Assembly: GCA_964513645.1 (NCBI GenBank) | Contig: CAZENF010000002.1 | Span: 73,409 to 137,408, forward strand | DNA length: 64,000 nucleotides | Reading direction: 5' to 3' | Source of the DNA: an uncultured Candidatus Saccharibacteria bacterium | GTDB taxonomy: Bacteria; Patescibacteriota; Minisyncoccia; 2-02-FULL-40-12; GWA2-44-9 | Shown here: piece by piece, positions 1 through 64,000 of the stretch | How the letters are laid out: each line of letters opens with the position of its first letter | How positions within the stretch are numbered: the stretch's first letter is position 1 | The notes under the pieces: model-generated | The model's input: only the letters and a program-made list of their open reading frames with translations | What the model was told of the DNA's origin: nothing | Database searches by the model: none | Made by a program: the position numbers and the translations under genes

Positions 1-570
1 CATCATTTTTAACAATTCTTCCAGAACAACTGGGATTTCTGATATACCGGAATCATCACTAAAATGTTCTTTATTATGTTCGACCACGATCTTTGCTTCT
101 AGTTTATTTCTAAAAATCTTACTATCACTTATGGTTACATCCGGGTCATTATCAGAGAATATAGCCACAATCTTATTTTTAACACTCGTTTTCACTCTTG
201 TATAATCAAGGGGTGTTTCCAGCCATTCCTTGGCAATATCCCTTTCTTTCTTAGTGACAAGATTAGGCAAATGAAAGAATCCGGCAACGAAGATAGCCCC
301 ACCAACCATAGTTTCAGTTGGAAGATTTTCTAAATATCTCATTATAGTCTGGCAACCTATACTATGGCCGACAAAATATGTTTTCTCGTTTGGTTTTTTA
401 ACTTCTTTAGCAAGGAATTCAACCCAAGACTTAATTGTAGGTTCATCAGTATTAGGCATGGCCGGTACAGACGTTTTTATACCTCTAGATTTTAGTTCTT
501 GTTCAAGCCATACCAACCAAAGATTTTTGGGTGAGCCTGACCAACCGTGAATTACAAATACTCTTTCCAA
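1..570 (-). CDS. Partial (3'-truncated by window start) alpha/beta serine hydrolase, RBBP9/YdeN-like
   Basis: Not in the ORF track because there is no stop in the window. Own translation of the minus strand from TTG (complement of 568-570): (M)ERVFVIHGWSGSPKNLWLVWLEQELKSRGIKTSVPAMPNTDEP...YFVGHSIGCQTIMRYL... This shows the VxVIHGWxGS and GHSxG nucleophile-elbow motifs typical of PF06821-type serine hydrolases. No in-frame ATG lies upstream before a stop, so the start is probably TTG. Confidence 0.55.
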   Translation of the reverse strand, partial: MERVFVIHGWSGSPKNLWLVWLEQELKSRGIKTSVPAMPNTDEPTIKSWVEFLAKEVKKPNEKTYFVGHSIGCQTIMRYLENLPTETMVGGAIFVAGFFHLPNLVTKKERDIAKEWLETPLDYTRVKTSVKNKIVAIFSDNDPDVTISDSKIFRNKLEAKIVVEHNKEHFSDDSGISEIPVVLEELLKMM

Positions 571-715
571 TGTTTTTATTTTATAAAATCCCGCGTAGGC
601 TTCAGTCTATGAAGGGACTTGCGCAGGCCGACTGGGCCGAGCACGAAGCAAAATTTCAGCAGAAATTTATGCTGTGCCCTGAATGGGCTGAAGCCGAGAG
701 CGGGATTTTAAGAAA

Positions 716-3700
716 CTATTTTGTAACTCCGATCCAAATCTTTTTCTGGGGCGCAAGCTCAAATTCTTTTTCAATGTCGTATTTTTTGTTCGCTGGGCCG
801 GACTCGAATTTTTCAAGCAAGACATCTTTCTTTATTTCTTCCGTCCATTGTTCAACCGCTTCGATTATATCTTTGTCTTCCGAATGCCAGTGACCAAGGA
901 CTTTCTCGTCTAAACGGTATTTGGCCTCTTTGCGCATATCCTGAAGCTGGCGCATCAACTCACGAGCATAACCTTCGTGGATGAGAGCTTTATCCAAAAC
1001 TGTATCAAAAGTTATTCCTGATTCCTGTTTGGCATCATAGGTCAGGCCCTTAACATTGAGTTCTTCTTTAACCAACGATTCGATATCTTTGCTGAACTTC
1101 GAAGTTCGTTTGGTAATTGCCGAACGCAAAGGTTGGCGAACCTTTAATTGTTTTTCCTTTCGTACGGCCAAACCAGAAGCGATGACATTTCTGGCTTCTT
1201 CCATTTCTTTTTCAAGTTTTACGTCAATAAGTTTTTTATCTGCTTTGGGCCAGTCTTCGAGATGAACCGATGTCTTGCTTTTTAAATTGTGAAATATCTC
1301 TTCAGAGACAAAAGGTGTAAAAGGAGCGATTAGCTTGGCCGTTTCGAGGATCAAAAATTTAAGCAACCCGAGAGCTTCTTTTCTTTTTCTCGAACGTCTT
1401 AACCACCAGTTAGAGAGGTCCTCGACTGTAAATTTTTCTATGGCTCGAGTAGCCGTCGTCGGGTCGTATTTATCAAGAGCGGTTGTTACTTCGGCAATCA
1501 GAACATTTAAACGGGAGATTATCCATTTATCAAGAAGGTTGGATGTTTTGGATGTATGGGTAAAATTCTTCGAACCTTCTCCGTATAGTTCATAAAATCT
1601 AACACAATTCTCAAGAGTCGAGATAAAACCTTTAAGTTTGGCTTCGACATCTTTCATCGCAAAAAGTTTATACTCCCCTGGCTGATTAAGGGTATAAAAA
1701 TACCAGCGGGCTGCATCGGCCCCGACTTTATCCATTACTTCAAAAGGTGAAACAACGTTGCCTTTGGATTTAGACATCTTCTTGCCTTTGTCATCGAGAA
1801 CATGACCAAGGGACATTACGTTCTTATACGACGATCCTTTGCCTAAAAGAGTTGAGATAGCCAAAAGGGTATAGAACCAGCCCCGGGTCTGGTCAACCGC
1901 CTCGACTATGAAATCCGCCGGGAACTGCTCCTCAAACATCTTCTTGTTTTCAAAAGGCCAATGCCACTGGGCATAAGGCATTGCACCGGAATCGAACCAG
2001 ACATCTATTAGATCCGCGATCTTTTTCATGGACGCCCCGCACTCATCACATTTGAGAGAAACGCTGTCGATGTAGGGTCGGTGAAGATCAAGCTCGCCTA
2101 TCTCGTTCCTTGGAATTTTCCGCCATTTCATTTCACCGCAAAAAGCAACTCCAGGATAATTATCCTTCCTGGCATTATCTTCTATCTCCCGCCCGGTCAT
2201 TCCTTTTCCCATGCATGTTAAAATCCACAACGGATCACCGTGACTGACGATCAGGATATTTTTACCGGAATATTTATTTTCCATTTCCTGCATAAAATCG
2301 GACATTCTCGTGCGAACATCGTTCCAGCTTTCACCAGTCACATGCGCCTTAAAATCAATCGTCCTTCTCAAATCTTCAACTGAACAAACCTTATGCGGCA
2401 AGCCGTCACAACTGCCATGACTTATCTCTCTTAATCTTTCGTCGGAAGTGACCTTAAGATGCAGGGTTTTAGAAACTATTTCCGCCGTCTCGGCAGTTCT
2501 CAAGAAAGGAGAGCTGAAAATAAGGTCGATGTCATAATTATTCTTTATCTTCTGGGCATTTCGCTCGGCCTGTTTTTCTCCTTCTTTGGTCAGGTGGTAT
2601 TTATCCAATTTCAGATCGGAACTGATTATCATTTTGCCAGCTTCGTCACGGGTAGTGTAACCGTGGCGCAGGACTATATACCTATTGTTCTTGACAGGGT
2701 CCGAAGCACTAAGTTTTTCCATTTCTTCGACCGAACCGACAACCTTAACATCTCCGCACTTCTGACATTTCCAGGCCGGTAAAGGCGTGCCCCAATAGCG
2801 TTCGCGAGAAAAAGCCCAATCCTTGCCCTCGGCCAACCATTGGCCGAAACGTCCTTCTTTTATATTTTCCGGTACCCAGTTTATTTTCTGATTGTTGGCC
2901 ATGATTTCTTTGTTGACCGCCGACATTTTAATGAACCAGGAATTTTTGGCGTAATACAAAAGCGGCGAATCACAGCGCCAGCAGAAAGGATAATCGTGCT
3001 CATACTCTTCTTCTTTGAAAAGGAGGTTATTTTTATTCAGATACTCGATTATCTTCGAGGTCGTTTTTTCTTCGGTCGGTTTGTCTTTGCTTTTTACCAG
3101 CATGCCGTCGAGATCCTGTCCGACCCCGGTAAACCTGCCCTGCTCATCAACCGTGTGAACTTTTGGCAGACCTAATTTAGTCCCGAGAACATAATCTTCT
3201 TCTCCATACATCACAGCGGTATGAACCACTCCCGTGCCGTCTTCGGTCGAAACAAAACCTGCTTCATAAACCTGGTATGAAGTATTTGACTTGAGCTCTT
3301 TGATATCGAAAAGCGGTTCATAAATTAAACCGGCGAGATCTTTGCCTTTAAATTCTCCAACGACCTCGTAATCACTGCCGAGAACTTTTTGGATGAGATC
3401 TTTGGCGATAACTAAATTTTCTGAAAATTTTCTGACCAGAACATAATCTATGTTTTTGCCGACTGCCAAGGCAACATTGCCGGGTAAAGTCCAAGGCGTG
3501 GTTGTCCAGGCGAGAATATAATCCCCTCTTTTCACATGTGAATTCCCGGTTTTAACTTTGAATTTTATGTAAACAGATTTTTCTTTTACTTTTTTGTAAC
3601 CCTGGGCCACCTCATGAGATGACAAGGATGTTCCGCAACGGACACAAAAAGGCACAACCTTGTGGGCCTGATAAAGAAGTTTTTTGTCCCAGATCTGGCG

Positions 3701-4168
3701 GATGATATGCCAAACGCTTTCTATATAGTTATTCTCATAGGTTATGTATGGATGGTCGAGGTCAAGCCAAAAACCCATTTTCCTGGTCATGTCTTCCCAT
3801 TCGGTCTTATATTTCCAGACACTCGCTTTAGCCTTCTTGTTGAATTTTCCTATTCCGTAATCTTCGATATCTTTCTTTTTCTTAAAACCAAGTTCTTTTT
3901 CTATTTCTATTTCGACGGGTAAGCCGTGCGTATCCCAACCGGCCTTACGCAAAACAAAAAAGCCCTGCATGGTCTTATAGCGACAGATAAGGTCCTTGAA
4001 AGCGCGAGCTAAAAGATGGTGGATGCCCGGCCGACCGTTGGCAGTCGGTGGTCCTTCAAAAAAAACGAACCTTTTGCCTTTCTTCCTGTTCTCTAATGAT
4101 TTTTGAAAAGTATCGTTATTGCGCCAAAATTCGAGTATTTTATGCTCTGTTCCTTTAAAATCGTACAT
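716..4168 (-). CDS. ileS: Isoleucine--tRNA ligase, type-2 (eukaryote/archaea-like), with a histidine-phosphatase-like insertion
   Basis: HIGH-type motif PGIHHLLARA, KMSKSKGN, a CP1 editing domain, and the type-2 signatures SRERYWGTPLP, C-x2-C, DLHRPYID and DVWFDSG. The track ORF extends to 4237, but the conserved N-terminus MYDFKGTEHKILEFW begins at the ATG 4166-4168. The upstream 69 nt is read-through of a hairpin element that re-creates an in-frame ATG at 4235-4237. Confidence 0.9.
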   Translation of the reverse strand: MYDFKGTEHKILEFWRNNDTFQKSLENRKKGKRFVFFEGPPTANGRPGIHHLLARAFKDLICRYKTMQGFFVLRKAGWDTHGLPVEIEIEKELGFKKKKDIEDYGIGKFNKKAKASVWKYKTEWEDMTRKMGFWLDLDHPYITYENNYIESVWHIIRQIWDKKLLYQAHKVVPFCVRCGTSLSSHEVAQGYKKVKEKSVYIKFKVKTGNSHVKRGDYILAWTTTPWTLPGNVALAVGKNIDYVLVRKFSENLVIAKDLIQKVLGSDYEVVGEFKGKDLAGLIYEPLFDIKELKSNTSYQVYEAGFVSTEDGTGVVHTAVMYGEEDYVLGTKLGLPKVHTVDEQGRFTGVGQDLDGMLVKSKDKPTEEKTTSKIIEYLNKNNLLFKEEEYEHDYPFCWRCDSPLLYYAKNSWFIKMSAVNKEIMANNQKINWVPENIKEGRFGQWLAEGKDWAFSRERYWGTPLPAWKCQKCGDVKVVGSVEEMEKLSASDPVKNNRYIVLRHGYTTRDEAGKMIISSDLKLDKYHLTKEGEKQAERNAQKIKNNYDIDLIFSSPFLRTAETAEIVSKTLHLKVTSDERLREISHGSCDGLPHKVCSVEDLRRTIDFKAHVTGESWNDVRTRMSDFMQEMENKYSGKNILIVSHGDPLWILTCMGKGMTGREIEDNARKDNYPGVAFCGEMKWRKIPRNEIGELDLHRPYIDSVSLKCDECGASMKKIADLIDVWFDSGAMPYAQWHWPFENKKMFEEQFPADFIVEAVDQTRGWFYTLLAISTLLGKGSSYKNVMSLGHVLDDKGKKMSKSKGNVVSPFEVMDKVGADAARWYFYTLNQPGEYKLFAMKDVEAKLKGFISTLENCVRFYELYGEGSKNFTHTSKTSNLLDKWIISRLNVLIAEVTTALDKYDPTTATRAIEKFTVEDLSNWWLRRSRKRKEALGLLKFLILETAKLIAPFTPFVSEEIFHNLKSKTSVHLEDWPKADKKLIDVKLEKEMEEARNVIASGLAVRKEKQLKVRQPLRSAITKRTSKFSKDIESLVKEELNVKGLTYDAKQESGITFDTVLDKALIHEGYARELMRQLQDMRKEAKYRLDEKVLGHWHSEDKDIIEAVEQWTEEIKKDVLLEKFESGPANKKYDIEKEFELAPQKKIWIGVTK

Positions 4169-4287
4169 CCCGTTAGAAGTAGCCCGCCCGAGGTCATTGA
4201 CCGCGTAAGCGCGGGCGAGACTTCTAACGGGATACATCCAATAATTATAAATTATCCAGAGGAAAATTCAACTAAAACCTGGACTAT

Positions 4288-5961
4288 TTACATCTTTTTT
4301 GGCGCCGAGATCCCCATCAGAGAAAGGCATTCGCCAATAACAATAGCTATCGCCGAACATAAAGCTACTCTGGCCTTTTCTATTTTTTTGTCATCCCCGC
4401 CTGCTCGCCTCGCTGAAGCATCGGCGGAGCGGACCGGCGAAGCAGGATTTACAACTCTATGTTTCTCATAAAAATTATGGAACTCCGAAGCCAGTTCAAA
4501 GGCATATTGAGCCAAGCGGTGGGCCTGATAGTTAAGAGCTATTTCTTCTATCAATTCCGGGAACTTTGACATTTTCCGCATCAACCCAAATTCTTCTTTT
4601 TCTTTCAAACCCTCGAACACAGAAGGGTCATTTTTGGGTCTAAGTTCAGTAAGGTTTAATTTTCCAAAAATACTGTTAAGCCGGGCGTTAGCATACTGAA
4701 TGTAATAGACTGGGTTCTTTTTCGATTCTTCCTTGGCCAAGTCAACATCAAATTCCATATGAGTATTGAGATCCTTGACCAGAAAAAAATACCGGACAGC
4801 ATCCTTGCCAACCTCTTTAAAAAGTTCATCCAAAAGAACGAACTCCCCTTTTCTTTTGGACATCTTTTGTTTTTCTCCTCCGGCTTTCAAGGAAACCAGC
4901 TGGTGGAGAAGTATCTCAAGTTTGCCGTCTTCGTAGCCCAAGGCTCTGACTCCGGCCTTTAAGCGGTGTACATCGCCGTGATGGTCGGTTCCCCAAATAT
5001 TTATCGCTTTTCCGAAACCACGAATAAATTTATTCCTGGTATAGGAAATGTCGGCCATAAGGTACGAGTAGGATTTGTCGCTTTTGACCAATACCGCATC
5101 GCGTTCACCTGAATCATCTATCTTTAGCCATTCCGCACCTTCTTTTTCATAAACATGCTCGCCTTTTTTGAGCATCTTTAAAGTGTTATCGATTTCGCCC
5201 GAGTCATATAATTTTTTCTCGGAGAACCAGGTATCAAAATCTATATTAAGTTTCGACAAAGAAGCTTTGGCGGAATCGATCATTTTTTTCAATGCAAACT
5301 CGCGGCAAACAGATGTCAGTTCGTCGAAATTCTCTATGTCTTTGACCAAACCCTTATCATCCATCTCTTTGGCGACATCGATGATATATTCTCCCTGGTA
5401 AAGATTGTCAGGAAAATCTATGGTTTTTCCTTTTAAGCGAAGGTAGCGGCGGGCAACTGATTCACCCAATAGCTTAACCTGGTTCCCGGCATCATTGATG
5501 TAATATTCTTTTGTTATCTCGTAGCCGTATTTTTTAAAGATTGCGGCCAGAGTATCACCGAAAGCTGCCGCCCGGATGTTAGCAACCGTTAAGGGACCGG
5601 TGGGGTTGGCAGAAACAAATTCAAGATTTATGCTTAATTTTTTATTTTCTCCTGAACCATAATTTTCTTTTTGTTCCAGTATCTTAACCAGTTCTTGCCT
5701 TAAAAAATCTTCAGATAAGTAAAAATTAACAAAACCGTCGGCGGGTTCTATTTTGCTGAAATATTTGCTTAATTCTTTATTTTCTAAAAATTCTTCAGCT
5801 AAACGACCAGCTACATCCTTAGGATGCTGTTTCTCTTTTTTAGCCAATACAAAAGCAAGATTTATGGAATAATCCCCCATTTCATTGTTTGGCGGGGTCA
5901 GAACATCAAAATCAACACCAGGATAGAGTTCTTTAATCTTGTTTTCTATCCACATTTTCAT
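4288..5961 (-). CDS. argS: Arginine--tRNA ligase
   Basis: Arg_tRNA_synt_N-like N-terminus, core NPTGPL motif and a C-terminal DALR-type anticodon-binding end (…LSLMGISAPKKM). KMSKRKG is present. The HIGH position reads TVAN instead of H-x-G-H. A C-terminal in-frame insert lies at 4391-4446. Confidence 0.9.
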   Translation of the reverse strand: MKMWIENKIKELYPGVDFDVLTPPNNEMGDYSINLAFVLAKKEKQHPKDVAGRLAEEFLENKELSKYFSKIEPADGFVNFYLSEDFLRQELVKILEQKENYGSGENKKLSINLEFVSANPTGPLTVANIRAAAFGDTLAAIFKKYGYEITKEYYINDAGNQVKLLGESVARRYLRLKGKTIDFPDNLYQGEYIIDVAKEMDDKGLVKDIENFDELTSVCREFALKKMIDSAKASLSKLNIDFDTWFSEKKLYDSGEIDNTLKMLKKGEHVYEKEGAEWLKIDDSGERDAVLVKSDKSYSYLMADISYTRNKFIRGFGKAINIWGTDHHGDVHRLKAGVRALGYEDGKLEILLHQLVSLKAGGEKQKMSKRKGEFVLLDELFKEVGKDAVRYFFLVKDLNTHMEFDVDLAKEESKKNPVYYIQYANARLNSIFGKLNLTELRPKNDPSVFEGLKEKEEFGLMRKMSKFPELIEEIALNYQAHRLAQYAFELASEFHNFYEKHRVVNPASPVRSADASARRAGGDDKKIEKARVALCSAIAIVIGECLSLMGISAPKKM

Positions 5962-6011
5962 GTTTTTATCTTATCACCTTCATCTAAAAACAAAAAATCC
6001 TTAAGTCTTGC

Positions 6012-6710
6012 TTAAGGATTTTTACCTATCTTCTTTTTGGTGTTGCCTATTTCTAAATCTCCTAATCTTTCGACGACCACATCCAAACAAATGATACTGC
6101 AGCTTTCAATTTTTAACTTTTTGATTAACTTTAATTGGATCTCCTTTAAAACTTTTTCATCGGGTTTGTTCAGCTTAGAAAACAATCTTGAAACAGCATT
6201 GGTAACCTTTTTTCGATACTGAAGATCGTAGCATCCGGCAACAAATATCTTTGCTTCCGAATCATTTTCCTGATCTTCATCAGTAAAAAAATGATAATCT
6301 CCAGTAAAATAGATCACTACCAGCCGACCAAGAATATCAACGATGGCAAACTCAGCGGCTAAACCTCGAGCCGTATCCTTGTCCTCAAGGTCGATTTTCA
6401 TCAACCTGGCCAAATCATCTCTCAAAATCGTGCAATGAACATCATAAGAAGAGAAGGTGGTTGCCCAACTCGACACTATCCTTCTCACATTTCTTACACC
6501 TTCAGCAATATCTCCCGAAGAACCACCTGTAACTATTGCCGCGAAGTTGGGGCTCCGATATAAACCGGCCATTTCATCTCCGCCGGCTATCAAAAAATTA
6601 GTTCCATTAACCTTGACGCAACAAATGAAGTTTTTCTTCAATCTTGCCCGAACATTATTTTTTTTATTCTCAAATTCGTTGACCAGACTAAGCCCTTGGT
6701 TTTTAGACAT
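6012..6710 (-). CDS. Proteasome-like (Ntn-hydrolase fold) subunit lacking catalytic Thr; putative alpha-type or inactive partner
   Basis: NFICCVKVNGTNFLIAGGDE…GSSGDIAEGVRNVRR matches the proteasome-subunit pattern (G.T.VGIK..DGVVLA.D…G..AD), but CC replaces the Thr1 position. The start is chosen at the internal M (MSKNQGL), giving an 8 nt overlap with the upstream gene. The track ORF extends to 6785. Confidence 0.45.
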   Translation of the reverse strand: MSKNQGLSLVNEFENKKNNVRARLKKNFICCVKVNGTNFLIAGGDEMAGLYRSPNFAAIVTGGSSGDIAEGVRNVRRIVSSWATTFSSYDVHCTILRDDLARLMKIDLEDKDTARGLAAEFAIVDILGRLVVIYFTGDYHFFTDEDQENDSEAKIFVAGCYDLQYRKKVTNAVSRLFSKLNKPDEKVLKEIQLKLIKKLKIESCSIICLDVVVERLGDLEIGNTKKKIGKNP

Positions 6711-7476
6711 TGTCGCCTCGTTTCCCTTTAAAAAGTTTCGCTCGAATTGTTTCGAGGGTCTTATTTTCGACATTTTTAAAACCACCCGTAACGGTGATGG
6801 TTGCCACCGAAGGTAAGACTGAAGATAAAGGAGAAACTCCGCTCTCCCATTTTCCAGATTTATAGAGAGCTTCTAAGGCGATGAAAATCGCACTTTTGAG
6901 ATTGAGGGATCTACTATTAATTTCCTGCCTATAGTCTTCCATGACTTGGAGAGCTTCAAAAGTACCCGAACCGACAGCACTATATTCTCTCTCTTCTTTA
7001 CAACCATCTTCCCAAATATCAAAAATTTGATAAGTCCCAAAAAAATTAAGACCACAAATGATCATCTCGGTCATCAAGGGTATTCCATAGTAACAGTAGT
7101 CGCGGAGAAGATCTGCGACATAATTTGCCTGGCCTTCGATGGTCAAAGGCACACCTGATCTCTCCATAAACGTAAGGTTTATTTGTTGAAGAATGGATTT
7201 TATGTACTGCGCATCGCTGACCGAACCGGCACAGCCAACCCCGGTAAACATAGCGACCTGATCGATTTTGACCGTTTCATCGCTCATAATTTTATGGCCA
7301 AAAGACGTTCTCCTGTCTCCGGCGATTAAAACGCCATCTTCAAATTTAAGAGCAATGATGGTTGTCCCCTTTTTTCGGTCCATTTCCTTGGACCCGGAAC
7401 TACCCTTAAATCTCTGAATTGATTTTTGGGGCAAGGAAGATTTAAGGATCTGATCTATAATTCTTTCCCTATTCAC
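6703..7476 (-). CDS. 20S proteasome beta-type subunit with a 36-aa propeptide and intact catalytic residues
   Basis: …KKG|TTIIALKFEDGVLIAGDRRTSFGHKIMSDETVK: cleavage after G would expose Thr1, with Asp17 and Lys33 at exactly canonical spacing. A downstream GSG motif (AVGSGTFEA) is present. Length 257 aa. Confidence 0.7.
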   Translation of the reverse strand: MNRERIIDQILKSSLPQKSIQRFKGSSGSKEMDRKKGTTIIALKFEDGVLIAGDRRTSFGHKIMSDETVKIDQVAMFTGVGCAGSVSDAQYIKSILQQINLTFMERSGVPLTIEGQANYVADLLRDYCYYGIPLMTEMIICGLNFFGTYQIFDIWEDGCKEEREYSAVGSGTFEALQVMEDYRQEINSRSLNLKSAIFIALEALYKSGKWESGVSPLSSVLPSVATITVTGGFKNVENKTLETIRAKLFKGKRGDNV

Positions 7477-7594
7477 AGGTTTTCCTTTTCAATGAAACTG
7501 GTAGATAGATTAACATTAACGCCCTCAATGTCAAAGCCAAGATAGTTGCTCCAGGTCTATTGAAAAGTTGCACGTTTAGCCTCATAATATAAGT

Positions 7595-8629
7595 ATGAAT
7601 TCACAAGAATATGACAAGGTAATAATTGAGGCGGTAAAAAAGGTTGCTGACTCGGTTGTCAGCATAGTTATCTCAAAAAACCTGCCCAAAATTAAAAGCA
7701 TGTACCAGGCTCCGTTCATGAGCCCTTTTATGTTCGGCGAGGCAGAAGGCGGAACGGAAAAAGTAAAGGTTGGCGGCGGCTCTGGATTTGTCGTCCACCC
7801 GGAAGGTCTTATCCTGACCAACAAGCACGTGGTTTTCGATACTGATGCGGAATACACTGTGCTTACGACCGATGGAAAAGAATATGTAGCCAAAGTCCTG
7901 TCTCGTGACCCGATAAACGATATTGCCGTATTAAAAATAGCCGCAACCGGAATGCCGGCAGTCCGCCTTGGAAACTCGGTTAAACTTGAACTCGGCCAAA
8001 CTGTAGTCGCCATCGGCAATGCTCTGGGTCTTTTTTCAAACACCGTCTCAAAGGGCATTGTTTCCGGATTATCAAGAAAAATTTCCGCTTCCCTCGGCAC
8101 CGGCGGACAGATGGAACACTTGCGCGGTGTCATCCAGACGGATGTAGCGATCAACCAGGGCAATTCAGGCGGTCCGCTGATTAACGTCGAGGGTGAAGTT
8201 GTCGGTATTAATACCGCGATAATTTTCGGCGCCCAGAACATCGGCTTTTCAATTCCCATCAACTGGGCCAAGGAGGATCTGGAAGATATCATCAAGCATG
8301 GCCGAATCATCAAGCCTTTCATCGGTCTTCAGTATGTAATGCTTGGCAAAGAACTTCAGAAAAAATATTCCCTGCCCGTCGACTACGGCGCTTTGGTTGT
8401 TCGAGACCATGTGCCTGGTTCGTTGGCAGTTGTTCCCGATTCCCCTGCCGCTAAAGCCGGTATCCGGGAAAACGACATCATCACTGCTTTAAACAATGAG
8501 AAATTGACCGAAGAGAAAGACCTTCGGGATATGATACAGAAATGCGGCGTCGACGATGAAATAGACCTCACGGTTCTGCGCAAGAACGAAACTCTCAATC
8601 TCAAAACCAAACTGGTCGAGCGTAAATAA
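7595..8629 (+). CDS. HtrA/DegP-family (S1C) trypsin-like serine protease with C-terminal PDZ domain
   Basis: The TNKHVV (His), D, and GNSGGPL (Ser) catalytic-triad context, followed by a PDZ-like region (…GALVVRDHVPGSLAVVPDSPAAKAGIRENDII…). Confidence 0.85.
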   Translation: MNSQEYDKVIIEAVKKVADSVVSIVISKNLPKIKSMYQAPFMSPFMFGEAEGGTEKVKVGGGSGFVVHPEGLILTNKHVVFDTDAEYTVLTTDGKEYVAKVLSRDPINDIAVLKIAATGMPAVRLGNSVKLELGQTVVAIGNALGLFSNTVSKGIVSGLSRKISASLGTGGQMEHLRGVIQTDVAINQGNSGGPLINVEGEVVGINTAIIFGAQNIGFSIPINWAKEDLEDIIKHGRIIKPFIGLQYVMLGKELQKKYSLPVDYGALVVRDHVPGSLAVVPDSPAAKAGIRENDIITALNNEKLTEEKDLRDMIQKCGVDDEIDLTVLRKNETLNLKTKLVERK

Positions 8630-8635
8630 ACGCTC

Positions 8636-9079
8636 ATGAGCGACTACGCCTCAAACCCAAAAGCCAATTTTGACTATGACATCCTCGAGACAATTGAGGC
8701 CGGGATTGTTTTAGAAGGACACGAAGTAAAATCTGTCAAAACCGGCAAGGCCTCGATAAAAGGTTCCTACGTTAAAATATTAAACGAAGAAGCATATCTT
8801 ATCGGCGCAACCATCTCCCCTTACCAGCCGGCCAATACTCCTCAAAACTACGATCCCCAGCGTTCGAGAAAATTATTATTATCCCGCAAAGAAATATCCG
8901 AACTTATCGGCACTTCGCAAGCCAAAGGCACGACCTTGGTACCCCTAAAACTCTACGGCAAAAAAGGTCTTGTAAAACTCCTCGTCGGTATCGCCCGCGG
9001 CAAGAAAAAATACGACAAACGCGAGACCATCAAGAAAAAAGACATCGCCCGCTCAAAACAGAGAGGACTTGAGAATTAA
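8636..9079 (+). CDS. smpB: SsrA-binding protein SmpB
   Basis: Typical SmpB length (147 aa) and sequence pattern (…IEAGIVLEGHEVKS…YLIGATISPY…). Its cognate tmRNA lies immediately downstream. Confidence 0.9.
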   Translation: MSDYASNPKANFDYDILETIEAGIVLEGHEVKSVKTGKASIKGSYVKILNEEAYLIGATISPYQPANTPQNYDPQRSRKLLLSRKEISELIGTSQAKGTTLVPLKLYGKKGLVKLLVGIARGKKKYDKRETIKKKDIARSKQRGLEN

Positions 9080-9098
9080 CTGTTTTTGTGGTATAATC
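9069..9098 (+). promoter_or_regulatory. Candidate sigma70-type promoter for tmRNA (TTGAGA-N18-TATAAT)
   Basis: TATAAT at 9093-9098 lies 7 nt upstream of the tmRNA 5' end GGGGATGACGGG at 9106. A -35-like TTGAGA is at 9069-9074. Confidence 0.4.
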
Positions 9099-9105
9099 TG
9101 GAAAT

Positions 9106-9455
9106 GGGGATGACGGGATTCGACAAGGTTCGTTCCAAATTATCTGCAAGTAATGGATGGGTATCACCATTTAAATCATTATCCAAATTCATAATTGCCA
9201 AAAACAATTATTCATCTGCTTTAGCTTTTGCTTAACAGACGTTCTCTCATTGATTCTCGCTATTTGAAGAGGGCGCCATCAGCGGGATACTGTTTGCGGG
9301 GTCTTGGTGAGTTCTAAGCCGTAGATAGGAAAATTAATTAGAATTCTGGCTTGGCATTTTTGCTAATTTCAAAGCCGAGCAATAAAAAATTAGCTAAACT
9401 TGTAGACTATAATTTGATAAAACTTTGCACGGCGGTTCAACTCTGCCCATCTCCA
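9106..9455 (+). ncRNA. ssrA: tmRNA (ssrA), with predicted tag peptide (A)KNNYSSALAFA
   Basis: The 5' end GGGGATGACGGGATTCGACAAGG is an acceptor/tRNA-like start. An internal ORF GCC AAA AAC AAT TAT TCA TCT GCT TTA GCT TTT GCT TAA runs 9197-9235. The 3' end has a T-arm GGCGG-TTCAACT-CTGCC, then CATCTCC pairing with the 5' GGGGATG, and discriminator A at 9455. No CCA is encoded. The gene sits directly after smpB. Confidence 0.7.
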
Positions 9456-9465
9456 CTTTTGAAAA

Positions 9466-9494
9466 TAAAACAGTCGTTATGACTGTTTTATTTT
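9466..9494 (+). terminator. Rho-independent terminator after tmRNA
   Basis: aaaacagtc-gttat-gactgtttt followed by a T-run. Confidence 0.5.
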
Positions 9495-9739
9495 ACAATG
9501 AATGGCAGAGTTGAACCGGAAAGGGGTCGGGAAAACACCAATGTTTTCCCGTGGCGGAAGAATTGAAACCGAGGGGTTTCAAAGACGGGAGTAAAATGCC
9601 GGCGAAGCAGGTCATTTTGTGGAGAATGTGAAACTCTGCCCATCTCCACAATAAACTAAAACTCCTCTTAAAAGAGGGGTTTTAGTTTTGTTGTATTCGT
9701 GGTATACGATATTCAGGTACTTGAAACAGGAAACGGACT

Positions 9740-10030
9740 ATGGCCCTTCTGCCAGAAGTTGTTAATCTTACTCCTTCGAGGAAGAAATTACTTGAACAGT
9801 TGCATGATGGCCGGTGGCATCACAAATTCCCCGGAATAGGAATCAGGACCTTCGACCTGATGAGTATCCTGGATTTTATAGATGTAAAATTTTCATCCAA
9901 GAACCCTGATAAAACCAATAACTGGAAAGTTAAAGCAAGGATTACTCAAAAAGGCAGGTTCCTGCTCAAGAACAAAAAAGCCACGATAGTATACGGGAGA
10001 GATGTCGCAATCAGAGAAATGGGCGTTTAA
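9740..10030 (+). CDS. Hypothetical small basic protein
   Basis: ORF only. It is followed by a hairpin plus T-run at 10029-10056. No motif recognised. Confidence 0.3.
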   Translation: MALLPEVVNLTPSRKKLLEQLHDGRWHHKFPGIGIRTFDLMSILDFIDVKFSSKNPDKTNNWKVKARITQKGRFLLKNKKATIVYGRDVAIREMGV

Positions 10031-10051
10031 ACAGGCGCTTTGCCTGTTTTT

Positions 10052-10774
10052 TTATTTAAAATATTTCTCCCAGAAATCTGGGCATTTAATTTTGAGTTTT
10101 ATAACTTCGTCTGTAGTTGCAGTTCGGAATTCTATTTCCGTCGCGCAAAGCGCGACGGAGTTGTCTTGAGTTTTTTCTTTACTGCCGTATTTTGAATCCC
10201 CGACTAAGGGATGCCCGGTGTGCGAAAATTGCGCTCTTATCTGATGGAATCTGCCGGTTATAAGTTTTATTTTCAGTAGAGAATAATTTTTATTTGATCT
10301 CACGACCTCGTATTCAAGTTCCGACATTTCATAATTTTCTTTGGCCGAATCCGAAACCGATGCCTTTCGGATGTTCTCATTCTTTGCCAGATAATGAATA
10401 AGTTTTCCTTTTTTCGACTCTAACTCTCCTTCGGCAACGGCATAATATATTTTTTGTATTTCGTTATCTCTGAATTGTTCAGATAATCTTGAAGCACCTT
10501 TTGAAGTTTTACCGAAAAGCACTATACCTGATACGTTCCGGTCGAGACGATGAACAAGGCCGAGAAACACGTTCCCGGGCTTTTTATATTTTTGTTTAAG
10601 ATATTCCTTAACCTTGTCGAGCAGACTCTTATCCCCGGTTTTGTCTCCCCCGTCTGCTCGCCTCGCTGAGGCTTCGCCGGATCGAGACAACGAGGCAGGC
10701 TGAACAAGTAAACCAGCCGGCTTATACACCGCAATTATGTGGTTATCTTCGTAGAGTATATTTAATTTAGACAT
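10052..10774 (-). CDS. RluA-family pseudouridine synthase
   Basis: VYKPAGLLVQ…LVHRLDRNVSGIVLFGKT contains the catalytic Asp motif HRLDxxTSG. An 18-aa in-frame insert (PASLSRSGEASARRADGGD) is encoded by the GC-rich element at 10644-10699. Confidence 0.8.
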   Translation of the reverse strand: MSKLNILYEDNHIIAVYKPAGLLVQPASLSRSGEASARRADGGDKTGDKSLLDKVKEYLKQKYKKPGNVFLGLVHRLDRNVSGIVLFGKTSKGASRLSEQFRDNEIQKIYYAVAEGELESKKGKLIHYLAKNENIRKASVSDSAKENYEMSELEYEVVRSNKNYSLLKIKLITGRFHQIRAQFSHTGHPLVGDSKYGSKEKTQDNSVALCATEIEFRTATTDEVIKLKIKCPDFWEKYFK

Positions 10775-12465
10775 TAGGATGGCGTCGAAGAGATAGTAGC
10801 TTGTTTTGCACGGTCTTTCAATATTTTCCAGACACCAAGACCGACAAGCAAAAACATTCCGCCGATAATATACGGCCAGTGGGAGTACGCCTGTTCCAGG
10901 AAAGATTTTTGATTGACTCTTACTTCTTCCGGTTTGGCAACTTTTTTATAAACTCCGTCGTCGTTTTGGTAAACTATTGTTTTGTAATCTCCTGCTGGGA
11001 GATCAGAAACATCGGCTTGGTGAACGCCCGGCCCAACATTTATTGTCTTAACTAATTTGTTATTGCTATCGAAAATATCCACTCGATAGCCGCCCGAGGG
11101 CTCGCCACCTAAAGGCGCTGACCATTCCACTTGCGGATTTGAACCGTTATCAGAAGGTGGGGAAGGGTTTTTGGACACCTGGGGCTGTGAAGTCAAATTG
11201 GGTTGAGATGTTGCTTGAGGCGGAACTGAAGAGGTGGCTTGGGGAGAATTTGTTGTAGTGGGTATAGGTGTCGGCCGGCTTGAAGGTGCGGGGGTTGGCT
11301 GGGTATTTAAAGTACTGAAGCTTGCGGTTGCAATGACCTCATTTCCATAAACATCGACTGACCTGACGGTGGCCAAATAATTGTTCCCGGCGCTTAAAAC
11401 AGGGTCAGTCGCCAAATAATGCTCAAGTTCTATTGTTGGATCAGAAGCAGCGGTAACAGTAATATGGTTGACCGGAAAACTTATAACCAGGTATGAATTT
11501 GCCGGCTCATTGGTCGTCCAGGTCAAACCCGCAGAATTATTTGTAATATCGACCGCTCTTAAATTAGAGATGGCCGGGAAAACACCTGAGGGCGGAGGAG
11601 TGGGCGCCGGTGTCTGTGCCTGGCCGGAAGTAAATGTGCCCGAAGACTGGCTTTCATTTCCCCAAGAATCTTTCAGGGTCATGATATATTGGTACTCAAA
11701 TCCTTCAGAAACCGGAATAGTGATGCTACAAACATCTATCCCTGGAGAACAGAGTTTATAATCGCCGGTAAAAGATGTGCCTTCGCCGTAACCACCGCCT
11801 AAGGGCCCATATTCAATTTTATAATCTACGGGCTCATTCGCATTAAAATCAACCCGCATCTGGTCTTGAGCAATAACCGTCCAGGCAATATTCGATACGA
11901 TCGGGGCAGAGTGTTCTATCGTTTCATAAAGCCCGTATTTAAAACTAAACTCTTTCTCAACTCCGTTAATTTCAGCTGCACCGTTAAGATAGTTCGAGAC
12001 ATACGGTTCATTGTGGCCCAGCATTCTCGTTCTGTCGCCATAATAGATCTGCAGTTCAGGTAAAGAACTGCTTATCTGGATCTTATATTTATTGCTGGCA
12101 ATTACCGGGATCTGACTGATAGCCACGTGGACTCTTTCCCCTCCCGCGACCGGATTGATGTGGGCAATATTTATCGTTTTGGAAACAAGGGTGTTACTGT
12201 TGTCATCCAAAAGTTCAAAAGTTGCCGGACCGGAACTGCCGGCGTTGTCGAACCAAAAATCAAAGCCACCCAAAAATTCATTGGCCGGCAAAAAATCTTC
12301 CGCAATCGTGCCAGAAGAAGACACGTTCAGAGATTGGGTCAGAAAATAGTCCGGATTAAACTCAAAATATTCGTTCGGCTGGAGATTATCGTCCGCCGAA
12401 GCAAGAGCCGGAGCAACAACAAAAACTATCGTTAAAGCCATTGCTCCGAGATTCTTTTTAATCAT
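10774..12465 (-). CDS. Secreted surface protein with Ig/Fn3-like repeats, PT-rich linkers and a C-terminal TM anchor
   Basis: N-terminal signal peptide, Pro/Thr-rich linkers (PTPAPSSRPTPIPTTT), and a C-terminal hydrophobic helix followed by a basic tail. Confidence 0.45.
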   Translation of the reverse strand: MIKKNLGAMALTIVFVVAPALASADDNLQPNEYFEFNPDYFLTQSLNVSSSGTIAEDFLPANEFLGGFDFWFDNAGSSGPATFELLDDNSNTLVSKTINIAHINPVAGGERVHVAISQIPVIASNKYKIQISSSLPELQIYYGDRTRMLGHNEPYVSNYLNGAAEINGVEKEFSFKYGLYETIEHSAPIVSNIAWTVIAQDQMRVDFNANEPVDYKIEYGPLGGGYGEGTSFTGDYKLCSPGIDVCSITIPVSEGFEYQYIMTLKDSWGNESQSSGTFTSGQAQTPAPTPPPSGVFPAISNLRAVDITNNSAGLTWTTNEPANSYLVISFPVNHITVTAASDPTIELEHYLATDPVLSAGNNYLATVRSVDVYGNEVIATASFSTLNTQPTPAPSSRPTPIPTTTNSPQATSSVPPQATSQPNLTSQPQVSKNPSPPSDNGSNPQVEWSAPLGGEPSGGYRVDIFDSNNKLVKTINVGPGVHQADVSDLPAGDYKTIVYQNDDGVYKKVAKPEEVRVNQKSFLEQAYSHWPYIIGGMFLLVGLGVWKILKDRAKQATISSTPS

Positions 12466-12487
12466 TGATTAATTATACCATTTTTAA

Positions 12488-12516
12488 CTAAAAACGCCCC
12501 GAAGGGCGTTTTTAGT
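12488..12516 (-). terminator. Rho-independent terminator downstream of pilin copy 1
   Basis: aaaaacgcccc-gaag-ggcgttttt, a perfect hairpin plus T-run. Confidence 0.6.
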
Positions 12517-12526
12517 TAAAACATTA

Positions 12527-12979
12527 TTAACGAGTAACAGATATAGGCGTGGTGATCTCGGCTCCAGGAGCGTCGACAGTTATTCTGCCTCCGCCTGCCG
12601 CTTGCATTATCCTGTATCCGGTATCGGCCGCCGTTCCTGTTGAGGGGTCCATGACCATGGTTGAAACATAGGTCGGGACGATGCATGAAGCAAGGTCAAT
12701 GTTGCCGGCTCCTGAACCGACTGCGGTCAAGGCAGCAGGCAATGTGACGGTTACAGCACCGCAGGTTGAACTCCAGACTCCTTTGTTATCAACCATTCTT
12801 TGCCAAACACCATTTAAAATAGTGTTGACGTTGGAAACTCTCTGGGTATCGCGGGCTTGGGCAAACTGTCTGGCCGGGTTCAAAGCAACGATAACCACGG
12901 CTGCCAAGATGGCGATAATACCGATAACGACCAAAATTTCTATAAGGGTGAATCCTGACTGTTTATTGTAATTTTTCAT
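12527..12979 (-). CDS. Type IV major pilin (PilA-like), copy 1
   Basis: N-terminal class III signal QSGFTLIEILVVIGIIAILAAVV (G|FTLIE prepilin cleavage and N-methylation motif). Confidence 0.8.
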   Translation of the reverse strand: MKNYNKQSGFTLIEILVVIGIIAILAAVVIVALNPARQFAQARDTQRVSNVNTILNGVWQRMVDNKGVWSSTCGAVTVTLPAALTAVGSGAGNIDLASCIVPTYVSTMVMDPSTGTAADTGYRIMQAAGGGRITVDAPGAEITTPISVTR

Positions 12980-13107
12980 TTGCGAAATGATTTAAAATGA
13001 TTTTGTTTAAAGACACTATCCGCTCAAGCGCTTTCGAGCAGATAATCGACCTCCAGTAGTAATTGTAACACCGAAAAATCATATAACTAAGATCGTTATC
13101 AACAAAA

Positions 13108-13137
13108 CTAAAACGTCCCAATCGGGGCGTTTTAGTT
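13108..13137 (-). terminator. Rho-independent terminator downstream of pilin copy 2
   Basis: aaaacgtccc-aatc-ggggcgtttt plus T-run. Confidence 0.5.
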
Positions 13138-13151
13138 TTATAAGAGAGATA

Positions 13152-13604
13152 TTACCTGGTAACAGTTATCGGGGTGGTAATTTCAGCACTCGGTGCATCA
13201 ACGGTAATTCTACCGCCTCCGGCCGCTTGCATAATACGGTAGCCGGTGTTAGCCGCCGTTCCTGTTGAGGGGTCCATGACCATGGTTGAAACATAGGTCG
13301 GGACGATGCATGAAGCAAGGTCAATGTTGCCGGCTCCTGAACCGACTGCGGTCAAGGCAGCAGGCAATGTGACGGTTACAGCACCGCAGGTTGAACTCCA
13401 GACTCCTTTGTTATCAACCATTCTTTGCCAAACACCATTTAAAATAGTGTTGACGTTGGAAACTCTCTGGGTATCGCGGGCTTGGGCAAACTGTCTGGCC
13501 GGGTTCAAAGCAACGATAACCACGGCTGCCAAGATGGCGATAATACCGATAACGACCAAAATTTCTATAAGGGTGAATCCTGACTGTTTATTGTAATTTT
13601 TCAT
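13152..13604 (-). CDS. Type IV major pilin, copy 2 (tandem duplicate)
   Basis: Identical to copy 1 except for 3 aa (D/N, G/S, S/T). The 625 bp duplicated unit includes the upstream region. Confidence 0.8.
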   Translation of the reverse strand: MKNYNKQSGFTLIEILVVIGIIAILAAVVIVALNPARQFAQARDTQRVSNVNTILNGVWQRMVDNKGVWSSTCGAVTVTLPAALTAVGSGAGNIDLASCIVPTYVSTMVMDPSTGTAANTGYRIMQAAGGGRITVDAPSAEITTPITVTR

Positions 13605-13730
13605 TTGCGAAATGATTTAAAATGATTTTGTTTAAAGACACTATCCGCTCAAGCGCTTTCGAGCAGATAATCGACCTCCAGTAGTAATTGTAACAAATAC
13701 TCGAAAACTAATTATCCACACCGATTGGGT

Positions 13731-15167
13731 CTACTTTACCTCGCTCCAGAATATCTCTTGATAATAATCGGAAGTCAATGGAAAGCTTGGCGGTGGCCCG
13801 TAGAGAAGATTACTATCATATATCAAATTTCTGTTGGTATATCCGGTATTATCAGTATAAGCGAAGCCATATCTTTGGTACGAACCTATCATGCCATAAG
13901 AAGTTATAGTATTTCTGACGTAACTCGCGCCACAGGATGAAGAATAGTAATAACGCCCGACCCGGCCGTTTTGAGCGATCAGAGCCGCATCCGCCCGTAA
14001 AATATCATCGCTGTTCAAACCGATGTTTATATTATTCTGGGCAATCAAACTGATAATATCCTTGCCGTCATAATTGGTATACAAGAGATTGGTATTTATC
14101 GTGATGCTTGTTCTGGTGGCAGGATTGTCCGGAAATTTTCCCGAAGCAATGGTCACGCGTGAATTATTTATTTGTCCCCTGACCCAGACATTGTCTTCGA
14201 CAAATATTAAACCATTCGCCGGTATCGGATGATTGCCGAGCAGGGTTTCTGTTGAAATGCTCCATGTCCCCCAGCCTGACTGGCCTAAACTGTCACTGCA
14301 ACCACCGGGAGCGTTTGTTAATTTAGTTACTTTATAGATATCGAAGGTATTATTTGTTTTAAGAACAATATCGTATCCATTCGAACCGGACGGGGCAAAA
14401 TACTGGCCACTGGCCTGCGCACTTATTTTAATTTGAGAAAGAGAGGAGGTTATGCCCGTAAAATCAACGGCCGGTACCGGGAACTGTCTTCCGGCTATAA
14501 AAACATCTGGACGATTGGGCACAGCTGCCGGAGGTAGTGGGTCAACTGGATTCACATGCGTATGGACCCCGAACTCATTTCCGCCGGCATGGTCAGGGTC
14601 GTCATAACTGACCACGGCGCTGGTAACAATATTGTGCGCTATCCCGTCAAATCTGATCCCTCCGTTCGAATGTATCTCTCCGAATACTTCTGTACCCGAA
14701 CCGAACCTGACATTGTCGTTCAACACGGCCGCATATTTGGCAAATGAAGGTTTGGCCAACTTGACCAAAATGGTCTTTGAAAGACCGGCGATGCCGCTGA
14801 TACTGCCAGTCGATTTAACAGTTACGACCGTGGAACCGATCGGCGGTGCGGTTATGTCGAGCTGGAACTGGCCGAGAAGATTGCCGGATTTATCATAAAA
14901 ATTGTGAGTATAGGGTCCCGCATGATTAGTACCGTCTTTGAAATCGAGGGGTGCATGAGCAAGATGCCAGCGGTAATATTCGATACCGGCCTCGGCGATC
15001 CTGAATGCTTGGTCCCGCTGGACATTGCGGCTCGCCGCATTGAAATTGGAACCGACCCAAAGCACAAGCCCGGAAAGTATTATCATCGCAACGAAAGCAA
15101 AAAGCAGAACCGCGATGGTCAGTTGGCCCGATTGTGGCCTGAACTTATTTTTTATCTCATTGGACAT
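13731..15167 (-). CDS. Pilus-associated protein (PilX-like N-terminal helix)
   Basis: A single N-terminal hydrophobic helix (LTIAVLLFAFVAMIILSG) followed by a large extracellular domain. It lies inside the pilus operon. The assignment is by context only. Confidence 0.35.
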   Translation of the reverse strand: MSNEIKNKFRPQSGQLTIAVLLFAFVAMIILSGLVLWVGSNFNAASRNVQRDQAFRIAEAGIEYYRWHLAHAPLDFKDGTNHAGPYTHNFYDKSGNLLGQFQLDITAPPIGSTVVTVKSTGSISGIAGLSKTILVKLAKPSFAKYAAVLNDNVRFGSGTEVFGEIHSNGGIRFDGIAHNIVTSAVVSYDDPDHAGGNEFGVHTHVNPVDPLPPAAVPNRPDVFIAGRQFPVPAVDFTGITSSLSQIKISAQASGQYFAPSGSNGYDIVLKTNNTFDIYKVTKLTNAPGGCSDSLGQSGWGTWSISTETLLGNHPIPANGLIFVEDNVWVRGQINNSRVTIASGKFPDNPATRTSITINTNLLYTNYDGKDIISLIAQNNINIGLNSDDILRADAALIAQNGRVGRYYYSSSCGASYVRNTITSYGMIGSYQRYGFAYTDNTGYTNRNLIYDSNLLYGPPPSFPLTSDYYQEIFWSEVK

Positions 15168-15816
15168 TTCGCAGATTTCTTATTAATACGGTGTTCGAAT
15201 AATCAGTACGGCTTTTTGTGTCTCCCGGAGTAGGGTCGACTGTGACAGTTATCTTCACCAGGCGGATCTGGTTAACATTGATCGGCGAAGGCATCGCTGT
15301 CTGCGTTCCGGTATAATTCGGGTCATAGTAAGTAAACAGGGACTGGCTTGCGACCGGCGCCAAAATTACATTATGAACAACATCTGTAAGTACTTCGTTC
15401 GCCGGATTATAGACCGCGGGATTTCCGGTCGGCTTGGTCAATCCTCTGGTCAAAGTTGTGCCTGAAACATAATATCTTACCCTCGAAAAAACACCGCTCC
15501 CGTCAACATCGCTGTAAAAAGTAAATGATTTTGATGAGGCCGACTCGATCGTATAGCTTCCGTTGGCGGAGGGCCCCATTCCTCTCATTTCAATTCCCAT
15601 ATTGCTCAAAGTTAAGCTGACCTCTTGCTGTTCGACAAATGACTGTCCTAAGAATATCTGAAGATTAAAAACGTTATAGCCGAAATAGCTGATAACAAAG
15701 ATCAGACCTGAGAGAATTGCCATCACAATAAGTATCTCAAGCAAAGTAAAACCCCGGCTTATAAATATTCTTGACCTGAAAAATTTAAAAATTTTTAAAT
15801 TAATTTTTTCTGTCAT
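15157..15816 (-). CDS. Minor pilin / pseudopilin with prepilin-type N-terminal domain
   Basis: RGFTLLEILIVMAIL motif. The start is chosen at M12, whose ATG overlaps the upstream stop (TAATG). The track ORF extends to 15849. Confidence 0.6.
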   Translation of the reverse strand: MTEKINLKIFKFFRSRIFISRGFTLLEILIVMAILSGLIFVISYFGYNVFNLQIFLGQSFVEQQEVSLTLSNMGIEMRGMGPSANGSYTIESASSKSFTFYSDVDGSGVFSRVRYYVSGTTLTRGLTKPTGNPAVYNPANEVLTDVVHNVILAPVASQSLFTYYDPNYTGTQTAMPSPINVNQIRLVKITVTVDPTPGDTKSRTDYSNTVLIRNLRNVQ

Positions 15817-17579
15817 TAAGGTGAAAGTGTTGCTCTGTATTCCTGCCAACCGTTAGAAATGGTTACGGGTACAGACATGTCCTGATATCCTGACTTGTGA
15901 AGAGTTAGGGTGTAATTGCCGTTGCTTAAGCCGTTGAAAAATGTCTGGCCATTAGGCAGACAAGTTGAACTGAAATTAACTGTTAGGTCGCTGATAGACG
16001 GCGTAATCGCTTGGTTATCGGTTCTAAGAATAACTTGGTATCGAAGATACCTGTTTCCATTATGAATCGCGTTCATCTGGACATCGCTGACCGTGTAGTA
16101 TGTAGAAGCGGTCCCGTCAGGCCCGACGAAATTCCAGGTTGCATTGTCATTATTTGTTGCGAGCTGGATCTTCAAGCTTGTCTGGGCAGGTTGAGAGAAG
16201 GTAAAAGATAAATTATAAAAATTCGTACTGGAAGTGCCGAAATCTATCGTGTTGGAGTTCAGCCATTCATCGCTTGAAGACGCATATTTGCCGTTTATAA
16301 GCTTGAGCGTTAACTGACCGACCGGACTATCGGCTTCGAGGTTAGTACTCTTGGCACTGTATTTACCGGCTGACCAGTCCGTATCAGTAGTCAAGTTCCG
16401 TCCGGTATATTTCTGGCTTGAAAATCCGCTTTTAGCCAAGGTGGCCGAAACGTCATTTATCCTTTGTCCGGAAGCGTCTTGAGCAGTAACCGAAAGAGAA
16501 GATTGGTTTTTAGGTTCCAGCATCCAGGCAACACTGAAATTACTGTTGGGATTGACAGTGAACGGCGACAAGAAAGAGGTCCCAGCTAAGTCGTAGTTTG
16601 CATCGGTATTCTGCAAAGTATAATTATCCCACTCGAGGTTTGTAGATCTATTTCCACTGACATCCGTCGTGTCACTGACTGAATACTTGAGAACGTTGGG
16701 TCCGGAACCGATCAATTTTGCCCCCTGTTCGGTGAAGTGAATAGCCGGTACAGCCTGACAGAATTTATTTTTGGTCGTAAGTGTCTGGGTGCTTAGTCGG
16801 TCAATGGCGAGAGTTAACAGTGTAACCTGATGACTGACGACTGTTGCATGCGGTTTCACCGGATTAGGGTTTGGCGGATCACCCGGTTTATAAGTCTTGT
16901 CTGTTGAATAGCCGGCCTTAGTGATGGTCACCTGATAGTTAAGAGAACTCGTGGCGATATCAACCAGCTGGAGCTGGCCATTGTTATTCGTAACGTCAGT
17001 AATGTTTATCGCCGGATTAACTGCATTGTTTACGACAGTCACGTTGGCTTGTGCTATCGGGTTGCCTGAAGCATCGATCGCATTCACAAAAAGATCGCCG
17101 TTTTTGGATGAACCTTCAAGATTGGCCGGACCGACATAAGTCGTAGTCGTTATGGGTTTAAAATTCGGACAGTTCTGACAAGTTAACGTAAGCTCAACTA
17201 ATTTGTAGTCGGCCGGAGCAATATCGTTCGGGACTCCGCCCAAAACTCCGTCGAAAGGATCGTCTATATTCCTGACCGTAGTATTTAAAACGAACTTAAA
17301 ACCGGATGTATTTATATTTTGCTGACCTGGAATTATTCCTGCCGGCGCTCCTCCTTGAATACCGATATCCTGATACTTGATGTTTCTTATAACTTCGAGC
17401 TGATTAGAAATAACCGTCAGACCGGTCGCACTCAACTGGGAAGCAACAGTAATATCTATTACACTTTGATAAGCCGAGTATATCGCCGAGGATACGATCG
17501 CAAATATTGCAATCGCAACCAGAGCCTCGACGAGGGTAAATCCTTTCTGACCATTTTTAATATTTAAATATTTGAACAT
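15816..17579 (-). CDS. Large minor pilin with prepilin-type N-terminus
   Basis: KGFTLVEALVAIAIFAIV motif, 587 aa, with a beta-rich Thr/Asn-rich ectodomain. Confidence 0.6.
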   Translation of the reverse strand: MFKYLNIKNGQKGFTLVEALVAIAIFAIVSSAIYSAYQSVIDITVASQLSATGLTVISNQLEVIRNIKYQDIGIQGGAPAGIIPGQQNINTSGFKFVLNTTVRNIDDPFDGVLGGVPNDIAPADYKLVELTLTCQNCPNFKPITTTTYVGPANLEGSSKNGDLFVNAIDASGNPIAQANVTVVNNAVNPAINITDVTNNNGQLQLVDIATSSLNYQVTITKAGYSTDKTYKPGDPPNPNPVKPHATVVSHQVTLLTLAIDRLSTQTLTTKNKFCQAVPAIHFTEQGAKLIGSGPNVLKYSVSDTTDVSGNRSTNLEWDNYTLQNTDANYDLAGTSFLSPFTVNPNSNFSVAWMLEPKNQSSLSVTAQDASGQRINDVSATLAKSGFSSQKYTGRNLTTDTDWSAGKYSAKSTNLEADSPVGQLTLKLINGKYASSSDEWLNSNTIDFGTSSTNFYNLSFTFSQPAQTSLKIQLATNNDNATWNFVGPDGTASTYYTVSDVQMNAIHNGNRYLRYQVILRTDNQAITPSISDLTVNFSSTCLPNGQTFFNGLSNGNYTLTLHKSGYQDMSVPVTISNGWQEYRATLSP

Positions 17580-17588
17580 TTAAATATG

Positions 17589-18659
17589 CTACCGTCCGAG
17601 AGTTTGAGTTATCTTGTATATCGGAGTAATAATGGCTAAAGCCACGAAAGCAACGATCATGCCCATCACCAGCAAAAGCAGTGGTTCCAGAACGTTCGAA
17701 ATAGATTTAGTGGTCTCATCGAGTTCTGATTCATAATAATCAGCCAGAAAGAGTATCGACTCGTCCAATTTGCCGGTATTTTCACCGACCAGTATCATCT
17801 GGGAAAATATCGGCGGAAAAAGTTTCGGGTTCTGGGTAAAATATTTCGACATTGGGTCTCCCTTTCTGACCCCTTCCGATATTTTCAGCAGTTCTCTTCT
17901 ATAAACCAGATTGGACAAGGTACTGGCTGTTATTTCAAGAGACTCGACTATTTTAATTCCTGATTTAAGGAGTAGACCGATAGTTCTTGAGAAGCTGATA
18001 ATATTTACTGACCGCACCATGTCTCCGATTAAGGGAATGGATATAAGTATTACATGCCAGACATACCTTATCTTCTCAACCCTTAAGAGAAGCCAGAAGG
18101 CGACAAGCATGGCAACTATACCGACTCCAACCAGGTAGCCGTAATGGATAAGAAATTGTGAAATTGCAATGAAGGCCAGAGTAGTTACCGGCAGGTCAAC
18201 ATGCAAGCTGGTCAGAACCGGTAATATCTTCGGAAAAATTACAAAGATCATTACCGAGGTGATCCCGACCGTGGCCACAAAAATAACTACCGGATAAGCC
18301 ATTGCCCCTTTTATCTTCTTCTGGAGCTCGTCTCTTTTTTTTAATTCCTCATATAAATATTTAAGGTTCTCGCTTAAGGTTCCCGAGGCTTCCCCTACTC
18401 GGATAAGATTGATGAAAAAATCTCCGAAAACATTCCGGTAGCGTTCAAGGCCGGCTGAAAGAAAGTGCCCGTTCTTAATATCAAGTATCAGCTGGTCAAG
18501 AATTTTGATAAAAGTCCTGGAGCGTGATTGTTTTTTTAATATCTCTAAGCTTTGAAGTATCTGCATGCCCGAACGCATCATCACCTCAAGATTCCTGGCA
18601 AAAAGCATTTTATCCTTATTCGAAAGCCGGAAAAAAAAATTTTTCAGATTAAATTTCAT
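17589..18659 (-). CDS. pilC: Type IV pilus platform protein PilC/GspF family
   Basis: T2SSF-domain pattern (FARNLEVMMRSGMQILQSLEIL…) with 3 predicted TM segments. At 356 aa it is shorter than the usual two-domain PilC. Confidence 0.75.
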   Translation of the reverse strand: MKFNLKNFFFRLSNKDKMLFARNLEVMMRSGMQILQSLEILKKQSRSRTFIKILDQLILDIKNGHFLSAGLERYRNVFGDFFINLIRVGEASGTLSENLKYLYEELKKRDELQKKIKGAMAYPVVIFVATVGITSVMIFVIFPKILPVLTSLHVDLPVTTLAFIAISQFLIHYGYLVGVGIVAMLVAFWLLLRVEKIRYVWHVILISIPLIGDMVRSVNIISFSRTIGLLLKSGIKIVESLEITASTLSNLVYRRELLKISEGVRKGDPMSKYFTQNPKLFPPIFSQMILVGENTGKLDESILFLADYYESELDETTKSISNVLEPLLLLVMGMIVAFVALAIITPIYKITQTLGR

Positions 18660-18662
18660 ATT

Positions 18663-20411
18663 TTATTCATTAACAACGCGTAAGATCTCCTCGAGGGTCG
18701 TATAGCCGGCTAAAGCTTTTTTGAAACCGTCCTCAAGAAGAGGTATCATTCCGTTCTTAACCGCGATCTTTTTTATCTCACCGGCATCAGCCCGCCTCAT
18801 TATCGCTTCCCTGATAAAATCATTGACCTCGAGTATTTCGTAAATTCCCATCCGACTGAAATAGCCGGTATCTCCGCACTCCTGACAACCTTTGCCGTAA
18901 TAAAAATCGCGGTGATTATCTATCAGATCCGACGGGAGAATACTTTTTAAGTTCTCAAGCTCTGCATCGGTAAGTTTTTTCTTGGTCTTACAATGGGGAC
19001 AGATCATCCTGACCAGACGCTGACCAATGGCAATATTTATCGTTGAGGCCACCAGGAACGGCTCGATCCCCATATCGAGCAGTCTGGGCAAGGTAGTTGC
19101 AGAATCATTGGTGTGAATGGTTGAAAGAAGTTTGTGTCCGGTCAAAGCGGCATTAACCGCTATTGAGGCGGTCTCCTGGTCACGTATCTCTCCGACCATG
19201 ATAACGTTCGGGTCCTGCCTAAGTATCGAACGTAGTCCAGCCGCAAAAGTAAGTCCGGTTCTGGTATTGACCTGGATTTGGTCAACACCTTCGAGAGAAT
19301 ATTCTATCGGATCTTCCACTGTGATAACCGATACCTCACGGGTATTAACTTCCTTAAGTATCGTGTAAAGCGTAGTCGTTTTACCGGAACCGGTCGGACC
19401 GGTAGCCAAGATCATTCCGTGTGGACGCTGGGTAGATTTTCTGATTTTCAGTTTATCTTCCCCCGTCAAAGCCAGGTCATCGAGTTTTGATATCTGGGTC
19501 TGCTCAGCCAAAAGACGAAGAACAGAATTTTCTCCGTAATAAGTCGGAATTATCGAGACCCGGACATCAAATTGGCTTGGCGGATTTGCGATTGCGATCT
19601 TAAAACGTCCGTCCTGGGCCGCTTGGTGTTCATCCGTTCTCATTCCGCCCAGAACTTTTATCCTGGTTATAATACCCGAGTGTATCTCTTTGGGAAAACT
19701 GAAAACATCGTGAAGAATCCCGTCTATTCTCAAGCGTGCAATTAGATGTTCTTCAAAAGGTTCGAGGTGTATGTCTGAAGCACGAGCCATGAAAGAATAT
19801 TCCATCATACTGTCAACCAAAGCAATTATAGAAACTTCGGCCGGCGGAGCGGTGAGCATTTTATCTATTTTGGCTTTTATCCGCTTAGGCGCTTCGAGCG
19901 GAATTACAGTTTTAGGCGAAGTTGAAGCTGGTTTACGGGCAGTAATGTCCACTGGGACAGATTCTTTTTTAACGATCGGTATTTTTTCTAAAGGTATTTC
20001 CCGGTTTTTACTCTTTAGGATTTCCTCTATCTTGGTCACTATCTCGTCGGTATTGGTCAGGGCTTTAACAAGATAAAAATTCGCTCCGACCTTCAGACTC
20101 TTTTCCATCGCTTCGGGCTGGTCGAGGTTGAAAAGGATCATTATCGGCAAAGCGACCTTGTCATAATTTTTTCTTAATTTTTCAATAAGCTCAAAACCAT
20201 CAACCTCACCGGCCAAGGGCAGGTCAAGAAGTATCAACAGAGGGTGTTCTTTGGCAATTTTTTCCGAAACCTCCTTGCCGTCATATAAAGTTACGGCTTC
20301 ATATCCGACATTGGATATCTTCTCGGCCAAAAGTTCAGCCATGAAGATGTTATCTTCGACTATTAGTATTTTGCCAAGATTTATTGCGGTTTTAATTTTT
20401 GAAACAGCCAT
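18663..20411 (-). CDS. pilB: Response-regulator receiver domain fused to PilB/GspE-family pilus assembly ATPase
   Basis: The N-terminus is a CheY-like receiver (ILIVEDN…LILLDLPLAGEVDGFELIEKL…LVKA). It is followed by Walker A GPTGSGKTTTLY, an Asp box (MVGEIRD), a His box, and the tetracysteine motif CPHC…CQEC. Confidence 0.85.
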   Translation of the reverse strand: MAVSKIKTAINLGKILIVEDNIFMAELLAEKISNVGYEAVTLYDGKEVSEKIAKEHPLLILLDLPLAGEVDGFELIEKLRKNYDKVALPIMILFNLDQPEAMEKSLKVGANFYLVKALTNTDEIVTKIEEILKSKNREIPLEKIPIVKKESVPVDITARKPASTSPKTVIPLEAPKRIKAKIDKMLTAPPAEVSIIALVDSMMEYSFMARASDIHLEPFEEHLIARLRIDGILHDVFSFPKEIHSGIITRIKVLGGMRTDEHQAAQDGRFKIAIANPPSQFDVRVSIIPTYYGENSVLRLLAEQTQISKLDDLALTGEDKLKIRKSTQRPHGMILATGPTGSGKTTTLYTILKEVNTREVSVITVEDPIEYSLEGVDQIQVNTRTGLTFAAGLRSILRQDPNVIMVGEIRDQETASIAVNAALTGHKLLSTIHTNDSATTLPRLLDMGIEPFLVASTINIAIGQRLVRMICPHCKTKKKLTDAELENLKSILPSDLIDNHRDFYYGKGCQECGDTGYFSRMGIYEILEVNDFIREAIMRRADAGEIKKIAVKNGMIPLLEDGFKKALAGYTTLEEILRVVNE

Positions 20412-20419
20412 TTTTAATT

Positions 20420-20827
20420 TTAATTAGAGACGGGTTGAAGTTCTTTTTTTACCCTCTCGATAACTTTGTCGAGGTCTTCTGTTTTTCTAAGATGGCCGAG
20501 CGCTCCGATGTCTTTGGCGAATTTTTCATCCAGAGGTTGGTCGGCCGTATTGGCCTCGCCGTAATTCGTTAAAAAAAGAACCTTGAGTCCTGCCGTTTCC
20601 GGGTCAGATTTTATCTTGGACAAAGTCTCAATGCCGTTCATCACCGGCATTTGAACATCGAGAAGGATCATGTCCGGTTTTATCGCTTTTGCCTTTTCAA
20701 ATGCAACCTGACCGTTTTCGGCTTCCTCAACCGCAAAACCGGCTACTTCGAGCTTTGTTCTCAAGAGCAAACGCATATCACCGTCGTCGTCAACTTCCAA
20801 AACAATAAATTTACCATTCTTAGGCAT
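20420..20827 (-). CDS. Stand-alone CheY-like response regulator receiver
   Basis: FIVLEVDDDGD…MILLDVQMPVMNGIETL…LKVLFLTNYG. The start is chosen at the MPKNGKF methionine. The track ORF extends to 20875. Confidence 0.7.
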   Translation of the reverse strand: MPKNGKFIVLEVDDDGDMRLLLRTKLEVAGFAVEEAENGQVAFEKAKAIKPDMILLDVQMPVMNGIETLSKIKSDPETAGLKVLFLTNYGEANTADQPLDEKFAKDIGALGHLRKTEDLDKVIERVKKELQPVSN

Positions 20828-20929
20828 ATAGTAATAATATACCATATTTACTCTCATTAATCGTCCACTTATCAAGACGTGTGCCAGATCGAGATTTACA
20901 CATTTTTTATATCGCAGTATAATTAAGTT

Positions 20930-21430
20930 GTGAGCGCATCTTCACCTAAACAAGTACTTCTCCGGGATATTATGACCAAAAAGGTATTTTCGATTTCGCC
21001 GGACGCTTCAATTCTCGAAGCGGCAAAAATAATAAGCGAGCATAACTTTGACGGTCTGCCGGTAACAGACAAAGAGAATCATCTGGTCGGAATAATCACA
21101 GAATATGACCTTATCCTGCGGACTTCGACCGTAAATTCTTCATTTCTACAAAAAGTACTGAATGAGGTAAGGACCAAAAAACAGGACGAAGAAGATCAAA
21201 ACGCTACAGAACAACTGTCTTCCCTGAAAGTATCGGACATCATGAACAAAGAACCGCTGGCTCTCCGAGAGGATATGAATTTTGAAGAAGCGGTAGCCGC
21301 TTTCATTACCCATCACAAAGTAAATCCGATACCCGTTGTCGACAAAGACAACAAGGTCGTCGGCATAATCAGCAGATATGATGCGCTGCGTCCGCTTAAT
21401 CTGCTTGGTTATACTTCACACAAAAAATAA
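20930..21430 (+). CDS. CBS-domain pair protein
   Basis: Two CBS motifs (…FDGLPVTDKENHLVGIITEYDL… and …HKVNPIPVVDKDNKVVGIISRYD…). Confidence 0.7.
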   Translation: MSASSPKQVLLRDIMTKKVFSISPDASILEAAKIISEHNFDGLPVTDKENHLVGIITEYDLILRTSTVNSSFLQKVLNEVRTKKQDEEDQNATEQLSSLKVSDIMNKEPLALREDMNFEEAVAAFITHHKVNPIPVVDKDNKVVGIISRYDALRPLNLLGYTSHKK

Positions 21431-21928
21431 ATGACGGACCAAAAAGAAACATCCAAAATAAGAGCCAGTGATATTATGACCCGAGAGGTCGTCTACGTTC
21501 ATCCGGACGTCCCGATATTGGAAGTGGCCAAAGTCCTGGCTGAACATAATTTTGACGGTGTTCCGGTGGTGGATAACGACAACAAACTCATCGGCATAGT
21601 TACTGAATACGACCTGATAAATAAAACTTCGGCCGTGCACCTGCCGACTCTTCAGATAGTTCTCAAGAATCTTCCCCAATTCAAAAAAGAAGGCGACCAA
21701 TTCCAACAGGAGATCCTGTCACTGAAAGTCTCCGACATTATGAATAAAGAACCGTTGGCCATTCCCCCGGAGATGGCTTATGATGAAGTAATAAACATCT
21801 TCAAGGACCACCATCGTGTTAACCCGATACCCGTCGTAGACAAAGACAACAAGGTCCTCGGCGTTATCAGCCGCTTCGACGTTCTGCGACCTTTCCATGT
21901 ACTCCAAGGAGTTCTGAAATATTTTTAA
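21431..21928 (+). CDS. CBS-domain pair protein (paralog of the preceding gene)
   Basis: Same architecture as the preceding gene at about 50% identity. Its ATG overlaps the preceding stop. Confidence 0.7.
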   Translation: MTDQKETSKIRASDIMTREVVYVHPDVPILEVAKVLAEHNFDGVPVVDNDNKLIGIVTEYDLINKTSAVHLPTLQIVLKNLPQFKKEGDQFQQEILSLKVSDIMNKEPLAIPPEMAYDEVINIFKDHHRVNPIPVVDKDNKVLGVISRFDVLRPFHVLQGVLKYF

Positions 21929-21955
21929 AAACCTCCGCTCAAGTGGAGGTTTTTA
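21927..21955. terminator. Bidirectional rho-independent terminator between the CBS gene (+) and the histidine kinase (-)
   Basis: aaaaacctccgctc-aa-gtggaggttttta: a stem with A-run and T-run on both sides. Confidence 0.55.
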
Positions 21956-23539
21956 TGTCAGAGGTATTTTAACCATAAATTTACTGCCCTTGCCACGCCC
22001 TTCCGATTCCACCCACATCTCGCCATGATGGCCGGTGACAATGGCATGGGCAATGAACAAACCAAGTCCGGTACCTTCTATCTGCTTGGTTGAGGAATCT
22101 CTTTTAAACTCTTCGAAAAGATGAGGCAAGAGCTCTTTGGATATGCCGTGGCCTGAATCAGAAACTGAAAACAAAAACTTGCCGTCAGAGAATTCCGTTC
22201 TGACCTTAACAAAACCTTGGTCCGTGTATTTGATCGAGTTTTCTATTAAATTCTGGAAAACCTGCCTTATCTTCTGGGCATCGGCATTTACCCATCCCCC
22301 GCCCGGCTGAACCTCGAGAGTGAATTCAAGTTTTTTATTTTGAGCCAACGGCTTAAGCTCTTCAAAAAGACTGCGGATGATCTCAACAACGTCTATCTTC
22401 TCCATTTGGTACTCCATTTTACCCTCCTCTATCTTTCTGATACTTAAAAAATCACTGACCAGCTGGACCATGCGGTCGGCAGAATCTTTTATCTTGTGGG
22501 CGCCTTCTTTAGCTTTTTCGGGAACATCGCCATAGGTTCCATCATAAATAAATGTTGAAAAACCTTTTATCGCAGCCAATGGGGCTTTTATCTGATGCGA
22601 AGCAAATGACAGGAACTCGGATTTTAAATGGTCGAGTTCTTTTAATTTTTCGTTAGCTTCACCTAATTCTTTTGTCAGAACTTCGAGCTTCTCCCTCTGT
22701 TCAACTTCTTTCAAAACACTCCGGATAAGAAAAACTCCGAACATAAATAAAAGACAGAATAGGGTTATTCTCAAGATAAGTTCAAGGGCGCTCCTGGCCG
22801 TAAAGACTTCGAAAAGGGATATCGAAAGAATTGCGAAAGTGACCATTTCCGTCGTAACCGCTTTCACATTCAGGAGATGGTGTTTCATTATCGCATAGCC
22901 CATTCCGATAATAGCCGGGAGAATGAATATCGGACCCAAATCAACAAAGAAAGTATTGTTGAACAGCACTACCAGCAGATAATTTGTGGTTACGAGTAGA
23001 ATAAATGTCGAAAACACACCTAAGACCATCGCACGCCATTGTTTTCTTTCGAGGTCTTTGGCGGCCAGATATTTTTTTATCATCATAAATATGCTCGCGA
23101 TAAGATAGCTCAAGACAACCAGCCCGAAAAGTGGCATCAATGGTCCGGGTATCGGCACAACCGAAGTTTTTCCAAGCTGGTAACCGCTGAAAACAAAAGG
23201 TGAGATTGTCGTTAACATCACCAAAAAAGTGCCGATCAGAACCAAAGAAAGATAAACCCGAGATATCCTTAACTTAACTTCCGGAAAGTTATAAATGAAC
23301 AGAAAGAAACTTGCCATCAGGGGAACGGCAAAGAAAAGGACCATCCTTATCCAGAACAGGACATTCACCGGTTCCGAGGTCAAAGAAAAATAATTTGCCA
23401 GAGACCAGAAAACAGCCGATAAGCTCATCAGAAAGAAGAACAGGTTGGTCATACTCTTTCGGTCATGAAAATAAACAATTATTCCCATAAAAAATATCCC
23501 GAAAGACCCGATCATTGTATATGCTAACTCCTGTGCCAT
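21953..23539 (-). CDS. Membrane sensor histidine kinase (multi-TM N-terminal sensor, HisKA, HATPase)
   Basis: About 7 N-terminal TM helices, an H-box SFASHQIKAPLAAIKGF, and N/G boxes (NLIENSIKYT, GTGLGLFIAHAIV). Confidence 0.8.
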   Translation of the reverse strand: MAQELAYTMIGSFGIFFMGIIVYFHDRKSMTNLFFFLMSLSAVFWSLANYFSLTSEPVNVLFWIRMVLFFAVPLMASFFLFIYNFPEVKLRISRVYLSLVLIGTFLVMLTTISPFVFSGYQLGKTSVVPIPGPLMPLFGLVVLSYLIASIFMMIKKYLAAKDLERKQWRAMVLGVFSTFILLVTTNYLLVVLFNNTFFVDLGPIFILPAIIGMGYAIMKHHLLNVKAVTTEMVTFAILSISLFEVFTARSALELILRITLFCLLFMFGVFLIRSVLKEVEQREKLEVLTKELGEANEKLKELDHLKSEFLSFASHQIKAPLAAIKGFSTFIYDGTYGDVPEKAKEGAHKIKDSADRMVQLVSDFLSIRKIEEGKMEYQMEKIDVVEIIRSLFEELKPLAQNKKLEFTLEVQPGGGWVNADAQKIRQVFQNLIENSIKYTDQGFVKVRTEFSDGKFLFSVSDSGHGISKELLPHLFEEFKRDSSTKQIEGTGLGLFIAHAIVTGHHGEMWVESEGRGKGSKFMVKIPLT

Positions 23540-25011
23540 TTTTGTTTTATCCCCGGAACAAAGAAATCTTTGTCTCCATACTCACGGAGGATTATTTTCG
23601 GTTCGATCAAAGAACCCATGGTTTTTGAGAGTTCATTGTACTCGGTGTTTTTTTGTTTAAGCGCTCTGACAACCGAACTTCTTACACTCCCCTCGAGTTT
23701 TGGTCCCGATTTTGCACCTTTTTTAAGTTCGATGTTTATCTCGAGATACTGATTAAGTTTTTCGTCGTTCATGGTCATCATCGTAAACTTTCCGCTGACG
23801 TGCCGGGAAACTTCATCCGCACTCAAACCATCCCGGATATTTTCAGGATAAATATTCATCCCGTATAAACTGGCAGTAAAATCATCCCGGCCAAAAACAT
23901 AAACGAACGGCAGCTGCCAGGTGTTTATTTTTTTCTTCTCGGCCTCTTTTTCCATATCAAATCCGCTTTCAGCTAATATGCTTTTCATTTCGGAGTATCC
24001 AACGACATCACCAGTATCACCGAGGTCGTACCGAACCAGCGGAATACCGCTTGAAGTTGAAAAAATAAGTTTCCCATCTTCGGCTTCGGTATATTTAAAA
24101 GCCGGATTATACTGCGCCAGGGTCGGCACCCGGCCGTCTTTTGAAAATATTTTTTTATAAAGTTCGGGTTTTTCATAAGTAACCGTCCGTCTTACCAGAT
24201 TAGACAGAGGCGTTTCGTGGGCCATGATAACCGCGTCGGCGGTCCCGTATATATTAAGCGAGCCTTTATACAGGTCTCCTGTACCGGCTTTTTTATATAA
24301 ATAATCCCGCCATTTTTCGCTGAAAGATTCCGCCGCAAAAAGAAACTTGATGTTATATTTCTTCCAGTTTATTCCGTTATCTTTGCCCTGGTCTATCATA
24401 TCTTTGACGAACGGCGGATAACCGGCAATGATTATCCGGTCATAGTGGTGGCCGATAGCTTTCACCACTTTGAACACTTCCGGAATATTTATCCCAGGAG
24501 TGACCACGGTCATTTTGTGATTTTCCGCGATCGCCTGAGTCGCTCGATATATCAAAGTTCCGCCTATCCAAACCCCCATCGCAAAAGAAACTATAAAAAG
24601 CGTTGAACCTCTGCCGACCCCGAACGCATCCTGATAAAAAGCATTCAGGGTCAGAACGGCTTCTTTTTCCTGTTCGTGACCGCGCAGCCAATAGAAAGGT
24701 TCCCCGGTCGAACCGGAGCTGACCGAGATCATATCCATTAGACCGGGCTCGCCATCCCAACATAATTCCGGGAACGGATATTTGCGCAGATAATTTTTTT
24801 TGTTGACTGTCGGTACTTTTTTGAGGTCGGCGGCAGTTTTGATCAAGCTATGCAAGATACCGTGATCCTTCAGGAATTTTTTATAAGCCGGGACTCTCGT
24901 AGCAGTTGAGTGAAATAACTTAAGAGCTTTTTTCTCGCCTTCGGCCAACCAAAAATCTTCTTTCTTGGTTTCAAGATATTTTTTATATTTTTCTGAATCT
25001 TCTTTAAACAT
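23524..25011 (-). CDS. PaaK/CapK/F390-synthetase-family adenylate-forming enzyme
   Basis: N-terminal PaaK-like region (…RVPAYKKFL…LKKVPTVNKKNYLRKYPF…) and the AMP-binding-like motif SSGSTGEPFYW. Confidence 0.55.
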   Translation of the reverse strand: MFKEDSEKYKKYLETKKEDFWLAEGEKKALKLFHSTATRVPAYKKFLKDHGILHSLIKTAADLKKVPTVNKKNYLRKYPFPELCWDGEPGLMDMISVSSGSTGEPFYWLRGHEQEKEAVLTLNAFYQDAFGVGRGSTLFIVSFAMGVWIGGTLIYRATQAIAENHKMTVVTPGINIPEVFKVVKAIGHHYDRIIIAGYPPFVKDMIDQGKDNGINWKKYNIKFLFAAESFSEKWRDYLYKKAGTGDLYKGSLNIYGTADAVIMAHETPLSNLVRRTVTYEKPELYKKIFSKDGRVPTLAQYNPAFKYTEAEDGKLIFSTSSGIPLVRYDLGDTGDVVGYSEMKSILAESGFDMEKEAEKKKINTWQLPFVYVFGRDDFTASLYGMNIYPENIRDGLSADEVSRHVSGKFTMMTMNDEKLNQYLEINIELKKGAKSGPKLEGSVRSSVVRALKQKNTEYNELSKTMGSLIEPKIILREYGDKDFFVPGIKQKWHRS

Positions 25012-26029
25012 ACACTTTCTCCATATTCAGATCGTAACGTCCGGACTTCATTTCTTTTCCTGAAATTATCCGCCTGACCACATAACTTAGCGCCGCTCCC
25101 CTCAAAAAAGACGACTCGGCAAGCTGGGGAATACCGGCAAGTTTTGAACCAACCAAGTGGAAAGATCTGACCAGGTCGGGATGAAGGTATTTTTTATCCA
25201 TAAAATCCATCATTAGTTTTATCTTTTTCTCAAAAGGCAGCGGCCCGGACTTTATATCTTCCGTCACTTTTTTACTTAAATGGCCGTTCAAAAAAGGAAG
25301 GTCGGGCTTAAGGTCAAATCTCTCTACATCAATTATAACATTGGGCCCGTTGCCGGTAACCATGACCACCGGGATTCGGTTCTCGCGGGCTATTTCCCTC
25401 AATTTCAACTTGAGGAGTAAATTATCCGTTTCCTCAACCAAAACGTCTATTTTAGGTTTAAGCAAAAAGGTTTTAATATTCTCATCACTAATACCTTGAT
25501 CAAAAACTTCGAGCTTGGCAAAAGGATTTATCTCATAGATTTGTCTCGAGGTCAGAACAGCCTTGTTTAGACCTAAATCAGGCAGACCGGCTCTGAAACG
25601 GTTAAGATTTGAAACTGAAAGCACATCATTGTCGGCCAATTTCATGCCAGCTTCAGATTCAAGCGCCAGGCAAACCGCTCCCGGATTGCCGACATTCAGT
25701 CCGGCGACGCCTATCCGCGCTTTGGATAGTTTAGCTTCCTCGTCGTCAGATATAAGATATTTGTTTCTCGAGGATCGTAAAAGTTTAAAATCTTTTTCGT
25801 TGAGACAATTAACCAACGCATGTCTCCACGGATAATGAACCCAGACTGATTCTGCTGAAAATTTATCCTTGGGGTCTGCTGTTTTCAAAAGTCCAGGATT
25901 TTTGACGAACTTAAGTTCTTTGAGCTGCTCCTCAAGTTCATCGATAATTTCAGGTCGGCCGTTCTTTATCTTCTGAAATTCTTTTTTATCGGCCGCTTTT
26001 TTAAGATCGAAAATTCGGGGTTGGGTCAT
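25004..26029 (-). CDS. ThiF/MoeB (E1-like) family protein
   Basis: ARIGVAGLNVGNPGAVCLA (a Rossmann GxGxxG-like region) followed by DNDVLSVSNLNRF (the E1-family D-x-D…SNLNRQ motif). Confidence 0.5.
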   Translation of the reverse strand: MTQPRIFDLKKAADKKEFQKIKNGRPEIIDELEEQLKELKFVKNPGLLKTADPKDKFSAESVWVHYPWRHALVNCLNEKDFKLLRSSRNKYLISDDEEAKLSKARIGVAGLNVGNPGAVCLALESEAGMKLADNDVLSVSNLNRFRAGLPDLGLNKAVLTSRQIYEINPFAKLEVFDQGISDENIKTFLLKPKIDVLVEETDNLLLKLKLREIARENRIPVVMVTGNGPNVIIDVERFDLKPDLPFLNGHLSKKVTEDIKSGPLPFEKKIKLMMDFMDKKYLHPDLVRSFHLVGSKLAGIPQLAESSFLRGAALSYVVRRIISGKEMKSGRYDLNMEKVYV

Positions 26030-27030
26030 ATTAATTTTTCTTCGATGCTGTGGCGTGGACTGTGCTTAGGTTTGTAATTCATATATCCGGCGCAGAACAG
26101 AAACTGGGGAGTTAAACTTATCTCCGCAATCTCCTGGACCTTCTTATACAAATCCCCCATTTCAATTGAAGCGACAAAGATAGAAGTTTTGATATCTTCC
26201 GAATTAAGCTGAAGCATATATCTCTGGGCAAGTCGTCCGACCTCAAGCCAAATCTCCGGATTTGACTCTTCAGAACTTAAAAGACAAATGAAAGGCGTTG
26301 AGGCCATGCTTTTGTAATTAAGTTTGGCCAAGAACGGTCCAATATCAAAAAATTTAACCATCGTCGGTATTAGGAACGAAAGAAGAAATGGCATTCTCAA
26401 AGAGTAGCCAGGCAGGCCGGTTTTTTTGGCAGATAAACTATTGTTCATCCAACCCGACATTTCTTTTCTAAAAGAAGGTTTCTTATAAGCAAGTTTGAGG
26501 CCTTCGGCGGTTAAGACGGCAAGGTTATTTATCTTTTCTTTATTTGTTATGAAGTCCGTCCGGATACGCCCGTCCTTCTTTAAAGACATCATCTCCGCCT
26601 GTATTTTCCCGGGCAAGGGCTTTTGTTCGAATAATCCCCTGGCATTTACCCTCTTGGGTATTGTATCGACAAGGTATTCAAGGTCCGTGTTGGCGGAACC
26701 ATTATTTTGAAAATCGAGCTGGGCAACCAAGTCATTCGAGAGAATAATTTTTTCACTTTTATATATCCCGAAATAGTTCGCGGCAATTATTAAATTTTCG
26801 ACAAGACAACCCATGCTGATATACAGGTCGCGACCCAACGGGTCGGCCTGGGGTATCTTAAGTTTGGGATCAAAATATATCTTTAAAGTGTTGTTTTCTA
26901 TTTTGAAAAGCCAGGGCTGACTGTTGTGAGTTGACGGTGCAAGAACGCCATAGTTAAGAATAAATTTAATTTTTTCATTTAAATTGCCGGTTTTAGTAAA
27001 ATCTTCTTTTTTGACATTCCAAGGGTTCAT
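26026..27030 (-). CDS. Nitroreductase-family protein (long, Acg-like two-lobe form)
   Basis: An N-terminal PSTHNSQPW motif characteristic of the nitroreductase fold. 334 aa. Confidence 0.6.
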   Translation of the reverse strand: MNPWNVKKEDFTKTGNLNEKIKFILNYGVLAPSTHNSQPWLFKIENNTLKIYFDPKLKIPQADPLGRDLYISMGCLVENLIIAANYFGIYKSEKIILSNDLVAQLDFQNNGSANTDLEYLVDTIPKRVNARGLFEQKPLPGKIQAEMMSLKKDGRIRTDFITNKEKINNLAVLTAEGLKLAYKKPSFRKEMSGWMNNSLSAKKTGLPGYSLRMPFLLSFLIPTMVKFFDIGPFLAKLNYKSMASTPFICLLSSEESNPEIWLEVGRLAQRYMLQLNSEDIKTSIFVASIEMGDLYKKVQEIAEISLTPQFLFCAGYMNYKPKHSPRHSIEEKLI

Positions 27031-27084
27031 AATGGAGCTAATAAACTTATTCAGACACTCCGTATTATATCATTTTTACCAATT

Positions 27085-27109
27085 AAAAACCGACTATTCA
27101 CAGTCGGTT
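27085..27109 (-). terminator. Rho-independent terminator after the secreted hydrolase gene
   Basis: Minus strand: aaccgact-gtgaat-agtcggttttt. Confidence 0.5.
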
Positions 27110-27129
27110 ATAATTGCGGAAAACTTTTA

Positions 27130-28455
27130 TTAACGGGTTATAGTTATCGTAACTGTCAGAAATCCTAAGTTATCCTCTAATTGCGTATCATTTATCGCTA
27201 AGAAGATGTTCCCGGACAAACCATCAGGGACGGTTTCAGAAAACACGCTTCCGATAAAGCCAGGACCATAAATACCTGCTCTTCCCGTTTCGGAACCTGT
27301 TTTGCCTGTTTCAGGGTTAAGATCCTTCCCGTCATCGAGCAAGGCATTACCGGCAAAAGAAGAGCCGATACTGCCTACCAATGCGCCGCCTGAAATGGTC
27401 GGCAACATTGGCTGAATATCGCCGGGCTGGACAACTAAGCTTGTTCCATTGGCGTTCGTTTGGAAGTTGGAAACTCCATAGGAATAAAATCCGCTGGTTG
27501 AAATACTTACTATGTCCCCTGCCTGTACAAATATACCGGTATCGTAAGAACCAAGACCTCCGAGCTGGATCAAACCAGCTCTTGAGTCAAGAGAAAATAC
27601 GGTACTTGGCGGCGGAGATGGAGGAAGCGGAATCGCACCAACGATTTGGGCAATGATTCTTGGACGACTGAACGAGCCGATTAAATATGAATCAGCAAAA
27701 CCATGACAAGAATAGGCAGTTACTCCTGGACTTTGTGGGTCGCCAGAATTTACCGTGCATTTAGAGCCAGAAACATCTGTGTTTGCATCTTGACGGCCTA
27801 GGGCAACCAAAATAATATCGCCATAAAGTGTTACGTGTTTATTACCAGAAATATCATCAGCCTGAAAAGAGTCTGGATTTGATACAGAAACGATTTTGAG
27901 CTTGTTAGTTGAATTGATTCCGAATATCTGATTATAAGCCTCGTTAGCATAGAAATTACCCTGAGAATGAGCAACAACAATAACTTTCCTACCTTGCGCT
28001 ATTTCTTGCTGATATCTTGATACATGCTGACCCAAATCACGACTAATCACGTAATTAACACTATTCCAAGATCTGATTATTGTTTCCAGCTTATTTTCCA
28101 CATATCCGGGCGTTGCAATTAATCTAAATATTGCCTGCCAGAGACTGGTTGTTGAAGAAGAGATAGCCTGAAGATAGCCTTCCAGAAGATCAAGTTTACC
28201 AAGTTCGTCCTGATTATAAGAAATTTGAAAACAAATACCTTCTTTCTCAATCGGAGGAATGAGATAAGGGTCGAGAGCTTGAGATAGCGCTTTTTTAGAA
28301 TCCCTGGCATCTTGTTTTGAATTATCCATTCCATTTCCAAAAAATATTACTGTATTGGTTGTTGATGGACAAATCTCATTATCTTGAGCGTAGAGATTCA
28401 TTCCTAATAATCCCATTGATGAGACTAAGATACCTATCCTGATTTTTATATACAC
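27130..28455 (-). CDS. Secreted protein with lipase/esterase-like nucleophile elbow (VVAHSQGN)
   Basis: Signal peptide and an A-H-S-Q-G motif. A Gly/Ser-rich beta-rich C-terminal domain. Confidence 0.4.
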   Translation of the reverse strand: MYIKIRIGILVSSMGLLGMNLYAQDNEICPSTTNTVIFFGNGMDNSKQDARDSKKALSQALDPYLIPPIEKEGICFQISYNQDELGKLDLLEGYLQAISSSTTSLWQAIFRLIATPGYVENKLETIIRSWNSVNYVISRDLGQHVSRYQQEIAQGRKVIVVAHSQGNFYANEAYNQIFGINSTNKLKIVSVSNPDSFQADDISGNKHVTLYGDIILVALGRQDANTDVSGSKCTVNSGDPQSPGVTAYSCHGFADSYLIGSFSRPRIIAQIVGAIPLPPSPPPSTVFSLDSRAGLIQLGGLGSYDTGIFVQAGDIVSISTSGFYSYGVSNFQTNANGTSLVVQPGDIQPMLPTISGGALVGSIGSSFAGNALLDDGKDLNPETGKTGSETGRAGIYGPGFIGSVFSETVPDGLSGNIFLAINDTQLEDNLGFLTVTITITR

Positions 28456-28456
28456 C

Positions 28457-29728
28457 TTAGTTCTCCATTAAATCTGGGTCGAAAGAACAAAATACTTTAA
28501 GATTTTGGCCGTAATAAGTTGGTATATCCGAAGTTCCACCAAGTTGAGAATCAGCTTTCAAGTACGCTCGGCTTCTTGTCTCTGTATTTAAAAGCTGAGC
28601 ACGAAGATTCTTTCTTGCTTTAATTGAATCGTTCAGGCCAAACACATAATCTGCGCAGTTTGCAGATTTTTCTTCATTCATATCGTTCACCAATGAAAGA
28701 TCTTTACTACTGGCATCAACAAGAAATTGCTGACTTGGTTTCACATACTGTATTAGTGCCGCTCGTCTCTTCGCAGAATCAAGATAATTTAGAACTATCC
28801 ATCTCTGGAGGTCGTCCCTAACTCCATCGCCATCAGAATCAATTCCTTGAAGGGTTACCTTGCCAGCATCTCCCGGGTCAACCGGAATCGGCTGGTCAAA
28901 TGTCACAACCGTTATCGGTAACGGCATAGAATATGTTCCATTATTGCCTGTCTTGTTTTTTAGCTGAAGCGTACCGGAATATCTGGTATTAACCGTATTC
29001 GGCACACGATAAGTTAGCGTGACCTGATAAGTATTGCCCTTGGTAATCGTCGAAAAACCCGCCGGACTGAAGGAAACAATCTCCTTCAATGACGGAGTAA
29101 GAAAGAAAGCGACATTACTTAAATTTTGATTGGCAGCAAACTTAACCACCACTTGAGAATATCCGTTCGGCATAAGAATTTCTGTATCTTGAGACGGGTT
29201 CCAGACTATCGGAAAACCACCATCTCCAAAAAGTAATTTTGTACCCATAAGGGTAATTACTAAGACCATGGATAGCACGACAAACCAGGGGGAACGGAGG
29301 ATTTTCATGCTCAACAACCCCGTTGTAAAAGAAGAGGCATGCCTTGGCATGCCGTCGATAGAATACGATAAAGATTGGTCCTTGTCAATGATAGAGTTGC
29401 TTTGTTTATCTTGCCCTGATTTGTCGCGATTTTTGAAATAATTTATTACTGAAATTATCAGATAAGCATACAGAGTCTGACCGATGAAAGGTAGAAAAAT
29501 AAATATATAGACAAGGGAAGGCGGTAAGTCTTTTTGGGATACCAATAAAGCGGCCAATAAAAATTGTAGGGATAAGTAACCCAAATTTAAAATTCCGAAA
29601 AATACAAAAAACACTGCACTCGTTCTGGTTATGACCTGACTTCCCCAAACAGAAAAAATGGTCATGCCTAACCCTAATACTATCGAGTAGAGAAATTTTT
29701 TCTTGGTAAATTTAAAAAAATCGAACAT
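28457..29728 (-). CDS. Hypothetical membrane-anchored extracellular protein
   Basis: 4 N-terminal TM helices followed by a large beta-rich ectodomain. ORF only. Confidence 0.4.
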   Translation of the reverse strand: MFDFFKFTKKKFLYSIVLGLGMTIFSVWGSQVITRTSAVFFVFFGILNLGYLSLQFLLAALLVSQKDLPPSLVYIFIFLPFIGQTLYAYLIISVINYFKNRDKSGQDKQSNSIIDKDQSLSYSIDGMPRHASSFTTGLLSMKILRSPWFVVLSMVLVITLMGTKLLFGDGGFPIVWNPSQDTEILMPNGYSQVVVKFAANQNLSNVAFFLTPSLKEIVSFSPAGFSTITKGNTYQVTLTYRVPNTVNTRYSGTLQLKNKTGNNGTYSMPLPITVVTFDQPIPVDPGDAGKVTLQGIDSDGDGVRDDLQRWIVLNYLDSAKRRAALIQYVKPSQQFLVDASSKDLSLVNDMNEEKSANCADYVFGLNDSIKARKNLRAQLLNTETRSRAYLKADSQLGGTSDIPTYYGQNLKVFCSFDPDLMEN

Positions 29729-29744
29729 ATCCTCAAAAACTCAA

Positions 29745-30266
29745 TTAATTACCAAGGTGCTTATTAAATCTCTCTTGGATGAGATAGATTGCGACAGAGG
29801 AAATAAAAACCAGCCAAAACATAACAATATAAAACTCTGTTTCAGTATGATGATTATAAAAATAGGTAGAAACTTGGAGGGCTAACTGCAAAGCCAAAAC
29901 AACTGTCGCCACAAAATAAGGGATGAGGACTACTGCATATTTTTGGCGATTCTCACCCATATAGACATTTGCGGTTATGGAGATGGCAAGTAAGGGCGAA
30001 ATCACTATGGCATGTAAGCCAATCGTTGCCAAATTATCAAAATAATTATATTCATTCGCCCCAACAAAAACTCTGGCCAGGTCATACAAAACTCTTTCTC
30101 CCAAAGCGAGTATCACCAAAAATAAAAGGCCGATTATAAAACCGTTTGAGGGCGTGATTTTATAATGCCAAAAGTTTTCATTTCCCTGACCACTCGAACT
30201 GCCGGTGGTTTTGCCCACAGTTCCCATAAAAATTAATACACCCACAAAAATAATAAATCCTATCAT
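29745..30266 (-). CDS. Hypothetical integral membrane protein
   Basis: 5 predicted TM helices. ORF only. Confidence 0.35.
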   Translation of the reverse strand: MIGFIIFVGVLIFMGTVGKTTGSSSGQGNENFWHYKITPSNGFIIGLLFLVILALGERVLYDLARVFVGANEYNYFDNLATIGLHAIVISPLLAISITANVYMGENRQKYAVVLIPYFVATVVLALQLALQVSTYFYNHHTETEFYIVMFWLVFISSVAIYLIQERFNKHLGN

Positions 30267-30270
30267 ATTT

Positions 30271-30957
30271 TTATTTATTTATATTTCTATAACGTTGAAT
30301 TGCCCAGACTACCCCGGTTAAAACAACCCCCATCAGAATTAAAACAAAATAAACCCCGAAAGTAGCGTTAGCGTTTAAGAGTACCAGTCCAACCTGAAAT
30401 AGTAGCCAAATTAAAAGCCAGCCTGAGGTTATGTAATACGGGAGGAGAAGAACCATCAGTCTTTCTTTTTTCTCCCTGTAAAAATAATACATTAAAAATG
30501 TAATGAACCAGAAAGGCACGACGATTAAGGCATCTACCGTCAGTCTGGTGGTGATATTATCACTAGCGTGGCCAGGAATGTCACCGTAGTAACTGGAATA
30601 TCCGGGGACAAAATAATTCACCGCATCGTCAATCGTTTTATTCATCAGGATTGCCAGGGAGATGAATAAAAGGATAGCCAAGATAAGTGAGTATGGAGAA
30701 GTTGTTTTAGGTCTCGAAACGGTCGCTTTTTTAGATTCCGCCGGCTTCATCTCACCCGGACTTACCGAAGAAGTTCCAGGAGTCAAAGGTTGAGGGATTG
30801 GTACTCCTGACATGTTCTCGAGGTTTATAAAATCAAAAGCGCCCTTAATCTGTTGTTCTTGCCAACCATTACCCAAGAGAACTTCCTTGATCGTTTCATC
30901 GGAAGCTCCCTGAGCCCGGGAATTCTTAATATAATTAACGAGATTTTTATCAGTCAT
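30271..30957 (-). CDS. Hypothetical membrane protein
   Basis: A soluble N-terminal domain followed by 4 TM helices. ORF only. Confidence 0.35.
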   Translation of the reverse strand: MTDKNLVNYIKNSRAQGASDETIKEVLLGNGWQEQQIKGAFDFINLENMSGVPIPQPLTPGTSSVSPGEMKPAESKKATVSRPKTTSPYSLILAILLFISLAILMNKTIDDAVNYFVPGYSSYYGDIPGHASDNITTRLTVDALIVVPFWFITFLMYYFYREKKERLMVLLLPYYITSGWLLIWLLFQVGLVLLNANATFGVYFVLILMGVVLTGVVWAIQRYRNINK

Positions 30958-31005
30958 AATAACTATATAATCCTATCACTTTAAAAAATAACCCTAAATA
31001 CATTA

Positions 31006-31905
31006 TCAACAAGATACCAGCCACTTCTTATACTTCCCGACCTGACCTCTCACTATCTTACCGTACTCTGAACTTATTTTCATAGTTACCGGGCCAGGAA
31101 TGCCTAAACCGATTTTGCGGCTGTCTAATTTAACGATCGGAGTTACTTCAACTGCCGTACCGGTAAAAAAAATCTCCTCCGCGTTTTTTAATTCCCCGGG
31201 TTTTATCTTTTTCTCAATCGTTCTTATTTCTAAATCTTTGGCTATCTTTATAACACTGTCACGGGTAATGCCGGGGAGGATTGAGCCCAGAGATGGTGTG
31301 AAAAGTTTGGAATTTTTAACCATGAAAACATTCTCACCTGCCCCCTCAGCCACATAACCCTCTTCATCAAGCAGGATTGCTTCGTCCGCTCCTTTTTTCT
31401 TTGCTTCGGCAGATGCTATTATCGAATTGACATAGTAGCCGGAAATCTTCGCCTCCATCGGAACAGCTTTGGGACTTAGCCGACGATGTTTAGCAATTGC
31501 GACCGACAAATTTCTATGGCCATAGAGCGCGCCCCAGGGCCAAGCAATTATCGCCACGTCAACTTTAGAACCTGCCACATCAAGATCTATCCGGTCATAA
31601 CCTGAAAAAGCGACCGGACGGATGTAGCACTCCGTCAGACCGTTTGATTTAATCGTGGCAAGGATGGCTTTTTTAATTTGTTCGCGTGAAAAAGGTATTT
31701 TTATCCCGAGATATCCGGCTGAATTAAAAAATCTTTTGACGTGATCATCGAGCCGAAATACCGATCCCCCGTTGCCAGTCCGGTAACACCTGATGCCTTC
31801 AAAAATTCCGGTCCCGTAATGCAGCGCATGCGTTAAAACATGGACCTTGGCCTTGTCCGAAGGAACGAGATTGCCGTTGAACCAAATTTTCTTAACTTTT
31901 AGCAC
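31006..31905 (-). CDS. ilvE: Branched-chain amino acid aminotransferase (class IV PLP fold)
   Basis: IWFNGNLVPSDKAKVHVLTHALHYGTGIFEGIRCY, the typical IlvE N-terminus. 299 aa. Confidence 0.8.
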   Translation of the reverse strand: MLKVKKIWFNGNLVPSDKAKVHVLTHALHYGTGIFEGIRCYRTGNGGSVFRLDDHVKRFFNSAGYLGIKIPFSREQIKKAILATIKSNGLTECYIRPVAFSGYDRIDLDVAGSKVDVAIIAWPWGALYGHRNLSVAIAKHRRLSPKAVPMEAKISGYYVNSIIASAEAKKKGADEAILLDEEGYVAEGAGENVFMVKNSKLFTPSLGSILPGITRDSVIKIAKDLEIRTIEKKIKPGELKNAEEIFFTGTAVEVTPIVKLDSRKIGLGIPGPVTMKISSEYGKIVRGQVGKYKKWLVSC

Positions 31906-31991
31906 GTATTTACTATATCATCAATTTATGCTAAATTATACCGAGGTTCTACGATATATCTATGTCGTCCGGAACCTCGTTAATTCAATAA

Positions 31992-32504
31992 ATGGAAAAA
32001 CATCTCAGAATAAATGCCCAGATACGCATCCCTGAAGTCCAGTTAATCGACGACAAGGGTGCTCAATTGGGTACAATGTCGACGTTCGACGCCATGCGCT
32101 TGGCCCATGAAAAAGGCTTAGATTTGGTAGAGGTTGGGCCTCAAATGAAGCCCCCCATTGCCAAAATCATGGATTATGGTAAATATATGTACCGCAAAGA
32201 GAAGCAGGAGCGCAGTCAAACCAGGCAAAAAGACCAGGAGATGAAAACCGTTCGCGTCGGTTTCAAAACCGGTGAGCACGATCTCAAATTCAAATCCGAA
32301 CAGATAGACGAGTTCCTCAAAGACAACCGTCCGGTCAAAGTAGAGCTGACGTTAAGAGGTAGAGAGAAAGGTCTGGCAGGAATGGGTAAACAAAAATTAG
32401 AGAACTTTCTCAAACTTATCGCCGAATCGTATTCTGTCAGTAATCCTATCTCAAAGTCCCCTTACGGCTGGATAATCGTAATTAGAAAAGATAAGAAAAA
32501 ATAA
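31992..32504 (+). CDS. infC: Translation initiation factor IF-3
   Basis: INAQIRIPEVQLIDDKGAQLGTMSTFDAMRLAHEKGLDLVEV. First gene of the infC-rpmI-rplT order. A non-ATG start is likely, as is typical for infC. Confidence 0.85.
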   Translation: MEKHLRINAQIRIPEVQLIDDKGAQLGTMSTFDAMRLAHEKGLDLVEVGPQMKPPIAKIMDYGKYMYRKEKQERSQTRQKDQEMKTVRVGFKTGEHDLKFKSEQIDEFLKDNRPVKVELTLRGREKGLAGMGKQKLENFLKLIAESYSVSNPISKSPYGWIIVIRKDKKK

Positions 32505-32514
32505 AATTTAAACT

Positions 32515-32715
32515 ATGAAAAGCGCAAGCGATAAAACAAATAAATCATTGGCGAAAAGAATAAAGATAACCGGCAGCGGGAAGATTATGAAGCGTCCGCC
32601 GGGACAGAATCATTTTAACGCCAAAGATTCAGGTTCAAAAGGCCGCAGAAAGCACGGTTTTGTTCAGGCACCCAACGAATTGGACAGAAAAGTAAAAGCT
32701 TTAATTTTCAACTAA
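32515..32715 (+). CDS. rpmI: Ribosomal protein L35
   Basis: 66 aa, basic, …KRIKITGSGKIMKR…. Conserved operon position. Confidence 0.8.
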   Translation: MKSASDKTNKSLAKRIKITGSGKIMKRPPGQNHFNAKDSGSKGRRKHGFVQAPNELDRKVKALIFN

Positions 32716-32716
32716 T

Positions 32717-33055
32717 ATGGCACGAGTAAAAAGAGGGGTAAAACAACACGCAAGAAAGAAAAGACTCTTGGAAAATACCAAGGGTTTTAAGTGGCGCCGT
32801 AAGACCCATTACCGAGCTGCCAAAGAAGCAATGCTTCATGCCTGGTCATTCCAGTTCGCCGACAGAAAGAAAAAGAAACGTGACTTCCGCCGGCTGTGGA
32901 ACGTCAAGATAAACGCCGCCGCCAGAGAGAACGGACTAAGTTATTCGAAACTTATCAATAAACTCAAACAGGCCCAGATAGAACTCGACCGGAAGATGCT
33001 TTCACACCTCGCTGAAGTGCATCCGGAAGTTTTCAAAAAAGTTATCTCCCAATAA
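32717..33055 (+). CDS. rplT: Ribosomal protein L20
   Basis: MARVKRGVKQHARKKRLLENTKGF…. Confidence 0.9.
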   Translation: MARVKRGVKQHARKKRLLENTKGFKWRRKTHYRAAKEAMLHAWSFQFADRKKKKRDFRRLWNVKINAAARENGLSYSKLINKLKQAQIELDRKMLSHLAEVHPEVFKKVISQ

Positions 33056-33080
33056 AAATCCCCTCTCGGGGATTTTTATT
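33054..33080 (+). terminator. Rho-independent terminator after rplT
   Basis: aaaatcccc-tctc-ggggattttt. Confidence 0.6.
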
Positions 33081-33304
33081 TATTGTTCGAGTTTTCGTAT
33101 TTCTTCTTCTATCTTCTCGAGCTGTTCAGCATCGTCCGGATGAGACTCTGTACTCATTCCTGTTTCGACCTGGGCCTTCCAATCTCTAAGCTCGGCCAGT
33201 CTTTTTTCTTTATCCTCGGGTGTCATCTCTTCGACGCTGGGAGTCAGCTGGGTATTATCATCCGCCGCCTCACTGCCGAACATATTTTTAAATGGGTTTT
33301 CCAT
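33080..33304 (-). CDS. Hypothetical small acidic protein
   Basis: ORF only. Its ATG directly abuts a conserved hairpin element (33305-33412). Confidence 0.3.
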   Translation of the reverse strand: MENPFKNMFGSEAADDNTQLTPSVEEMTPEDKEKRLAELRDWKAQVETGMSTESHPDDAEQLEKIEEEIRKLEQ

Positions 33305-33412
33305 CCCGTACGAAGTAGCCCTTGCAGGGTCTGAAGGTCAAATATTTGCCATTCACATCCACACAAGAACCCAATAACTACCCCGTCCAAAGTTTTCACT
33401 ACTTCGTACGGG
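33305..33412. repeat. Hairpin element with 16 bp terminal inverted repeat ATCCCGTACGAAGTAG…CTACTTCGTACGGGAT
   Basis: A perfect 14-16 bp inverted repeat separated by about 80 nt. It belongs to the same family as 4169-4231 and 42173-42202. Confidence 0.6.
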
Positions 33413-33510
33413 ATCCATACACTAATTTTATCAAATTAATCCGGAGCGCAAACTTTTTTTGTTCACAACTCTATTCAAAATAAAAAGCCGACAAATTGTC
33501 AGCTAATATC

Positions 33511-33903
33511 TTATGGATTCACTAATTGGAAATTCCCGCTACCAACAGTGAAGATTTGAGCGTTATCCTGAAGTACTATCTGGTAAACTCCCGGCAACAA
33601 AGAAATGTTCTGCAGAGTCGAGCCAGCGGTCCAGGTCTTAGTATCCGTGAATAGTGCGTTAGTTGAGATTAGGTAAGCGTTATAACCGTCATAAACGTAA
33701 ACATTCACAAAATCCCCGGTCGGAAAACCGGTACAGCCGGAACAGGTCCAGCTTATAATTACCGAAGCGCCCATTCTGTAAGTTTCGCCTGCCAGAGGAC
33801 TGCTTATCGTCATTGTTCCGGACGGTGAAGGTGAAGTAGGAGATTTGGAACAACCAAGAAAGAACAGACTATTTAAAAGAACAAAAACTGTAAAAGCTTT
33901 CAC
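33511..33903 (-). CDS. Hypothetical lipoprotein/secreted protein
   Basis: Signal peptide with a lipobox-like LGCS. Confidence 0.35.
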   Translation of the reverse strand: MKAFTVFVLLNSLFFLGCSKSPTSPSPSGTMTISSPLAGETYRMGASVIISWTCSGCTGFPTGDFVNVYVYDGYNAYLISTNALFTDTKTWTAGSTLQNISLLPGVYQIVLQDNAQIFTVGSGNFQLVNP

Positions 33904-33966
33904 ATTTTTCCATACATATGAAAGTGGCGATATATTAGCATTCTGGACGGAGGATGTCTATAAATT

Positions 33967-33996
33967 AAAAGGTGCGGGAGTTCCCGCACCAAAAAG
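33967..33996 (-). terminator. Rho-independent terminator (usable on both strands)
   Basis: aaaaggtgcggga-gt-tcccgcaccaaaaag. Confidence 0.55.
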
Positions 33997-34007
33997 AATC
34001 GTGAAAA

Positions 34008-34367
34008 TTATAACCCTCTAAACTGGAGCAAATTCTGAGCATCTGCTCGTAACAGGATCTCTTTAACTTCTTTAACTTGTTTTACAACTTTACGACGGAA
34101 GAAAAGTCCAAATTTCTCGATAACTTCACGGGTTTGAAAAACAATCAGACTCGGCCCTTCTGGGATTATTCTGACCTTATCCATTCCCTTATCGATACCA
34201 CAATCCACACTTGCACCAAGAGTGACCGAAGCGTAAATGTCGACAGAATCACCCGTTTCCGCGTCTCCGTAGACTATGGTAATACCATGACCCATCGCGG
34301 CTGATGAAAAAGGAAACATAAGCAATATCGGATATGACTTTTCGCCGGTTCCAAGCTGGGTATTCAT
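34008..34367 (-). CDS. Hypothetical protein
   Basis: ORF only. A weak resemblance to a small beta-barrel was considered but not accepted. Confidence 0.3.
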   Translation of the reverse strand: MNTQLGTGEKSYPILLMFPFSSAAMGHGITIVYGDAETGDSVDIYASVTLGASVDCGIDKGMDKVRIIPEGPSLIVFQTREVIEKFGLFFRRKVVKQVKEVKEILLRADAQNLLQFRGL

Positions 34368-34470
34368 TCTCCGCTTCTCCTTTAAAGGATCTGACTGGTT
34401 ACATTTATATAATATAATAGAAATAATGTCAATAGGCCTGCGCTATTCTTTGAGAATTAAAACGCCGGAA

Positions 34471-34683
34471 TTATCCAGCGTTTCTTTTCTTGATCCTATT
34501 GAAAACATATTTAAGAACAGATCGGATGACCAAGGTCCAATATACAACCGTAAATCCGATAAGCAGGATTGGATCGTTTTCCCTAAATGCGATTAAAAAA
34601 TAAGGTCCTCCAAAGACCATGTACACAACAATCACCGATAGAGGAGCTGGCAAAGTGTGTAGCCAGTCCAAAAAGCGGCTCAT
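34471..34683 (-). CDS. Hypothetical small membrane protein
   Basis: Two predicted TM helices. Confidence 0.3.
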   Translation of the reverse strand: MSRFLDWLHTLPAPLSVIVVYMVFGGPYFLIAFRENDPILLIGFTVVYWTLVIRSVLKYVFNRIKKRNAG

Positions 34684-35004
34684 CTGATCCTCGCAATTTA
34701 AGTTAGCTTTAAGATTATAAAGGAATATGAGTTGTGTGTCAATGGATATGGCCGACGGGATTTGGCTACAAGTTTGAATCTCATCGGATCACTCGACTCA
34801 ACTCGTGGCCTCTCACGGTTTAAATCTGCTGACCGAAACATCGCTTCGGTTTTAAAATCCCGTACGCAAGAACTCAAATCCTCGCTCGGAGCCCCCCCCC
34901 TCTCTAAAAGCAGAATCAAAACCACCCATTGCAGGTGGTTTTGATAGGATGCGCACCTCGGTCTACTGGCCTCGGTACTTCCTCACTCATCTTTCGGTCG
35001 CAGC

Positions 35005-35130
35005 GCCAATAGACCCGTCTTGACTCGGTCGATCCGAGGCGGACCCGTCTCGCCAAAGGCGAAGCCGAGGCGGAGAACACTGGAAAACTTTGTTACTGGA
35101 TATCTATAGTTATTTTATCAGAAACCCGCA
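35005..35130. repeat. Composite GC-rich intergenic repeat, copy A
   Basis: Shares gccaatagacccgtcttgactcggtcgatccgaggcggaccc(g/a)tctcgccaaaggc… with copy B. Shares gagaacactggaaaactttgtt…ctatagttattttat with copy C. Internal palindrome ctcggtcgatccgag. Confidence 0.7.
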
Positions 35131-35230
35131 ATTGTTGATAAATCATTGACATTTCATGCTATATTTGATAACATTGGTATACAAATGGCTTAGGCCTCGC
35201 CCCCGCCCTCAAAAGCGGGGGAGAACTTTT

Positions 35231-35635
35231 TTAGGGCTGTTTTTTCTTAAAATTTACCTGAGTAATTGCTTCAAACAAATTATTAAAGACATCTTCATCA
35301 AGTATGCCGACTTTATTGGCTAATCTTTTACGGTCTATAAACCTGACCTGCGACAAAATAGCTGTTGCCTCTCTGCCGTCAACTTCTCCCACAACAAAAT
35401 AATACTTACCCTTCTTTTTTGTTGTAGTTAGGGGCACAATAAGACAAGCGTCTAAGTTAAATTTCTTTATTATAACTACTGGCCTTTGAAAATCTTTACC
35501 TGTTCCGTCTTGTTCAAAACCAATATTGACTCCGAGCGAACACCACCAGACTTCCCTCTCGTGAAAAAATACCTCGCTTTTTCGAACATCAAGATTTTCT
35601 TTAATGCCATGCCACTTCTTAAAATCTTTATTCAT
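35231..35635 (-). CDS. mazF: MazF/PemK-family endoribonuclease toxin
   Basis: …REVWWCSLGVNIGFEQDG…RPVVII…SQVRFIDRKRLANKVGILDEDVFNNLFEAI is closely parallel to the NdoA/MazF pattern …EQIRTIDKQRLTDKIT.LDDEMM.KVDEAL. The start is chosen at MNKDFKKW. The track ORF extends to 35794 by reading through repeat copy B. Confidence 0.7.
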   Translation of the reverse strand: MNKDFKKWHGIKENLDVRKSEVFFHEREVWWCSLGVNIGFEQDGTGKDFQRPVVIIKKFNLDACLIVPLTTTKKKGKYYFVVGEVDGREATAILSQVRFIDRKRLANKVGILDEDVFNNLFEAITQVNFKKKQP

Positions 35636-35681
35636 TCCGTTATTAAAACAAAAACTGGATTTAATTACCAGTTTTATCGGG

Positions 35682-35865
35682 CCAATAGACCCGTCTTGAC
35701 TCGGTCGATCCGAGGCGGACCCATCTCGCCAAAGGCCAGCTTCAACCCAATGAGACAAGCGAAGCCGAGGCGGAGAACACTGCCTGCCCGCCAAAGCCTT
35801 GGCGTAGGCGGGGAAAACTTTGTTAATACGGATTCATACATATTGTATTAGAAATCCATTGAATA
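35682..35865. repeat. Composite GC-rich intergenic repeat, copy B
   Basis: Same modules as copy A, plus an inserted block cctgcccgccaaagccttggc that is the reverse complement of a block in copy C. Confidence 0.7.
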
Positions 35866-35937
35866 TGCCAGAATTAACATTAATATCAAAACAGAAAACC
35901 TCGCACCAGAAAGACACGAGGTCTCCTATGTACGAGG

Positions 35938-36576
35938 TTATGAGTTGGAATGCTCCAGGTGTTCTGAGGCTACTTGGTACAGCCCTGATTCTTCATCGGC
36001 AACATGCTGAATCATGGCCCAATCGTTTTGGTCCAGCTTATTTTCGAAACGAAGGGCTTTTTGCAGAAAGGCTTCATTCTCTTCAAGATGCAAGCAGACA
36101 TCCTTATAATACATTCTGTTCGCCACTTGCATTAGCTCATTGACAGTCGTTGCCGACTTGATGGCCTTGAGCAATCGAGAGTCAGCCTCATCTTCGTTAT
36201 ACCTAGTCAAACGCTCTACAACCCAGCCGTAAAGGTATTTTGGCCAGATAATACTGTCCACCAAGAGGCCAACTGTGATGAAAATTACGCCCCAGAGGAC
36301 TTTGTGATTCTTGCAGAACTCGTCTAAGGCAGTGGCAACCTTGACGGTCATTTCTTGCTCTCGACTATTGATGGGATAGTGGACGGTCCTTTCTCCGAAA
36401 ACTTCTTTTTTGATACCCTTCTTTTTCAGAAGAGTGTCGCCAACCGTATCAAATTCTTCTTCACCAAACAACGCATCCATCAATGCACCCCAGCCCTTAA
36501 AAACAGATACTGTATGGGCTATGCCAATGAGAAAACTAACCAGAAGATACATCTCGATATACCACATAAAACACAC
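35938..36576 (-). CDS. Hypothetical membrane protein
   Basis: ORF with 2-3 TM helices. No motif recognised. Confidence 0.4.
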   Translation of the reverse strand: MCFMWYIEMYLLVSFLIGIAHTVSVFKGWGALMDALFGEEEFDTVGDTLLKKKGIKKEVFGERTVHYPINSREQEMTVKVATALDEFCKNHKVLWGVIFITVGLLVDSIIWPKYLYGWVVERLTRYNEDEADSRLLKAIKSATTVNELMQVANRMYYKDVCLHLEENEAFLQKALRFENKLDQNDWAMIQHVADEESGLYQVASEHLEHSNS

Positions 36577-36763
36577 CCCCTCAAAGAACTGATTATCTAT
36601 ATTATACCACTATTTTAAGTAATTACAATAGCAACCAAGAGACACTGTTTCTGGTGTTTTTTGTAAGTTAATTTTTCCATTCCCCTTGGCCCCCGCCAAA
36701 AATTAGTTTTCGGAAAACTTAAAAAATTAAAGTAATACCTTAATTCCTTGGTCATTTCATCCT

Positions 36764-36880
36764 GACCCCGCCTGTGCCAAGGCTTTGGCGGGCAGGCATT
36801 CTCCTTGAGCAGGGCCAATAGAGAACACTGGAAAACTTTGTTCCGGGAGCTCTATAGTTATTTTATTAGGAATCCCTTTG
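36764..36880. repeat. Composite GC-rich intergenic repeat, copy C
   Basis: gccaaggctttggcgggcagg…gggccaatagagaacactggaaaactttgtt…ctatagttattttat. Confidence 0.7.
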
Positions 36881-37309
36881 CTCCAGATTCGGCTTATTTT
36901 TGAAGAAAAAAAGCTGAATAAGATTAACAACGCCCAAGAACATTAAGAAATCGATAAAGAGCCCCAGGGGGTTAAAATAAACATTACATATTTCATCATT
37001 AATTCTGTCCCAATGGCCATTTACATCCACAGGCAATGGATTAAATGTTTCATAAAATGTTGACTGCAAAGGGGGACAAAATATTGGTTCAAAATCAATC
37101 GAATTTATATGAGGAAAATTGGACGAACTTTCAGCTTCAGATATTTTATTTCTATGCCAGATTATTAGATAGCTCTCAATCGGTAATTTCAATGTGGGAA
37201 ATTCTAAATATGCATTAACTTTAGCGACAGCAATTAATAACAAAATGGAAGTTATAACTAATTTCGGCTTAAAGAATTTAATCATTTTCAATAACCATCC
37301 TCGCGGCAA
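36866..37309 (-). CDS. Hypothetical secreted/membrane-anchored protein
   Basis: ORF with an N-terminal hydrophobic segment. Confidence 0.35.
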   Translation of the reverse strand: MPRGWLLKMIKFFKPKLVITSILLLIAVAKVNAYLEFPTLKLPIESYLIIWHRNKISEAESSSNFPHINSIDFEPIFCPPLQSTFYETFNPLPVDVNGHWDRINDEICNVYFNPLGLFIDFLMFLGVVNLIQLFFFKNKPNLEQRDS

Positions 37310-37586
37310 GCCGCGAGGTATTACAACAAGGCTAATTGCCCCTTGTGAAGCCTAACGTATTCTTGCTCTTTTCCTTGATTTTTAACATATGTAGTTATAG
37401 CCTCTTCGCTCTTGTGTTTTCCCACGGTTGAAATGAAGTGGACCCCATTCTTAAGACACTGAGTTGATATGTATTTTCATTGTATCAAGACTGCATTTTT
37501 GAGCAAATATCGTCGGCGGCATCTTTAAGGCAGAATGTATCTGCATTGGATTTTCGAGCTTTCCAAACCAAATGCAGATACAAAAT

Positions 37587-37658
37587 CTCAACTAGCAGCG
37601 CCACGGGGAATCGAACCCCGATACCAGCCTTGAAAAGGCTGTGTCCTAACCGTTAGAC
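37587..37658 (-). tRNA. tRNA-Glu (anticodon TTC)
   Basis: Minus-strand sequence GGCGCCA-TC-GTCTAACGGTTAGGAC-A-CAGCC-TTTTCAA-GGCTG-GTATC-GGGGG?TTCGATTCCCC-GTGGCGCT. Cloverleaf with anticodon stem CAGCC/GGCTG, loop TTTTCAA (anticodon TTC) and T-loop TTCGATT. G1·U72. No CCA encoded. Confidence 0.7.
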
Positions 37659-37990
37659 GATGGCGCCATATTATATAAGATTATGTCAAAAATTTTACCG
37701 AAATTCAAGAAAAATGACGGCACGTTGCCGTCATTCAAACCCTTAGGTTAAGGAGTTATTTATCCTTCGACTTGGCTTTCTCCAGCACCCTCTTACAGTG
37801 AAGGAACAGGTTTACCCTTTCGATGATGGTCATCTGGGGTCCCGCCTGAACAATTTTCTCTTCTTTTTCCACCCTTAGGCCTCCTTGAAACTTTCGAGTA
37901 TTATACCACCAAATTAAATTAAAATCAATATCTCTATTGACGTTTATTTTTTTCGTATATAATTAAAGAACCCTTTCAAAGGAGTCAGAT

Positions 37991-38176
37991 ATGAGCCAGA
38001 GTGTTCTTGAGCGAACCAAGGTTGATATACAAGAAGCAATGGAATTGGCGGGAGTTTCTCGGAGAACCATTTACAATTGGTTGCGCGATAACAAGGTTGA
38101 GTATGTCAGAACCGCCGGCGGATGTGTAAGAATTTTCACAGATTCACTCTTCAAAGAAGGCAACAAAGCCCAGTAA
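37991..38176 (+). CDS. Excisionase/MerR-like helix-turn-helix DNA-binding protein
   Basis: AMELAGVSRRTIYNWLRDNKVEYVRTAGGCVRIF, the HTH_17/excisionase-type pattern. A candidate promoter TTGACG…TATAAT lies about 35 nt upstream. Confidence 0.55.
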   Translation: MSQSVLERTKVDIQEAMELAGVSRRTIYNWLRDNKVEYVRTAGGCVRIFTDSLFKEGNKAQ

Positions 38177-38238
38177 CGAACCGGCCCTTGGACCGGTTTT
38201 TAATTGTAAAAATCCGGAGTTTGTTATAATTTTAAGCC

Positions 38239-39381
38239 ATGAAAATATTAGGAATAGAGACCTCCTGCGATGAAACAGCGGTAGCGATGCTTGAGATAAA
38301 CGATAAGGAAATCAAAGTCCTGGCCAATACTATTTCATCTCAAGTAAAACTTCACGCTAAATACGGCGGGGTTGTGCCGAACCTCGCCGCCCGAGAACAT
38401 GTTAAGAACATCGAGCATGTTTTTAAGCTTGCTCTTAGAGAAGCCGGCGTCAAAAGCCTCGAAAAGGAAATAGATCTAATTGCGGTGACTCGCGGTCCAG
38501 GACTGGGTCCGGCCCTCCTGGTCGGAATAACATTTGCCAAAACCTTAGCCTGGAAATACCAGAAACCATTGATAGGAGTTAATCATTTAGAAGGACACAT
38601 TTATTCCAACTGGTTGAAGTCAGTTGGAATAAATTCAAAAATCAAAGGTCAAAATTCTAAATTATTTCCGATACTGAATCTTATCGTTTCAGGCGGACAC
38701 ACCGAACTTGTTTTAATGACCGGTTATGGAAAATACAAGCTTATCGGCGAAACCCTCGACGATGCTATCGGCGAAGCATTCGACAAGGTCGCCCGATTAC
38801 TTGGCCTTGGTTATCCAGGCGGACCCGCCATTTCGCAAAAAGCTGAGAAATGGAATTACCGATCACCAATTTCCAATTTCCAAACAAATTCTAAAATCCA
38901 AATTCCAAAAATTGAATTTCCCAGACCGATGGAAAACTCCAAGGATTATAATTTTTCGTATTCAGGATTAAAAACCTCAGTTCTTTACAAGATTCGCGAT
39001 CTGGAAAAGGCCGGTATAAAAATTAACGATGATGTTAAAAACAAGATCTGTTACGAATTCCAAAAATCAGCCTGCGAAGTCATAATTAAAAAAACCATAA
39101 AGGCCGCTTTAGAATACGAGGTTAAGTCCATATTCCTTGCCGGCGGTGTTTCGGCAAACAAATACCTCCGGACCGAGCTTAGAAAAAGAGCCGAAGAAGC
39201 CGGTTTTAACTATGCCCAGCCTGAATTTGAGTACACCGGCGATAACGCCGCGATGATAGGCCTGGCCGGTTATTTTTCCGCCAAAGGCGGATCCGCCGCT
39301 GGTGGAAATTATAAAAATAAAAAAACCCAAGATTTAACCTGGGATTCTGTCGAAATGGATGCGAACCTCAACATCGGGTAA
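38239..39381 (+). CDS. tsaD: tRNA N6-adenosine threonylcarbamoyltransferase TsaD (Kae1/Gcp)
   Basis: MKILGIETSCDETAVAM…VNHLEGH…SGGHTEL…DKVARLLGLGYPGGP…FSYSGLKT…AGGVSAN. Two small insertions relative to the canonical roughly 340 aa length. Confidence 0.9.
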   Translation: MKILGIETSCDETAVAMLEINDKEIKVLANTISSQVKLHAKYGGVVPNLAAREHVKNIEHVFKLALREAGVKSLEKEIDLIAVTRGPGLGPALLVGITFAKTLAWKYQKPLIGVNHLEGHIYSNWLKSVGINSKIKGQNSKLFPILNLIVSGGHTELVLMTGYGKYKLIGETLDDAIGEAFDKVARLLGLGYPGGPAISQKAEKWNYRSPISNFQTNSKIQIPKIEFPRPMENSKDYNFSYSGLKTSVLYKIRDLEKAGIKINDDVKNKICYEFQKSACEVIIKKTIKAALEYEVKSIFLAGGVSANKYLRTELRKRAEEAGFNYAQPEFEYTGDNAAMIGLAGYFSAKGGSAAGGNYKNKKTQDLTWDSVEMDANLNIG

Positions 39382-39909
39382 TCAAGCGATCCTTTTTGCT
39401 CGCCACCCCGGTTTAATAATTCCAAGGAGCATTTCAAGGAATGTAGGCGGCTTATGCATTCCTTCTCTTTTATATATCTCTTCATCGTACAGAAGCAATT
39501 TTGTTTTACAGTCGTTACAACGAAGATATATTAATCCTTCCCTAAGACCGTCATTAGAATAGCCATGGGGATAATCAACATTAAGAGCTTGGCATTCTCC
39601 GCAAACGAAAAGATAAAAAGCCGAATGGCCGATCCATCCATCCATGCAATAGAGACCGATGAATTTGGGTTCTTTTGTTGCGATCTGTCTGTTTTCTCGC
39701 GATACATGATAAAGAAAGATGTCTTGATTACAGGAGACAAAAACACATTCCTTACAGCCAGTGTCTTTGTGTTTTGGATTCAGGCGTCCATATTCTTCCT
39801 CGGACAGAGGTATTCTTTGGCCGTTTAGCAAAACCCCGGTAATAGTTCCTCTTTCAAAAACAAAGCAATCAAAATCAGACTTCTCTAACTCTCTGTCCAT
39901 TGTTATCAC
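39382..39909 (-). CDS. Hypothetical Cys-rich (putative Zn-binding) protein
   Basis: Multiple CxxC pairs (CKEC, CGEC, CNDC). ORF only. Confidence 0.4.
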   Translation of the reverse strand: MITMDRELEKSDFDCFVFERGTITGVLLNGQRIPLSEEEYGRLNPKHKDTGCKECVFVSCNQDIFLYHVSRENRQIATKEPKFIGLYCMDGWIGHSAFYLFVCGECQALNVDYPHGYSNDGLREGLIYLRCNDCKTKLLLYDEEIYKREGMHKPPTFLEMLLGIIKPGWRAKRIA

Positions 39910-39956
39910 TCGATTTTTAAGCTACAATAATATCTATAATACCACCTATTCAGCTA

Positions 39957-42122
39957 ATGTCAATCGAACTGCCAAAAGCCTATAATCCTGGAGAAACCGA
40001 AGAAAAAATTTATAAACTCTGGGAAGAGTCCGGTTTTTTTGATCCGGACAAATTGCCAAGGGGCCGCAAAAAACCTTACACGATAATTATGCCTCCACCC
40101 AACGCCAATGCACCACTACACGTTGGTCATGCTTTGGGCTTTGCGATTCAAGATATTCTTATCCGCTATCACCGGATGAAAGGCTTCCAAACTCTCTGGC
40201 TGCCGGGTACCGATCATGCCGGATTTGAAACCCAGGTTGTTTTTGAAAAGTATCTTGAGAAGAATGGTAAGAGCCGCTTCAATATGACCCGAGAAGAATT
40301 CTACAAAGAGTGCTGGGATTTTGTTCAGAACAACAAGCACATCAGCGAGAACGGCATGAAGCGCTTGGGTGCATCTTGCGACTGGTCAAGAAATATTTTT
40401 ACTCTTGACCCGGAAGTGATCAAAGTAGTTTATTCTACCTTTAAAAAAATGTATAACGACGGCCTGGTTTATCGATCCGGCCGAATATCTAATTGGTGTC
40501 CCAAGCATCAGACGGGCCTGGCCGACCTTGAAACAAAATATGAAGAAAGAACGGAGCCGTTTTATTATTTCAAATACGGGCCTTTTATTATTGGTACTTC
40601 CCGACCTGAAACAAAATTCGGGGACAAATACGTCGTAATGCATCCGGACGACAAAAGATACAAGGATTACAAGGAAGGAGATAAATTCAAGCTCGAATGG
40701 ATTAACGGCCCGGTTGAAGCAACCGTCATTAAGGATGAGGTGATAGACATGTCCTTCGGCACCGGCGTTATGACCATTACTCCGGCTCATGACCCTGTTG
40801 ACTTTGAAATAGCCCAGCGCCACAAACTTGATGTTGAAAAAGTTATAGACGCCAGGGGGAAATTATTGCCGATTGCCGGAGAATTCGCAGGAATGAAAAT
40901 ACTCGAGGCCCGACCGAAAATAGTTGAAAAACTTAAATCAAAAGGTCTGCTTGAAAAAATAGACGAGAATTATAAGCACAGCGTCAAACTCTGCTACAAG
41001 TGCGGCAATCTTATCGAACCCCAGATAGTTGAACAGTGGTATATTAAAATGACCGAAAAATTAAAAGACGAGCGGCCATCGTTGCGAGATATGGCCGTTC
41101 AGACGGTTGAATCAGGTGAAGTAAAGTTTAACTCGGAAAGATTTTATAATCTTTTCATGAGCTGGATGAAAGAGCTCCGTGACTGGCCGATAAGCCGCCA
41201 GATATGGTGGGGAATTCCCATACCCGTCAAATATTGCGACAAGTGTTCTAAAACTTTTGTCGATACAGAGAACAAAATAAACAAATGCTCGAATTGTAAC
41301 GGCGAATTAAGAAACGACCCGGATACATTTGATACCTGGTTCTCTTCGGGTCAATGGCCGTATGCGACATTGATGGCCAATGACGCAAAGAATAAGAGCA
41401 AAGATTTTGACACATTTTTCCCGACCCAAGTCATGGAAACTGGCTGGGATATAATATTTTTCTGGGTTGCACGGATGATAATGCTTTCGTTCTACAGCAC
41501 CGGCAAAAAACCTTTCGAGAACGTAGTCCTTCACGGCTTGGTCAGAGATAAGGATCGCCAGAAGATGTCCAAATCCAAAGGCAACGTCATCGACCCTCTT
41601 GGCGTCATCGACACTTATGGCTCGGACGCACTTCGCTTTGCTCTGGTATTTTCTACAGCGGCCGGAAACGACATTCCTCTCTCGGAAGACAAGATAAAAG
41701 GCATGCAGCACTTTGCCAACAAACTCTGGAACATCGCCCGCTTCATACTTATGGACAATACGGCTGAGGTCATGGAAAAAACGCCTGAAGCTCTAACCAA
41801 GGCCGACCAAGAAATTTTAACTGCTTTGAAAACAGAAACAGAAGCGATAACCAAAAATCTTGAGATATTTAATTTTCACCAGGCCGCCCAAGAAATATAT
41901 CAGTTCGCCTGGCACAACTTTGCCGATATTTATCTTGAAGCATCCAAACCCCAGCTCAAGGACAACAAACAGAAAGAAAATACCCAGAAGATACTTCTCT
42001 ATACCTTATCACAAATCCTCAAACTCCTTCATCCTTTCATGCCTTTCGTGACTGAAGAACTCTGGTCAAAACTGCCCATGAAAAATAAAGGGCTTCTGAT
42101 TGTTGAAGAGTGGCCCCGATAG
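39957..42122 (+). CDS. valS: Valine--tRNA ligase (short form lacking C-terminal coiled coil)
   Basis: PPPNANAPLHVGHA, WLPGTDHAGFETQ (ValS-type), editing-domain motifs (TSRPETKFGD, GTGVMTITPAHDPVD), and KMSKSKGNVIDP. Confidence 0.85.
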   Translation: MSIELPKAYNPGETEEKIYKLWEESGFFDPDKLPRGRKKPYTIIMPPPNANAPLHVGHALGFAIQDILIRYHRMKGFQTLWLPGTDHAGFETQVVFEKYLEKNGKSRFNMTREEFYKECWDFVQNNKHISENGMKRLGASCDWSRNIFTLDPEVIKVVYSTFKKMYNDGLVYRSGRISNWCPKHQTGLADLETKYEERTEPFYYFKYGPFIIGTSRPETKFGDKYVVMHPDDKRYKDYKEGDKFKLEWINGPVEATVIKDEVIDMSFGTGVMTITPAHDPVDFEIAQRHKLDVEKVIDARGKLLPIAGEFAGMKILEARPKIVEKLKSKGLLEKIDENYKHSVKLCYKCGNLIEPQIVEQWYIKMTEKLKDERPSLRDMAVQTVESGEVKFNSERFYNLFMSWMKELRDWPISRQIWWGIPIPVKYCDKCSKTFVDTENKINKCSNCNGELRNDPDTFDTWFSSGQWPYATLMANDAKNKSKDFDTFFPTQVMETGWDIIFFWVARMIMLSFYSTGKKPFENVVLHGLVRDKDRQKMSKSKGNVIDPLGVIDTYGSDALRFALVFSTAAGNDIPLSEDKIKGMQHFANKLWNIARFILMDNTAEVMEKTPEALTKADQEILTALKTETEAITKNLEIFNFHQAAQEIYQFAWHNFADIYLEASKPQLKDNKQKENTQKILLYTLSQILKLLHPFMPFVTEELWSKLPMKNKGLLIVEEWPR

Positions 42123-42172
42123 AAGTAAAGCGACCGCATCACTCTTTAAATGAGGAAATATCGGTTATGCGG

Positions 42173-42202
42173 ACTTCTAACGGGGCTTGCCTCGTTAGAA
42201 GT
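42173..42202. repeat. Hairpin element ACTTCTAACGGGG-cttg-CCTCGTTAGAAGT directly upstream of prsW
   Basis: Same half-site family as 4169-4231. It overlaps an extended -10 (TGtTATAAT at 42202-42210). Confidence 0.55.
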
Positions 42203-42216
42203 GTTATAATTAATGT

Positions 42217-42963
42217 GTGCCTCCATTTCTCTATAATATCCTCCTCGTAATCCTCGGTTTTTTGCCCAGTTTGATCTGGCTTAATTTTTATTACCGGGAA
42301 GATTGCCATCCCGAACCCAAGACTCTTTTGGCCAAAGTTTTTTTGATGGGAATCATAATATCTCCCATCGCAATAGTTCTGCAGCTGATTTCAGTCAAAT
42401 GCAGCGAATTAAGCATCCATAACTTATGTTTTCCGACCGGGATATTCTTATCGAGCAGTCCTGAGTTTTTTCTCTGGTCGGCTTTCGTCGAAGAAATGGT
42501 CAAATACTACGCGGTCAGAATAATGGTCATAAAGCGACCCGAATTCGATGAACCGATAGACGCAATGATATATATGATGACCGCCTCTCTTGGTTTTGCC
42601 GCAATCGAGAACACTCTGATCGCCTTTCAAACCACGCCCGACGGAGTAGCGGTTACCGTAAACACTTTGCTCCTGCGTTTCGTTGGAGCAACTTTGCTTC
42701 ATGCACTTTCAAGTGGACTATTGGGGTATTTCCTGGCAATCTCCTGGTTCTTCCAGAATCACCGCAAAAAACTTCTCGTCGTTGGTATATTTTTGGCGAC
42801 CCTGTTCCACTTTACCTTCAACATGCTGATATTTATTTTTGACGGCCAGGTCGTGGCACTTCTTTATACCACTTCCCTACTGTTAGCCATGGCGTTTCTC
42901 GTCTCTGTCCTTTTCGACAAACTAAAAGACAGGACATCAAAAGCCCCCTTTGCGATAAATTAA
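42217..42963 (+). CDS. PrsW-family intramembrane metalloprotease
   Basis: Multi-TM protein with EExxK (FVEEMVKYYAVR) and FxxxH (…HALSSG…) motifs. A GTG start is likely. Confidence 0.7.
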   Translation: MPPFLYNILLVILGFLPSLIWLNFYYREDCHPEPKTLLAKVFLMGIIISPIAIVLQLISVKCSELSIHNLCFPTGIFLSSSPEFFLWSAFVEEMVKYYAVRIMVIKRPEFDEPIDAMIYMMTASLGFAAIENTLIAFQTTPDGVAVTVNTLLLRFVGATLLHALSSGLLGYFLAISWFFQNHRKKLLVVGIFLATLFHFTFNMLIFIFDGQVVALLYTTSLLLAMAFLVSVLFDKLKDRTSKAPFAIN

Positions 42964-42982
42964 AATTTTTATATAATTAGAT

Positions 42983-43366
42983 ATGCCAGATTTCGGATTT
43001 GAAAAAGAAGAAATTGTCGGCCAGCTCGCGGTCAAGAAAGAAGATAAGGAAGAGGGCCATTTAACCGTCGACGTTTTTCAGAACGGAGATGATATTGTTG
43101 TCCGTTCAACCGTGGCCGGCGTTAATCCTGACGATATAGACATTTCGATAACCAAAGACATGGTTACGATAAGAGGTCAGCGTAAGACCGAGGAAAAAAT
43201 AAACTCCTCTGACTACTATCACCGCGAGCTCTATTGGGGCTCTTTCTCCAGATCCATAATCCTTCCTTTTGATATCGACCCGGATAACGCTAAGGCCTCG
43301 ATGAAAAACGGAGTTCTGACCATCCGTCTGCCGAAAGCTGAACTTGGTCCGCCGGGTAGCAAATAA
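42983..43366 (+). CDS. Hsp20/alpha-crystallin family small heat-shock protein
   Basis: ACD pattern …DIDISITKDMVTIRGQRK…GVLTIRLPKAE. Confidence 0.8.
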   Translation: MPDFGFEKEEIVGQLAVKKEDKEEGHLTVDVFQNGDDIVVRSTVAGVNPDDIDISITKDMVTIRGQRKTEEKINSSDYYHRELYWGSFSRSIILPFDIDPDNAKASMKNGVLTIRLPKAELGPPGSK

Positions 43367-43378
43367 TCCTTACCTCAA

Positions 43379-44545
43379 ATGCCACGCTTCGGTAAAAATA
43401 CAATTACCTTGATCCAATATACTCTCGTTGTCGGCGGGAGTTTTTATTTAGGCGCCTTTCTCTACACTTATATCAGTTTTGATGAAAAAGTAATTAATAC
43501 TGTTTCTATAAAAAAATTCCAGCCTGCCCTTGATAAAGCGTCCGGAATGAATATTACCCTGAACGCGGGCAATACAAGCGAGGTTCTGAAAAGTGATGAT
43601 ATTAAAAAAATGATCGAGCCCTACGTCCGGAATTATACGGGGGAAAAAGACGAAAAAATATCTTATTCTGCCCTTGAAGATTATGTCGAATCTATTGCCG
43701 CTAACTTTGATATTCAGCCAGTAAACGCAAAACTTCGCTTTCAAGATAACCGGGCCGACATATTCACTCCTTCAATAAGCGGTAAGCGGCTTAATATCGG
43801 CGGTTCGGTTGCCACCATCGCCTACGCTCTGGTAAACAATACTGCCTCGGTCAGTTTGCCTTATGACACAATAGAACCTGACGTCACTCTCGAAAAAATT
43901 AACGACTTAGGTATCAAAACTCTCCTTGGTCGAGGAGAATCAGATTATGGAAGGTCGTCCGTTTCAAGAATAACCAACATTAAGATAGGTCTGGGTAAAT
44001 TCAACGGTATTATTTTGGCATCGGGAGAAGAGTTCTCATTCAACAAATTCCTCGGCGATGTGGATGAAACGGGCGGCTATCAGTCAGAACTAGTCATAAA
44101 AAGCGGTCTCTTGGTCAAAGAGTTCGGCGGCGGATTGTGCCAAGTTGCAACAACAGTTTTTCGTTCAGCGATAATGGCCGGCCTTCCAATAACAGAGCGC
44201 AAACCTCATTCATTTCCGGTCCATTACTACAATCCCCAGGGTTATGACGCAACAATTTACCCGGGAGTCGTTGACCTAAAATTCTTAAATAACACTTCCG
44301 GTCATATCCTTATCCAAGCGAAACTTGTCGGCAGCAGATTAGTGGTAGAGATTTACGGTTCGGAGGATGGGAGAAAGGTTGTGCTCGACGGACCTTATCA
44401 ATATGATGCAAAGCCAAATGGAGCTTTAAAAGCTTATTTTAACCGGATAATAAGTTATTCTGATGGCACTCAAAAGAAAGAACGTTTCGATTCGAGTTAC
44501 AATCCCCCGCCTGCCTCGCCTCTTGAAAAAAATCCGCTTGAGTAG
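43379..44545 (+). CDS. VanW-family protein
   Basis: N-terminal TM helix and the VanW core …GGGLCQVATTVFRSAIMAGLPITERKPHSFPVHYY. Confidence 0.75.
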   Translation: MPRFGKNTITLIQYTLVVGGSFYLGAFLYTYISFDEKVINTVSIKKFQPALDKASGMNITLNAGNTSEVLKSDDIKKMIEPYVRNYTGEKDEKISYSALEDYVESIAANFDIQPVNAKLRFQDNRADIFTPSISGKRLNIGGSVATIAYALVNNTASVSLPYDTIEPDVTLEKINDLGIKTLLGRGESDYGRSSVSRITNIKIGLGKFNGIILASGEEFSFNKFLGDVDETGGYQSELVIKSGLLVKEFGGGLCQVATTVFRSAIMAGLPITERKPHSFPVHYYNPQGYDATIYPGVVDLKFLNNTSGHILIQAKLVGSRLVVEIYGSEDGRKVVLDGPYQYDAKPNGALKAYFNRIISYSDGTQKKERFDSSYNPPPASPLEKNPLE

Positions 44546-44578
44546 TTAACAGTGCCCTCGAGAGGATTTGGCCACAAT

Positions 44579-44608
44579 AAAAGAGCTTGCCGTCGCAAGC
44601 TCTTTTTC
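44579..44608 (+). terminator. Rho-independent terminator after the VanW gene
   Basis: aaagagcttgc-cgtc-gcaagctctttttc. Confidence 0.6.
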
Positions 44609-44690
44609 TCAGCCCCGGCTCGTGGCGGTCATCTGCTGATGACCGCATCGCTCCGCCTTTCAAATCCTGGCACAATCAATCAATTGATTG

Positions 44691-44774
44691 TGCCCTCGAG
44701 AGGATTTGAACCTCTAATCCCTTACGGGAACAGCGTCCTAAGCGCTGCGCGTATGCCAATTCCGCCACGAGGGC
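44691..44774 (-). tRNA. tRNA-Leu (anticodon TAG), type II with long variable arm
   Basis: Minus strand: GCCCTCG-TG-GCG-GAATTGGCATA-CGC-G-CAGCG-CTTAGGA-CGCTG-TTCCCGTAAGGGAT-AGAGG-TTCAAAT-CCTCT-CGAGGGC-A. All stems pair. Anticodon loop CTTAGGA gives TAG. No CCA encoded. Confidence 0.75.
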
Positions 44775-44858
44775 ATAATTCAATATTTTACCATAAATTT
44801 TCTAAAAGTAAAAACCCCGCCGTGGCGGGGTTTTTACTTAATCAGTACTGATTAAACG

Positions 44859-45284
44859 TTAGACGTTGAAGAACTGGGTCCAGTTGACCAATGAGGCCAA
44901 GGTCTGGAGGATCAAACCGACAGCCAAGACTACCAAGGCGCCAATGATACCATTGACGATCCTCGATTTGGCTGCACCTGATTTTGATGAATCATCTCCA
45001 GCGGACATATAGCTGATACCGCCCCAAACAATGAATATAACGGCGATAACGACGCTGACAAATATCAGAAACCGTGCAATCGTCGTAATAACACCCTGGA
45101 TATCAAGCAACGTGACAGGTGCTCCGGCATAAGGTGATGTGGGAGTCGGCAATCCCTGGGCCAAGACAAATGCGGGTAATAAAGCTAAGGCTGTCGCGAT
45201 GGAAACTTTCGCTACTCTGTTTAATTTCAAACTAATACACCTCCGTTCATTTTTTTGTTTTATTTCTACTATTTTATTATACAA
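44859..45284 (-). CDS. TrbC/VirB2-like pilin-fold protein (P1)
   Basis: Signal peptide, then helix-AGDD..K.GAAKSRIVNGIIG-helix architecture. Paralog of P2 at about 75% identity. Confidence 0.6.
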   Translation of the reverse strand: MYNKIVEIKQKNERRCISLKLNRVAKVSIATALALLPAFVLAQGLPTPTSPYAGAPVTLLDIQGVITTIARFLIFVSVVIAVIFIVWGGISYMSAGDDSSKSGAAKSRIVNGIIGALVVLAVGLILQTLASLVNWTQFFNV

Positions 45285-45403
45285 AATAGACTTGGTAATG
45301 GTAGTCTAATAATCAACAACCCCCGCTGTAAGCGGGGGTTGTTTAAAGAAACCTAGATCCAGGCACCTATTACCGGGAGTAGCTAGCTAACCCCGGATAG
45401 GTA

Positions 45404-45778
45404 CTAGACGTTGAAGAAGACCGTCCAGTTGACCAATGAGGCCAAGGTCTGGAGGATCAAACCGACAGCCAAGACTACCAAGGCGCCAATGATACCATTG
45501 ACGATCCTCGATTTGGCTGCACCGGCTTTGGCGGCATCGTCACCTGCCATCATGTACATCATACCGCCCCAAACGATGAAGATAACAGCTACTACGACGC
45601 TAACCAGGATCAAAAACCTGGCAATAGTCGTAATGATACCCTGGATATCAACCAAGGTGATCGGCTGGCCGGCATACGGTGATGTCGGGGTCGGCAATTG
45701 GGCAAAAACCAATGCCATCGGCATCAACGCCATAGCGGCTGCGACTGAAACCTTCGCAACTGATTTAAATTTTGTCAT
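45404..45778 (-). CDS. TrbC/VirB2-like pilin-fold protein (P2)
   Basis: Same architecture as P1. Its C-terminal half is nearly identical to that of P1. Confidence 0.6.
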   Translation of the reverse strand: MTKFKSVAKVSVAAAMALMPMALVFAQLPTPTSPYAGQPITLVDIQGIITTIARFLILVSVVVAVIFIVWGGMMYMMAGDDAAKAGAAKSRIVNGIIGALVVLAVGLILQTLASLVNWTVFFNV

Positions 45779-45907
45779 ATGTACACCTCCCTTCGAAGCG
45801 TACCTTCTTAAAAGGCCGCTCTTTTTAATAAAATCCCTATTTCATATTATATCACCTTTACAACGAAAAATATCAACAAGCTAAAAACTTAGGAGATTTA
45901 AATCTTT

Positions 45908-46300
45908 TTATTGGCATATTGGAGGATTCGCGTTTTGATTACAAAATGCTGATGCGCAGTCATTACCACTGCAACACTGGGCACCGACAGGAAGAGTATT
46001 ATTGCCAGGGCAATTACCTCCCCCGCCAAAGAACTGGTTGGGATTTGTGGCAAATCCCTTAACGGTAGTCACTATAATACCCACGGAAAATATTATTAAA
46101 GCCCCGATTATGCCCGACTTAAGTACGCCTTTAGCGGTAGCAACCCTCTGTTGATTATTCCCGGCCGTAACATACATTATACCGGCAATAACTATGGTGA
46201 TGGTGGCCAGAATACCGCCAAGAGTGAGAAGAAAGCCCCCAATATTTTGAGCTATGGACAACAGGTCATTAAGAGAGATGGGTACTCCGGCGGGTGGCAT
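45908..46300 (-). CDS. Pilin-fold protein with C-terminal Cys-rich module (P3)
   Basis: Helix-AGNNQQRVATAKGVLKSGIIG-helix, then NCPGNNTLPVGAQCCSGNDCASAFCNQNANPPICQ. Confidence 0.55.
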   Translation of the reverse strand: MPPAGVPISLNDLLSIAQNIGGFLLTLGGILATITIVIAGIMYVTAGNNQQRVATAKGVLKSGIIGALIIFSVGIIVTTVKGFATNPNQFFGGGGNCPGNNTLPVGAQCCSGNDCASAFCNQNANPPICQ

Positions 46301-46317
46301 AATATAATTATTAAAAA

Positions 46318-46734
46318 TTATGAGTTAAAGAATGTCTGCCAGCTGGTGGCGAGAAGGACAATAGTATTGATTATGAGACCGGCAGCAAAGAGTATTAAAG
46401 CTCCGATAACTCCGTTTTTAAAAATGCCTTTTGCAGTCGTAACTCTGGCAGAATTATTTCCCGCACTGACCCAGACCAGTCCGGCAACAATTATGACGAT
46501 ACCGGCCACTATACCGGCAATTGCCATTAGAAAACCTCCGATACTTTGGGCAAGGGCAAATATTCCCTGGGCTCCCAAAGTATTCGACGCGTTATTAGCA
46601 GTGGTCTGGTAGCATAGCTGGGCATTGAAAGTAGGCCCAGGGTTACAATATATGTTCGGACTCTGCGCATAGCTATAATTGACCAGCGCCAGAGAAAGAG
46701 TAAGCAAAGATATGGCAATTACGGTCTTTTTCAT
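46318..46734 (-). CDS. Secreted pilin-fold protein with N-terminal Cys motif (P4)
   Basis: Signal peptide, CNPGPTFNAQLC, then helix-AGNNSARVTTAKGIFKNGVIG-helix. Confidence 0.55.
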   Translation of the reverse strand: MKKTVIAISLLTLSLALVNYSYAQSPNIYCNPGPTFNAQLCYQTTANNASNTLGAQGIFALAQSIGGFLMAIAGIVAGIVIIVAGLVWVSAGNNSARVTTAKGIFKNGVIGALILFAAGLIINTIVLLATSWQTFFNS

Positions 46735-46868
46735 ACGAAATCTGATTACTTGTCAGCTGAGACAACTACGTTATCCCGGCAAATCAGGTAATTTTAAATT
46801 AATACGATGGTATATCCATTATACAATCCGTAACGACAATGACAACCTCCGATTAATCCACAAATAAA

Positions 46869-48614
46869 TCAGGGCTGGGTTGCAACGGAACCCGTCTTAT
46901 CCAAGAAATATCCCAGATCATCAATGGATATCACGTAGTAATAGTAATTCGTATTAGGGCTAACCTTTGTTGAGGTTAGGGAGTGAGATAAAACCAAGTT
47001 AGTATCACTGACAGTCGCCCCCAAATAACAGAAGTAAAGAAATTTGCATATTACAAGCATACTTGTTGCCGGATAATCAGTATTCCAAGTGGCTGTTATT
47101 GATGTAGAGGTTGAATTCAAAACAGGATTAGAAATTACGGTTCCCGGCAAGGTTGTAAAGAGATTAGAAACAAAACTATAACCATAATTATTTTGGTCAT
47201 CTTTTGATATTACCAATACGGAATAATTCGTTTTCAAATTCAATTTTGATACGGTCAGAGAATGGGCAACAACTAAGTTGCCGTCTAATTGCCAGCTTCC
47301 AAAGCAGGCCGTAATGCTTAAACAGGCAACAGCCAAACTGGTAGAAGGTTTATCGGTATTCCAGCTAATAGTGGCGGAATTCCTTCCGATATTTGACACT
47401 TGGACGTTGGAGATGACCGGCGGGACAGGTACAGGTTTGGGAGTTGGAGTTGGCCTTAAGGTCGGTAAGGGAGTAGGCGTAACCGTCGGCCTTAAGGTCG
47501 GTACGGGGGTCGGAGTTGGGGTAGCCGAAGAGAGGGTTTTAAAAAGATAATATCCAAGGATAGCTAATTGGCTATCCGGACTTTTTGACCTGACCCAGAC
47601 ATAATAATAGGTATTTAATTTTAAACCAGAGAGATCGACCGAGTGGCTGGTTACCTGGTTTGTATCAACAGAGGTAAAGATATTGCACTTTCCTGCAGTA
47701 AGACAATACTCCAACTGGCTGTCAGACTGCTTATCCGTTGTCCAGGTTACAGTAGCTCCTGAACTTGTGATATTTATTATCTTGACGTTAGAAATCGTAG
47801 GGGCAGGAGCAGGTGTAGGCGGCGGACCGACATTTACTGTGACTGATGCTGTAACAGTACCCGCCGGTGAATTACAACTGACAGAATACGCTCTGGTCGC
47901 AGGCAAAGCCGGAGTGACTTGAGAACCGGACGTGCCGGTCCAACCGCCGGGGGAAACAGTGCAGGAGGTCGTATTCACCGAGGTCCAGCTTATCATTGCA
48001 GTTCCATTATAAGGAATCGAGCACGGATTTATACCGTTGCATTTAATTGAAACACTCGCCGGAGCGGCTGTCGGAGTCGGCGGCTTAACCTTGTTAAGCA
48101 CGACTAAGGTCCTCACATCTCCGTTTGTCAGCAATGTTATAAGTCCGTCCGAATTGCCGTTGTTCACGTCATATGCATAGAAATCGGCCAGAGATTGAAC
48201 CTGGACGCTAAATTGGTCGTTGTAATAAGTGTCCCATCGGTTAGTGTTAGTGCCTGAAAGCGTTTCTCTACCGTAATAATAAGTTCCTAACGGAAGATTG
48301 CTCTGGGAAACACATTGGGAATCATTACCGGAACTACTCCGAAGAATTGTGGCATTCAAAAGTAACGGAGTAGCAAAAGTTCTTTGGGTGAAAGAGCCGA
48401 CAGGATCAGGAAAAGACGGGTCGCTCTTACCGCTTGGCGGGATAACAAAGGTCGTGCCCATATTTCCGCCACTAAAAACATTGCCATTAGTGTCGACCAG
48501 AATCGTACATATAAATATTGTCCCGGTTTGGGACTGGGCTAAAGAAACCGAAGTATATACCGGCAGAGTAGCCAAGATGACAAATATCAGAGATTTTATT
48601 TTAAAATTAAGCAT
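46869..48614 (-). CDS. Large secreted repeat protein with Fn3/Ig-like domains and PT-rich linkers (P5)
   Basis: Signal peptide, PTPTPTPVPT linkers and repeated beta-rich modules. No TM anchor. Confidence 0.45.
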   Translation of the reverse strand: MLNFKIKSLIFVILATLPVYTSVSLAQSQTGTIFICTILVDTNGNVFSGGNMGTTFVIPPSGKSDPSFPDPVGSFTQRTFATPLLLNATILRSSSGNDSQCVSQSNLPLGTYYYGRETLSGTNTNRWDTYYNDQFSVQVQSLADFYAYDVNNGNSDGLITLLTNGDVRTLVVLNKVKPPTPTAAPASVSIKCNGINPCSIPYNGTAMISWTSVNTTSCTVSPGGWTGTSGSQVTPALPATRAYSVSCNSPAGTVTASVTVNVGPPPTPAPAPTISNVKIINITSSGATVTWTTDKQSDSQLEYCLTAGKCNIFTSVDTNQVTSHSVDLSGLKLNTYYYVWVRSKSPDSQLAILGYYLFKTLSSATPTPTPVPTLRPTVTPTPLPTLRPTPTPKPVPVPPVISNVQVSNIGRNSATISWNTDKPSTSLAVACLSITACFGSWQLDGNLVVAHSLTVSKLNLKTNYSVLVISKDDQNNYGYSFVSNLFTTLPGTVISNPVLNSTSTSITATWNTDYPATSMLVICKFLYFCYLGATVSDTNLVLSHSLTSTKVSPNTNYYYYVISIDDLGYFLDKTGSVATQP

Positions 48615-48615
48615 G

Positions 48616-49017
48616 CTACTGGCAAGTTATTATATTCGCTATCGTATAAGTGGGCACGTTCTGAAAACCAACAGCGGACATTATGCTCGTTACCGATAAA
48701 ATTATCGTGAAAACACCCAATATTACAACTCCGCCCATTATCCCGGCCCAAAGAGCTTTTTTTGCATCGGATAGGCTTGTAGCATTTCCACGGCTCAAAA
48801 GAAAGCTTATTCCGTAAACTATCATCATTACTCCGATCGCAATTATTCCAAACCGCAAAAACCAACAAGAAAGTCCGCTGATGAGACTGATAAGATTGTT
48901 CAGATCAAAAGGTCTGCCGGTCGCACTACCAAGGACGGTTGTAAATCCTTGTGCCATAGAAATATACGGTATGGCCGAACTTGAAATAAATATTGTTGCC
49001 CAAAAAAAATTTTTCAT
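48616..49017 (-). CDS. Pilin-fold protein (P6)
   Basis: Helix-SRGNATSLSDAKKALWAGIMG-helix architecture. Confidence 0.5.
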   Translation of the reverse strand: MKNFFWATIFISSSAIPYISMAQGFTTVLGSATGRPFDLNNLISLISGLSCWFLRFGIIAIGVMMIVYGISFLLSRGNATSLSDAKKALWAGIMGGVVILGVFTIILSVTSIMSAVGFQNVPTYTIANIITCQ

Positions 49018-49031
49018 TGTATATCACAAAT

Positions 49032-51209
49032 TTAACCGCCTAAAGATAGGATATTCTCAAGCAATGTCTTGAAACCTTGGCCGATGATAATAATAACCAA
49101 ACCGATTATCGCCCAAAGAAGTATTTTCTTTGCAGTCCTAACTTTTTCCGGTTCACCGCGGCCAAAAAGAAGCATCAATCCTGCAATAACTATCATCATT
49201 ACGATTATCGGTCCGACAATATAGTAAAGAAACGCCGCAATCGCCCCGAAAAGATCATCTAAAGTAGAGATGCCTCCCGAGAAAGGATTTTGAATCTCGA
49301 AAGTGTAAGGTGCCCCGGCACTTTGAGGAGTGGGAACGGGCGTGGGTATCGGCGTCGGGACCGGCGTCGGACAAATTAAAGTACCGCAGGCCTGACAAGT
49401 CCTTCCCTGATAAAAACATCCGGCGGAAGGATTACAGGGTACACAGGTTGGGACAGGCGTGGGCGGAGGTGTCGGAACCGGAGTAGGTGTAGGACTCGGT
49501 GTCGGAGTAGGAGTGGGCGTAGGAATAACCACAACTATTGGAGCAGAACAATTAACCGAAGTGCCAGCAACGTTTGTAGCAGTTAGAACACAGCTCTGAC
49601 TCAAATTTGGAGTAACGGTACTCGTACCGGTAGAAGTGGTGTTACCGGAACCTATGTTTCCATTACAAACATATTGCAATGTACCGTCGGCATCATTCAA
49701 TGATGACCAGGTCATTATTGTCGACTGGCCGAGAATAATACTCGTAGGGGTAAACGAAACCGTGCATGAAGGCTGTGGCGCAGCACCAACATTTACTGTA
49801 ACAGATTGCCTGGCTACTCCCCCAGGCCCGTTGCAGGTAAGATTAAAAGTGCCTGAAGTTGTCACACTATTTACAACTTGGGCATCGTTCAAGTTTGTCC
49901 AAACAGTAGAATTATATGTATTCGTTACTGAAGCCGTTGTTGAATTTATACAGGTCCAACTTATAGAGGGTGAAGAACCATAGGCAGCCGAACAGGCCCC
50001 GACCGAACCGTTGCAAACAATGTTGGCCACCGGCGGAACCGGATTGACAGTAACCGAAGCTGAACAAGTCGAAGGATTGCCTGAAATATTTACCACTGTG
50101 AAAGTACATGTTTGGCTTGCCGTGGGGATAACCGAGGTCGTACTGTTGGCGACCGTACTGCCTGAACCGATATTACCGGTACACGCATATTGAAGAGTCC
50201 CGTCCGCGTCGTTATTGGAAGACCAAGTTAAAGCCGAAGATTGTCCTGAAATGATAGACGCCGGAGAGAAAGAAGCTGCACATGAAGCCGGCGGAGCGGC
50301 GGAAACATTTACCTGAACACCACCCGAAGCATTTCCTCCGCCTCCGATACAGTTAACGGAATAAACTTGAGTCGAGGTCAGACCTCCAGTATTAAAACTT
50401 CCCGATACCCCGCTTGCACCACCAGGAGAAACACTGCAGGAAGTGGCGTCGGTCGTATTCCAGGCGATTGTAGCCGAACCTCCATAAGGTATCGTACATT
50501 GGCTTAAAGAACCATTACAGGTAACGCTCACGGTCGGCGGAGGTACGGGATAAATGGCCTGATTTCCGGCTGCATCGTAAACAATTATCCTAAATGTATA
50601 TTGGCCGGGAACAGGGGGATAAAAATAAACCGATGAACTCCAAAAATCACGGTTAGGCAAAGAGGCCTGGTAAAAAGCCAGACTCCAAACACAGCCGGTC
50701 ATGTCTGTTTTCATACAGTTAACTGCATTGTAAGGCGCGTAGTCCGCCGAGAATCCAGCCAAATGAGAGCCTCCGGAATCACCCAGACTCCAGGTAACCT
50801 GTTTTTGTCCAGGAGTTATATCGGTTACATCGAATTGAGATACTATAGGTGAGGTGGTATCGGTCGGCGTTCCGTTTAAGACGTTGACCACAACATTATA
50901 ACTATTCGTAACTCCTCCACTCGAACAATTTGCAAATAAAACGGTACTCGAAGTTACGCTTGTCAGAGCACTCGCTCCGGACATCCCAGCAAAGATCTGG
51001 TTATTCAATTGGTCAGTAACGTTACCTGACGTTGCGTTAGTACAACTCCAGACGATATTTGCCGAACTGCCGCTTTGAATATTGCAAATATCGGTTGAGC
51101 CGTTACAGGTTATAGCCGCATGGGGCGTGGCTTGTGCGGAAACATATTCCCCCATAAAAAGGAGCAGGAACCCCAGAGTAAGAAATAGGATATTAGCCTT
51201 CTTATTCAT
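49032..51209 (-). CDS. Large surface protein with a C-terminal pilin-fold anchor (P7)
   Basis: Signal peptide, Cys/Thr/Ser-rich repeated beta-rich domains and a PTPTPTP linker. The C-terminus has …GRGEPEKVRTAKKILLWAIIG… between two helices. Confidence 0.5.
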   Translation of the reverse strand: MNKKANILFLTLGFLLLFMGEYVSAQATPHAAITCNGSTDICNIQSGSSANIVWSCTNATSGNVTDQLNNQIFAGMSGASALTSVTSSTVLFANCSSGGVTNSYNVVVNVLNGTPTDTTSPIVSQFDVTDITPGQKQVTWSLGDSGGSHLAGFSADYAPYNAVNCMKTDMTGCVWSLAFYQASLPNRDFWSSSVYFYPPVPGQYTFRIIVYDAAGNQAIYPVPPPTVSVTCNGSLSQCTIPYGGSATIAWNTTDATSCSVSPGGASGVSGSFNTGGLTSTQVYSVNCIGGGGNASGGVQVNVSAAPPASCAASFSPASIISGQSSALTWSSNNDADGTLQYACTGNIGSGSTVANSTTSVIPTASQTCTFTVVNISGNPSTCSASVTVNPVPPVANIVCNGSVGACSAAYGSSPSISWTCINSTTASVTNTYNSTVWTNLNDAQVVNSVTTSGTFNLTCNGPGGVARQSVTVNVGAAPQPSCTVSFTPTSIILGQSTIMTWSSLNDADGTLQYVCNGNIGSGNTTSTGTSTVTPNLSQSCVLTATNVAGTSVNCSAPIVVVIPTPTPTPTPSPTPTPVPTPPPTPVPTCVPCNPSAGCFYQGRTCQACGTLICPTPVPTPIPTPVPTPQSAGAPYTFEIQNPFSGGISTLDDLFGAIAAFLYYIVGPIIVMMIVIAGLMLLFGRGEPEKVRTAKKILLWAIIGLVIIIIGQGFKTLLENILSLGG

Positions 51210-51268
51210 TTGCGTTAATTATACTACGAAACTCGACATGATTAATCCTTGAAGTACTGACGGCTCGT

Positions 51269-52045
51269 TTATCCTGTCGGCGGAGGCGGCGGCGGAGATA
51301 ACGGCGGAGGCATTGCCGGAGTATTGGAGTTGGGCGGAAGGAAACTTTCTTCTTTTCTCTTTTTCCACCATCTCCATCCAAACCAGGCAACTACTAAAAC
51401 CCCAACGCCTCCCACAGCATAGATAAGTATTGTGTTGAGGTCGAAACCGCCTAAAATCCCTGTTGGTTCAGGCGCGGCCGGTATTGGGGTTGCTTTTATT
51501 TTTTTACAGTCATTCGAGCATGTCTTGGTTGTCTCCCCCGCTCCGGCATCGCAAGTTCCGTCGTCATTACAGATCGAAGCGCCGTTAATGAAGATGGAAA
51601 CCGATTGGTTCCCTTTATTATCTGCAAATTGCACAACCAAGGCATCAGGAACATATGGGCCTCTGACCATTATTTTGCCGGCAGTAAAACTGCTGCTACC
51701 GCCGGTCGGATCAAATTTAAAAGTCTGAACCGTTTCATGTTTAATATTCACGATCTGACCTGTAAAAGCGGCTGTATCGGACGGGGTTTGCGGTGTAAAG
51801 GACTCCGACAGAACGTCAAACTTAACCTCATAATCCCTGTCGGGTAAAAGCTGACCATGGTCATAGTAAAGATAGAAGACATAACTTAACTTCGACGGGT
51901 CGGCATCCGGACCAGGTTTATTCAATGCGAAGGCAAAAGAAAACGACGCAAAGAGTGCCGCAATTCCCGTAACTATATAAATTAATTTTTTCATCAAAGA
52001 AAACAGATATTGCTGTGCCGCTATTACCTTGGGTAATAGTAACAT
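51269..52045 (-). CDS. Secreted protein with C-terminal TM helix and Pro-rich tail (P8)
   Basis: Signal peptide, and a C-terminal TM followed by WWKKRKEE…PPPLSPPPPPP. Confidence 0.4.
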   Translation of the reverse strand: MLLLPKVIAAQQYLFSLMKKLIYIVTGIAALFASFSFAFALNKPGPDADPSKLSYVFYLYYDHGQLLPDRDYEVKFDVLSESFTPQTPSDTAAFTGQIVNIKHETVQTFKFDPTGGSSSFTAGKIMVRGPYVPDALVVQFADNKGNQSVSIFINGASICNDDGTCDAGAGETTKTCSNDCKKIKATPIPAAPEPTGILGGFDLNTILIYAVGGVGVLVVAWFGWRWWKKRKEESFLPPNSNTPAMPPPLSPPPPPPTG

Positions 52046-52092
52046 GACATTATCTCCATTATTTTTAAATTATACCATTTTTATTTTGCTAA

Positions 52093-52824
52093 CTACTCAC
52101 ACACAGGCGGATTTACGTTCTGATTACAGAAAGCCGATTGACAATCGTTCCCAGAACAACAAGTTGACCCGTTAGGAAGACTGTTATCGCCCGGACAGTT
52201 TCCCGGAGGATTCTGGCATATAAAAGTTGGGTCGCAATATCCTGACTGACAATCGGAATTATTGGCACAGTCCCGACCGTTCGGATATGGGGGTCCGCCG
52301 CCCCCACCCGGAGGATTAGTAGGCGTACAATCAAACTTGAACCAATTTGTACTCGTCCACTGCTGGCCGTTCGGTAAAGTTACAGTTGTCGCCGCCAAAC
52401 TCTGGATAATAGTATTGGTTATAAGCCAGGCCATCATCACGATAAGCAGGCCTATCATTGTATCTTTGAAAATTCTCTTACCCTGAGCAAGCATTCCCGG
52501 ATTTGAACCGCCAAGCATCATCATCACGCCCGCAATAACAAAAAAGAGTGTCGCCAATATCGGCGAAAGACCTATCATAATAAAATCGATTATGTCACGG
52601 CCAAGTTTATAAAGATCGCAGCTATTGGTACACTCCGGCGGTTGCCAGCAGTCTTCTTTAGTATTACAGGCCCCGCCATAGTTACACACATTATTTATGC
52701 AACTATTGGTCCAGCCGCACGAGACTATCGGTTCGCCCGGAACCCAGGCATAAGCAAAACTTACGGCCGTCATTAACATGGCCGGAAAGATCAAGGCCAG
52801 CATAAAAGTTCTATAATTTTTCAT
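52093..52824 (-). CDS. Cys-rich pilin-fold protein with C-terminal module shared with P3 (P9)
   Basis: N-terminal Cys cluster, helix-GGSNPGMLAQGKRIFKDTMIG-helix, then NCPGDNSLPNGSTCCSGNDCQSAFCNQNVNPPVCE, which is about 75% identical to the P3 C-terminus. Confidence 0.55.
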   Translation of the reverse strand: MKNYRTFMLALIFPAMLMTAVSFAYAWVPGEPIVSCGWTNSCINNVCNYGGACNTKEDCWQPPECTNSCDLYKLGRDIIDFIMIGLSPILATLFFVIAGVMMMLGGSNPGMLAQGKRIFKDTMIGLLIVMMAWLITNTIIQSLAATTVTLPNGQQWTSTNWFKFDCTPTNPPGGGGGPPYPNGRDCANNSDCQSGYCDPTFICQNPPGNCPGDNSLPNGSTCCSGNDCQSAFCNQNVNPPVCE

Positions 52825-54164
52825 TATGGTCCGGGGTAAGCGCTCTTCGTCATAAGAGTATTAACCTTTGATTCGGCCGACCTTATGGCGGACTTGAGGG
52901 CCTGACGTTTGAGGTTCACGTCATCAATCATATCAGCAAATATCTGGTCGATGGCATTATTGTCTACTTGGTACCAGGATTTGGCCGACAGCGCCTGAAC
53001 CGCAAAAACTCCAAGTTTAGGATCATTCCTCTGGACATCGATGATGTCCCTTCTGGCCGACGGACGTGAAGCCGCAGTAACATACGCTAGCGAACCGTCA
53101 TGAGACCCTAAATAGTTAAGGAATCTCCATGCCGCATTCTGATTTTTTGACTGGGCGGACACTCCAACCGCCCAATAGCTGGCAAAGTTTTTGGTATTAA
53201 GTTCCGAAAATTGAGGCACCGGAGCAATACCAAAATTAAGTCGGTTGAACCTGCCTTGAACGACAGGGATTTGATGAGAATAATTAAACATCATGGCCAG
53301 GCTGCCTTCGACAAAAGCGTCGATTGAATAATGCTGGTCATCATTCCAGGTGTAAACTTTTTTAGCTGGATTCGCAAAATCCGTATAATACTGGAGTGCG
53401 TTTTCACCGACCAGAGTAGAGTTGACGGAGCGGGTGAAAGTCGCAGCAGTATTAGTCTCGTTGGTCATCTTGGTTCCGTTCTGTATCATCAGCTCACTAA
53501 GTATATCTGAAGAACGGTTTACGTTTCTGGCCGTTCCCATCGCCGCTCCGGCCTGAATAATATTATCTTTAGTATCGAATTTTGTAAGAAGTTCGACATC
53601 GTTATTAAAATCCTCCCAGGTCTTGGGCGGCGCAGTTATGCCGGCGGTATTGAACATATCTTTGTTGTAAAAAAGAGCCAAAGTATCGACATACAAGGGT
53701 ATGGCATATATCTTGTCCTGATAAACAAGGTCTTTTGAAACGACGTCAACGAATTGTTTTTGAAAATCAGAGAGGGTGAAGAATTGGACGGTCTTTGAAC
53801 CGGAAGTTGCCGGCATCGGCGAAAGTATGTCGCGATGTTTTGCCAGCCAGGTGTTGTCTATCATTATCAGGTCCGGTCCGGTGCCCGATGCCAGAGCATC
53901 GATCAGAGATTTTTCATAATCAGCGTATGAAAATTGTCTATAATTAACTTTTATACCTGGTTCGGCACCTTTAAACGCGTTGATAAGGGCCGTGAGGGTC
54001 TGGCGGTCATCATAAACACCCCAGAATTCCAAACTGGCCTGGGCATTGCCCGTTCCACCACCGACATTTCTCAAAAACAGCAGTATCGTTACAAAAACAA
54101 TAAAAATTATACCTCCGATAAGTAGGTAGAAAAATTTGCTTGAACTAAAAAAACTTGTATTCAT
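52824..54164 (-). CDS. ABC transporter extracellular solute-binding protein (family 1), orphan
   Basis: N-terminal anchor and an SBP_bac_1-like pattern (…KVNYRQFSYADYEKSLIDALASGTGPDLIMIDNTWL…). No adjacent permease or ATPase. Confidence 0.7.
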   Translation of the reverse strand: MNTSFFSSSKFFYLLIGGIIFIVFVTILLFLRNVGGGTGNAQASLEFWGVYDDRQTLTALINAFKGAEPGIKVNYRQFSYADYEKSLIDALASGTGPDLIMIDNTWLAKHRDILSPMPATSGSKTVQFFTLSDFQKQFVDVVSKDLVYQDKIYAIPLYVDTLALFYNKDMFNTAGITAPPKTWEDFNNDVELLTKFDTKDNIIQAGAAMGTARNVNRSSDILSELMIQNGTKMTNETNTAATFTRSVNSTLVGENALQYYTDFANPAKKVYTWNDDQHYSIDAFVEGSLAMMFNYSHQIPVVQGRFNRLNFGIAPVPQFSELNTKNFASYWAVGVSAQSKNQNAAWRFLNYLGSHDGSLAYVTAASRPSARRDIIDVQRNDPKLGVFAVQALSAKSWYQVDNNAIDQIFADMIDDVNLKRQALKSAIRSAESKVNTLMTKSAYPGP

Positions 54165-54165
54165 T

Positions 54166-54756
54166 TTAAGGTTTTTTGAAAATTAGCCCGAAATGAAATT
54201 CTCCTGCATCTATCGGGCCTTCGGACTTAAGTCCGCTCTCTCCGGCAGCTTTAGTTATATTTTCTTCACTTAAGCGTATATCATCCGGCGGACCGAATCC
54301 CCCGGTGGATTTTTTCCAATCAATTATTATCATGTTTCCTCCTCCTTTAAGAACCCTGACGCCTTCTTTTATTATATCGGCGTATTTTCTGGATTGGAAA
54401 AGAATATTTGCCAACAAAACTATATCTTGAGAGCTGTCAGCCAAGCTTGAACCGCCTAATATTTCAAGATTTGTTCTGATAGTTTGTATATTATTTATAC
54501 CTTCGGCTCCGGCTCTGGCCCGAACATTATCAAGAGCCATCTCCTGAACATCCAGAGCATAAACGATGCCTTCGGGACCGGTTTTTTCAGCAAGAATGAT
54601 GGTAAAATATCCGGCGCCCGAACCAAAATCAGATATCACCATTCCCTCCTTTATTCCAAAACGTTCGGCAATAATTTCAGGGTGAAGAAAGCCCCCCGTT
54701 CCAAAGGGTTTTTGTCGAGAGATTGGTGTTGCTGATAGAGCTTCCATCTCTATCAT
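54166..54756 (-). CDS. Class I SAM-dependent methyltransferase
   Basis: Motif I VISDFGSGAGYFTI, with acidic motif II and motif III (DIVLLANILF). Confidence 0.7.
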   Translation of the reverse strand: MIEMEALSATPISRQKPFGTGGFLHPEIIAERFGIKEGMVISDFGSGAGYFTIILAEKTGPEGIVYALDVQEMALDNVRARAGAEGINNIQTIRTNLEILGGSSLADSSQDIVLLANILFQSRKYADIIKEGVRVLKGGGNMIIIDWKKSTGGFGPPDDIRLSEENITKAAGESGLKSEGPIDAGEFHFGLIFKKP

Positions 54757-54777
54757 TTTACCAAATAGAAGATTGGG

Positions 54778-55323
54778 TTAAAAGAAAAAGTAATAAACAA
54801 GTACACCGGCAGTGGCCAGAGCAGCGAGACCAAAAAGTATCCATACCAAATTATTCCCGGAAGGAACCGCCGGAGATTTTTCTATATTTGAATTATTAGT
54901 TTGAGATGAAGGAACCCTGTTAACCTGGGGACTGATGCCGAATTCTTTGAATAATTTAACCATATCATAGCGGCTTATTATGCCGACGACTTTCTTATCA
55001 GAATTTACGACTGGTATCGGGTCCACCCTGTGGTGCTCGGCAAAAGCCGTGACCGCATCCTCAACTGTCATATTATCCGATAAAAACAACGGGTCTGTGT
55101 TCATTACTTCACTGGCTTTTGTGTCGTCATGAATATAACCCCGCTTGGTTATAAGATCATATTTAGTGAGTATGCCGACCAGGACACCATTTTTGTCTGT
55201 GACTGGCAATCCGTTAAAATTATTGGTCAAGATTATGTCTATGGCCACCAAAATAAGAGTATCCGGCAGAACCGAGATAACCCGAGAGCTCATCAATGAT
55301 TTTACGGAATCTTGTAGAGGCAT
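54778..55323 (-). CDS. CBS-domain protein with C-terminal TM helix
   Basis: CBS pair (…FNGLPVTDKNGVLVGILTKYDL…HRVDPIPVVNSDKKVVGIISRYD) plus a C-terminal hydrophobic segment. Confidence 0.6.
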   Translation of the reverse strand: MPLQDSVKSLMSSRVISVLPDTLILVAIDIILTNNFNGLPVTDKNGVLVGILTKYDLITKRGYIHDDTKASEVMNTDPLFLSDNMTVEDAVTAFAEHHRVDPIPVVNSDKKVVGIISRYDMVKLFKEFGISPQVNRVPSSQTNNSNIEKSPAVPSGNNLVWILFGLAALATAGVLVYYFFF

Positions 55324-55332
55324 GTTTACCTA

Positions 55333-57759
55333 TTATACCACTGCTACCGAAGCGAGGCCATCACCGGCTTCCATTTTCATTATCCTAACACCTTGAGTTG
55401 CCCGTCCAAGTATCGAAATACCCTCGACTTGAGTTCTGATCACTTGGCCTTTTCTGGAAACAGCGACGAGTTCTTTTATTTCTTCCGAGATGACGTGAGC
55501 AGAAACAACTTTTCCCGTCTTTGCCGTAACTTTAGCCGTCATTATCCCCCGTCCACCGCGCTTCTGTATCTTATAAAACTTGAGGTCGGTACGCTTGCCA
55601 TAACCGTTCTCCATTACTGCCAATATCTGAAGACCTTTCTCAACTCCAGAAGGAACGACATCCGCCCCGATGACTTTTTGCTCTTTATCCAGACGTATAC
55701 CAATAACGCCGGAAGCAGCACGGCCCATCGGACGCACATCGTTCTCCTTGAACCTGATGGCATTGCCGTCAGAGGTGACAAGCATGACCTGGTCTTTGCC
55801 GGAAATTGAAAGAACCCATTTCAATTCATCATCGCCGTGAAGCTTTATCGCTATCATACCGTTCCGCCTGACCTGCGAAAAAGAATCCATGTCTACCTTT
55901 TTGACCACACCGTTAGCGGTAACCATGAACAAAAAGTCACCCTTTTGATCTTTGGGTATCGGAACTACGGCCGTAATTATATCGGAGGGCAGGATTTGAA
56001 GAAAGTTAACAATTGCCTTGCCTTTTGATTGACGAGAGGCTTCTGGAACTTCATAGCCCTTGGTCTGAAAAACTTTTCCTGAATTAGTGAAGAACAAAAG
56101 ATTGTCATGAGTATTTGCCAAAAAGAACTGGGTGATAACATCCTCCTCTTTTGTTGCCATGCCGATCAGACCCTTGCCACCGCGTTTTTGGCTTCGAATA
56201 TCTTCAGGCTGCATCCGTTTGATATATCCGCCGCGGGTAAGCATAAAAAGAGAATCTTCTTCAGGTACCAATTCTTCATCTCCAAGTTCTTTAAGGGCGG
56301 ATTTAACAACTTTGGTTCGGCGCTGATCGCCGTATTTGGCTTTAACCTCATTCAATTCTTCCTTAATAACCGTCATGATCTTCTTGGGGCTGGCCAAAAG
56401 ATCTTCGAGATAGGCAATGAGGTCTTTCTTCTCTTTGAGCTCATCGTTTATTTTTTTTCTTTCGAGTCCGGCCAAGGCCTGAAGTCTCATTTCCAAGATC
56501 GCAGCCGCCTGACGGTCGGAGAATTTGAATTTCTTAATTAAATTGCCAAAAGCATCGTCCCGGGACTCGGATGATTTTATTATTTTGATTATTTCGTCTA
56601 TGTGGTCAAGGGCTTTTTTAAGGCCCTCCAGAATATGAGCCCGGTCTTTGGCTTTTTGAAGATCGTATTTTGCCCGGCGAGTCACTATCTCCTTTCGATG
56701 TTCTATGAATTTTTCAAGAAGAGATTTAAGGCCAAGTATCTGCGGCTGAATACCGTCAACGAGGCCGAGCATATTGAAATGAAAGGCTTTCTGAAGTTCT
56801 GTGTACTTATAAAGCTGATTAAGTACTTTGCGAGGAAAAGAATCCTGCTTAAGATCAATTGCGATCCTTAAACCATCTTTGTCTGATTCGTCGCGGATAT
56901 CTTTTATCCCGTCTATTTTCTTGTCTTTGACCAAATCAGCTATTTTTATTATAAGTTCGGCTTTGTTAACCTGATATGGTATTTCAGTAACTATTATTTG
57001 GAAACCTCGCTTTCCTTCGACAATATCGGCAACTCCTCTTATCATCACAGGTCCCCTGCCGGTGGCATAGGCGCTGTTTATTTCCTTTTCATTATATATG
57101 ATACCTCCGGTCGGAAAATCAGGCCCTTTTACGAACTGGGTCAGATCCGAAGTATCGGCGTCTTTGTTATCTATAAGATACATTGAGGCATCTAAAACTT
57201 CAGTCAGGTTGTGAGGAGGAATGTTGGTCGCCATACCGACCGCAATACCCATTGAGCCATTTATCAGAAGATTCGGGATTCTGGTCGGCAAAACCGCCGG
57301 TTCCTGGGTTGAACCGTCATAATTAGGAATAAAGTTAACCGTATCTTTATCAATATCCGCCAAAAGAGGTTCGGCGATAGGAGCGAGTCTGGCTTCGGTA
57401 TAACGCATGGCGGCCGCGGTATCACCGTCAATTGAGCCGAAATTTCCCTGACCGTCGACAAGAGGATAGCGTAGTGAAAAATCTTGAGCCATCCTGACCA
57501 TGGATTCGTATGCCGCCGAGTCACCGTGAGGATGGTACTGACCAAGAACATAACCAACGACCTTTGCTGACTTCTGATATTTTGCTCCAGGCCGCAAACC
57601 CATTTCATGCATCGAATACAGAACCCGGCGATGAACGGGCTTTAAGCCGTCGCGGACATCAGGTAAGGCACGCGAAACAATAACGCTCATCGCGTATTCT
57701 ATATAAGACTTCTGCATTTCCTCCGTTATCTCGCGTTTTTGGATCGAAGAATCGGCCAT
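55333..57759 (-). CDS. gyrA: DNA gyrase subunit A
   Basis: N-terminal …[23 protein letters not shown]…, a catalytic Tyr region, a GyrA-box-like QKRGGKG, and C-terminal beta-pinwheel repeats. Confidence 0.9.
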
Positions 57760-57844
57760 AAAATATTAATAAAAACCCCTTAATAAAATCATTGAAGTCG
57801 CCGTAGGCGACAACAATGGTAATTTCTTAATTTAAAATTTAAAC

Positions 57845-58195
57845 TTACTTATCCTCGGATATCGGCAACTTATGGACCTCTCCAGTGTATTCCTGTTCTA
57901 CGTTAACTTGATTGTTGTTGCGGCTCTCAATAAAACCAAAAGCATTGTACAAGGTCGCTCTCATGTTGCCAAGAGCTTTGGTTAAATTGGCATATATCAC
58001 CGGGTCACTCTTATCCATCTCGGCAAAAAACTTACTTTGTTTATCGGGTTCAGGATTGAGCATCACGAAAAGATTTGTTTCAAAAGAACGGAACCAGATT
58101 ATCCCGACCAAGGACACGGTTATGGTCACACACAAACCAAACATTATCTCTCTAATATGCTTCGGCTGTTTATGTATCTCTTCGAGAATTTTCAT
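57845..58195 (-). CDS. Hypothetical membrane protein
   Basis: ORF with one TM helix. Confidence 0.3.
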   Translation of the reverse strand: MKILEEIHKQPKHIREIMFGLCVTITVSLVGIIWFRSFETNLFVMLNPEPDKQSKFFAEMDKSDPVIYANLTKALGNMRATLYNAFGFIESRNNNQVNVEQEYTGEVHKLPISEDK

Positions 58196-58205
58196 TTTGA
58201 TGTGA

Positions 58206-58868
58206 TTAAACTTCGAGTAATACCAATTTTGTCTCTTCGACCGGTAAGGTCTTCTTAACTATCTTAAGTTTATCAATTTTTTCAGGCTCAAGTCCAATCT
58301 CTTTAATGAACTTGTCGGGCCCGGCTATGTCAATTTTTAAATCTTTTAATTTATAGTGCATCGGGATTACTATCTTAGGTTCTATCTGGCCTATAATACT
58401 TATCGCCTCTTTGTGGTCGATAGTATAATTTCCGCCAACCGGTATCATTAACACATCGATATCGCCTATATCTTCTATTTGCTTGTCTTCAAGCTTATCT
58501 TGTCCAAAATCACCCATATGGCAGACGGTTATATCCTCGGATTTGATAACATATATAGTGTTTAATCCCCTTTCCTTGCCGCTCGACTTGTCATGAAAAG
58601 AACTGATACCTCTGATATATACGCCCTGTTTCTCGTACTCTCCGGGTCCGTCTATCAAAAAACTTTCCGGACCAGCTTCCGAAACATTGTCGTGGTCGAA
58701 ATGATGGTGGGTAACCAAGACAATATCGTCTTTTACCTTGGGTGGTTTGAGTCCGATTTCTTTAGGAAACGGGTCTATCAGAATACTGACCCCCTCTTTG
58801 TTTTGGCCTGCAGCGCTCGAACGCGTATCTATTCTGAAGCAAGAATGTCCTAACCAGGTTATAGTCAT
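58206..58868 (-). CDS. MBL-fold metallo-hydrolase
   Basis: VTHHHFDHDN, the HxHxDH zinc-binding motif. Confidence 0.75.
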   Translation of the reverse strand: MTITWLGHSCFRIDTRSSAAGQNKEGVSILIDPFPKEIGLKPPKVKDDIVLVTHHHFDHDNVSEAGPESFLIDGPGEYEKQGVYIRGISSFHDKSSGKERGLNTIYVIKSEDITVCHMGDFGQDKLEDKQIEDIGDIDVLMIPVGGNYTIDHKEAISIIGQIEPKIVIPMHYKLKDLKIDIAGPDKFIKEIGLEPEKIDKLKIVKKTLPVEETKLVLLEV

Positions 58869-58903
58869 ATGTTATAAAATATCATATTTGGACCCAAAAA
58901 TCA

Positions 58904-60061
58904 ATGGCTTTTAAGCCCGGAAGAATTTGCATTAGAAAGCAATATACTGTATACTTTTCCAGTATTATGATTACTCAAACTGCCCAGAACAATCAGGTTA
59001 AATCAATGAAGGACCTTCTTTCGAGAGAGGGCTTTGATCTGCCGAGAGTCGGCCAGATACTAAGCGGCGAGATTATCGGCGTTTCAAAATCAAGCATCAT
59101 TATAAATCTCGGTTCAGCCGGTATCGGTATCATTTATCCAGGCCATTTTTATGACAATCCCGAAAGAACCAAAACTCTCAAAAAGGGCGACCATGTTTCA
59201 GCAATGCTTCTTGAACTTGAGAATGATGAGGGCTACCGGGAACTTTCTTTGAAAGCGGCCCAGTTGACCACCGCCCGTGAAGATATCAGAGAAAAAATGG
59301 AAAAAGGCGAACTTATAAACGCACCGGTAATCAATATGAACAAAGGCGGATTGATCCTTGAGATAAACGGCCTCCAGGGATTTTTGCCATTATCTCAGTT
59401 GGCCAGCGAACATTACCCTAAAGTTGAAGGCGGCGATACGACCAAGATTGTTCAGGCTCTTCAGAAATTTAAAGGGCAGTCTTTGCTTGTTAAAATTATA
59501 GATTTTTCAGAATCAGAGAATCGGCTTATCGTCTCGGAACGGGCAATAAAAGAAGGTGCGGCCAAAGAAGAATTAGCTAAATTAAAAGTTGGCGACGTGC
59601 TCGACGGCGAAATAACGGAAGTTACTGATTTTGGTGCCTTCGTCAGAATAAGCGACTCACTTGATGCACTTATACACTCATCCGAGATAGACTGGAAATT
59701 CGTCGATAACCCCAAAGACATACTTCATAGCGGAGATAAAATTAAAGCCAAGATCATAAATCTCGAACCAGCAACTGGAAGAATATTCCTTTCACTCAAA
59801 GCATTGAAAGAAGACCCCTGGCTTAAAGCCGAAGAACAATATCCTGTTGGCCAAAAAGTTACCGGTAAGGTTATAAAGATACGTCAGAATGGGGCTTTTA
59901 TAGAAATACCTGGAAATCTTATCGGAATTTTACCAACCTCTGAACTTGGCGGAAAAACCCCGTCCGAAGTTCTGGAAGCAGGCAAGGAATATCCAATGGC
60001 AGTAATAAGCATCGACGCAAAGGATCATAAGATGACCCTGACACTCGAGAAAAAAGAATAA
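58904..60061 (+). CDS. rpsA: 30S ribosomal protein S1 (four S1 domains)
   Basis: Repeated S1-domain pattern (GQILSGEIIGV…, GELINAPVINMNKGGLILEI…, GDVLDGEITEVTDFGAFVRI…, GQKVTGKVIKIRQNGAFIEI…). The true start is likely an internal Met (MKDLLS…). Confidence 0.8.
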   Translation: MAFKPGRICIRKQYTVYFSSIMITQTAQNNQVKSMKDLLSREGFDLPRVGQILSGEIIGVSKSSIIINLGSAGIGIIYPGHFYDNPERTKTLKKGDHVSAMLLELENDEGYRELSLKAAQLTTAREDIREKMEKGELINAPVINMNKGGLILEINGLQGFLPLSQLASEHYPKVEGGDTTKIVQALQKFKGQSLLVKIIDFSESENRLIVSERAIKEGAAKEELAKLKVGDVLDGEITEVTDFGAFVRISDSLDALIHSSEIDWKFVDNPKDILHSGDKIKAKIINLEPATGRIFLSLKALKEDPWLKAEEQYPVGQKVTGKVIKIRQNGAFIEIPGNLIGILPTSELGGKTPSEVLEAGKEYPMAVISIDAKDHKMTLTLEKKE

Positions 60062-60096
60062 ATTAAAAGGCCGGTCGCTATGCGACCGGCCTGCCT

Positions 60097-61116
60097 TTAT
60101 AGGGCACGCTGGTATTCTGGGATATCGGCCTCGAACCAGCGGGCATACTCTTCATCTTCCTGTTTCCGCATTTCTTCTACTGTCGGGACTCCGTCGGAAT
60201 CCTCCGAACCTTCGACTTCCGACGTCGGCTGCTTGGCTTCTTTCGTATTTTCATCTACAGGCGATCTTTCACGCCCTATTTCTTCGCCGAAAAGTTCCCA
60301 TAAAAAATCATTGCTGACCGCTTCCATCTTTTTTTCAACCGCAGTATTGAAAAGATGATACCACTGTTCAGGTGACAAACGGTATCCTTCGTCCGGAAAA
60401 CGATCATCCCCCTTGCCGATCTGGGAAACAGACCGCCAGGAAGAATGGATCCGCCTCGGGACATTAAGCACGTAGCCGTCGGTGTTATCGCGAGTATAGC
60501 GGTAGATCGATAGCATTCCGTAAAGCACCGCCCGGACATGCGACCAATAAGGTCTGTCCGGCCGTTCGAGTCTGTTGAAAAACTGACCGAAAAGAGACTC
60601 GGACAGATCGAACCAGGCGGTCCGGTCTATCTCGTGGTCCTCGATGATTTTATGCGTCTTCAGAGAATTGAGCTGTCCCCAAAGGGTTATTTTCCTATGG
60701 CCACCGAGGTGTACCCGGCCCCTTTTATCTACCCAGTCCCGATAGCGGTAGTTATACAAAAATATATCGGTATAATCTGTCCTGATATCGATGTCCCGGT
60801 AACCTGATTCGCAGATGAATTCTCTGATCCCACCGGCAACCGCCAGTCTCTCGTCGTCAGACAAGGAATTGTCTGTAAATATTCTGTGATTTGGTACAAA
60901 TTTTGCCAATGTTTCAAGATCGTCCTTTTCTAATCCTCCGCCGCCATTGCCCCAACCAGGAGGTTTTGGCTTATGGTCGAACTGCGCAAGATTAGAAGGT
61001 TCCTGCTCAAGAATATTGTGTACCCACATGAATCCCATCGGGTCGTCCGGATGGGGTGCGAGAACCTGAACAGTTGTACCGTGAACCCAATCAAGTTTGA
61101 ATTCAGGCCTTATCAT
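60097..61116 (-). CDS. Hypothetical protein with N-terminal LAPHPDDP motif and acidic C-terminal tail
   Basis: ORF only. HPDD weakly recalls the LmbE/PIG-L motif, which is not sufficient for a call. Elevated GC (about 50%). Confidence 0.35.
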   Translation of the reverse strand: MIRPEFKLDWVHGTTVQVLAPHPDDPMGFMWVHNILEQEPSNLAQFDHKPKPPGWGNGGGGLEKDDLETLAKFVPNHRIFTDNSLSDDERLAVAGGIREFICESGYRDIDIRTDYTDIFLYNYRYRDWVDKRGRVHLGGHRKITLWGQLNSLKTHKIIEDHEIDRTAWFDLSESLFGQFFNRLERPDRPYWSHVRAVLYGMLSIYRYTRDNTDGYVLNVPRRIHSSWRSVSQIGKGDDRFPDEGYRLSPEQWYHLFNTAVEKKMEAVSNDFLWELFGEEIGRERSPVDENTKEAKQPTSEVEGSEDSDGVPTVEEMRKQEDEEYARWFEADIPEYQRAL

Positions 61117-61268
61117 GGTAAAGAACCCTCACTTTCTAATTCATGAGTATACCCTAAAAATTATGGTTCGTCAACAGAAACCTTTGACTAATGCTACGAA
61201 AAGGTATATAATATTCCGAGTACTTGGAAACAGCCGTTTGTGATCTTTTTTGAACAGATCCTAACCGA

Positions 61269-62138
61269 TTGTTCCCTGACAAAAACCCGCCGGATGAGAG
61301 TGGAGTTAAGCCAATGGAGAAGCGTCCGAGAGCTGACGATTTTATCAGAAAAATAAAAAATCCTGACCTATTTGTTCCAGACCCGGATAAAGATTTTGGC
61401 ATGTTCCAACAGATGGATATTGCTTTCGAAGGCATCCACGATAAGCTTGATGAATTGCGGCGCAATCACGGCCGCCTGGGTTACAGTGCCCAGAATTTGA
61501 TGAGCGACCTTAGTAAATCCTACATCGAAGCGGCTCAATTTGATGATGAAGAAGCCATGGCCTGGGCAGAAAAGGGCATGACAGAACTTACTGAAGGGTT
61601 CAGTGAAGCAAGTCTGAATGACCAGCTCGCTGAAACCGGAAACAGGTTCAGCCGGACAATTTGGCAAGAACAGCTTGAGGCAGGTTTATTCGGAAAAGTC
61701 TGGCCCGTCATCACAGGAAAGAACGATCAAATACCGTCACTTATTTCCTGGAAAGATTTTCGTGGAAATATCCAGGCTTATTTATATGCCTATCTCGATG
61801 TGGTGAGTGAGCCTGCTAAAGCTTTGACTAACGAACTTTCCAAACCAGAAATGACGTCGAGTGTCGAGTTCATGATACTCGAAAGATACCTTGCCATTGC
61901 CGACTCCATCACCTTGCGGCTTTCTTTAGAACGCCATATTCCCGGCTATGTTATCAATAACGCTTACGGTCCTTGGGCTGCTTACACAAACAAGCTTCGG
62001 ACAGCATACGGAACAATTGCCCATGTCCGCCGGGAGTATAATTTGCGCCGTAGTATTCAGCGAATGAACCGCCAACTGTTATTGGATATTGAGGAAATGT
62101 TCCTGAAAACACTCTTAAAACTCAAAGAACCGGTTTAG
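61269..62138 (+). CDS. Hypothetical protein
   Basis: ORF followed by a strong terminator at 62164-62188. No motif recognised. Confidence 0.35.
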   Translation: MFPDKNPPDESGVKPMEKRPRADDFIRKIKNPDLFVPDPDKDFGMFQQMDIAFEGIHDKLDELRRNHGRLGYSAQNLMSDLSKSYIEAAQFDDEEAMAWAEKGMTELTEGFSEASLNDQLAETGNRFSRTIWQEQLEAGLFGKVWPVITGKNDQIPSLISWKDFRGNIQAYLYAYLDVVSEPAKALTNELSKPEMTSSVEFMILERYLAIADSITLRLSLERHIPGYVINNAYGPWAAYTNKLRTAYGTIAHVRREYNLRRSIQRMNRQLLLDIEEMFLKTLLKLKEPV

Positions 62139-62163
62139 CTACCTTGTTCTGCTCCAATATATC

Positions 62164-62188
62164 AAGGCCCCCTCGAAAGGGGCCTTTT
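62164..62188 (+). terminator. Rho-independent terminator
   Basis: aaggcccc-ctcgaaa-ggggcctttt. Confidence 0.6.
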
Positions 62189-62190
62189 AC

Positions 62191-62219
62191 TTGACAAAAT
62201 ATCCAGATTTTGATAGAAT
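62191..62219 (+). promoter_or_regulatory. Near-consensus sigma70-type promoter (TTGACA-N17-TAGAAT) for the GC-rich gene
   Basis: TTGACA at 62191-62196, a 17 nt spacer, TAGAAT at 62214-62219. AGGAG lies 9 nt upstream of the ATG at 62290. Confidence 0.5.
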
Positions 62220-62289
62220 ATTGTGCAGAGTAGGTTTAGTACCTTCAAATCACATCGTTTCGTCAACTCGTTCATCAGGAGAAATTGTC

Positions 62290-64000
62290 ATGGACAACAC
62301 AATGAGAGAAGCGCTCGGAAACATTGTCACGACTGCCCCCCAGCGGCAACACCGAACCCGTCAAGGAAGTTCGGTGCGAGCAAACCCGCCACTATCAACG
62401 ACCGCGCAGCGGACACCCGAAGACGTTCTCCGGGATCTCCGCGAGAACAAAGTCAAGGAGGCAAACGCCAAGGCCGCCGCAGAAGAGACCGAGGAATCAC
62501 GGGCCAGGCACGACATGGTGATCGAATCCGTCGCCGAACTCATCTACGCGGATCAGGACCTGACGGTCAGAGCCGCAGAGCTCGACCGGAAAAGGAAGAG
62601 CTACGCACGCGGTTCCGTTCAAGATGGTGAGATCGCGAAGAACATCGACCAGGTCGCCGACGACCGAAAGATCGTTTCCGCCGCACTCGGCAAGATCAAA
62701 GCCGAAAATCTCTTGGCCTATGAGGATGGCCAACAGCGGTACAACGTCCGCCAAGCCGCCCTCGCTGCCGAGGAGAAGATTCGTCAACACGGCGAAGTCA
62801 AGGCGGCAGACATCGAACAGTTTGTTTCAAGCGCCGTCCTTTCTGGCTTCATCGTCGTCCCAACGGCCGAAGACAAGCCGTGCGAAGCGTCGTTCACGTT
62901 CAGGCATCAGTCGTACCAGTCGGCCTGGCCGTATGACCCTTCGGTTTCCGAAGTCGCCTTCAGCTTGAAGAAGATGATTGCCGACTTTCATCAGCACATG
63001 GAAGACCGTGAAGACACCATCGTCGGCGAACTGCGCCACGGCGGCTTCTACCTCTCGACCCAACGTCTCCCCCGGAACCCCAACAAGCCGGACGGAGATA
63101 AACTCGATTCCGAGTTTGACCTCTTCAAGAGAGAGAACCGGAAACGAATCGTCCGTCTGTCGACCCTTCTCGGAAGAACCAACGACAGCGACATTTCGAT
63201 CGTTCCGTTGGGCCGTCCGCGGAGCTTCGTTGTCATCGAGCGGCGCGACGGCAAAATCGTCGCCTCAAAGACGACCGACTACCGTTTCGGCAACTTCCTT
63301 TTCTACCGAAGAAACAACCAGGATCAGCGGGTCGTCAAGACCGAGCCGGTGAACTTGTACATCACGGGCGCAGACCTGTCCGAGATGAAGATAGATGAGC
63401 TCCGTCAGGCCATGGAACACCAGGTCCGGACCGAAACAGAAAACATCACCTTCGAAGAACTGCGGAGCGGCCGCAAAGGAACGTGTTCGGTTTCCGTCCA
63501 TTGGAAGGTCCGGGACGAGCAAGGAGTGACGGTGAAGATTCCCATCAGATTCAACCTGACCGGGGACGGCGCCGGAACTTTCGTTCGTACCGGAAACACC
63601 CCGGAACACCTCATCAAGAGGGTTGATCCCAAGGGTTACTGGCTCGCCAAGACCGGTCAACCCCAGAAGCTCGACGTCCTGAACAGCCTGCCTGTCTGGG
63701 GCGCCTTATCCGGCGAGAACAAGCAGCACGAACGTGACTGGCAGCTCTCGAACGAAGCTGAAGTCCAGAATGCGGTCCGCGTTTCAAAGGAAAACCTGGA
63801 CGAGCTCATCGGCCTCGACAGCCGGGACGGTCTGTACAGCGTTTCCGCGGTTCTCCGAAAGACAGTCGGTGGTGGCAAGGGTAAGCCCAACTACCACTAC
63901 AACCCCGTCGGTTACCTCATCGCACGGCGTGGTTCGAAGGTCGAGATCGTCTGGGCAGTGCCCGGAACCTCGGCCAACTTCGCCAGCCAGCTCACCGGTG
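62290..64000 (+). CDS. Partial (3' end beyond window) hypothetical protein encoded in a high-GC segment
   Basis: Absent from the ORF track because it has no stop in the window. Own frame-1 translation is stop-free for 570 codons and reads as a balanced globular protein (MDNTMREALGNIVTTAPQ…ESVAELIYADQDLTVRAAELDRKRKSY…IVWAVPGTSANFASQLTG). All competing-frame ORFs listed for this region are R/S/P/T-rich low-complexity sequences typical of high-GC shadow frames. Confidence 0.55.
   Translation, partial: MDNTMREALGNIVTTAPQRQHRTRQGSSVRANPPLSTTAQRTPEDVLRDLRENKVKEANAKAAAEETEESRARHDMVIESVAELIYADQDLTVRAAELDRKRKSYARGSVQDGEIAKNIDQVADDRKIVSAALGKIKAENLLAYEDGQQRYNVRQAALAAEEKIRQHGEVKAADIEQFVSSAVLSGFIVVPTAEDKPCEASFTFRHQSYQSAWPYDPSVSEVAFSLKKMIADFHQHMEDREDTIVGELRHGGFYLSTQRLPRNPNKPDGDKLDSEFDLFKRENRKRIVRLSTLLGRTNDSDISIVPLGRPRSFVVIERRDGKIVASKTTDYRFGNFLFYRRNNQDQRVVKTEPVNLYITGADLSEMKIDELRQAMEHQVRTETENITFEELRSGRKGTCSVSVHWKVRDEQGVTVKIPIRFNLTGDGAGTFVRTGNTPEHLIKRVDPKGYWLAKTGQPQKLDVLNSLPVWGALSGENKQHERDWQLSNEAEVQNAVRVSKENLDELIGLDSRDGLYSVSAVLRKTVGGGKGKPNYHYNPVGYLIARRGSKVEIVWAVPGTSANFASQLTG

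What the first reader, a model, noticed from the sequence alone, without database searches (positions are those of the whole stretch)
17589..23539. Type IV pilus module wired to two-component signalling: a REC::PilB fusion ATPase, a stand-alone receiver, a 7-TM histidine kinase and two CBS proteins
PilB here (18663-20411) lacks the usual GSPII_E N-terminal domain. It carries a CheY-like receiver with the conserved acidic pocket, the phospho-acceptor Asp (LILLDL), and the Thr/Lys of the switch. Immediately upstream are a single-domain receiver (20420-20827), then divergently two CBS-pair proteins and a multi-TM histidine kinase (21953-23539). Phosphorylation-gated control of the assembly ATPase itself would be a direct switch for piliation, twitching or DNA uptake. 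This domain fusion is uncommon.
Basis: partly seen in the sequence, partly recalled or inferred. Interest (0 to 1): 0.6.

Follow-up and report, generated by a model that had tools for sequence, protein, structure and literature searches.

The report
Receiver-fused pilus motor in Parcubacteria
In this candidate-phyla-radiation (Parcubacteria) genome the motor ATPase that builds type IV pili carries a two-component receiver domain in place of its usual N-terminal domain and sits in a conserved gene block with a membrane sensor kinase and a second small receiver, which suggests, but does not prove, that pilus assembly is switched directly by phosphorylation.

Summary
They are a 7TM histidine kinase, two CBS-pair genes on the other strand, a 135-aa receiver, REC::PilB (582 aa), PilC and several pilins. 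One detail is wrong. The motor's receiver keeps the acidic pair (E19, D20), the acceptor Asp (D63) and the Lys (K116), but the switch Thr is a Phe (F94), and this holds in 109 of 120 homologues.

The fusion is standard in Parcubacteria, with at least 130 protein clusters. Kinase, receiver, REC::PilB and PilC are syntenic in 8 of 8 loci that keep the acceptor Asp. A sister clade has a fully canonical receiver. Another has lost the Asp and shows no adjacent kinase. The stand-alone receiver is canonical and adjacent in 11 of 11 related loci, as in the window.

The CBS genes are not conserved in the block (window plus 1 of 11 related loci). Other receiver–PilB fusions exist, for example MshEN-T2SSE-REC in Omnitrophota. 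None was found in the literature searched.

Best reading: the pilus motor is under post-translational two-component control through an atypical receiver. Phosphorylation itself is untested. This is a new variant of a known kind, of moderate interest.

The parts
21953..23539 (-). Sensor histidine kinase, 528 aa. It has an N-terminal 7TM region with 1-2 further hydrophobic segments, a HisKA domain with H315 (SHQIKAPL), and an HATPase_c domain with N, G1 and G2 boxes.
   Evidence: Pfam HisKA_7TM E=5e-15, HisKA 6e-13, HATPase_c 6.5e-27. Hydropathy and box motifs. Orthologues at 37-55% identity lie upstream of the pilus operon in 7 of 8 compared loci.
21929..21952 (.). Perfect 24-nt hairpin (AAACCTCC-GCTCAAGT-GGAGGTTT) between the convergent ends of the kinase gene and CBS2. 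It is probably a bidirectional terminator.
   Evidence: Read directly from the sequence.
20930..21928 (+). Two stand-alone CBS-pair proteins (166 and 165 aa), divergent from the pilus operon. They are neighbours, not core parts.
   Evidence: Pfam CBS E=3e-33 each. The strongest sigma-70-like site of the region lies at 20895-20923 in front of CBS1. Clear orthologues are found only in L002; L004 has a single 28-29% match about 6 kb upstream of REC::PilB.
20420..20827 (-). Stand-alone canonical receiver, 135 aa, with D13, D14, D57, T87 and K115. It carries a family-specific ~6-residue insertion before beta5.
   Evidence: Pfam E=1e-21. Alignments, and residues. It lies directly upstream of REC::PilB, and is canonical, in 11 of 11 related loci.
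20013..20372 (-). Receiver domain of the motor (residues 14-133). Key residues are E19-D20 (20352-20357), acceptor D63 (20223-20225), F94 in place of the switch Thr (20130-20132), Y113 and K116 (20064-20066).
   Evidence: Pfam, PDB alignments, residue counts over 120 homologues, a (beta-alpha)5 AlphaFold model with pLDDT 81-92, codon check.
19893..20012 (-). Variable, predicted-disordered tether (residues 134-173) between the receiver and the ATPase.
   Evidence: pLDDT is below 50 for residues 142-169. This is the highest-entropy segment, 2.96 bits.
18663..19892 (-). PilB/GspE-type extension ATPase core (N2 + CTD). It has Walker A (GPTGSGKT), an Asp box, Walker B, a His box and the tetracysteine motif C471/C474/C509/C512.
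   Evidence: Pfam T2SSE E=6e-115. Invariant columns. NCBIfam GspE and PilB profiles match only from profile positions 99 and 177 onward. Foldseek gives TM 0.9 and 41-44% identity to PilF/PilB cores, against 22-26% to PilT.
17589..18659 (-). PilC/GspF platform protein, 356 aa.
   Evidence: Pfam T2SSF E=3e-53, NCBIfam. Syntenic in all loci.
10774..17579 (-). Pilin block.
- 587-aa pilin-like protein with Ig-like/CarboxypepD_reg domains (15816-17579).
- 230-aa minor pilin (15157-15849).
- 478-aa protein with an N-terminal hydrophobic segment (13731-15167).
- Two tandem 150-aa major-pilin genes (13152-13604, 12527-12979).
- 563-aa secreted fn3 protein (10774-12465).
   Evidence: N_methyl hits. GFTLIE, GFTLVE and GFTLLE motifs, and 148/150 identity between the two pilins. 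Synteny.
23524..27030 (-). Upstream cassette that overlaps the kinase gene by 16 nt.
- PaaK-like adenylate-forming enzyme (23524-25011).
- ThiF/TcdA-like E1 (25004-26029).
- Acg-like nitroreductase (26026-27030).
Its link to the pilus module is by conserved position only.
   Evidence: Pfam. PDB matches 2y4o E=5e-7, 4d7a 7e-9, 2ymv 7e-6. Present upstream of the kinase in L088 (same order), L005, L006 and L002, and more distantly in L087.

Best explanation
This is a lineage-specific type IV filament operon of Parcubacteria. Its gene order is small receiver, PilB-type extension ATPase, PilC platform, then five to six pilin-like proteins.

The motor has lost the usual N-terminal MshEN/N1 domain. 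In its place is a CheY-like receiver on a roughly 40-residue flexible tether. A 7TM sensor histidine kinase is encoded just upstream.

The most likely mechanism has three steps.
1. The kinase senses a membrane or envelope signal.
2. It transfers phosphate to D63 of the motor's own receiver and to D57 of the stand-alone receiver.
3. The phosphorylation state of the tethered receiver switches motor assembly or activity post-translationally, without a transcription factor.

The canonical stand-alone receiver would act as a competing branch, either a phosphate sink or a co-regulator.

In the window's clade the switch Thr is fixed as Phe. By analogy with CheY T87I, this receiver should still be phosphorylatable, should lose phosphate slowly, and cannot use Thr-Tyr coupling for output.

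Shown: the domain architecture, residue conservation, synteny and the PilB-type fold. Inferred: phosphotransfer, its target and its effect on the motor.
For: Architecture.

Active-site conservation in the window's clade:
- E19 and D20, 104/104.
- D63, 120/120.
- K116, 118/118.

Conservation map: the lowest-entropy parts of the receiver are the acidic loop (0.03), beta3 with D63 (0.85) and alpha1 (0.95). Alpha1 is the helix receivers use to dock on kinases. The alpha4-beta5-alpha5 face is variable (1.7-2.1).

Ancestral state: sister sequences P0271, P0272, P0132, P0273 and P0292 have the full canonical quintet. The fused domain was therefore a true receiver originally.

Synteny: a kinase orthologue lies within 0-4 kb upstream in 8 of 8 Asp-containing loci. 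No kinase is seen upstream in the 3 loci whose fused receiver lost Asp and Lys.

Independent fusions: canonical receivers fused to PilB elsewhere (MshEN-T2SSE-REC, REC-MshEN-T2SSE) show the combination is repeatedly selected.

Precedents: receivers act on PilB in trans, for example DrdR (PMC13507683) and PilG/PilH (PMC11656802). CheY T87I is phosphorylatable, with about 5-fold slower autodephosphorylation and no output (PMC3774744).
Against: - No phosphorylation data exist.
- F94 replaces the switch Thr, and Ala replaces the Pro after the Lys, so the domain is not a textbook receiver.
- A related clade keeps the fusion after losing the acceptor Asp. The domain therefore has some phosphorylation-independent role.
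- The kinase is transcribed separately and is translationally coupled to an unrelated-looking enzyme cassette.
- The link between Asp loss and kinase loss rests on one clade, effectively one evolutionary event. Two of those three loci have less than 3 kb of upstream sequence.
- No PilT, PilD or PilM is present in the 64-kb window.
Confidence: 0.55

Rival explanations
1. The fused receiver is a phosphorylation-independent pseudo-receiver that serves for docking, oligomerisation or localisation. The real switch is the canonical stand-alone receiver. Once phosphorylated by the kinase, it binds the motor, possibly through its receiver domain.
For: - F94 replaces the switch Thr in 109 of 120 sequences, and Ala replaces the cis-Pro.
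- The Liptonbacteria-type clade lost the acceptor Asp and Lys but keeps both the fusion and a fully canonical stand-alone receiver immediately upstream.
- The stand-alone receiver is canonical in all 11 related loci. It is tightly coupled to pilB, with an 8-nt gap in the window and overlapping coordinates in L001 and L004.
- Precedents are DrdR, a pseudo-receiver plus a functional receiver that binds PilB and PilT, and the Asp-less REC of FimX.
Against: In the window's clade, D63, E19, D20 and K116 are invariant over more than 100 sequences at 61-100% identity, while most of the domain drifts. A mere scaffold would not need them, and the clade that did degenerate lost them. The conserved surface is alpha1 plus the active site, not the usual partner face.
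Confidence: 0.3
2. The kinase and the small receiver belong functionally to the upstream enzyme cassette or to another target. Their position next to the pilus operon reflects genome compaction, not regulation.
For: - The kinase gene overlaps the PaaK-like gene by 16 nt and ends at a hairpin.
- Unrelated genes (CBS, HicAB, peptidase M16 and others) are inserted between the kinase and the receiver in several loci.
- The nitroreductase/ThiF/PaaK-like cassette accompanies the kinase in at least 5 loci.
Against: The kinase stays within 4 kb of the pilus operon in 8 of 8 Asp-containing loci, spanning 49-75% PilB identity. In L001 and L004 the cassette is absent and the kinase directly abuts the receiver gene. 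No other output protein with a receiver is present in the block.
Confidence: 0.07
3. The fibre is a short competence-type (ComG-like) pseudopilus for DNA uptake, not an adhesive or twitching pilus. The two-component input would then gate competence.
For: - The operon layout (ATPase, platform, major pilin, several minor pilins) has no PilM/N/O, PilT or secretin in the window, and so resembles ComG.
- NCBIfam gives weak ComGA, ComGB, ComGC and ComGF hits.
Against: - The core is closer to PilB/PilF/GspE (495 and 448 bits) than to ComGA (242 bits).
- The tetracysteine motif is present.
- Large Ig-like/fn3 pilin-associated proteins suggest adhesion.
- The rest of the genome, including any PilT, was not visible.
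Confidence: 0.3

Closest known systems
PilB / PilF / MshE / GspE extension ATPases with an N-terminal MshEN (N1) domain
   Same: - The N2 + CTD core has TM 0.9 and 41-44% identity to Thermus PilF and Geobacter PilB.
- It has Walker A and B, Asp and His boxes and a tetracysteine motif.
- It is encoded next to PilC and pilins.
- Regulatory input enters through the N-terminal region.
   Different: - The MshEN/N1 domain, which binds c-di-GMP in MshE and in Myxococcus and Clostridium PilB (PMC11656802), is absent.
- A receiver domain plus a disordered tether replaces it.
- Scores are below the NCBIfam equivalog cut-offs.
Receiver proteins that act on PilB in trans: PilG/PilH (Pil-Chp), DrdR of Xanthomonas, PATAN-REC regulators of Synechocystis, and the Asp-less REC of FimX
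   Same: - CheY-like receivers control the pilus motor post-translationally.
- DrdR pairs a degenerate with a functional receiver and stimulates PilB and PilT ATPase.
- PilH is proposed as a phosphate sink. This parallels the pairing of a canonical and an atypical receiver here.
   Different: - Here one receiver is covalently part of the motor.
- The kinase is a 7TM HisKA kinase, not a CheA-type kinase.
- No chemosensory proteins are present.
Other database PilB proteins fused to receivers: MshEN-T2SSE-REC (e.g. P0258, Candidatus Omnitrophota), REC-MshEN-T2SSE (P0266, P0185), MshEN-T2SSE-RECx3 (P0148). All are uncharacterised.
   Same: A receiver is fused to a PilB-type ATPase. Nearly all have the canonical DD/D/T(S)/K/P set.
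   Different: They keep MshEN and add the receiver at the C-terminus or in front of MshEN. The window type replaces MshEN and, in its clade, has Phe at the switch position.
CheY T87I, a receiver with a bulky hydrophobic residue at the switch Thr
   Same: A hydrophobic side chain sits at the end of beta4, with the Asp, acidic pair, Lys and Tyr all retained.
   Different: T87I is a laboratory mutant. It is phosphorylatable, loses phosphate about 5-fold more slowly, and gives no output (PMC3774744). Here Phe is the naturally fixed state in more than 100 sequences.
TadZ/CpaE atypical receiver domain of Tad pili (from my own knowledge, not checked here)
   Same: A degenerate receiver domain is built into a type IV filament assembly component.
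   Different: TadZ is a ParA/MinD-like localisation factor, not the motor, and its receiver lacks the phosphorylation site.

Membership tests
CheY-like receiver domain (PF00072): fused domain of PilB | (beta-alpha)5 fold and a significant profile match | tested here: met
   Pfam 60.5 bits against a cut-off of 30.2. PDB receivers match at E=1e-13. The AlphaFold model has five beta-alpha units with pLDDT 81-92.
CheY-like receiver domain (PF00072): fused domain of PilB | Acidic pair after beta1 and phospho-acceptor Asp at the end of beta3 | tested here: met
   E19 and D20 are 104/104. D63 is 120/120.
CheY-like receiver domain (PF00072): fused domain of PilB | Switch Thr/Ser at the end of beta4 | tested here: not met
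   The residue is F94. Counts are F 109, L 7, V 1, S 1. Sister sequences do have T or S.
CheY-like receiver domain (PF00072): fused domain of PilB | Conserved Lys after beta5, usually followed by a cis-Pro | tested here: met
   K116 is 118/118. The following residue is Ala in 96 sequences and Pro in only 5.
CheY-like receiver domain (PF00072): fused domain of PilB | Is actually phosphorylated on the Asp | not testable with these tools
   Needs phosphotransfer or acetyl-phosphate assays.
PilB/GspE-type extension ATPase | Walker A and B, Asp box, His box; N2 + CTD fold | tested here: met
   Invariant motifs. Foldseek TM 0.9 to 5oiu, 5tsh and 5zfr.
PilB/GspE-type extension ATPase | Tetracysteine zinc motif, which distinguishes PilB/GspE from PilT | tested here: met
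   C471, C474, C509 and C512 are invariant.
PilB/GspE-type extension ATPase | N-terminal N1/MshEN domain; full-length equivalog score | tested here: not met
   No PF05157 hit. TIGR02533 scores 495.6 against a cut-off of 630. TIGR02538 scores 447.6 against 675. Matches begin at profile positions 99 and 177.
Two-component system (kinase plus receiver) | Kinase with H-box His and a catalytic ATP-binding domain | tested here: met
   H315 in SHQIKAPL, plus N, G1 and G2 boxes.
Two-component system (kinase plus receiver) | Conserved genomic pairing of kinase and receiver genes | tested here: met
   A kinase orthologue lies upstream in 8 of 8 Asp-containing loci.
Two-component system (kinase plus receiver) | Phosphotransfer from this kinase to these receivers | not testable with these tools
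   Biochemical assay required.
Type IV pilus / type IV filament machinery | Platform protein and class III signal-peptide pilins | tested here: met
   T2SSF. N_methyl hits and G|FTL(I/V/L)E motifs in four proteins.
Type IV pilus / type IV filament machinery | Prepilin peptidase PilD, retraction ATPase PilT, alignment proteins PilM/N/O | tested here: inconclusive
   None was found in the 64-kb window. The rest of the genome was not available.
CBS-pair proteins as part of the module | Conserved co-location with the pilus/kinase genes | tested here: not met
   Clear orthologues occur only in the window and L002. L004 has one weak match (28-29%) about 6 kb upstream, and no CBS gene is seen in the other loci. 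Another CBS-pair gene lies at 54778-55323.

The most novel reading that the evidence does not exclude
Parcubacteria, which have very small genomes and few transcription factors, may control pilus deployment through a transcription-free two-component circuit. In this reading a 7TM kinase phosphorylates the extension motor itself. A Phe-for-Thr receiver would act as a long-lived phospho-latch, and a canonical single-domain receiver as its antagonist. The conserved nitroreductase/ThiF/PaaK-like cassette overlapping the kinase gene might make or modify the signal the kinase senses. Together with the independent MshEN-T2SSE-REC fusions in Omnitrophota, this would define 'receiver-gated pilus motors' as a general, so far unstudied, class of response-regulator output.
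Probability: 0.3. Interest if true: 0.7.

Novelty: new variant of a known kind. Interest (0 to 1): 0.5.

Why it matters
Known control of PilB works through c-di-GMP binding to its MshEN domain or through separate cofactors such as PilZ/FimX, PilG/PilH and DrdR. A motor that carries its own receiver would be the shortest possible path from a membrane sensor to pilus extension.

It occurs in uncultured, probably host-dependent bacteria. For these organisms pili are thought to be central to attachment or DNA uptake, and almost nothing is known about regulation.

The family also offers a natural series for studying how receiver chemistry couples to an AAA+-like motor:
- a canonical receiver;
- a Thr-to-Phe receiver;
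- an Asp-less receiver.

Tried and rejected
1. Looking up the window protein's own contig found nothing on record.
2. The GTDB scan was cut at 600 candidate rows, so it is not a census. Three apparent full-length hits (L019, L021, L039) proved to be ordinary MshEN-PilB. In L021 the 'N-terminal match' was the receiver of a neighbouring hybrid kinase.
3. Gene-fusion artefact was rejected. More than 130 clusters share the continuous ORF.
4. Origin of the fused receiver as a recent duplicate of the neighbouring receiver was rejected. The two share only 22% identity.
5. PilT-type identity was rejected on the tetracysteine motif and the fold ranking.
6. CBS proteins as module members were rejected on synteny.
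7. The sigma-70 and terminator scans were not above shuffled expectation. Only the single 11/12 site before CBS1 is mentioned.
8. Seven searches aimed at this architecture found no description of it, and a 2024 review of PilB control does not mention it. Subscription-only papers are not covered.
9. Rfam found only tmRNA and two tRNAs in the window.
Full report
**What is in the window**

On the minus strand, in order of transcription:
- a histidine kinase (23539..21953) with HisKA_7TM, HisKA and HATPase_c domains;
- a 135-aa single-domain receiver (20827..20420);
- a 582-aa protein (20411..18663) with Response_reg at residues 15-128 (E=2e-16) and T2SSE at 194-578 (E=6e-115);
- PilC/T2SSF (18659..17589);
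- a block of pilin-like genes down to 10774.

Between the kinase and the receiver, on the plus strand, lie two CBS-pair genes (20930-21928).

The pilin genes carry G|FTL(I/V/L)E prepilin motifs. Two tandem 150-aa pilin genes are 148/150 identical.

A perfect 24-nt hairpin separates the convergent ends of the kinase gene and CBS2. The best promoter-like site in the region sits in front of CBS1. The kinase is therefore transcribed separately from the pilus operon. Its start overlaps an upstream gene by 16 nt.

An HMM built from the ATPase family finds no second T2SSE ATPase in the 64 kb. Pfam scans of the remaining larger ORFs find no PilD, PilM or PilT.

**The motor**

NCBIfam GspE and PilB profiles match only from profile positions 99 and 177 onward, and the scores are below the equivalog cut-offs. 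No MshEN/T2SSE_N domain is detected.

Walker A and B, the Asp and His boxes and the tetracysteine motif (C471, C474, C509, C512) are invariant among homologues.

An AlphaFold model (mean pLDDT 82.8) shows:
- a (beta-alpha)5 receiver at residues 14-133;
- a disordered stretch at 142-169;
- an N2 + CTD core.

The core superposes on Thermus PilF and Geobacter PilB with TM 0.9 and 41-44% identity. PilT structures match at only 22-26% identity.

This is a PilB-type extension ATPase whose N1 domain has been replaced by a tethered receiver.

**The receiver is atypical**

Three lines of evidence place F94 at the position of CheY T87:
- phmmer alignments to solved receivers (VicR-like, PleD);
- a MAFFT alignment with CheY, Spo0F and PhoB;
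- the position at the end of beta4 in the model.

Counts over 120 homologues:

| CheY position | Window residue | Counts |
|---|---|---|
| D12, D13 | E19, D20 | 104/104 each |
| D57 | D63 | 120/120 |
| K109 | K116 | 118/118 |
| T87 | F94 | F 109, L 7, V 1, S 1 |
| P110 | A117 | Ala 96 |

The least variable parts of the domain are the acidic loop, beta3 with D63, alpha1, F94 and K116. The alpha4-beta5-alpha5 face is variable. The conserved surface is therefore the active site plus the helix receivers use to dock on kinases. This points to selection for phosphotransfer chemistry rather than for a classical output face. That step is an inference.

CheY T87I is reported to be phosphorylatable, to dephosphorylate about five-fold more slowly, and to give no output (PMC3774744). 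By analogy, a Phe at this position is compatible with phosphorylation but not with Thr-Tyr coupling.

**Distribution and evolution**

All 120 best homologues (61-100% identity) carry PF00072 + PF00437. Named ones are Candidatus Yanofskybacteria, Paceibacterota, Minisyncoccia or 'Patescibacteria group'.

A second search seeded with a Jorgensenbacteria protein (L006, 53% identity) added small sister groups. The NCBI taxonomy places Yanofsky-, Jorgensen- and Liptonbacteria in the Parcubacteria group.

Key residues differ by clade:
- P0271, P0272, P0132, P0273 and P0292 have a fully canonical set: (E/D)D, D, T/S, K.
- P0295, P0304 (Liptonbacteria) and P0308 have lost the acceptor Asp, the Lys and part of the acidic pair.
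- P0134 and P0340 are partly degenerate.

The fusion therefore began with a true receiver. It then diverged to a Phe variant (this window) and, separately, to an Asp-less pseudo-receiver.

In an exhaustive HMMER search of 50%-identity representatives, only two of the best 150 (P0132, P0134) align over the N-terminal receiver. PilB hits from other CPR groups (Saccharibacteria, Daviesbacteria, Berkelbacteria, Doudnabacteria) matched only the ATPase part of the query. The Saccharibacteria one that was checked (L039) carries MshEN.

**Other receiver-PilB fusions**

A local receiver HMM followed by Pfam showed that many of those 150 representatives carry receivers elsewhere:
- 14 have a C-terminal receiver; the seven of these scanned with Pfam are MshEN-T2SSE-REC (one is an N-terminally truncated fragment). 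One is named Candidatus Omnitrophota.
- 2 are REC-MshEN-T2SSE.
- 1 has three C-terminal receivers.

Nearly all have the canonical DD/D/T(S)/K/P residues. The query contains a receiver, so such proteins are enriched in the list and the count is not a frequency. It does show that receiver-motor fusion arose several times.

**Synteny**

Eleven related loci were examined.
- The stand-alone receiver lies immediately upstream of REC::PilB in 11 of 11. It has the canonical DD, D, T/S, K set everywhere, including the Asp-less loci.
- PilC follows in every locus.
- The large pilin, minor pilin, the ~480-aa protein and the ~150-aa pilin follow in the Yanofskybacteria-type loci and in L088.
- A kinase orthologue (37-55% identity) lies 0-4 kb upstream in all 8 loci whose fused receiver keeps the Asp. 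These are the window, L001, L002, L004, L005, L006, L087 and L088.
- No kinase is seen upstream in the three Asp-less loci. L086 has 8 kb of flank. L089 and L091 have only 1.2-2.6 kb.

The link between Asp loss and kinase loss is suggestive. It rests on one clade and on short contigs.

CBS genes occur only in the window and L002, with a weak match 6 kb upstream in L004. A third CBS-pair gene lies at 54778-55323. The CBS proteins are therefore bystanders.

A cassette precedes the kinase in the window, L088, L005, L006 and partly L002. It encodes an Acg-like nitroreductase, a ThiF/TcdA-like E1 and a PaaK-like adenylate-forming enzyme.

**Mechanism**

The reading I favour, at about 0.55, runs as follows. 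The 7TM kinase phosphorylates D63 of the motor's receiver and D57 of the small receiver. The state of the tethered receiver gates motor assembly or activity. The small receiver is a competing branch.

The main rival, at about 0.3, holds that the fused domain is a phosphorylation-independent docking module and that the small receiver is the real switch.
- In favour of the rival: the Phe substitution, and survival of the fusion after Asp loss.
- Against it: the strict conservation of the whole phosphorylation pocket in the window's clade.

Both models agree that two-component signalling acts on the motor protein rather than on transcription.

Whether the fibre serves adhesion, twitching or DNA uptake cannot be decided from this window.

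**Comparison with what is known, and novelty**

PilB control by c-di-GMP through MshEN, and by trans-acting receivers (PilG/PilH, FimX, DrdR, the cyanobacterial PATAN regulators), is established. A 2024 review of PilB control contains no mention of a receiver-fused PilB. Seven full-text searches found none.

The proteins are in public databases under generic names such as 'ATPase, T2SS/T4P/T4SS family'. I file this as a new variant of a known kind. It is a real, conserved and apparently undescribed architecture. Its parts are familiar and its mechanism is untested.

Interest is 0.5.

Noticed in passing
window 716-4237 (-): A 1173-aa class I aminoacyl-tRNA synthetase (tRNA-synt_1, Anticodon_1, DUF5915) has a histidine-phosphatase domain (His_Phos_1, E=5e-34) at residues 521-683. 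The insertion splits the catalytic-domain match, roughly where the editing (CP1) domain normally sits.
   Followed up: no
window 6012-7476 (-): A 257-aa proteasome-subunit homologue (PF00227, E=2e-28) lies next to an equally long ORF with no Pfam hit. This may be a 20S proteasome-like pair in a CPR genome.
   Followed up: no
window 23524-27030 (-); also L088 2278-5894, L005, L006, L002: A three-gene cassette lies directly upstream of, and in the window overlaps, the 7TM kinase gene in several Parcubacteria loci. It encodes an Acg-like nitroreductase, a ThiF/TcdA-like E1 and a PaaK-like adenylate-forming enzyme. Its function is unknown. It might be linked to the signal the kinase senses.
   Followed up: partly
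window 12527-12979 and 13152-13604 (-): Tandem duplication of the 150-aa major pilin gene. The two proteins differ at 2 of 150 residues, near the C-terminus.
   Followed up: partly
homologues P0121-P0131, P0274-P0349 (not in the window): Many proteins of about 1000 aa have two T2SSE stretches, some with MshEN as well. These are tandem double PilB-type ATPases in one polypeptide. Few carry names; one is 'uncultured bacterium ACD_8C'.
   Followed up: no
representatives P0258, P0155, P0160, P0190, P0161, P0148, P0266, P0185: PilB proteins with a canonical receiver at the C-terminus (MshEN-T2SSE-REC; one from Candidatus Omnitrophota), with three C-terminal receivers, or with a receiver in front of MshEN.
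   Followed up: partly
window 49032-51209 and 52093-52824 (-): Two proteins (725 and 243 aa) carry T4SS_pilin / TrbC-VirB2-like segments and lie next to a solute-binding protein gene.
   Followed up: no
window 62001-64000: G+C rises to 0.56, against about 0.43 in the rest of the window. No Rfam family such as rRNA explains it.
   Followed up: partly
L021 1438-3714: In a Dissulfurispiraceae MAG, a PAS-HisKA-HATPase-REC hybrid kinase lies immediately upstream of an ordinary MshEN-PilB. This is another, unfused, juxtaposition of two-component parts and the pilus motor.
   Followed up: no

What the first reader, a model, noticed from the sequence alone, without database searches (positions are those of the whole stretch)
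34930..38180. Cassette-like array: small minus-strand genes including a solitary mazF separated by a modular GC-rich repeat family, next to tRNA-Glu and an excisionase-like HTH gene
Three copies of a composite repeat lie at 35005-35130, 35682-35865 and 36764-36880. They share modules gccaatagacccgtcttgactcggtcgatccgaggcggaccc…, …gagaacactggaaaactttgtt…ctatagttattttat, and a block present in opposite orientations in copies B and C. The copies alternate with unrelated small ORFs, all on the minus strand, one being a MazF/PemK toxin with no recognisable antitoxin ORF. The arrangement is reminiscent of integron gene cassettes (gene plus attC-like imperfect palindrome; toxin-antitoxin genes are typical cargo), or of MITE-punctuated islets. 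tRNA-Glu (37587-37658) and an excisionase-type HTH gene (37991-38176) lie about 700 bp beyond the last copy. No integrase is in the window. A plus-strand promoter-like TTGATA…TATATT plus a terminator hairpin at 35196-35230 could alternatively give a short ncRNA (an RNA antitoxin?) opposite mazF.
Basis: partly seen in the sequence, partly recalled or inferred. Interest (0 to 1): 0.6.

Follow-up and report, generated by a model that had tools for sequence, protein, structure and literature searches.

The report
Serine-recombinase insertion scars beside tRNA-Glu
The three repeats are leftover junctions from small mobile gene cassettes that a large serine recombinase inserted one after another next to the tRNA-Glu gene of a candidate-phyla-radiation (CPR) bacterium, and the lone MazF toxin in one cassette comes with a conserved small RNA gene that may be its missing antitoxin.

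Summary
There are three composite repeats (35005-35130, 35681-35865, 36764-36880), found nowhere else in the window, and they alternate with small minus-strand genes.

They are not integron attC sites, MITEs or a structured RNA. The conserved block encodes, on the plus strand, the last ~35 codons (…RANREHWKTLFxxIYxYFIxNP…) of a family of large serine recombinase (LSR) genes. Just before it lies a short core resembling the 3' end of tRNA-Glu.

In related Paceibacteria the intact LSR gene sits next to tRNA-Glu and reads into it. The detached tail then lies at the far end of the island (locus L056).

The interval between rplT and tRNA-Glu/tsaD is a shared hotspot. It holds arrays of 1-4 tail copies that alternate with single cargo genes, often MazF.

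The window has no recombinase, so its array looks like a recombinase-less remnant.

The closest precedents are the Dehalococcoides ssrA islands and SCC elements.

The GC-rich modules are separate hairpin insertions.

Separately, every MazF homologue examined (12 sites) has a conserved convergent promoter, a UUCG hairpin and a terminator that ends at the mazF stop codon. This is a candidate RNA antitoxin.

The parts
33056..37594 (.). Variable hotspot between the rplT stop and the tRNA-Glu 3' end. It is filled with seven small minus-strand ORFs and three recognisable junction scars.
   Evidence: rplT and tRNA-Glu/tsaD flank arrays of tail copies in L003, L005, L006, L011, L012 and L056. In L013 and L030 an rplT match is held, but no tRNA-Glu or tsaD. 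Cargo differs between genomes.
35000..35149 (+). Copy A. The tRNA-Glu-like core GCAGCGCCAATAGA lies at 35000-35013. A 61-nt GC-rich hairpin insert lies at 35014-35074. The LSR tail remnant EHWKTLLLDIYSYFIRNPQLLINH* runs 35075-35149.
35146..35174 (+). Conserved sigma-70-type promoter, TTGACA-17-TAACAT with a TG extension, for the small RNA convergent with mazF.
   Evidence: The -35, the TG and the TAnnnT are conserved while the spacer varies in 7 cassettes. A -10 hexamer sits 6 nt before ACAAAC in three of the four distant loci, and 11 nt before it in L063. The consensus scan also finds it.
35181..35232 (+). Candidate small RNA of about 52 nt: ACAAAUGGCUUAGGCC, then a GC hairpin, then U6. Its 3' end overlaps the mazF stop codon.
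   Evidence: Covariance model R1 scores 66.5 bits (E 5e-15) here. Its 12 strong hits in 376 kb all lie at mazF 3' ends. The fold has z -2.65. The second hairpin has six different stem sequences across loci.
35231..35641 (-). Solitary MazF/PemK-family toxin gene (136 aa).
   Evidence: Pfam PF02452 at 5e-12. More than 1000 homologues, mostly in Patescibacteria. No adjacent antitoxin ORF here or in L039, L043, L060, L063 or L067.
35681..35865 (+). Copy B. It has the core GCCAATAGA and the same GC insert as A, plus two further inserts at 35737-35758 and 35783-35812. Its tail, from 35812, is degenerate. Its left edge abuts the mazF 5' UTR directly.
   Evidence: The same junction of mazF 5' UTR to core is seen in L039 and L043.
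35938..36576 (-). Cargo ORF of 212 aa, no family assigned. It has its own extended -10 promoter at 36628-36601.
36640..36812 (.). Conserved inter-cassette module ('H arm') forming the left arm of copy C. It is interrupted by a GC hairpin at 36766-36796.
   Evidence: Homologous modules occur in L013 (three copies), L032, L033, L039 and L040.
36809..36903 (+). Copy C. The core GCAGGGCCAATAGA is followed by the LSR tail remnant (R)ANREHWKTLFRELYSYFIRNPFAPDSAYF*.
36866..37309 (-). Cargo ORF of 147 aa, no family assigned.
37595..37667 (-). tRNA-Glu (UUC), the target of this recombinase family. Here it is intact and has no recombinase beside it.
   Evidence: Intact LSRs elsewhere end in …SATGNRTPIPALKRLCPNR, which is exactly the plus-strand translation across this tRNA (window ORF 37480-37656).

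Best explanation
**What the repeats are.** They are junction scars left by serial insertion of small integrative cassettes at the 3' end of tRNA-Glu. The enzyme is a large serine recombinase (LSR) whose attachment site lies inside the 3' end of its own gene.

**What is shown.**
- In the un-split form the LSR ORF ends …KPFDLVAERSISxxG-RANREHWKTLFxxIYxYFIxNP….
- Next to tRNA-Glu the ORF instead reads into the reverse complement of the tRNA.
- The last ~35 codons, together with the core, then lie at the far end of the inserted DNA.

**What is inferred.**
- Recombination happens in the short core GCAG(C/G)GCCA, which matches the tRNA-Glu acceptor end.
- New units join at the tRNA-proximal junction.
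- Older units lose their recombinase gene by deletion.
- The result is an array of units, each made of tail, cargo gene and left arm.

**Reading of the window.** Three such scars (A, B, C) separate MazF, a 212-aa ORF and a 147-aa ORF. No recombinase remains. The array is therefore probably static unless an LSR is supplied from elsewhere.

**The GC-rich modules.** These are secondary hairpin insertions into or next to the core. They are not part of the recombination unit.

**Weaker inference.** The tail may stay conserved in recombinase-less cassettes for two reasons. It is one half of the attachment site. Its reverse complement (…TGATAAAAT…) also looks like an outward-facing promoter aimed at the neighbouring gene.
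For: **The tail belongs to LSR genes.**
- The peptide frame is conserved downstream of the core in 24 distinct copies, while upstream sequence is not conserved.
- Variation is concentrated at codon position 3 (entropy 1.41, against 0.90 and 0.76 at positions 1 and 2). Synonymous differences make up 31% in this frame, against 5-8% in the other frames apart from the antisense frame in register with it, which gives 29%.
- P0009 and the L033 ORF join the tail to an LSR C-terminal region. P0193 is a full-length LSR with the catalytic N-terminus and the tail. L056:4028-5551 and P0010 have the Resolvase, Recombinase and Zn_ribbon_recom domains.

**The LSR integrates at tRNA-Glu.**
- In L056 the LSR overlaps tRNA-Glu (5495-5569), and a tail copy lies 5.5 kb away. 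Both junctions share ATTTGAC..TT.CCATTTGGCAGCGCCA.
- Five intact LSRs end in the translation of the reverse complement of tRNA-Glu.
- Copies in L032, L053 and L003 carry 11-15 nt identical to the tRNA-Glu 3' end.

**The hotspot and arrays recur.**
- The same rplT…tRNA-Glu-tsaD hotspot and multi-copy arrays appear in many loci.
- The same left arm is joined to tRNA-Glu in L006 but to a tail in L011 and L022.
- The MazF unit is bounded by cores in the window, L039 and L043.
- Repeats are 80-94% identical between genomes whose housekeeping genes are about 70% identical.

**Precedent.** In Dehalococcoides, the gene for the serine recombinase DsiB always overlaps attL or ssrA at its 3' end. The islands lie in tandem, and some lack the integration module (PMC3146451).
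Against: - No recombinase is present in the window, so activity here is unproven.
- The window's tRNA-Glu has a 50-nt downstream flank that it shares with L005, and it lacks an encoded CCA. Whether that flank is native or cassette-derived is unresolved.
- Classical LSRs recombine only attP with attB. Tandem accretion needs recombination with hybrid junctions, which was not tested.
- The exact crossover dinucleotide is inferred, not shown.
- Copies A and B share an 80-nt near-identical left part that includes the GC insert. This could reflect local duplication or gene conversion rather than independent insertions.
- No circular or empty-site form was observed.
Confidence: 0.8

Rival explanations
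1. Integron-type array: the repeats are attC sites recombined by an IntI tyrosine recombinase encoded elsewhere in the genome.
For: The genes lie in the same orientation and alternate with repeats. Toxin cargo is typical of chromosomal integrons. No recombinase is in the window, as in CALIN arrays.
Against: There is no R''-L''/L'-R' geometry, and the fold is no better than shuffled sequence. The conserved part is the coding 3' end of serine recombinase genes. The cargo genes have their own promoters. The recombinase found at the homologous position is a serine recombinase.
Confidence: 0.03
2. MITE-like or REP-like dispersed repeats that happened to land between small genes.
For: The GC-rich hairpin modules behave like small insertions. 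They occur in both orientations, at recurrent positions in the core, and are variable between loci.
Against: The core-plus-tail unit occurs only in the tRNA-Glu hotspot in the window. Where flanking genes are held, related genomes show it in the same place. It has no terminal inverted repeats or target-site duplications, and it is homologous to LSR genes.
Confidence: 0.05
3. A structured RNA or 5' leader on the minus strand that regulates the downstream cargo genes.
For: The repeats lie 5' of minus-strand genes. An apparent hairpin CCAGU/AUUGG has a G-U pair only on the minus strand. -10-like elements lie inside the reverse complement of the tails.
Against: There is no Rfam match. The hairpin is broken without compensation in the common CGAATCGAG variant. 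Variation has a coding pattern with period 3. Insertions of any length are tolerated within it.
Confidence: 0.05
4. The tail copies are not mere scars. They are kept by selection in recombinase-less cassettes, either as the half-site that keeps a cassette mobilisable in trans or as an outward promoter for the adjacent gene. This is compatible with the main explanation.
For: Recombinase-less copies remain 80-94% identical across genera. Open tail frames with conserved stops are common. The MazF 5' UTR has no promoter of its own before the junction, and promoter-like sites lie in the reverse complement of tails A and B.
Against: Many copies carry frameshifting inserts or are degenerate (B, L039@168, L040@198). 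The promoter matches are weak consensus hits.
Confidence: 0.3

Closest known systems
Dehalococcoides ssrA-specific genomic islands (serine recombinase DsiB; McMurdie et al. 2011, PMC3146451)
   Same: A CcrB-like large serine recombinase integrates at the 3' part of a single-copy t(m)RNA gene. The recombinase ORF always runs across the attachment site into the target or the neighbouring island. Islands lie in tandem, bounded by short repeats of the target's 3' end. Some units lack the integration module.
   Different: Here the target is tRNA-Glu in CPR bacteria. The units are tiny, at 0.65-1.4 kb and usually one gene, rather than 10-30 kb. No six-gene integration module or second small recombinase was seen. 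The displaced C-terminal codons are themselves strongly conserved, whereas the DsiB tails were described as divergent.
SCC elements and SCC composite islands (CcrAB/CcrC at rlmH in staphylococci)
   Same: The recombinases are large serine recombinases; the best NCBIfam match of the L056 LSR is CcrB at 1.8e-26, below that model's cut-off. From my own knowledge: SCC elements accumulate in tandem at one chromosomal site, and some elements lack a recombinase.
   Different: The target is a tRNA rather than a protein gene. There is a single recombinase, the units are much smaller, and the attachment site lies inside the recombinase gene.
SSV1-type integration in Sulfolobus (attP inside the integrase gene, target a tRNA)
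   Same: Integration at a tRNA gene splits the recombinase ORF, so the two parts flank the inserted DNA. This comparison rests on my own knowledge.
   Different: SSV1 uses a tyrosine recombinase and the split inactivates it. Here only about 35 C-terminal codons are exchanged, and the catalytic body stays intact.
Chromosomal integrons / CALIN arrays
   Same: One-gene cassettes in a single orientation, toxin-antitoxin cargo, and arrays without a nearby recombinase.
   Different: There is no attC hairpin geometry and no IntI. The cassettes have promoters, and the conserved junction is a recombinase gene remnant.
Type I toxin-antitoxin loci with 3'-overlapping antisense RNA (txpA/RatA, bsrG/SR4) and type III ToxIN
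   Same: A small RNA gene is tightly and specifically linked to a toxin gene that has no protein antitoxin. As in txpA/RatA, the layout is convergent with 3' overlap. ToxN is a MazF-like fold neutralised by RNA. These comparisons rest on my own knowledge.
   Different: The toxin is a MazF-family RNase, not a small membrane peptide. The RNA is a single unit downstream on the opposite strand, not repeats upstream of the toxin gene. Function is untested.

Membership tests
Integron gene-cassette array | attC site: an imperfect palindrome with R''-L''…L'-R' arms, RYYYAAC/GTTRRRY cores and extrahelical bases | tested here: not met
   Single-stranded DNA folds of A, B and C on both strands give z from +0.40 to -1.95. 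Only local GC hairpins form and the ends do not pair. The sequence after GTT is ACTG, CCGG or AATA.
Integron gene-cassette array | IntI-type tyrosine recombinase with attI at the head of the array | tested here: not met
   No tyrosine-recombinase box-II motif in any window ORF of 100 aa or more (a weak test). The recombinase at the head of the homologous array in L056 is a serine recombinase.
LSR-driven tandem islands at a t(m)RNA gene (ssrA-GI / SCC-like) | Large serine recombinase with Resolvase, Recombinase and zinc-ribbon domains | tested here: met
   Met in related loci: L056:4028-5551 and P0010 carry all three Pfam domains. It is absent from the window itself.
LSR-driven tandem islands at a t(m)RNA gene (ssrA-GI / SCC-like) | The recombinase ORF overlaps the attachment site or target gene at its 3' end | tested here: met
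   The L056 LSR overlaps tRNA-Glu. P0182, P0184, P0187 and P0188 end in the translated reverse complement of tRNA-Glu.
LSR-driven tandem islands at a t(m)RNA gene (ssrA-GI / SCC-like) | Units bounded by repeats of the target's 3' end, in tandem, some without a recombinase | tested here: met
   The GCAG(C/G)GCCA core is present at every junction. L032, L053 and L003 have 11-15 nt identical to the tRNA. Arrays of 2-4 units occur in L013, L016, L030, L033, L042, L039 and the window.
LSR-driven tandem islands at a t(m)RNA gene (ssrA-GI / SCC-like) | Demonstrated excision or integration (circular form, empty site) | not testable with these tools
   This needs read-level metagenome data or experiments.
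Type II MazEF toxin-antitoxin | MazF/PemK-fold toxin | tested here: met
   PF02452 at 5.3e-12, 46.4 bits against a cut-off of 23.1.
Type II MazEF toxin-antitoxin | Adjacent co-transcribed protein antitoxin (MazE/PemI) | tested here: not met
   Repeat B lies directly upstream of mazF, and no conserved small ORF is present. No gene is called between mazF and its larger neighbours in L060, L063 or L067, and the mazF 5' UTR runs straight into the next core in L039 and L043. L065 has a 94-aa gene 148 nt upstream, and L033 has a 66-aa ORF just upstream. Neither was examined.
Type I toxin-antitoxin (cis-antisense RNA) | Antisense RNA gene overlapping the toxin transcript | tested here: inconclusive
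   A conserved promoter, two hairpins and a U-tract ending at the mazF stop codon are present at 12 of 12 MazF loci. Transcription and overlap with the mazF mRNA were not measured.
Type I toxin-antitoxin (cis-antisense RNA) | Small hydrophobic peptide toxin | tested here: not met
   The toxin is a 136-aa MazF-family protein.
MITE | Terminal inverted repeats, target-site duplication and dispersed copies | tested here: not met
   Copies occur only in the hotspot. No other copy of the A, B or C inserts was found in the window or in other loci.

The most novel reading that the evidence does not exclude
The rplT-tRNA-Glu interval of these Paceibacteria may be an integron-like gene-capture platform run by a serine recombinase. 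One-gene cassettes, each carrying half of an attachment site that doubles as the recombinase's C-terminal codons, would be stacked at tRNA-Glu. The recombinase would swap its own C-terminal tail each time it integrates or excises, which could set directionality. In addition, the widespread solitary CPR MazF family may be neutralised by a dedicated convergent small RNA. That would be a MazF toxin with an RNA antitoxin.
Probability: 0.3. Interest if true: 0.75.

Novelty: new variant of a known kind. Interest (0 to 1): 0.55.

Why it matters
CPR/Patescibacteria have tiny genomes, and few mobile elements have been described in them.

- **A route for gene exchange.** A recurring hotspot where a serine recombinase stacks single-gene cassettes (toxins, HicAB, Gp49/HTH-type pairs, methyltransferase-like genes) would be a simple way for these organisms to exchange accessory and defence genes.
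- **A possible directionality switch.** The recombinase changes its own C-terminus on integration. That offers a testable explanation for how a serine recombinase could set direction without a separate factor.
- **A new toxin-antitoxin pairing.** The MazF-linked small RNA, if it is an antitoxin, would join a type II-like toxin to an RNA antitoxin. It would also explain why more than 1000 MazF genes in this group look 'solitary'.

Tried and rejected
1. **Rfam.** Searches at gathering thresholds and at E≤10 found nothing in the repeats or in the small-RNA region.
2. **tRNA-like or minus-strand RNA reading of the repeat.** The CCAGU/AUUGG hairpin looked attractive but is broken in the common CGAATCGAG variant. 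ARAGORN finds no tRNA there.
3. **Y1/IS200-like transposase C-terminus.** I considered this from memory of an 'YIxxNP' motif. I dropped it once the tail was found fused to LSR bodies.
4. **attC geometry.** Rejected.
5. **GC inserts as a window-wide repeat family.** The A, B and C inserts have no other copies. Two related GC modules at 4381-4460 and 10621-10700 match each other but not these.
6. **An alignment of the 34-aa tail as a protein-search query.** The 88-aa L033 ORF was used instead.
7. **Serine recombinase N-terminal motif by regex.** It found nothing, and it missed the L056 LSR because the pattern was too strict. It was replaced by tblastn and a profile search.
8. **Source-contig look-up for the identical MazF (P0058).** Not on record.
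9. **Pairing between the small RNA's 5' end and the mazF 5' UTR.** Only about 5 bp could pair, which is not convincing.
10. **Literature.** Searches for CPR serine-recombinase islands, or for a MazF with an antisense RNA, found nothing specific.

Full report
**1. Observation**

The three composite repeats are real.
- The repeat finder recovers the shared modules, including the block that is inverted between copies B and C.
- The 22-nt core GAGAACACTGGAAAACTTTGTT and the left module GCCAATAGACCCGTCTTGACTCGG each occur twice. Shuffles predict 0.00 occurrences, and neither appears elsewhere in the 64-kb window.
- The genes between the copies all lie on the minus strand. They are a MazF/PemK toxin (35231-35641, Pfam 5e-12), a 212-aa ORF and a 147-aa ORF with no family match.
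- The HTH gene matches HTH_17 and the TIGR01764 'excise' domain.
- Rfam has nothing for the repeats.

**2. What the repeat is**

Scanning public genomes and metagenomes for the core gave about 27 distinct true copies. All come from Paceibacteria/Yanofskybacteria-like CPR contigs.

Aligning them showed that the sequence to the right of the core, on the window's plus strand, is protein-coding.
- It reads (G)RANREHWKTL(L/F)xxIYxYFI(K/R/Q)NPL…, often with a conserved stop. Sequence to the left of the core is not conserved.
- Variability peaks at codon position 3 (entropy 1.41, against 0.90 and 0.76 at positions 1 and 2).
- Synonymous differences make up 31% in this frame, against 5-8% in the other frames. 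The one exception is the antisense frame in register with it, at 29%.

A longer ORF in locus L033 and a full database search tied this peptide to large serine recombinases (LSRs).
- P0009 has the Recombinase and Zn_ribbon_recom domains. It ends …KPFDLVAERSISADCRANREHWKTLFNEIYGYFIRNP….
- P0193 is a full-length 526-aa LSR with the catalytic N-terminus and the same kind of tail.
- The conserved half of the 'repeat' is therefore the last ~35 codons of an LSR gene.

**3. The link to tRNA-Glu**

The left edge of the repeat, TGGCAG(C/G)GCCA…, resembles the reverse complement of the tRNA-Glu 3' end. Copies in L032, L053 and L003 carry 11-15 nt identical to it.

In L056 an intact 507-aa LSR (4028-5551; Resolvase, Recombinase and Zn ribbon domains) reads straight into tRNA-Glu (5495-5569, opposite strand). 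A tail copy sits 5.5 kb away at 12-101. The two junctions share ATTTGAC..TT.CCATTTGGCAGCGCCA and then diverge, one into the tRNA and the other into the tail.

Five further intact LSRs end in …SATGNRTPIPALKRLCPNR or close variants. That is the translation of the reverse complement of tRNA-Glu, and it is the same peptide as window ORF 37480-37656.

The attachment site therefore lies inside the 3' end of the recombinase gene. Integration at tRNA-Glu exchanges the recombinase's last ~35 codons for tRNA-derived ones and leaves the original tail at the other end of the insert.

**4. The hotspot and the arrays**

Six other contigs (L003, L005, L006, L011, L012, L056) place tail copies beside tRNA-Glu and tsaD, and four of them also hold rplT on the far side. 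L013 and L030 hold arrays next to rplT only.
- In L012 the leftmost tail copy follows the rplT terminator directly.
- Arrays of 2-4 tail copies alternate with small genes on the opposite strand in L013, L016, L030, L033, L042, L039, L011, L023 and L006.
- Cargo includes MazF, HicAB and Gp49/HTH pairs.
- The left arms of the junctions fall into recurrent types. Several are decayed LSR 3' ends, ranging from a 402-aa remnant down to about 60 aa.
- One arm type is joined to tRNA-Glu in L006 but to a tail in L011 and L022. That is what recombination at the core would produce.
- The MazF unit is a discrete cassette. In the window, L039 and L043, its 5' UTR abuts the next core directly, and a tail copy precedes its 3' end.
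- The repeats are more similar between genomes (80-94%) than the housekeeping genes are (about 70%).

The window has no LSR, by tblastn and by profile search, and no obvious tyrosine recombinase. Its array is a recombinase-less remnant.

**5. How arrays form (inferred)**

The newest, recombinase-bearing unit sits next to the tRNA, as in L056 and the intact LSRs. Older units keep the tail, cargo and arm but lose the recombinase by deletion. This requires the enzyme to use junctions whose outer half comes from an earlier unit. That is unusual for classical phage LSRs and was not tested here.

The published precedent is close. [quoted passage not shown] The islands lie in tandem at ssrA, and some lack the integration module (PMC3146451). 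The best NCBIfam match of the L056 LSR is CcrB, below that model's cut-off.

**6. GC-rich modules**

The modules that made the repeat look 'modular' are insertions into or beside the core.
- A 61-nt insert is shared by A and B.
- B has two further inserts.
- A hairpin is inverted between B and C.
- Related hairpins (CCTGCCCGCC…GGCGGG) occupy the same positions in copies from other genomes (L039@168, L040@198). Other inserts split the core in L003, L004, L006, L016 and L023.
- They have no further copies in the window.
- They break the tail frame, so they are not part of the recombinase remnant.
- A and B share an 80-nt near-identical left part on either side of the MazF cassette. This may reflect a recent event or gene conversion.

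**7. attC test**

Folded as single-stranded DNA on either strand, A, B and C are not clearly more stable than shuffled sequence (z from +0.40 to -1.95). Only local GC hairpins form and the ends do not pair. There are no integron core sites.

**8. The solitary MazF and a conserved small RNA**

MazF has no protein antitoxin gene in the window. In L060, L063 and L067 no gene is called between mazF and its larger neighbours, and in L039 and L043 its 5' UTR runs straight into the next core. L065 has a 94-aa gene 148 nt upstream and L033 has a 66-aa ORF just upstream. I did not examine either. The family has more than 1000 members, mostly in Patescibacteria.

Between the tail stop and the mazF stop, seven cassettes share a plus-strand promoter: a -35 TTGAC(T/A), a variable spacer, then TGnTAnnnT. 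It is followed by A(U/A)A(C/U)GGCUUCGGCCUCG and a second hairpin whose sequence changes while its pairing is kept.

Four distant MazF loci have no LSR tail and lie in unrelated contexts: a T4SS region, a site next to rplT, and others. All carry the same ACAAACGGCTTCGGCCTG, a GC hairpin and a U-tract ending at the mazF stop codon. A -10 hexamer sits 6 nt upstream of ACAAAC in three of the four, and 11 nt upstream in L063.

All fold the same way (z from -2.6 to -3.9). A covariance model finds 12 strong hits in 376 kb. Every one lies at a mazF 3' end, and one (L043) was not used to build the model.

In the window the predicted RNA spans about 35181-35232. The consensus scan finds the promoter at 35146-35174 and the terminator at 35200-35221.

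I read this as a small RNA gene dedicated to this MazF family. It is most likely an antitoxin, acting either by antisense pairing with the mazF 3' end or by binding MazF directly. I give that about 40%. The simpler alternative is a conserved terminator with a promoter whose role is unknown.

**9. Verdict**

The mechanism differs from the one proposed. The repeats are serine-recombinase attachment junctions that carry the enzyme's own C-terminal codons, not attC sites.

This is a new variant of a known kind of element. The cassettes are unusually small, the lineage is little studied, and the MazF-linked RNA is worth an experiment.

Noticed in passing
window 35146-35232 (+); also L011:3354-3413, L011:4764-4822, L014:2296-2353, L033:3159-3216, L039:1054-1111, L042:517-574, L043:1508-1565, L060:4394-4451, L063:4387-4446, L065:4398-4457, L067:4398-4457: A conserved promoter and a two-hairpin small RNA lie convergent with every MazF homologue examined and end at the mazF stop codon. 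It has no Rfam match and is a candidate RNA antitoxin.
   Followed up: yes
window 36640-36812: A ~160-nt conserved inter-cassette module ('H arm') recurs in L013, L032, L033, L039 and L040. On the minus strand it carries two CCAAGG(A/G)GAATGG boxes and a GGTCA…TGACC hairpin. Its function is unknown. It may be a rearranged LSR 3' end or a leader RNA.
   Followed up: partly
window 35014-35074, 35737-35758, 35783-35812, 36766-36796: GC-rich hairpin inserts lie inside or beside the recombination core. Related hairpins (CCTGCCCGCC…GGCGGG) sit at exactly the same positions in copies from other genomes (L039@168, L040@198). Why the core attracts them is unexplained.
   Followed up: partly
window 35112-35141 (-) and 35842-35889 (-): The reverse complement of the conserved tail codons YFI (TATTTTAT) reads as a -10 box (TGATAAAAT) pointing out of the cassette toward the neighbouring gene. 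MazF has no promoter of its own before the junction.
   Followed up: partly
window 37668-38238, including 37991-38176 (+): The excisionase-like HTH gene lies in a 570-nt stretch between tRNA-Glu and tsaD that is absent from all related loci; those have about 60 nt there, or a GIY-YIG gene in L003. It also matches the PADLOC 'mad1' model (7.5e-8). No link to the array was found.
   Followed up: partly
window 37595-37667 compared with L056:5495-5569, L011:6579-6657 and L012:5940-6014: The window's tRNA-Glu does not encode CCA. tRNA-Glu copies whose 3' end is supplied by a recombinase or cassette arm do encode it (TGGCAG…).
   Followed up: no
window 34714-34742 (-): A perfect TTGACA-17-TATAAT promoter lies upstream of the 70-aa ORF at 34471-34683. 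The ~300-nt non-coding stretch 34700-35005 to the left of copy A has no homologue in any fetched locus.
   Followed up: no
window 4381-4460 and 10621-10700: Two related GC-rich intergenic modules (…CCCG(C/T)CTGCTCGCCTCGCTGA(A/G)GC…) share 31 nt at 90% identity. They are unrelated to the inserts in A, B and C.
   Followed up: no
window 12704-12879 and 13329-13504: Identical GC-rich segments recur at a 625-nt offset, which suggests a tandem duplication or a repeat-containing gene.
   Followed up: no
protein P0013 (893 aa): A highly repetitive protein, with about 12 repeats of a ~66-aa unit, matched the LSR C-terminal query in 12 stretches. It may be a mistranslated tandem array of related DNA.
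   Followed up: no
L057:3452-4660 and L059:1859-2602: In L057 an LSR that lacks its catalytic N-terminus keeps an intact tail and sits inside an array of toxin-antitoxin cassettes. In L059 a second, truncated Resolvase+Recombinase ORF lies directly upstream of the intact LSR.
   Followed up: no

What the first reader, a model, noticed from the sequence alone, without database searches (positions are those of the whole stretch)
44859..52824. 9 kb cluster of nine secreted TrbC/VirB2-like pilin-fold proteins with shuffled Cys-rich and PT-linker modules
All nine genes are on the minus strand. Seven contain the two-helix pilin-fold core with a conserved inter-helix motif (A/S)G(D/N)..(K/R)…AK..(I/L)..G(I/V)(I/M)G. 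Two are giants (581 and 725 aa) with Fn3/Ig-like repeats, PTPTPTP linkers and, in P7, a C-terminal pilin-fold anchor. P3 and P9 share a near-identical 34-aa C-terminal knot NCPG(N/D)N(T/S)LP.G..CCSGNDC.SAFCNQN.NPP(I/V)C, while the rest of each protein differs. P4 and P9 carry further Cys motifs. P1 and P2 are tandem paralogs. The adjacent orphan solute-binding protein is co-directional. Such modular, rapidly diversifying surface arrays are typical of episymbiotic CPR cell-surface or host-attachment systems and are largely uncharacterised. No VirB4, VirB6 or VirD4 is in the window, so a conjugative T4SS role is not supported here.
Basis: partly seen in the sequence, partly recalled or inferred. 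Interest (0 to 1): 0.65.

Follow-up and report, generated by a model that had tools for sequence, protein, structure and literature searches.

The report
Patescibacterial VirB2-like pilin array with binding protein
This is a real chromosomal cluster of seven VirB2-type (type IV secretion) pilin genes plus two accessory surface proteins in an ultrasmall Patescibacteria genome; such arrays are already described, but this one is tightly and conservedly coupled to a sugar-type binding protein, and some of its pilins carry adhesin-like or cysteine-rich extensions.

Summary
Nine co-directional genes lie at 44859-52824. Seven carry a homologous two-helix pilin core: six pass the Pfam PF18895 gathering score, and P6 is recovered by leave-one-out HMMs. 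P5 and P8 are not pilins.

The kind is known. VirB2-like pilin arrays of 2-11 genes were catalogued in 383 Patescibacteria assemblies (PMC12102498), and one such array is essential in Southlakia epibionticum (PMC10633639).

I did not find the following in the three T4SS papers I term-searched:
- The array sits at a fixed locus, gyrA-CBS-methyltransferase-SBP-[pilins]-VanW-Hsp20-PrsW-ValRS, conserved across Paceibacteria.
- The MalE-like SBP is not incidental. It directly precedes a Cys-stapled "P9-type" pilin in 12/12 genome loci and 30/36 metagenome loci, often with overlapping stop and start codons.
- P9-type pilins carry variable C-terminal cargo: Cys modules here; fn3, Ig-like, peptidoglycan-binding or SLT domains elsewhere.
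- P7 is a string of Ig-like domains anchored by a C-terminal pilin hairpin.
- P1 and P2 are the most conserved and have their own promoter-like sites, strong Shine-Dalgarno sequences and terminator-like hairpins. They are the likely major subunits.

No virB4 lies in the window, but three syntenic relatives' genomes have one elsewhere. The P3/P9 module is 74% identical and old, not a recent shuffle.

Verdict: a new variant of a known kind, of moderate interest.

The parts
54166..54756 (-). Class I SAM-dependent methyltransferase (196 aa), conserved gene directly upstream of the SBP. Its function is unknown.
   Evidence: Pfam Methyltransf_31/11/25, E=1.7e-14. Nearest solved structures are uncharacterised SAM methyltransferases. 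Present directly upstream of the SBP in all 13 genome loci and in L028-L031. There is a 1-nt gap to the SBP start (coordinates).
52824..54164 (-). MalE-like family-1 solute-binding protein (446 aa) with an N-terminal TM anchor. It is the conserved gene directly upstream of the pilin array.
   Evidence: PF01547 E=4.4e-34 and PF13416 E=3.8e-31. PDB sequence hits are to maltose/trehalose/acarbose-binding proteins. Its stop codon overlaps the P9 start by 1 nt. Pilin genes follow it in 12/12 genome loci. It precedes the P9-type pilin in 30/36 metagenome loci.
52093..52824 (-). P9 (243 aa), a 'P9-type' pilin. It consists of a signal peptide, a Cys-rich N-terminal segment, the pilin hairpin (about residues 68-144) and two C-terminal Cys modules (residues 186-203 and 209-243).
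   Evidence: PF18895 39.7 bits. In the AF2 model, helices 68-104 and 109-144 have pLDDT 80-88 and the tail is below 50. Cys36, Cys59 and Cys69 are invariant and Cys166 is near-invariant (at least 90% of sequences) in 14 orthologues. It is always the first pilin after the SBP.
51269..52045 (-). P8 (258 aa; probable true start is Met18, at about 51994). Signal peptide, beta-rich ectodomain, CNDDGTC...C..DC motif, single TM helix, WWKKRKEE stop-transfer and a Pro-rich cytoplasmic tail. It is not a pilin.
   Evidence: No Pfam, NCBIfam or PDB hit. One C-terminal TM segment. Orthologues (51-58% identity) sit at the same position in L002, L003 and L011; phmmer relatives of P8 sit there in L032 and L035-L042, and unannotated 233-238-aa genes occupy that position in L028-L031.
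49032..51209 (-). P7 (725 aa). Signal peptide, five to six Ig-like beta-sandwich domains (residues 27-562), a PT-rich linker with a 6-Cys mini-module (563-648) and a C-terminal pilin hairpin (649-725).
   Evidence: PF18895 at residues 649-708, 39.6 bits. AF2 model: beta domains with pLDDT 80-93, a disordered 565-648 region and helices 650-682 and 687-724. Foldseek against the PDB: GhpA grappling-hook Ig strings at E=3.4e-16, then DSCAM, contactin and titin. Orthologous fusions occur in L002, L003, L011 and P0015.
48616..49017 (-). P6 (133 aa), a divergent small pilin.
   Evidence: No PF18895 hit. NF045849 pilin-like match at E=1.2e-4. Leave-one-out HMM E=2e-6. blastp to P1 2e-11. Orthologues in L003 and L011.
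46869..48614 (-). P5 (581 aa). A secreted protein with a signal peptide, one Ig-like domain shared with P7, fn3 domains and a PT linker. It has no pilin hairpin or TM anchor.
   Evidence: fn3 E=3.6e-14 with two stretches. Shares repeats with P7. Its only hydrophobic segment is the signal peptide. Orthologues in L003 and L011.
46818..46845 (-). Best sigma-70-like promoter match of the region (TTGTCA-16-TATAAT, 11/12), in the 134-nt gap before P4.
   Evidence: This is a consensus match only.
46318..46734 (-). P4 (138 aa), a small pilin with a 2-Cys N-terminal segment.
   Evidence: PF18895 32.3 bits. 51% identical to the P3 core.
45908..46300 (-). P3 (130 aa). Pilin hairpin without a signal peptide, followed by a Gly linker and a C-terminal 6-Cys module (residues 96-130).
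   Evidence: PF18895 39.8 bits. The module is 26/35 identical to the P9 tail. Relatives P0036-P0038 have signal peptides and a 4-Cys version of the module. The L003 and L011 orthologues lack the module.
45404..45778 (-). P2 (124 aa), candidate major pilin. It has its own extended -10-like site and a strong Shine-Dalgarno sequence (GGGAGGTG).
   Evidence: PF18895 34.5 bits. Upstream sequence read. 73-76% identical to the L011 orthologues, close to housekeeping genes.
45315..45343 (-). GC-rich stem-loop (AACAACCCCCGC-TTAC-AGCGGGGGTTGTT) just after P2. It looks like a terminator but has no T-run.
   Evidence: Read directly. The T-run-dependent scan did not call it.
44859..45230 (-). P1 (123 aa from the revised TTG start at 45230; the mechanical ORF runs to 45284). 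Tandem paralogue of P2 and second candidate major pilin, with its own promoter-like site and a GGAGGTG Shine-Dalgarno sequence.
   Evidence: PF18895 36.0 bits and TrbC 24.9 bits. 78% identical to P2. Start context read. The L011 orthologues are 123 aa.
44803..44835 (-). Canonical intrinsic terminator (CCCCGCC-ACG-GCGGGG followed by TTTTTACTTTT) closing the array. tRNA-Leu follows at 44690-44774.
   Evidence: Sequence read. tRNA.

Best explanation
The locus is the Paceibacteria version of the Patescibacterial VirB2-like pilin array. It is a chromosomal set of Sec-exported two-helix hairpin pilins that insert in the cytoplasmic membrane with both ends outside.

The proposed next step is inferred, not shown. 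A monoderm-type (MPF-FATA-like) T4SS encoded elsewhere in the genome would take up these pilins and build a short pilus or surface fibre at the contact site with the host cell.

Proposed division of labour:
- P1 and P2 are the major subunits. They are the most conserved and each has its own promoter-like site, strong Shine-Dalgarno sequence and terminator-like hairpin.
- P3, P4 and P6 are minor or variant subunits.
- P9 is a disulfide-stapled pilin that presents a variable C-terminal module on the outside. Here that module is two Cys-rich knots.
- P7 is a minor or tip pilin whose N-terminus carries a flexible stalk of Ig-like domains acting as an adhesin.
- P5 (secreted Ig/fn3 protein) and P8 (single-pass membrane protein) are accessory surface components.
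- The membrane-anchored MalE-like SBP is co-expressed with, and probably works beside, the P9-type pilin, for example by binding a host-envelope saccharide.

The system most likely serves host attachment or exchange in an episymbiotic lifestyle, not conjugation.
For: Shown:
- Pilin-family membership of seven genes.
- The hairpin fold is predicted with pLDDT 80-88. The two best PDB fold matches are the Agrobacterium T-pilus VirB2 (8exh) and the Aeropyrum conjugation pilus (8dfu), with target-normalised TM 0.62-0.64. The only PDB sequence-profile hit is VirB2.
- The gene order, from gyrA through the array to Hsp20 and ValRS, is conserved across GyrA identities of 58-84%.
- S. epibionticum has six PF18895 pilins, SEML1_0014-0019, next to VirB4, PrgI and VirB6-like genes. 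All are essential and are followed by a convergent Hsp20, as here.
- VirB4 is listed as present in the genomes that hold the syntenic loci L004, L008 and L011.
- P1/P2 orthologue identity is 73-77%, against 42-57% for the other array genes. The expression signals around P1 and P2 were read.
- The P7 ectodomain is a string of Ig-like domains, with Foldseek E=3e-16 to adhesion-type proteins.
- P9-type pilins in other genomes carry SLT, PG_binding_1, fn3 and He_PIG domains after helix 2. This fits an outward-facing, envelope-targeting cargo.

From established knowledge of VirB2/TraA pilins: both termini face outside and the inter-helix loop carries the basic residue. This matches the invariant Lys in the loop.
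Against: - No VirB4, VirB6, VirB3 or TrsD homologue is in the 64-kb window, and I could not search the rest of this genome.
- The fold matches are not statistically significant (E about 2), because a helical hairpin is a simple fold.
- No pilus has been seen in any Paceibacteria.
- A 640-residue N-terminal load (P7) cannot sit on every subunit of a VirB2-type helix.
- Relatives exist in which 3-17 hairpins are fused in one polypeptide. This hints that some family members are membrane-embedded bundles rather than filament subunits.
- The roles of the SBP and the methyltransferase are inferred from linkage only. That linkage is confounded by the strong general synteny of the region.
Confidence: 0.55

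Rival explanations
1. The hairpin is only a membrane anchor. The seven proteins are ordinary surface or membrane proteins that inherited a VirB2-like hairpin as a two-pass anchor. They are never polymerised and do not depend on a T4SS. The array is a set of envelope proteins and adhesins displayed on the cell membrane.
For: - No T4SS machinery gene is in the window or within 10 kb of the array in 13 syntenic genomes.
- The large fusions P7, L014 (509 aa) and P0166 (900 aa) look like anchored surface proteins.
- Poly-hairpin relatives would be multi-pass membrane proteins.
Against: - The small members P1, P2, P4 and P6 consist of nothing but a signal peptide and a hairpin, so as mere anchors they would anchor nothing.
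- The homologous small pilins of S. epibionticum sit inside the T4SS cluster and are essential.
- The strict conservation of Gly, Lys and Gly in the loop region suggests a specific packing or lipid contact, not a generic TM anchor.
Confidence: 0.22
2. The locus is an SBP-coupled capture or uptake device. The MalE-like SBP is the functional head of the operon. Pilin-tethered modules (Cys knots; wall-lytic or wall-binding domains in relatives) open or bind the host envelope. The SBP captures released saccharides or muropeptides and hands them to a transporter encoded elsewhere, or to a conduit formed by the hairpins.
For: - The SBP directly precedes the P9-type pilin in 12/12 and 30/36 loci, with gaps of -4 to 9 nt in 21 of the 30.
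- The SBP is as conserved as housekeeping genes (71% to L011).
- SLT and PG_binding_1 cargo occurs on P9-type pilins.
- Patescibacteria depend on host-derived building blocks, and a role of the T4SS in uptake has been speculated (PMC11665869).
Against: - No ABC permease or ATPase is in the window.
- Almost all SBP-linked loci share the same gyrA synteny, so linkage could reflect frozen gene order in compact genomes.
- Saccharimonadia arrays work without an adjacent SBP.
- No ligand is known.
Confidence: 0.15
3. The array is a remnant or cargo of an integrative conjugative element or other mobile element.
For: - The pilin family comes from conjugation systems.
- A few P9-type pilin fusions elsewhere lie next to a serine recombinase (L033) or a PIF1 helicase (L070).
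Against: - The chromosomal position between gyrA and valS is fixed in dozens of genomes.
- There is no relaxase, coupling protein, integrase or repeat boundary.
- GC content is 0.44-0.47 against about 0.43 for the window.
- Flanking genes are housekeeping.
Confidence: 0.03

Closest known systems
Essential pilin array SEML1_0014-0019 of Southlakia epibionticum ML1 (Saccharimonadia; Wang et al. 2023, PMC10633639)
   Same: - It is a tandem array of divergent PF18895/TrbC-like small pilins in a Patescibacteria chromosome.
- It is followed by a convergent Hsp20 gene, as in the window.
- It has no relaxase and is presumed non-conjugative.
   Different: - In S. epibionticum the array is divergently adjacent to VirB4, PrgI and VirB6-like genes near dnaA. 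Here it lies behind gyrA-CBS-MT-SBP with no T4SS gene in 64 kb.
- The S. epibionticum pilins are all small (103-185 aa). Here two non-pilin genes are interleaved, one pilin is fused to about 620 residues of Ig-like domains and linker, and two pilins carry Cys-rich tails.
Patescibacteria 'VirB2 arrays' (Quinonero-Coronel et al. 2025, PMC12102498)
   Same: The window array meets their operational definition: 2-11 pilin genes in tandem or separated by one non-pilin gene, detected with PF04956 and PF18895, with low mutual identity.
   Different: - They report arrays as most abundant in Microgenomatia and Saccharimonadia. This one is in Paceibacteria.
- They report a maximum within-array identity of 54%. 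P1/P2 are 78% identical.
- The main text does not mention solute-binding proteins or fibronectin domains, and its only use of 'fusion' concerns VirB3-VirB4. It states that no adhesins were detected.
VirB2/TrbC/TraA conjugative pilins (Agrobacterium T-pilus 8exh, Aeropyrum pernix conjugation pilus 8dfu)
   Same: - Signal peptide plus a two-helix hairpin with a short basic loop.
- These are the best, though non-significant, fold and sequence matches.
- PF04956 scores are just below its cut-off.
   Different: - Sequence similarity is marginal.
- There is no adjacent machinery.
- P9-type members have four conserved Cys positions (three invariant, one near-invariant) flanking the hairpin. I propose these staple the two ends, as a functional analogue of T-pilin cyclisation. 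This is inference and was not tested.
- Extra domains are fused at either end.
VirB2 paralogue arrays of Bartonella and Anaplasma (as cited in PMC12102498)
   Same: Tandem amplification and divergence of VirB2 genes, interpreted as variation of a host-exposed surface.
   Different: Those arrays are in diderm intracellular pathogens with complete adjacent VirB operons. No fusion to Ig or Cys modules, and no SBP, is mentioned in the passage cited.
GhpA grappling-hook protein of Aureispira, and eukaryotic Ig-string adhesion molecules (DSCAM, contactin, titin)
   Same: The P7 ectodomain is predicted as a string of Ig-like beta-sandwiches, with Foldseek E from 3e-16 to 1e-12.
   Different: This is fold-level resemblance only (8-21% identity among the 50 listed matches). 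The anchoring differs: here it is a pilin hairpin.
MalE-type (family 1) ABC-transporter substrate-binding proteins
   Same: The SBP matches PF01547 and PF13416 far above their cut-offs. Its nearest solved relatives bind maltose, trehalose or acarbose.
   Different: No permease or ATPase gene lies nearby in the window or in any related locus. Instead the SBP is followed by pilins.

Membership tests
PF18895 T4SS_pilin / TrbC-VirB2 pilin superfamily | Match to the family HMM above the curated gathering score | tested here: met
   P1, P2, P3, P4, P7 and P9 score 32.3-39.8 bits against a cut-off of 26.6. P6 fails Pfam but is recovered by a leave-one-out HMM at E=2e-6. P5 and P8 are not members.
PF18895 T4SS_pilin / TrbC-VirB2 pilin superfamily | Signal peptide followed by two hydrophobic helices joined by a short loop with a conserved basic residue | tested here: met
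   Hydropathy segments. AF2 hairpins in P9 and P7. Invariant Gly, Lys and Gly in the alignments. P3 lacks the signal peptide.
PF18895 T4SS_pilin / TrbC-VirB2 pilin superfamily | Three-dimensional similarity to solved conjugative pilins | tested here: inconclusive
   The top two Foldseek PDB hits are VirB2 (8exh) and the A. pernix conjugation pilus (8dfu), with target-normalised TM 0.62-0.64 but E about 2.
PF18895 T4SS_pilin / TrbC-VirB2 pilin superfamily | Genetic association with T4SS machinery (VirB4, VirB3/PrgI, VirB6) | tested here: not met
   None is in the 64-kb window, and no VirB4 relative was recognised among the ORFs within 10 kb in the syntenic loci. The rest of this genome could not be searched. 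The genomes holding L004, L008 and L011 are VirB4-positive according to PMC12102498 Table S1.
PF18895 T4SS_pilin / TrbC-VirB2 pilin superfamily | Polymerisation into a pilus together with phospholipid | not testable with these tools
   This needs cryo-EM or cryo-ET, or biochemical fractionation.
Patescibacteria VirB2 array (PMC12102498) | 2-11 pilin genes in tandem or separated by a single non-pilin gene, in a Patescibacteria genome | tested here: met
   Seven pilin-domain genes with P8 and P5 as single separators. Taxon assigned from the nearest genomes.
ABC-transporter substrate-binding protein, family 1 | SBP_bac_1 or SBP_bac_8 fold | tested here: met
   PF01547 119 bits and PF13416 109 bits. 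PDB relatives.
ABC-transporter substrate-binding protein, family 1 | Encoded next to its cognate permease and ATPase | tested here: not met
   No BPD_transp or ABC_tran hit in the window. In all related loci the neighbours are the methyltransferase and the pilins.
Integrative conjugative element or conjugative T4SS | Relaxase, coupling protein, integrase and variable insertion site | tested here: not met
   None was detected in the window. The syntenic position is fixed in more than 40 loci.
Type IV pilus (T4P) pilins | N-terminal class III signal and N-methylation motif (PF07963) | tested here: not met
   No N_methyl hit in P1-P9. A separate genuine T4P cluster with N_methyl pilins, T2SSE and T2SSF lies at about 10.8-20.4 kb.

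The most novel reading that the evidence does not exclude
The SAM-methyltransferase, the MalE-like SBP, the disulfide-stapled cargo-bearing P9-type pilin and the downstream pilins form one conserved functional module of Paceibacteria. It would be a T4SS-derived organelle used for acquisition rather than secretion. Pilin-displayed modules (Cys knots, Ig strings; SLT or peptidoglycan-binding domains in relatives) engage or open the host envelope. The tethered SBP captures the released saccharide or muropeptide. The lipid-associated VirB2-like fibre may serve as the conduit. This would be an SBP-coupled pilus, a combination not described for any T4SS.
Probability: 0.12. Interest if true: 0.85.

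Novelty: new variant of a known kind. Interest (0 to 1): 0.5.

Why it matters
The role of the T4SS and its pilin arrays in Patescibacteria is an open question. They are essential in the one species tested, yet there is no relaxase and no known substrate (PMC10633639, PMC11665869, PMC12857230). This locus adds concrete, testable leads for the largest class, Paceibacteria:
- A fixed SBP-first operon architecture.
- A recognisable subfamily of Cys-stapled pilins that display variable extracellular cargo, including wall-binding and wall-lytic domains in relatives.
- Pilin-anchored Ig-string proteins, which are candidates for the adhesins that the T4SS survey reported as missing.
- A clear pair of candidate major subunits (P1 and P2) for structural work.

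If the SBP link is functional, it would point to capture or uptake rather than export.

Tried and rejected
- **Exact-sequence look-ups failed.** Look-ups of P7, IleRS, a 289-aa ORF and GyrA for the source contig found nothing. Only a 3.5-kb Logan contig (SRR12313480) carrying P9 was returned. Cluster look-up shows an unnamed 283-kb NCBI contig. I therefore could not walk outside the window or search this genome for virB4.
- **Recent gene conversion between the P3 and P9 tails: rejected.** Third codon positions are saturated.
- **The Cys modules could not be identified.** The AF2 tail has pLDDT below 50. There is no Pfam hit at E up to 1 and no PDB sequence hit at E up to 10. My recalled resemblance to hevein or Dickkopf-like motifs has no support, and I drop it.
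- **LAS/M15 peptidase guess: not confirmed.** I suspected that the L004 and L014 P9-type tails were LAS/M15 peptidases, but Pfam does not confirm it.
- **Methyltransferase as phospholipid N-methyltransferase: unsupported.** The nearest solved proteins are uncharacterised SAM methyltransferases.
- **Rejected identities.** T4P pilin, ICE remnant and sortase-anchored adhesin were all considered and rejected (see the membership rows).
- **Negative control.** 13 non-CPR loci with distant SBP homologues (233 kb in total) contain no pilin-core hit.
- **No structured RNA near the array.** Rfam finds none apart from tRNA-Leu. Tandem repeats occur only in the PT linker of P7.

Full report
**What is in the sequence**

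Between 44859 and 52824 there are nine minus-strand ORFs. Transcription therefore runs from P9 to P1.

- Pfam places PF18895 (T4SS_pilin) above its gathering score in P1, P2, P3, P4, the last 77 residues of P7, and P9. PF04956 (TrbC/VirB2) is just below threshold in the same places.
- P6 has only a weak NCBIfam match to a Mycoplasma ICE pilin-like family.
- All-against-all BLASTP links all seven cores.
- In a leave-one-out test, an HMM built from the other cores recovers each omitted protein (E from 2e-6 to 1e-22 at Z=1e6). It hits nothing else among the 320 ORFs of at least 60 aa in the window, including the genuine type IV pilus pilins and other membrane proteins.
- The hairpins are therefore one family, not unrelated TM anchors.
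- P5 (fn3, E=3.6e-14) shares Ig-like repeats with P7 but has no hairpin. P8 is a single-pass membrane protein with no detectable family.
- Eight of the nine proteins have classic Sec signal peptides ending A-x-A. P3 starts directly with the hairpin.

**Details that needed correction**

- The shared P3/P9 C-terminal module is 26/35 identical at the protein level. Only 13/35 third codon positions agree, and 18 of the 26 conserved residues use different codons. It is an old module held by purifying selection, not a recent shuffle.
- P3 relatives elsewhere carry a 4-Cys version of this module. The positional orthologues in L003 and L011 lack it.
- P1's mechanical ORF is too long. A GGAGGTG Shine-Dalgarno sequence sits 7 nt before a TTG at 45230, which gives 123 aa, the length of its orthologues.

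**Organism and locus**

- The window is a housekeeping chromosomal region. It holds IleRS, ArgRS, ValRS, GyrA, tmRNA and SmpB, and a type IV pilus cluster.
- A scan of species-representative genomes with the SBP found 13 Patescibacteria loci, 36-71% identical, labelled Yanofskybacteria, Portnoybacteria, Parcubacteria and Paceibacteria.
- They share the order S1 - MBL - GyrA - (CBS) - methyltransferase - SBP - pilin genes - (variable) - VanW - Hsp20 - PrsW - ValRS.
- L011 (Yanofskybacteria RIFCSPLOWO2_02_FULL_41_13) and L003 match the window gene for gene. They have one extra pilin fusion gene between P8 and P7.
- Identities of window genes to their L011 orthologues:

| Gene | Identity to L011 (%) |
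|---|---|
| GyrA | 82 |
| SBP | 71 |
| P1/P2 | 73-76 |
| P3 | 57 |
| P8 | 51 |
| P4 | 47 |
| P9 | 45 |
| P6 | 45 |
| P5 | 42 |

- More distant Paceibacteria have only three to five small pilins after the SBP.
- So the gene order is stable. What changes is the number of members and the extracellular parts.

**The SBP is part of the unit**

- In 12 of 12 genome loci with downstream sequence, the SBP is immediately followed on the same strand by pilin genes.
- 13 control loci with distant non-CPR SBP homologues (233 kb) have none.
- I then ascertained from the other side, scanning metagenomes with an alignment of the first pilin (P9-type). 30 of 36 distinct informative loci have the SBP directly upstream. 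Gaps run from -4 to 139 nt, and 21 of the 30 are at most 9 nt.
- Look-ups of two P9 relatives show the same context, with precomputed Pfam labels.
- In the window the chain methyltransferase, SBP, P9 has a 1-nt gap and a 1-nt overlap.
- The SBP is a MalE-like family-1 protein with an N-terminal TM anchor. No ABC permease or ATPase is in the window.
- Caveat: nearly all of these loci share the gyrA synteny. Linkage alone therefore cannot separate function from frozen gene order.
- The six exceptions include pilin fusions next to a serine recombinase (L033) or a PIF1 helicase (L070).

**P9-type pilins**

- The first pilin after the SBP forms a recognisable subfamily. Its motif is W-x-PGEPIVPCG, then C-x2-C, then the hairpin, then W-x-x-F-x-C.
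- Cys36, Cys59 and Cys69 are invariant and Cys166 is near-invariant (at least 90% of sequences) in 14 sequences.
- I infer that these four Cys staple the N- and C-terminal extracellular segments. This was not tested.
- After the last Cys the family carries variable cargo:
  - nothing in L002 and L003;
  - a Cys-rich tail in L011;
  - two Cys modules in the window;
  - fn3 in P0004, P0070 and L033;
  - He_PIG Ig domains in P0131 and P0187;
  - PG_binding_1 plus fn3 in P0114;
  - SLT lytic transglycosylase in P0166 and L070.
- This is the real basis for calling the system modular.

**Structures**

- The AF2 model of P9 has mean pLDDT 65. It gives a confident helical hairpin (68-104 and 109-144, pLDDT 80-88) and unmodelled Cys tails.
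- Its two best PDB fold matches are the Agrobacterium T-pilus VirB2 and the Aeropyrum conjugation pilus, but at E about 2.
- The only PDB sequence-profile hit is VirB2, at E=9.
- The P7 model has mean pLDDT 70. It shows five to six beta-sandwich domains, a disordered PT/Cys linker (565-648) and a C-terminal hairpin.
- The P7 ectodomain matches strings of Ig-like domains: GhpA grappling hook at E=3e-16, then DSCAM, contactin and titin.

**Expression signals (consensus reading only)**

- The best promoter-like site of the region precedes P4.
- P2 has an extended -10-like site and a GGGAGGTG Shine-Dalgarno sequence.
- A GC-rich hairpin follows P2.
- P1 has its own promoter-like site and Shine-Dalgarno sequence.
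- A canonical terminator follows P1, just before tRNA-Leu.
- Together with their conservation, this makes P1 and P2 the candidate major subunits.

**What is already known**

- Quinonero-Coronel et al. 2025 (PMC12102498) searched 3,035 Patescibacteria genomes with PF04956 and PF18895. They found VirB2-like pilins in 1,948 VirB4-positive assemblies, near virB4 in 1,135 of them. They also found 441 arrays of 2-11 pilin genes.
- Wang et al. 2023 (PMC10633639) showed that the six-pilin array of S. epibionticum, inside its T4SS cluster, is essential. That array is also followed by a convergent Hsp20, as in the window.
- A 2025 review calls these the only monoderm T4SSs with potential pili (PMC12857230).
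- Table S1 of PMC12102498 lists VirB4 as present in the genomes that hold L004, L008 and L011. No VirB4 relative was recognised within 10 kb of their arrays.
- The survey paper (PMC12102498) does not mention solute-binding proteins or fibronectin domains, and its only 'fusion' concerns VirB3-VirB4. The Cell paper was checked for the SBP terms only. The review was searched only for its Patescibacteria passages.
- The survey states that no adhesins were detected.

**Interpretation**

- The best-supported reading is a Paceibacteria variant of the Patescibacterial VirB2-like pilin array, served in trans by a T4SS encoded elsewhere.
  - P1 and P2 are the major subunits.
  - The other small pilins are variants.
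  - P9 and P7 are pilins that display extracellular modules.
  - P5 and P8 are accessory surface proteins.
  - The SBP is a co-expressed extracytoplasmic partner.
- Shown: family membership, architecture, synteny, linkage and the domain content of relatives.
- Inferred: filament assembly, T4SS dependence, the division of labour and any role of the SBP or the methyltransferase.
- The main rival is that the hairpin serves only as a membrane anchor. It gains some weight from the lack of nearby machinery and from relatives with 3-17 hairpins fused in one chain.
- The family is very large. There are 69,800 representatives at E up to 1e-3 among 1.84 billion cluster representatives.

**Verdict**

The feature is real and correctly recognised as a pilin family. 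The kind is known. The particular architecture appears undescribed in the three T4SS papers I term-searched: an SBP-first operon away from virB4, Cys-stapled cargo-bearing pilins, and an Ig-string fused to a pilin. It is a new variant of a known kind, of moderate interest.

Noticed in passing
P0041, P0042, P0043, P0045, P0048: 'Poly-pilins': single polypeptides with 3-17 tandem PF18895-like hairpins (for example 820 aa with 8, and 1775 aa with 17). The three I read (P0041, P0042, P0048) are joined by short linkers with no internal signal peptides, so they do not look like read-through artefacts. They could be covalently linked pilus strands or multi-pass membrane bundles.
   Followed up: partly
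P0166, P0114, P0131, P0187, P0070; L070:5857-6804; L033:5911-7341: P9-type pilins in other genomes carry C-terminal SLT/SLT_3 lytic transglycosylase, PG_binding_1, He_PIG or fn3 domains. A VirB1-like wall-lytic activity fused to a VirB2-like pilin is unusual.
   Followed up: partly
window 42983-43366 (+), compared with S. epibionticum SEML1_0020: An Hsp20 gene lies convergent to the end of the pilin array both here (after VanW) and in S. epibionticum. This gene neighbourhood is shared between two Patescibacteria classes even though the T4SS machinery genes are adjacent only in Saccharimonadia.
   Followed up: partly
window 716-4237 (-): The 1173-aa class I aminoacyl-tRNA synthetase (IleRS-like) has a complete histidine-phosphatase domain (His_Phos_1, E=5e-34) inserted at residues 521-683, between halves of the catalytic domain.
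   Followed up: no
window 10774-23539 (-): Type IV pilus cluster: two 150-aa N_methyl pilins, a 587-aa pilin-like protein with Ig-like or CarboxypepD_reg domains, a 563-aa fn3 protein, PilC-like T2SSF, and a PilB-like ATPase with an N-terminal response-regulator receiver domain. A stand-alone receiver and a 7TM histidine kinase lie next to it.
   Followed up: no
window 6012-7476 (-): A proteasome-subunit homologue (PF00227, E=2e-28) and an adjacent, overlapping 257-aa ORF of unknown family, in a CPR-type genome.
   Followed up: no
window 23524-30957 (-): Co-directional block of a ThiF-like protein, a nitroreductase-like protein and five ORFs (173-495 aa) without any Pfam hit. It might be a peptide-modification or small-molecule cluster.
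   Followed up: no
L033:2399-3862 and L070:7915-9324: The few P9-type pilin fusions that are not behind an SBP lie near a large serine recombinase (L033) or a PIF1-like helicase (L070). This suggests that some copies travel on mobile elements.
   Followed up: partly
window 62001-64000: GC content rises to 0.56 against about 0.43 for the rest of the window. Rfam finds no rRNA or other RNA family there.
   Followed up: no
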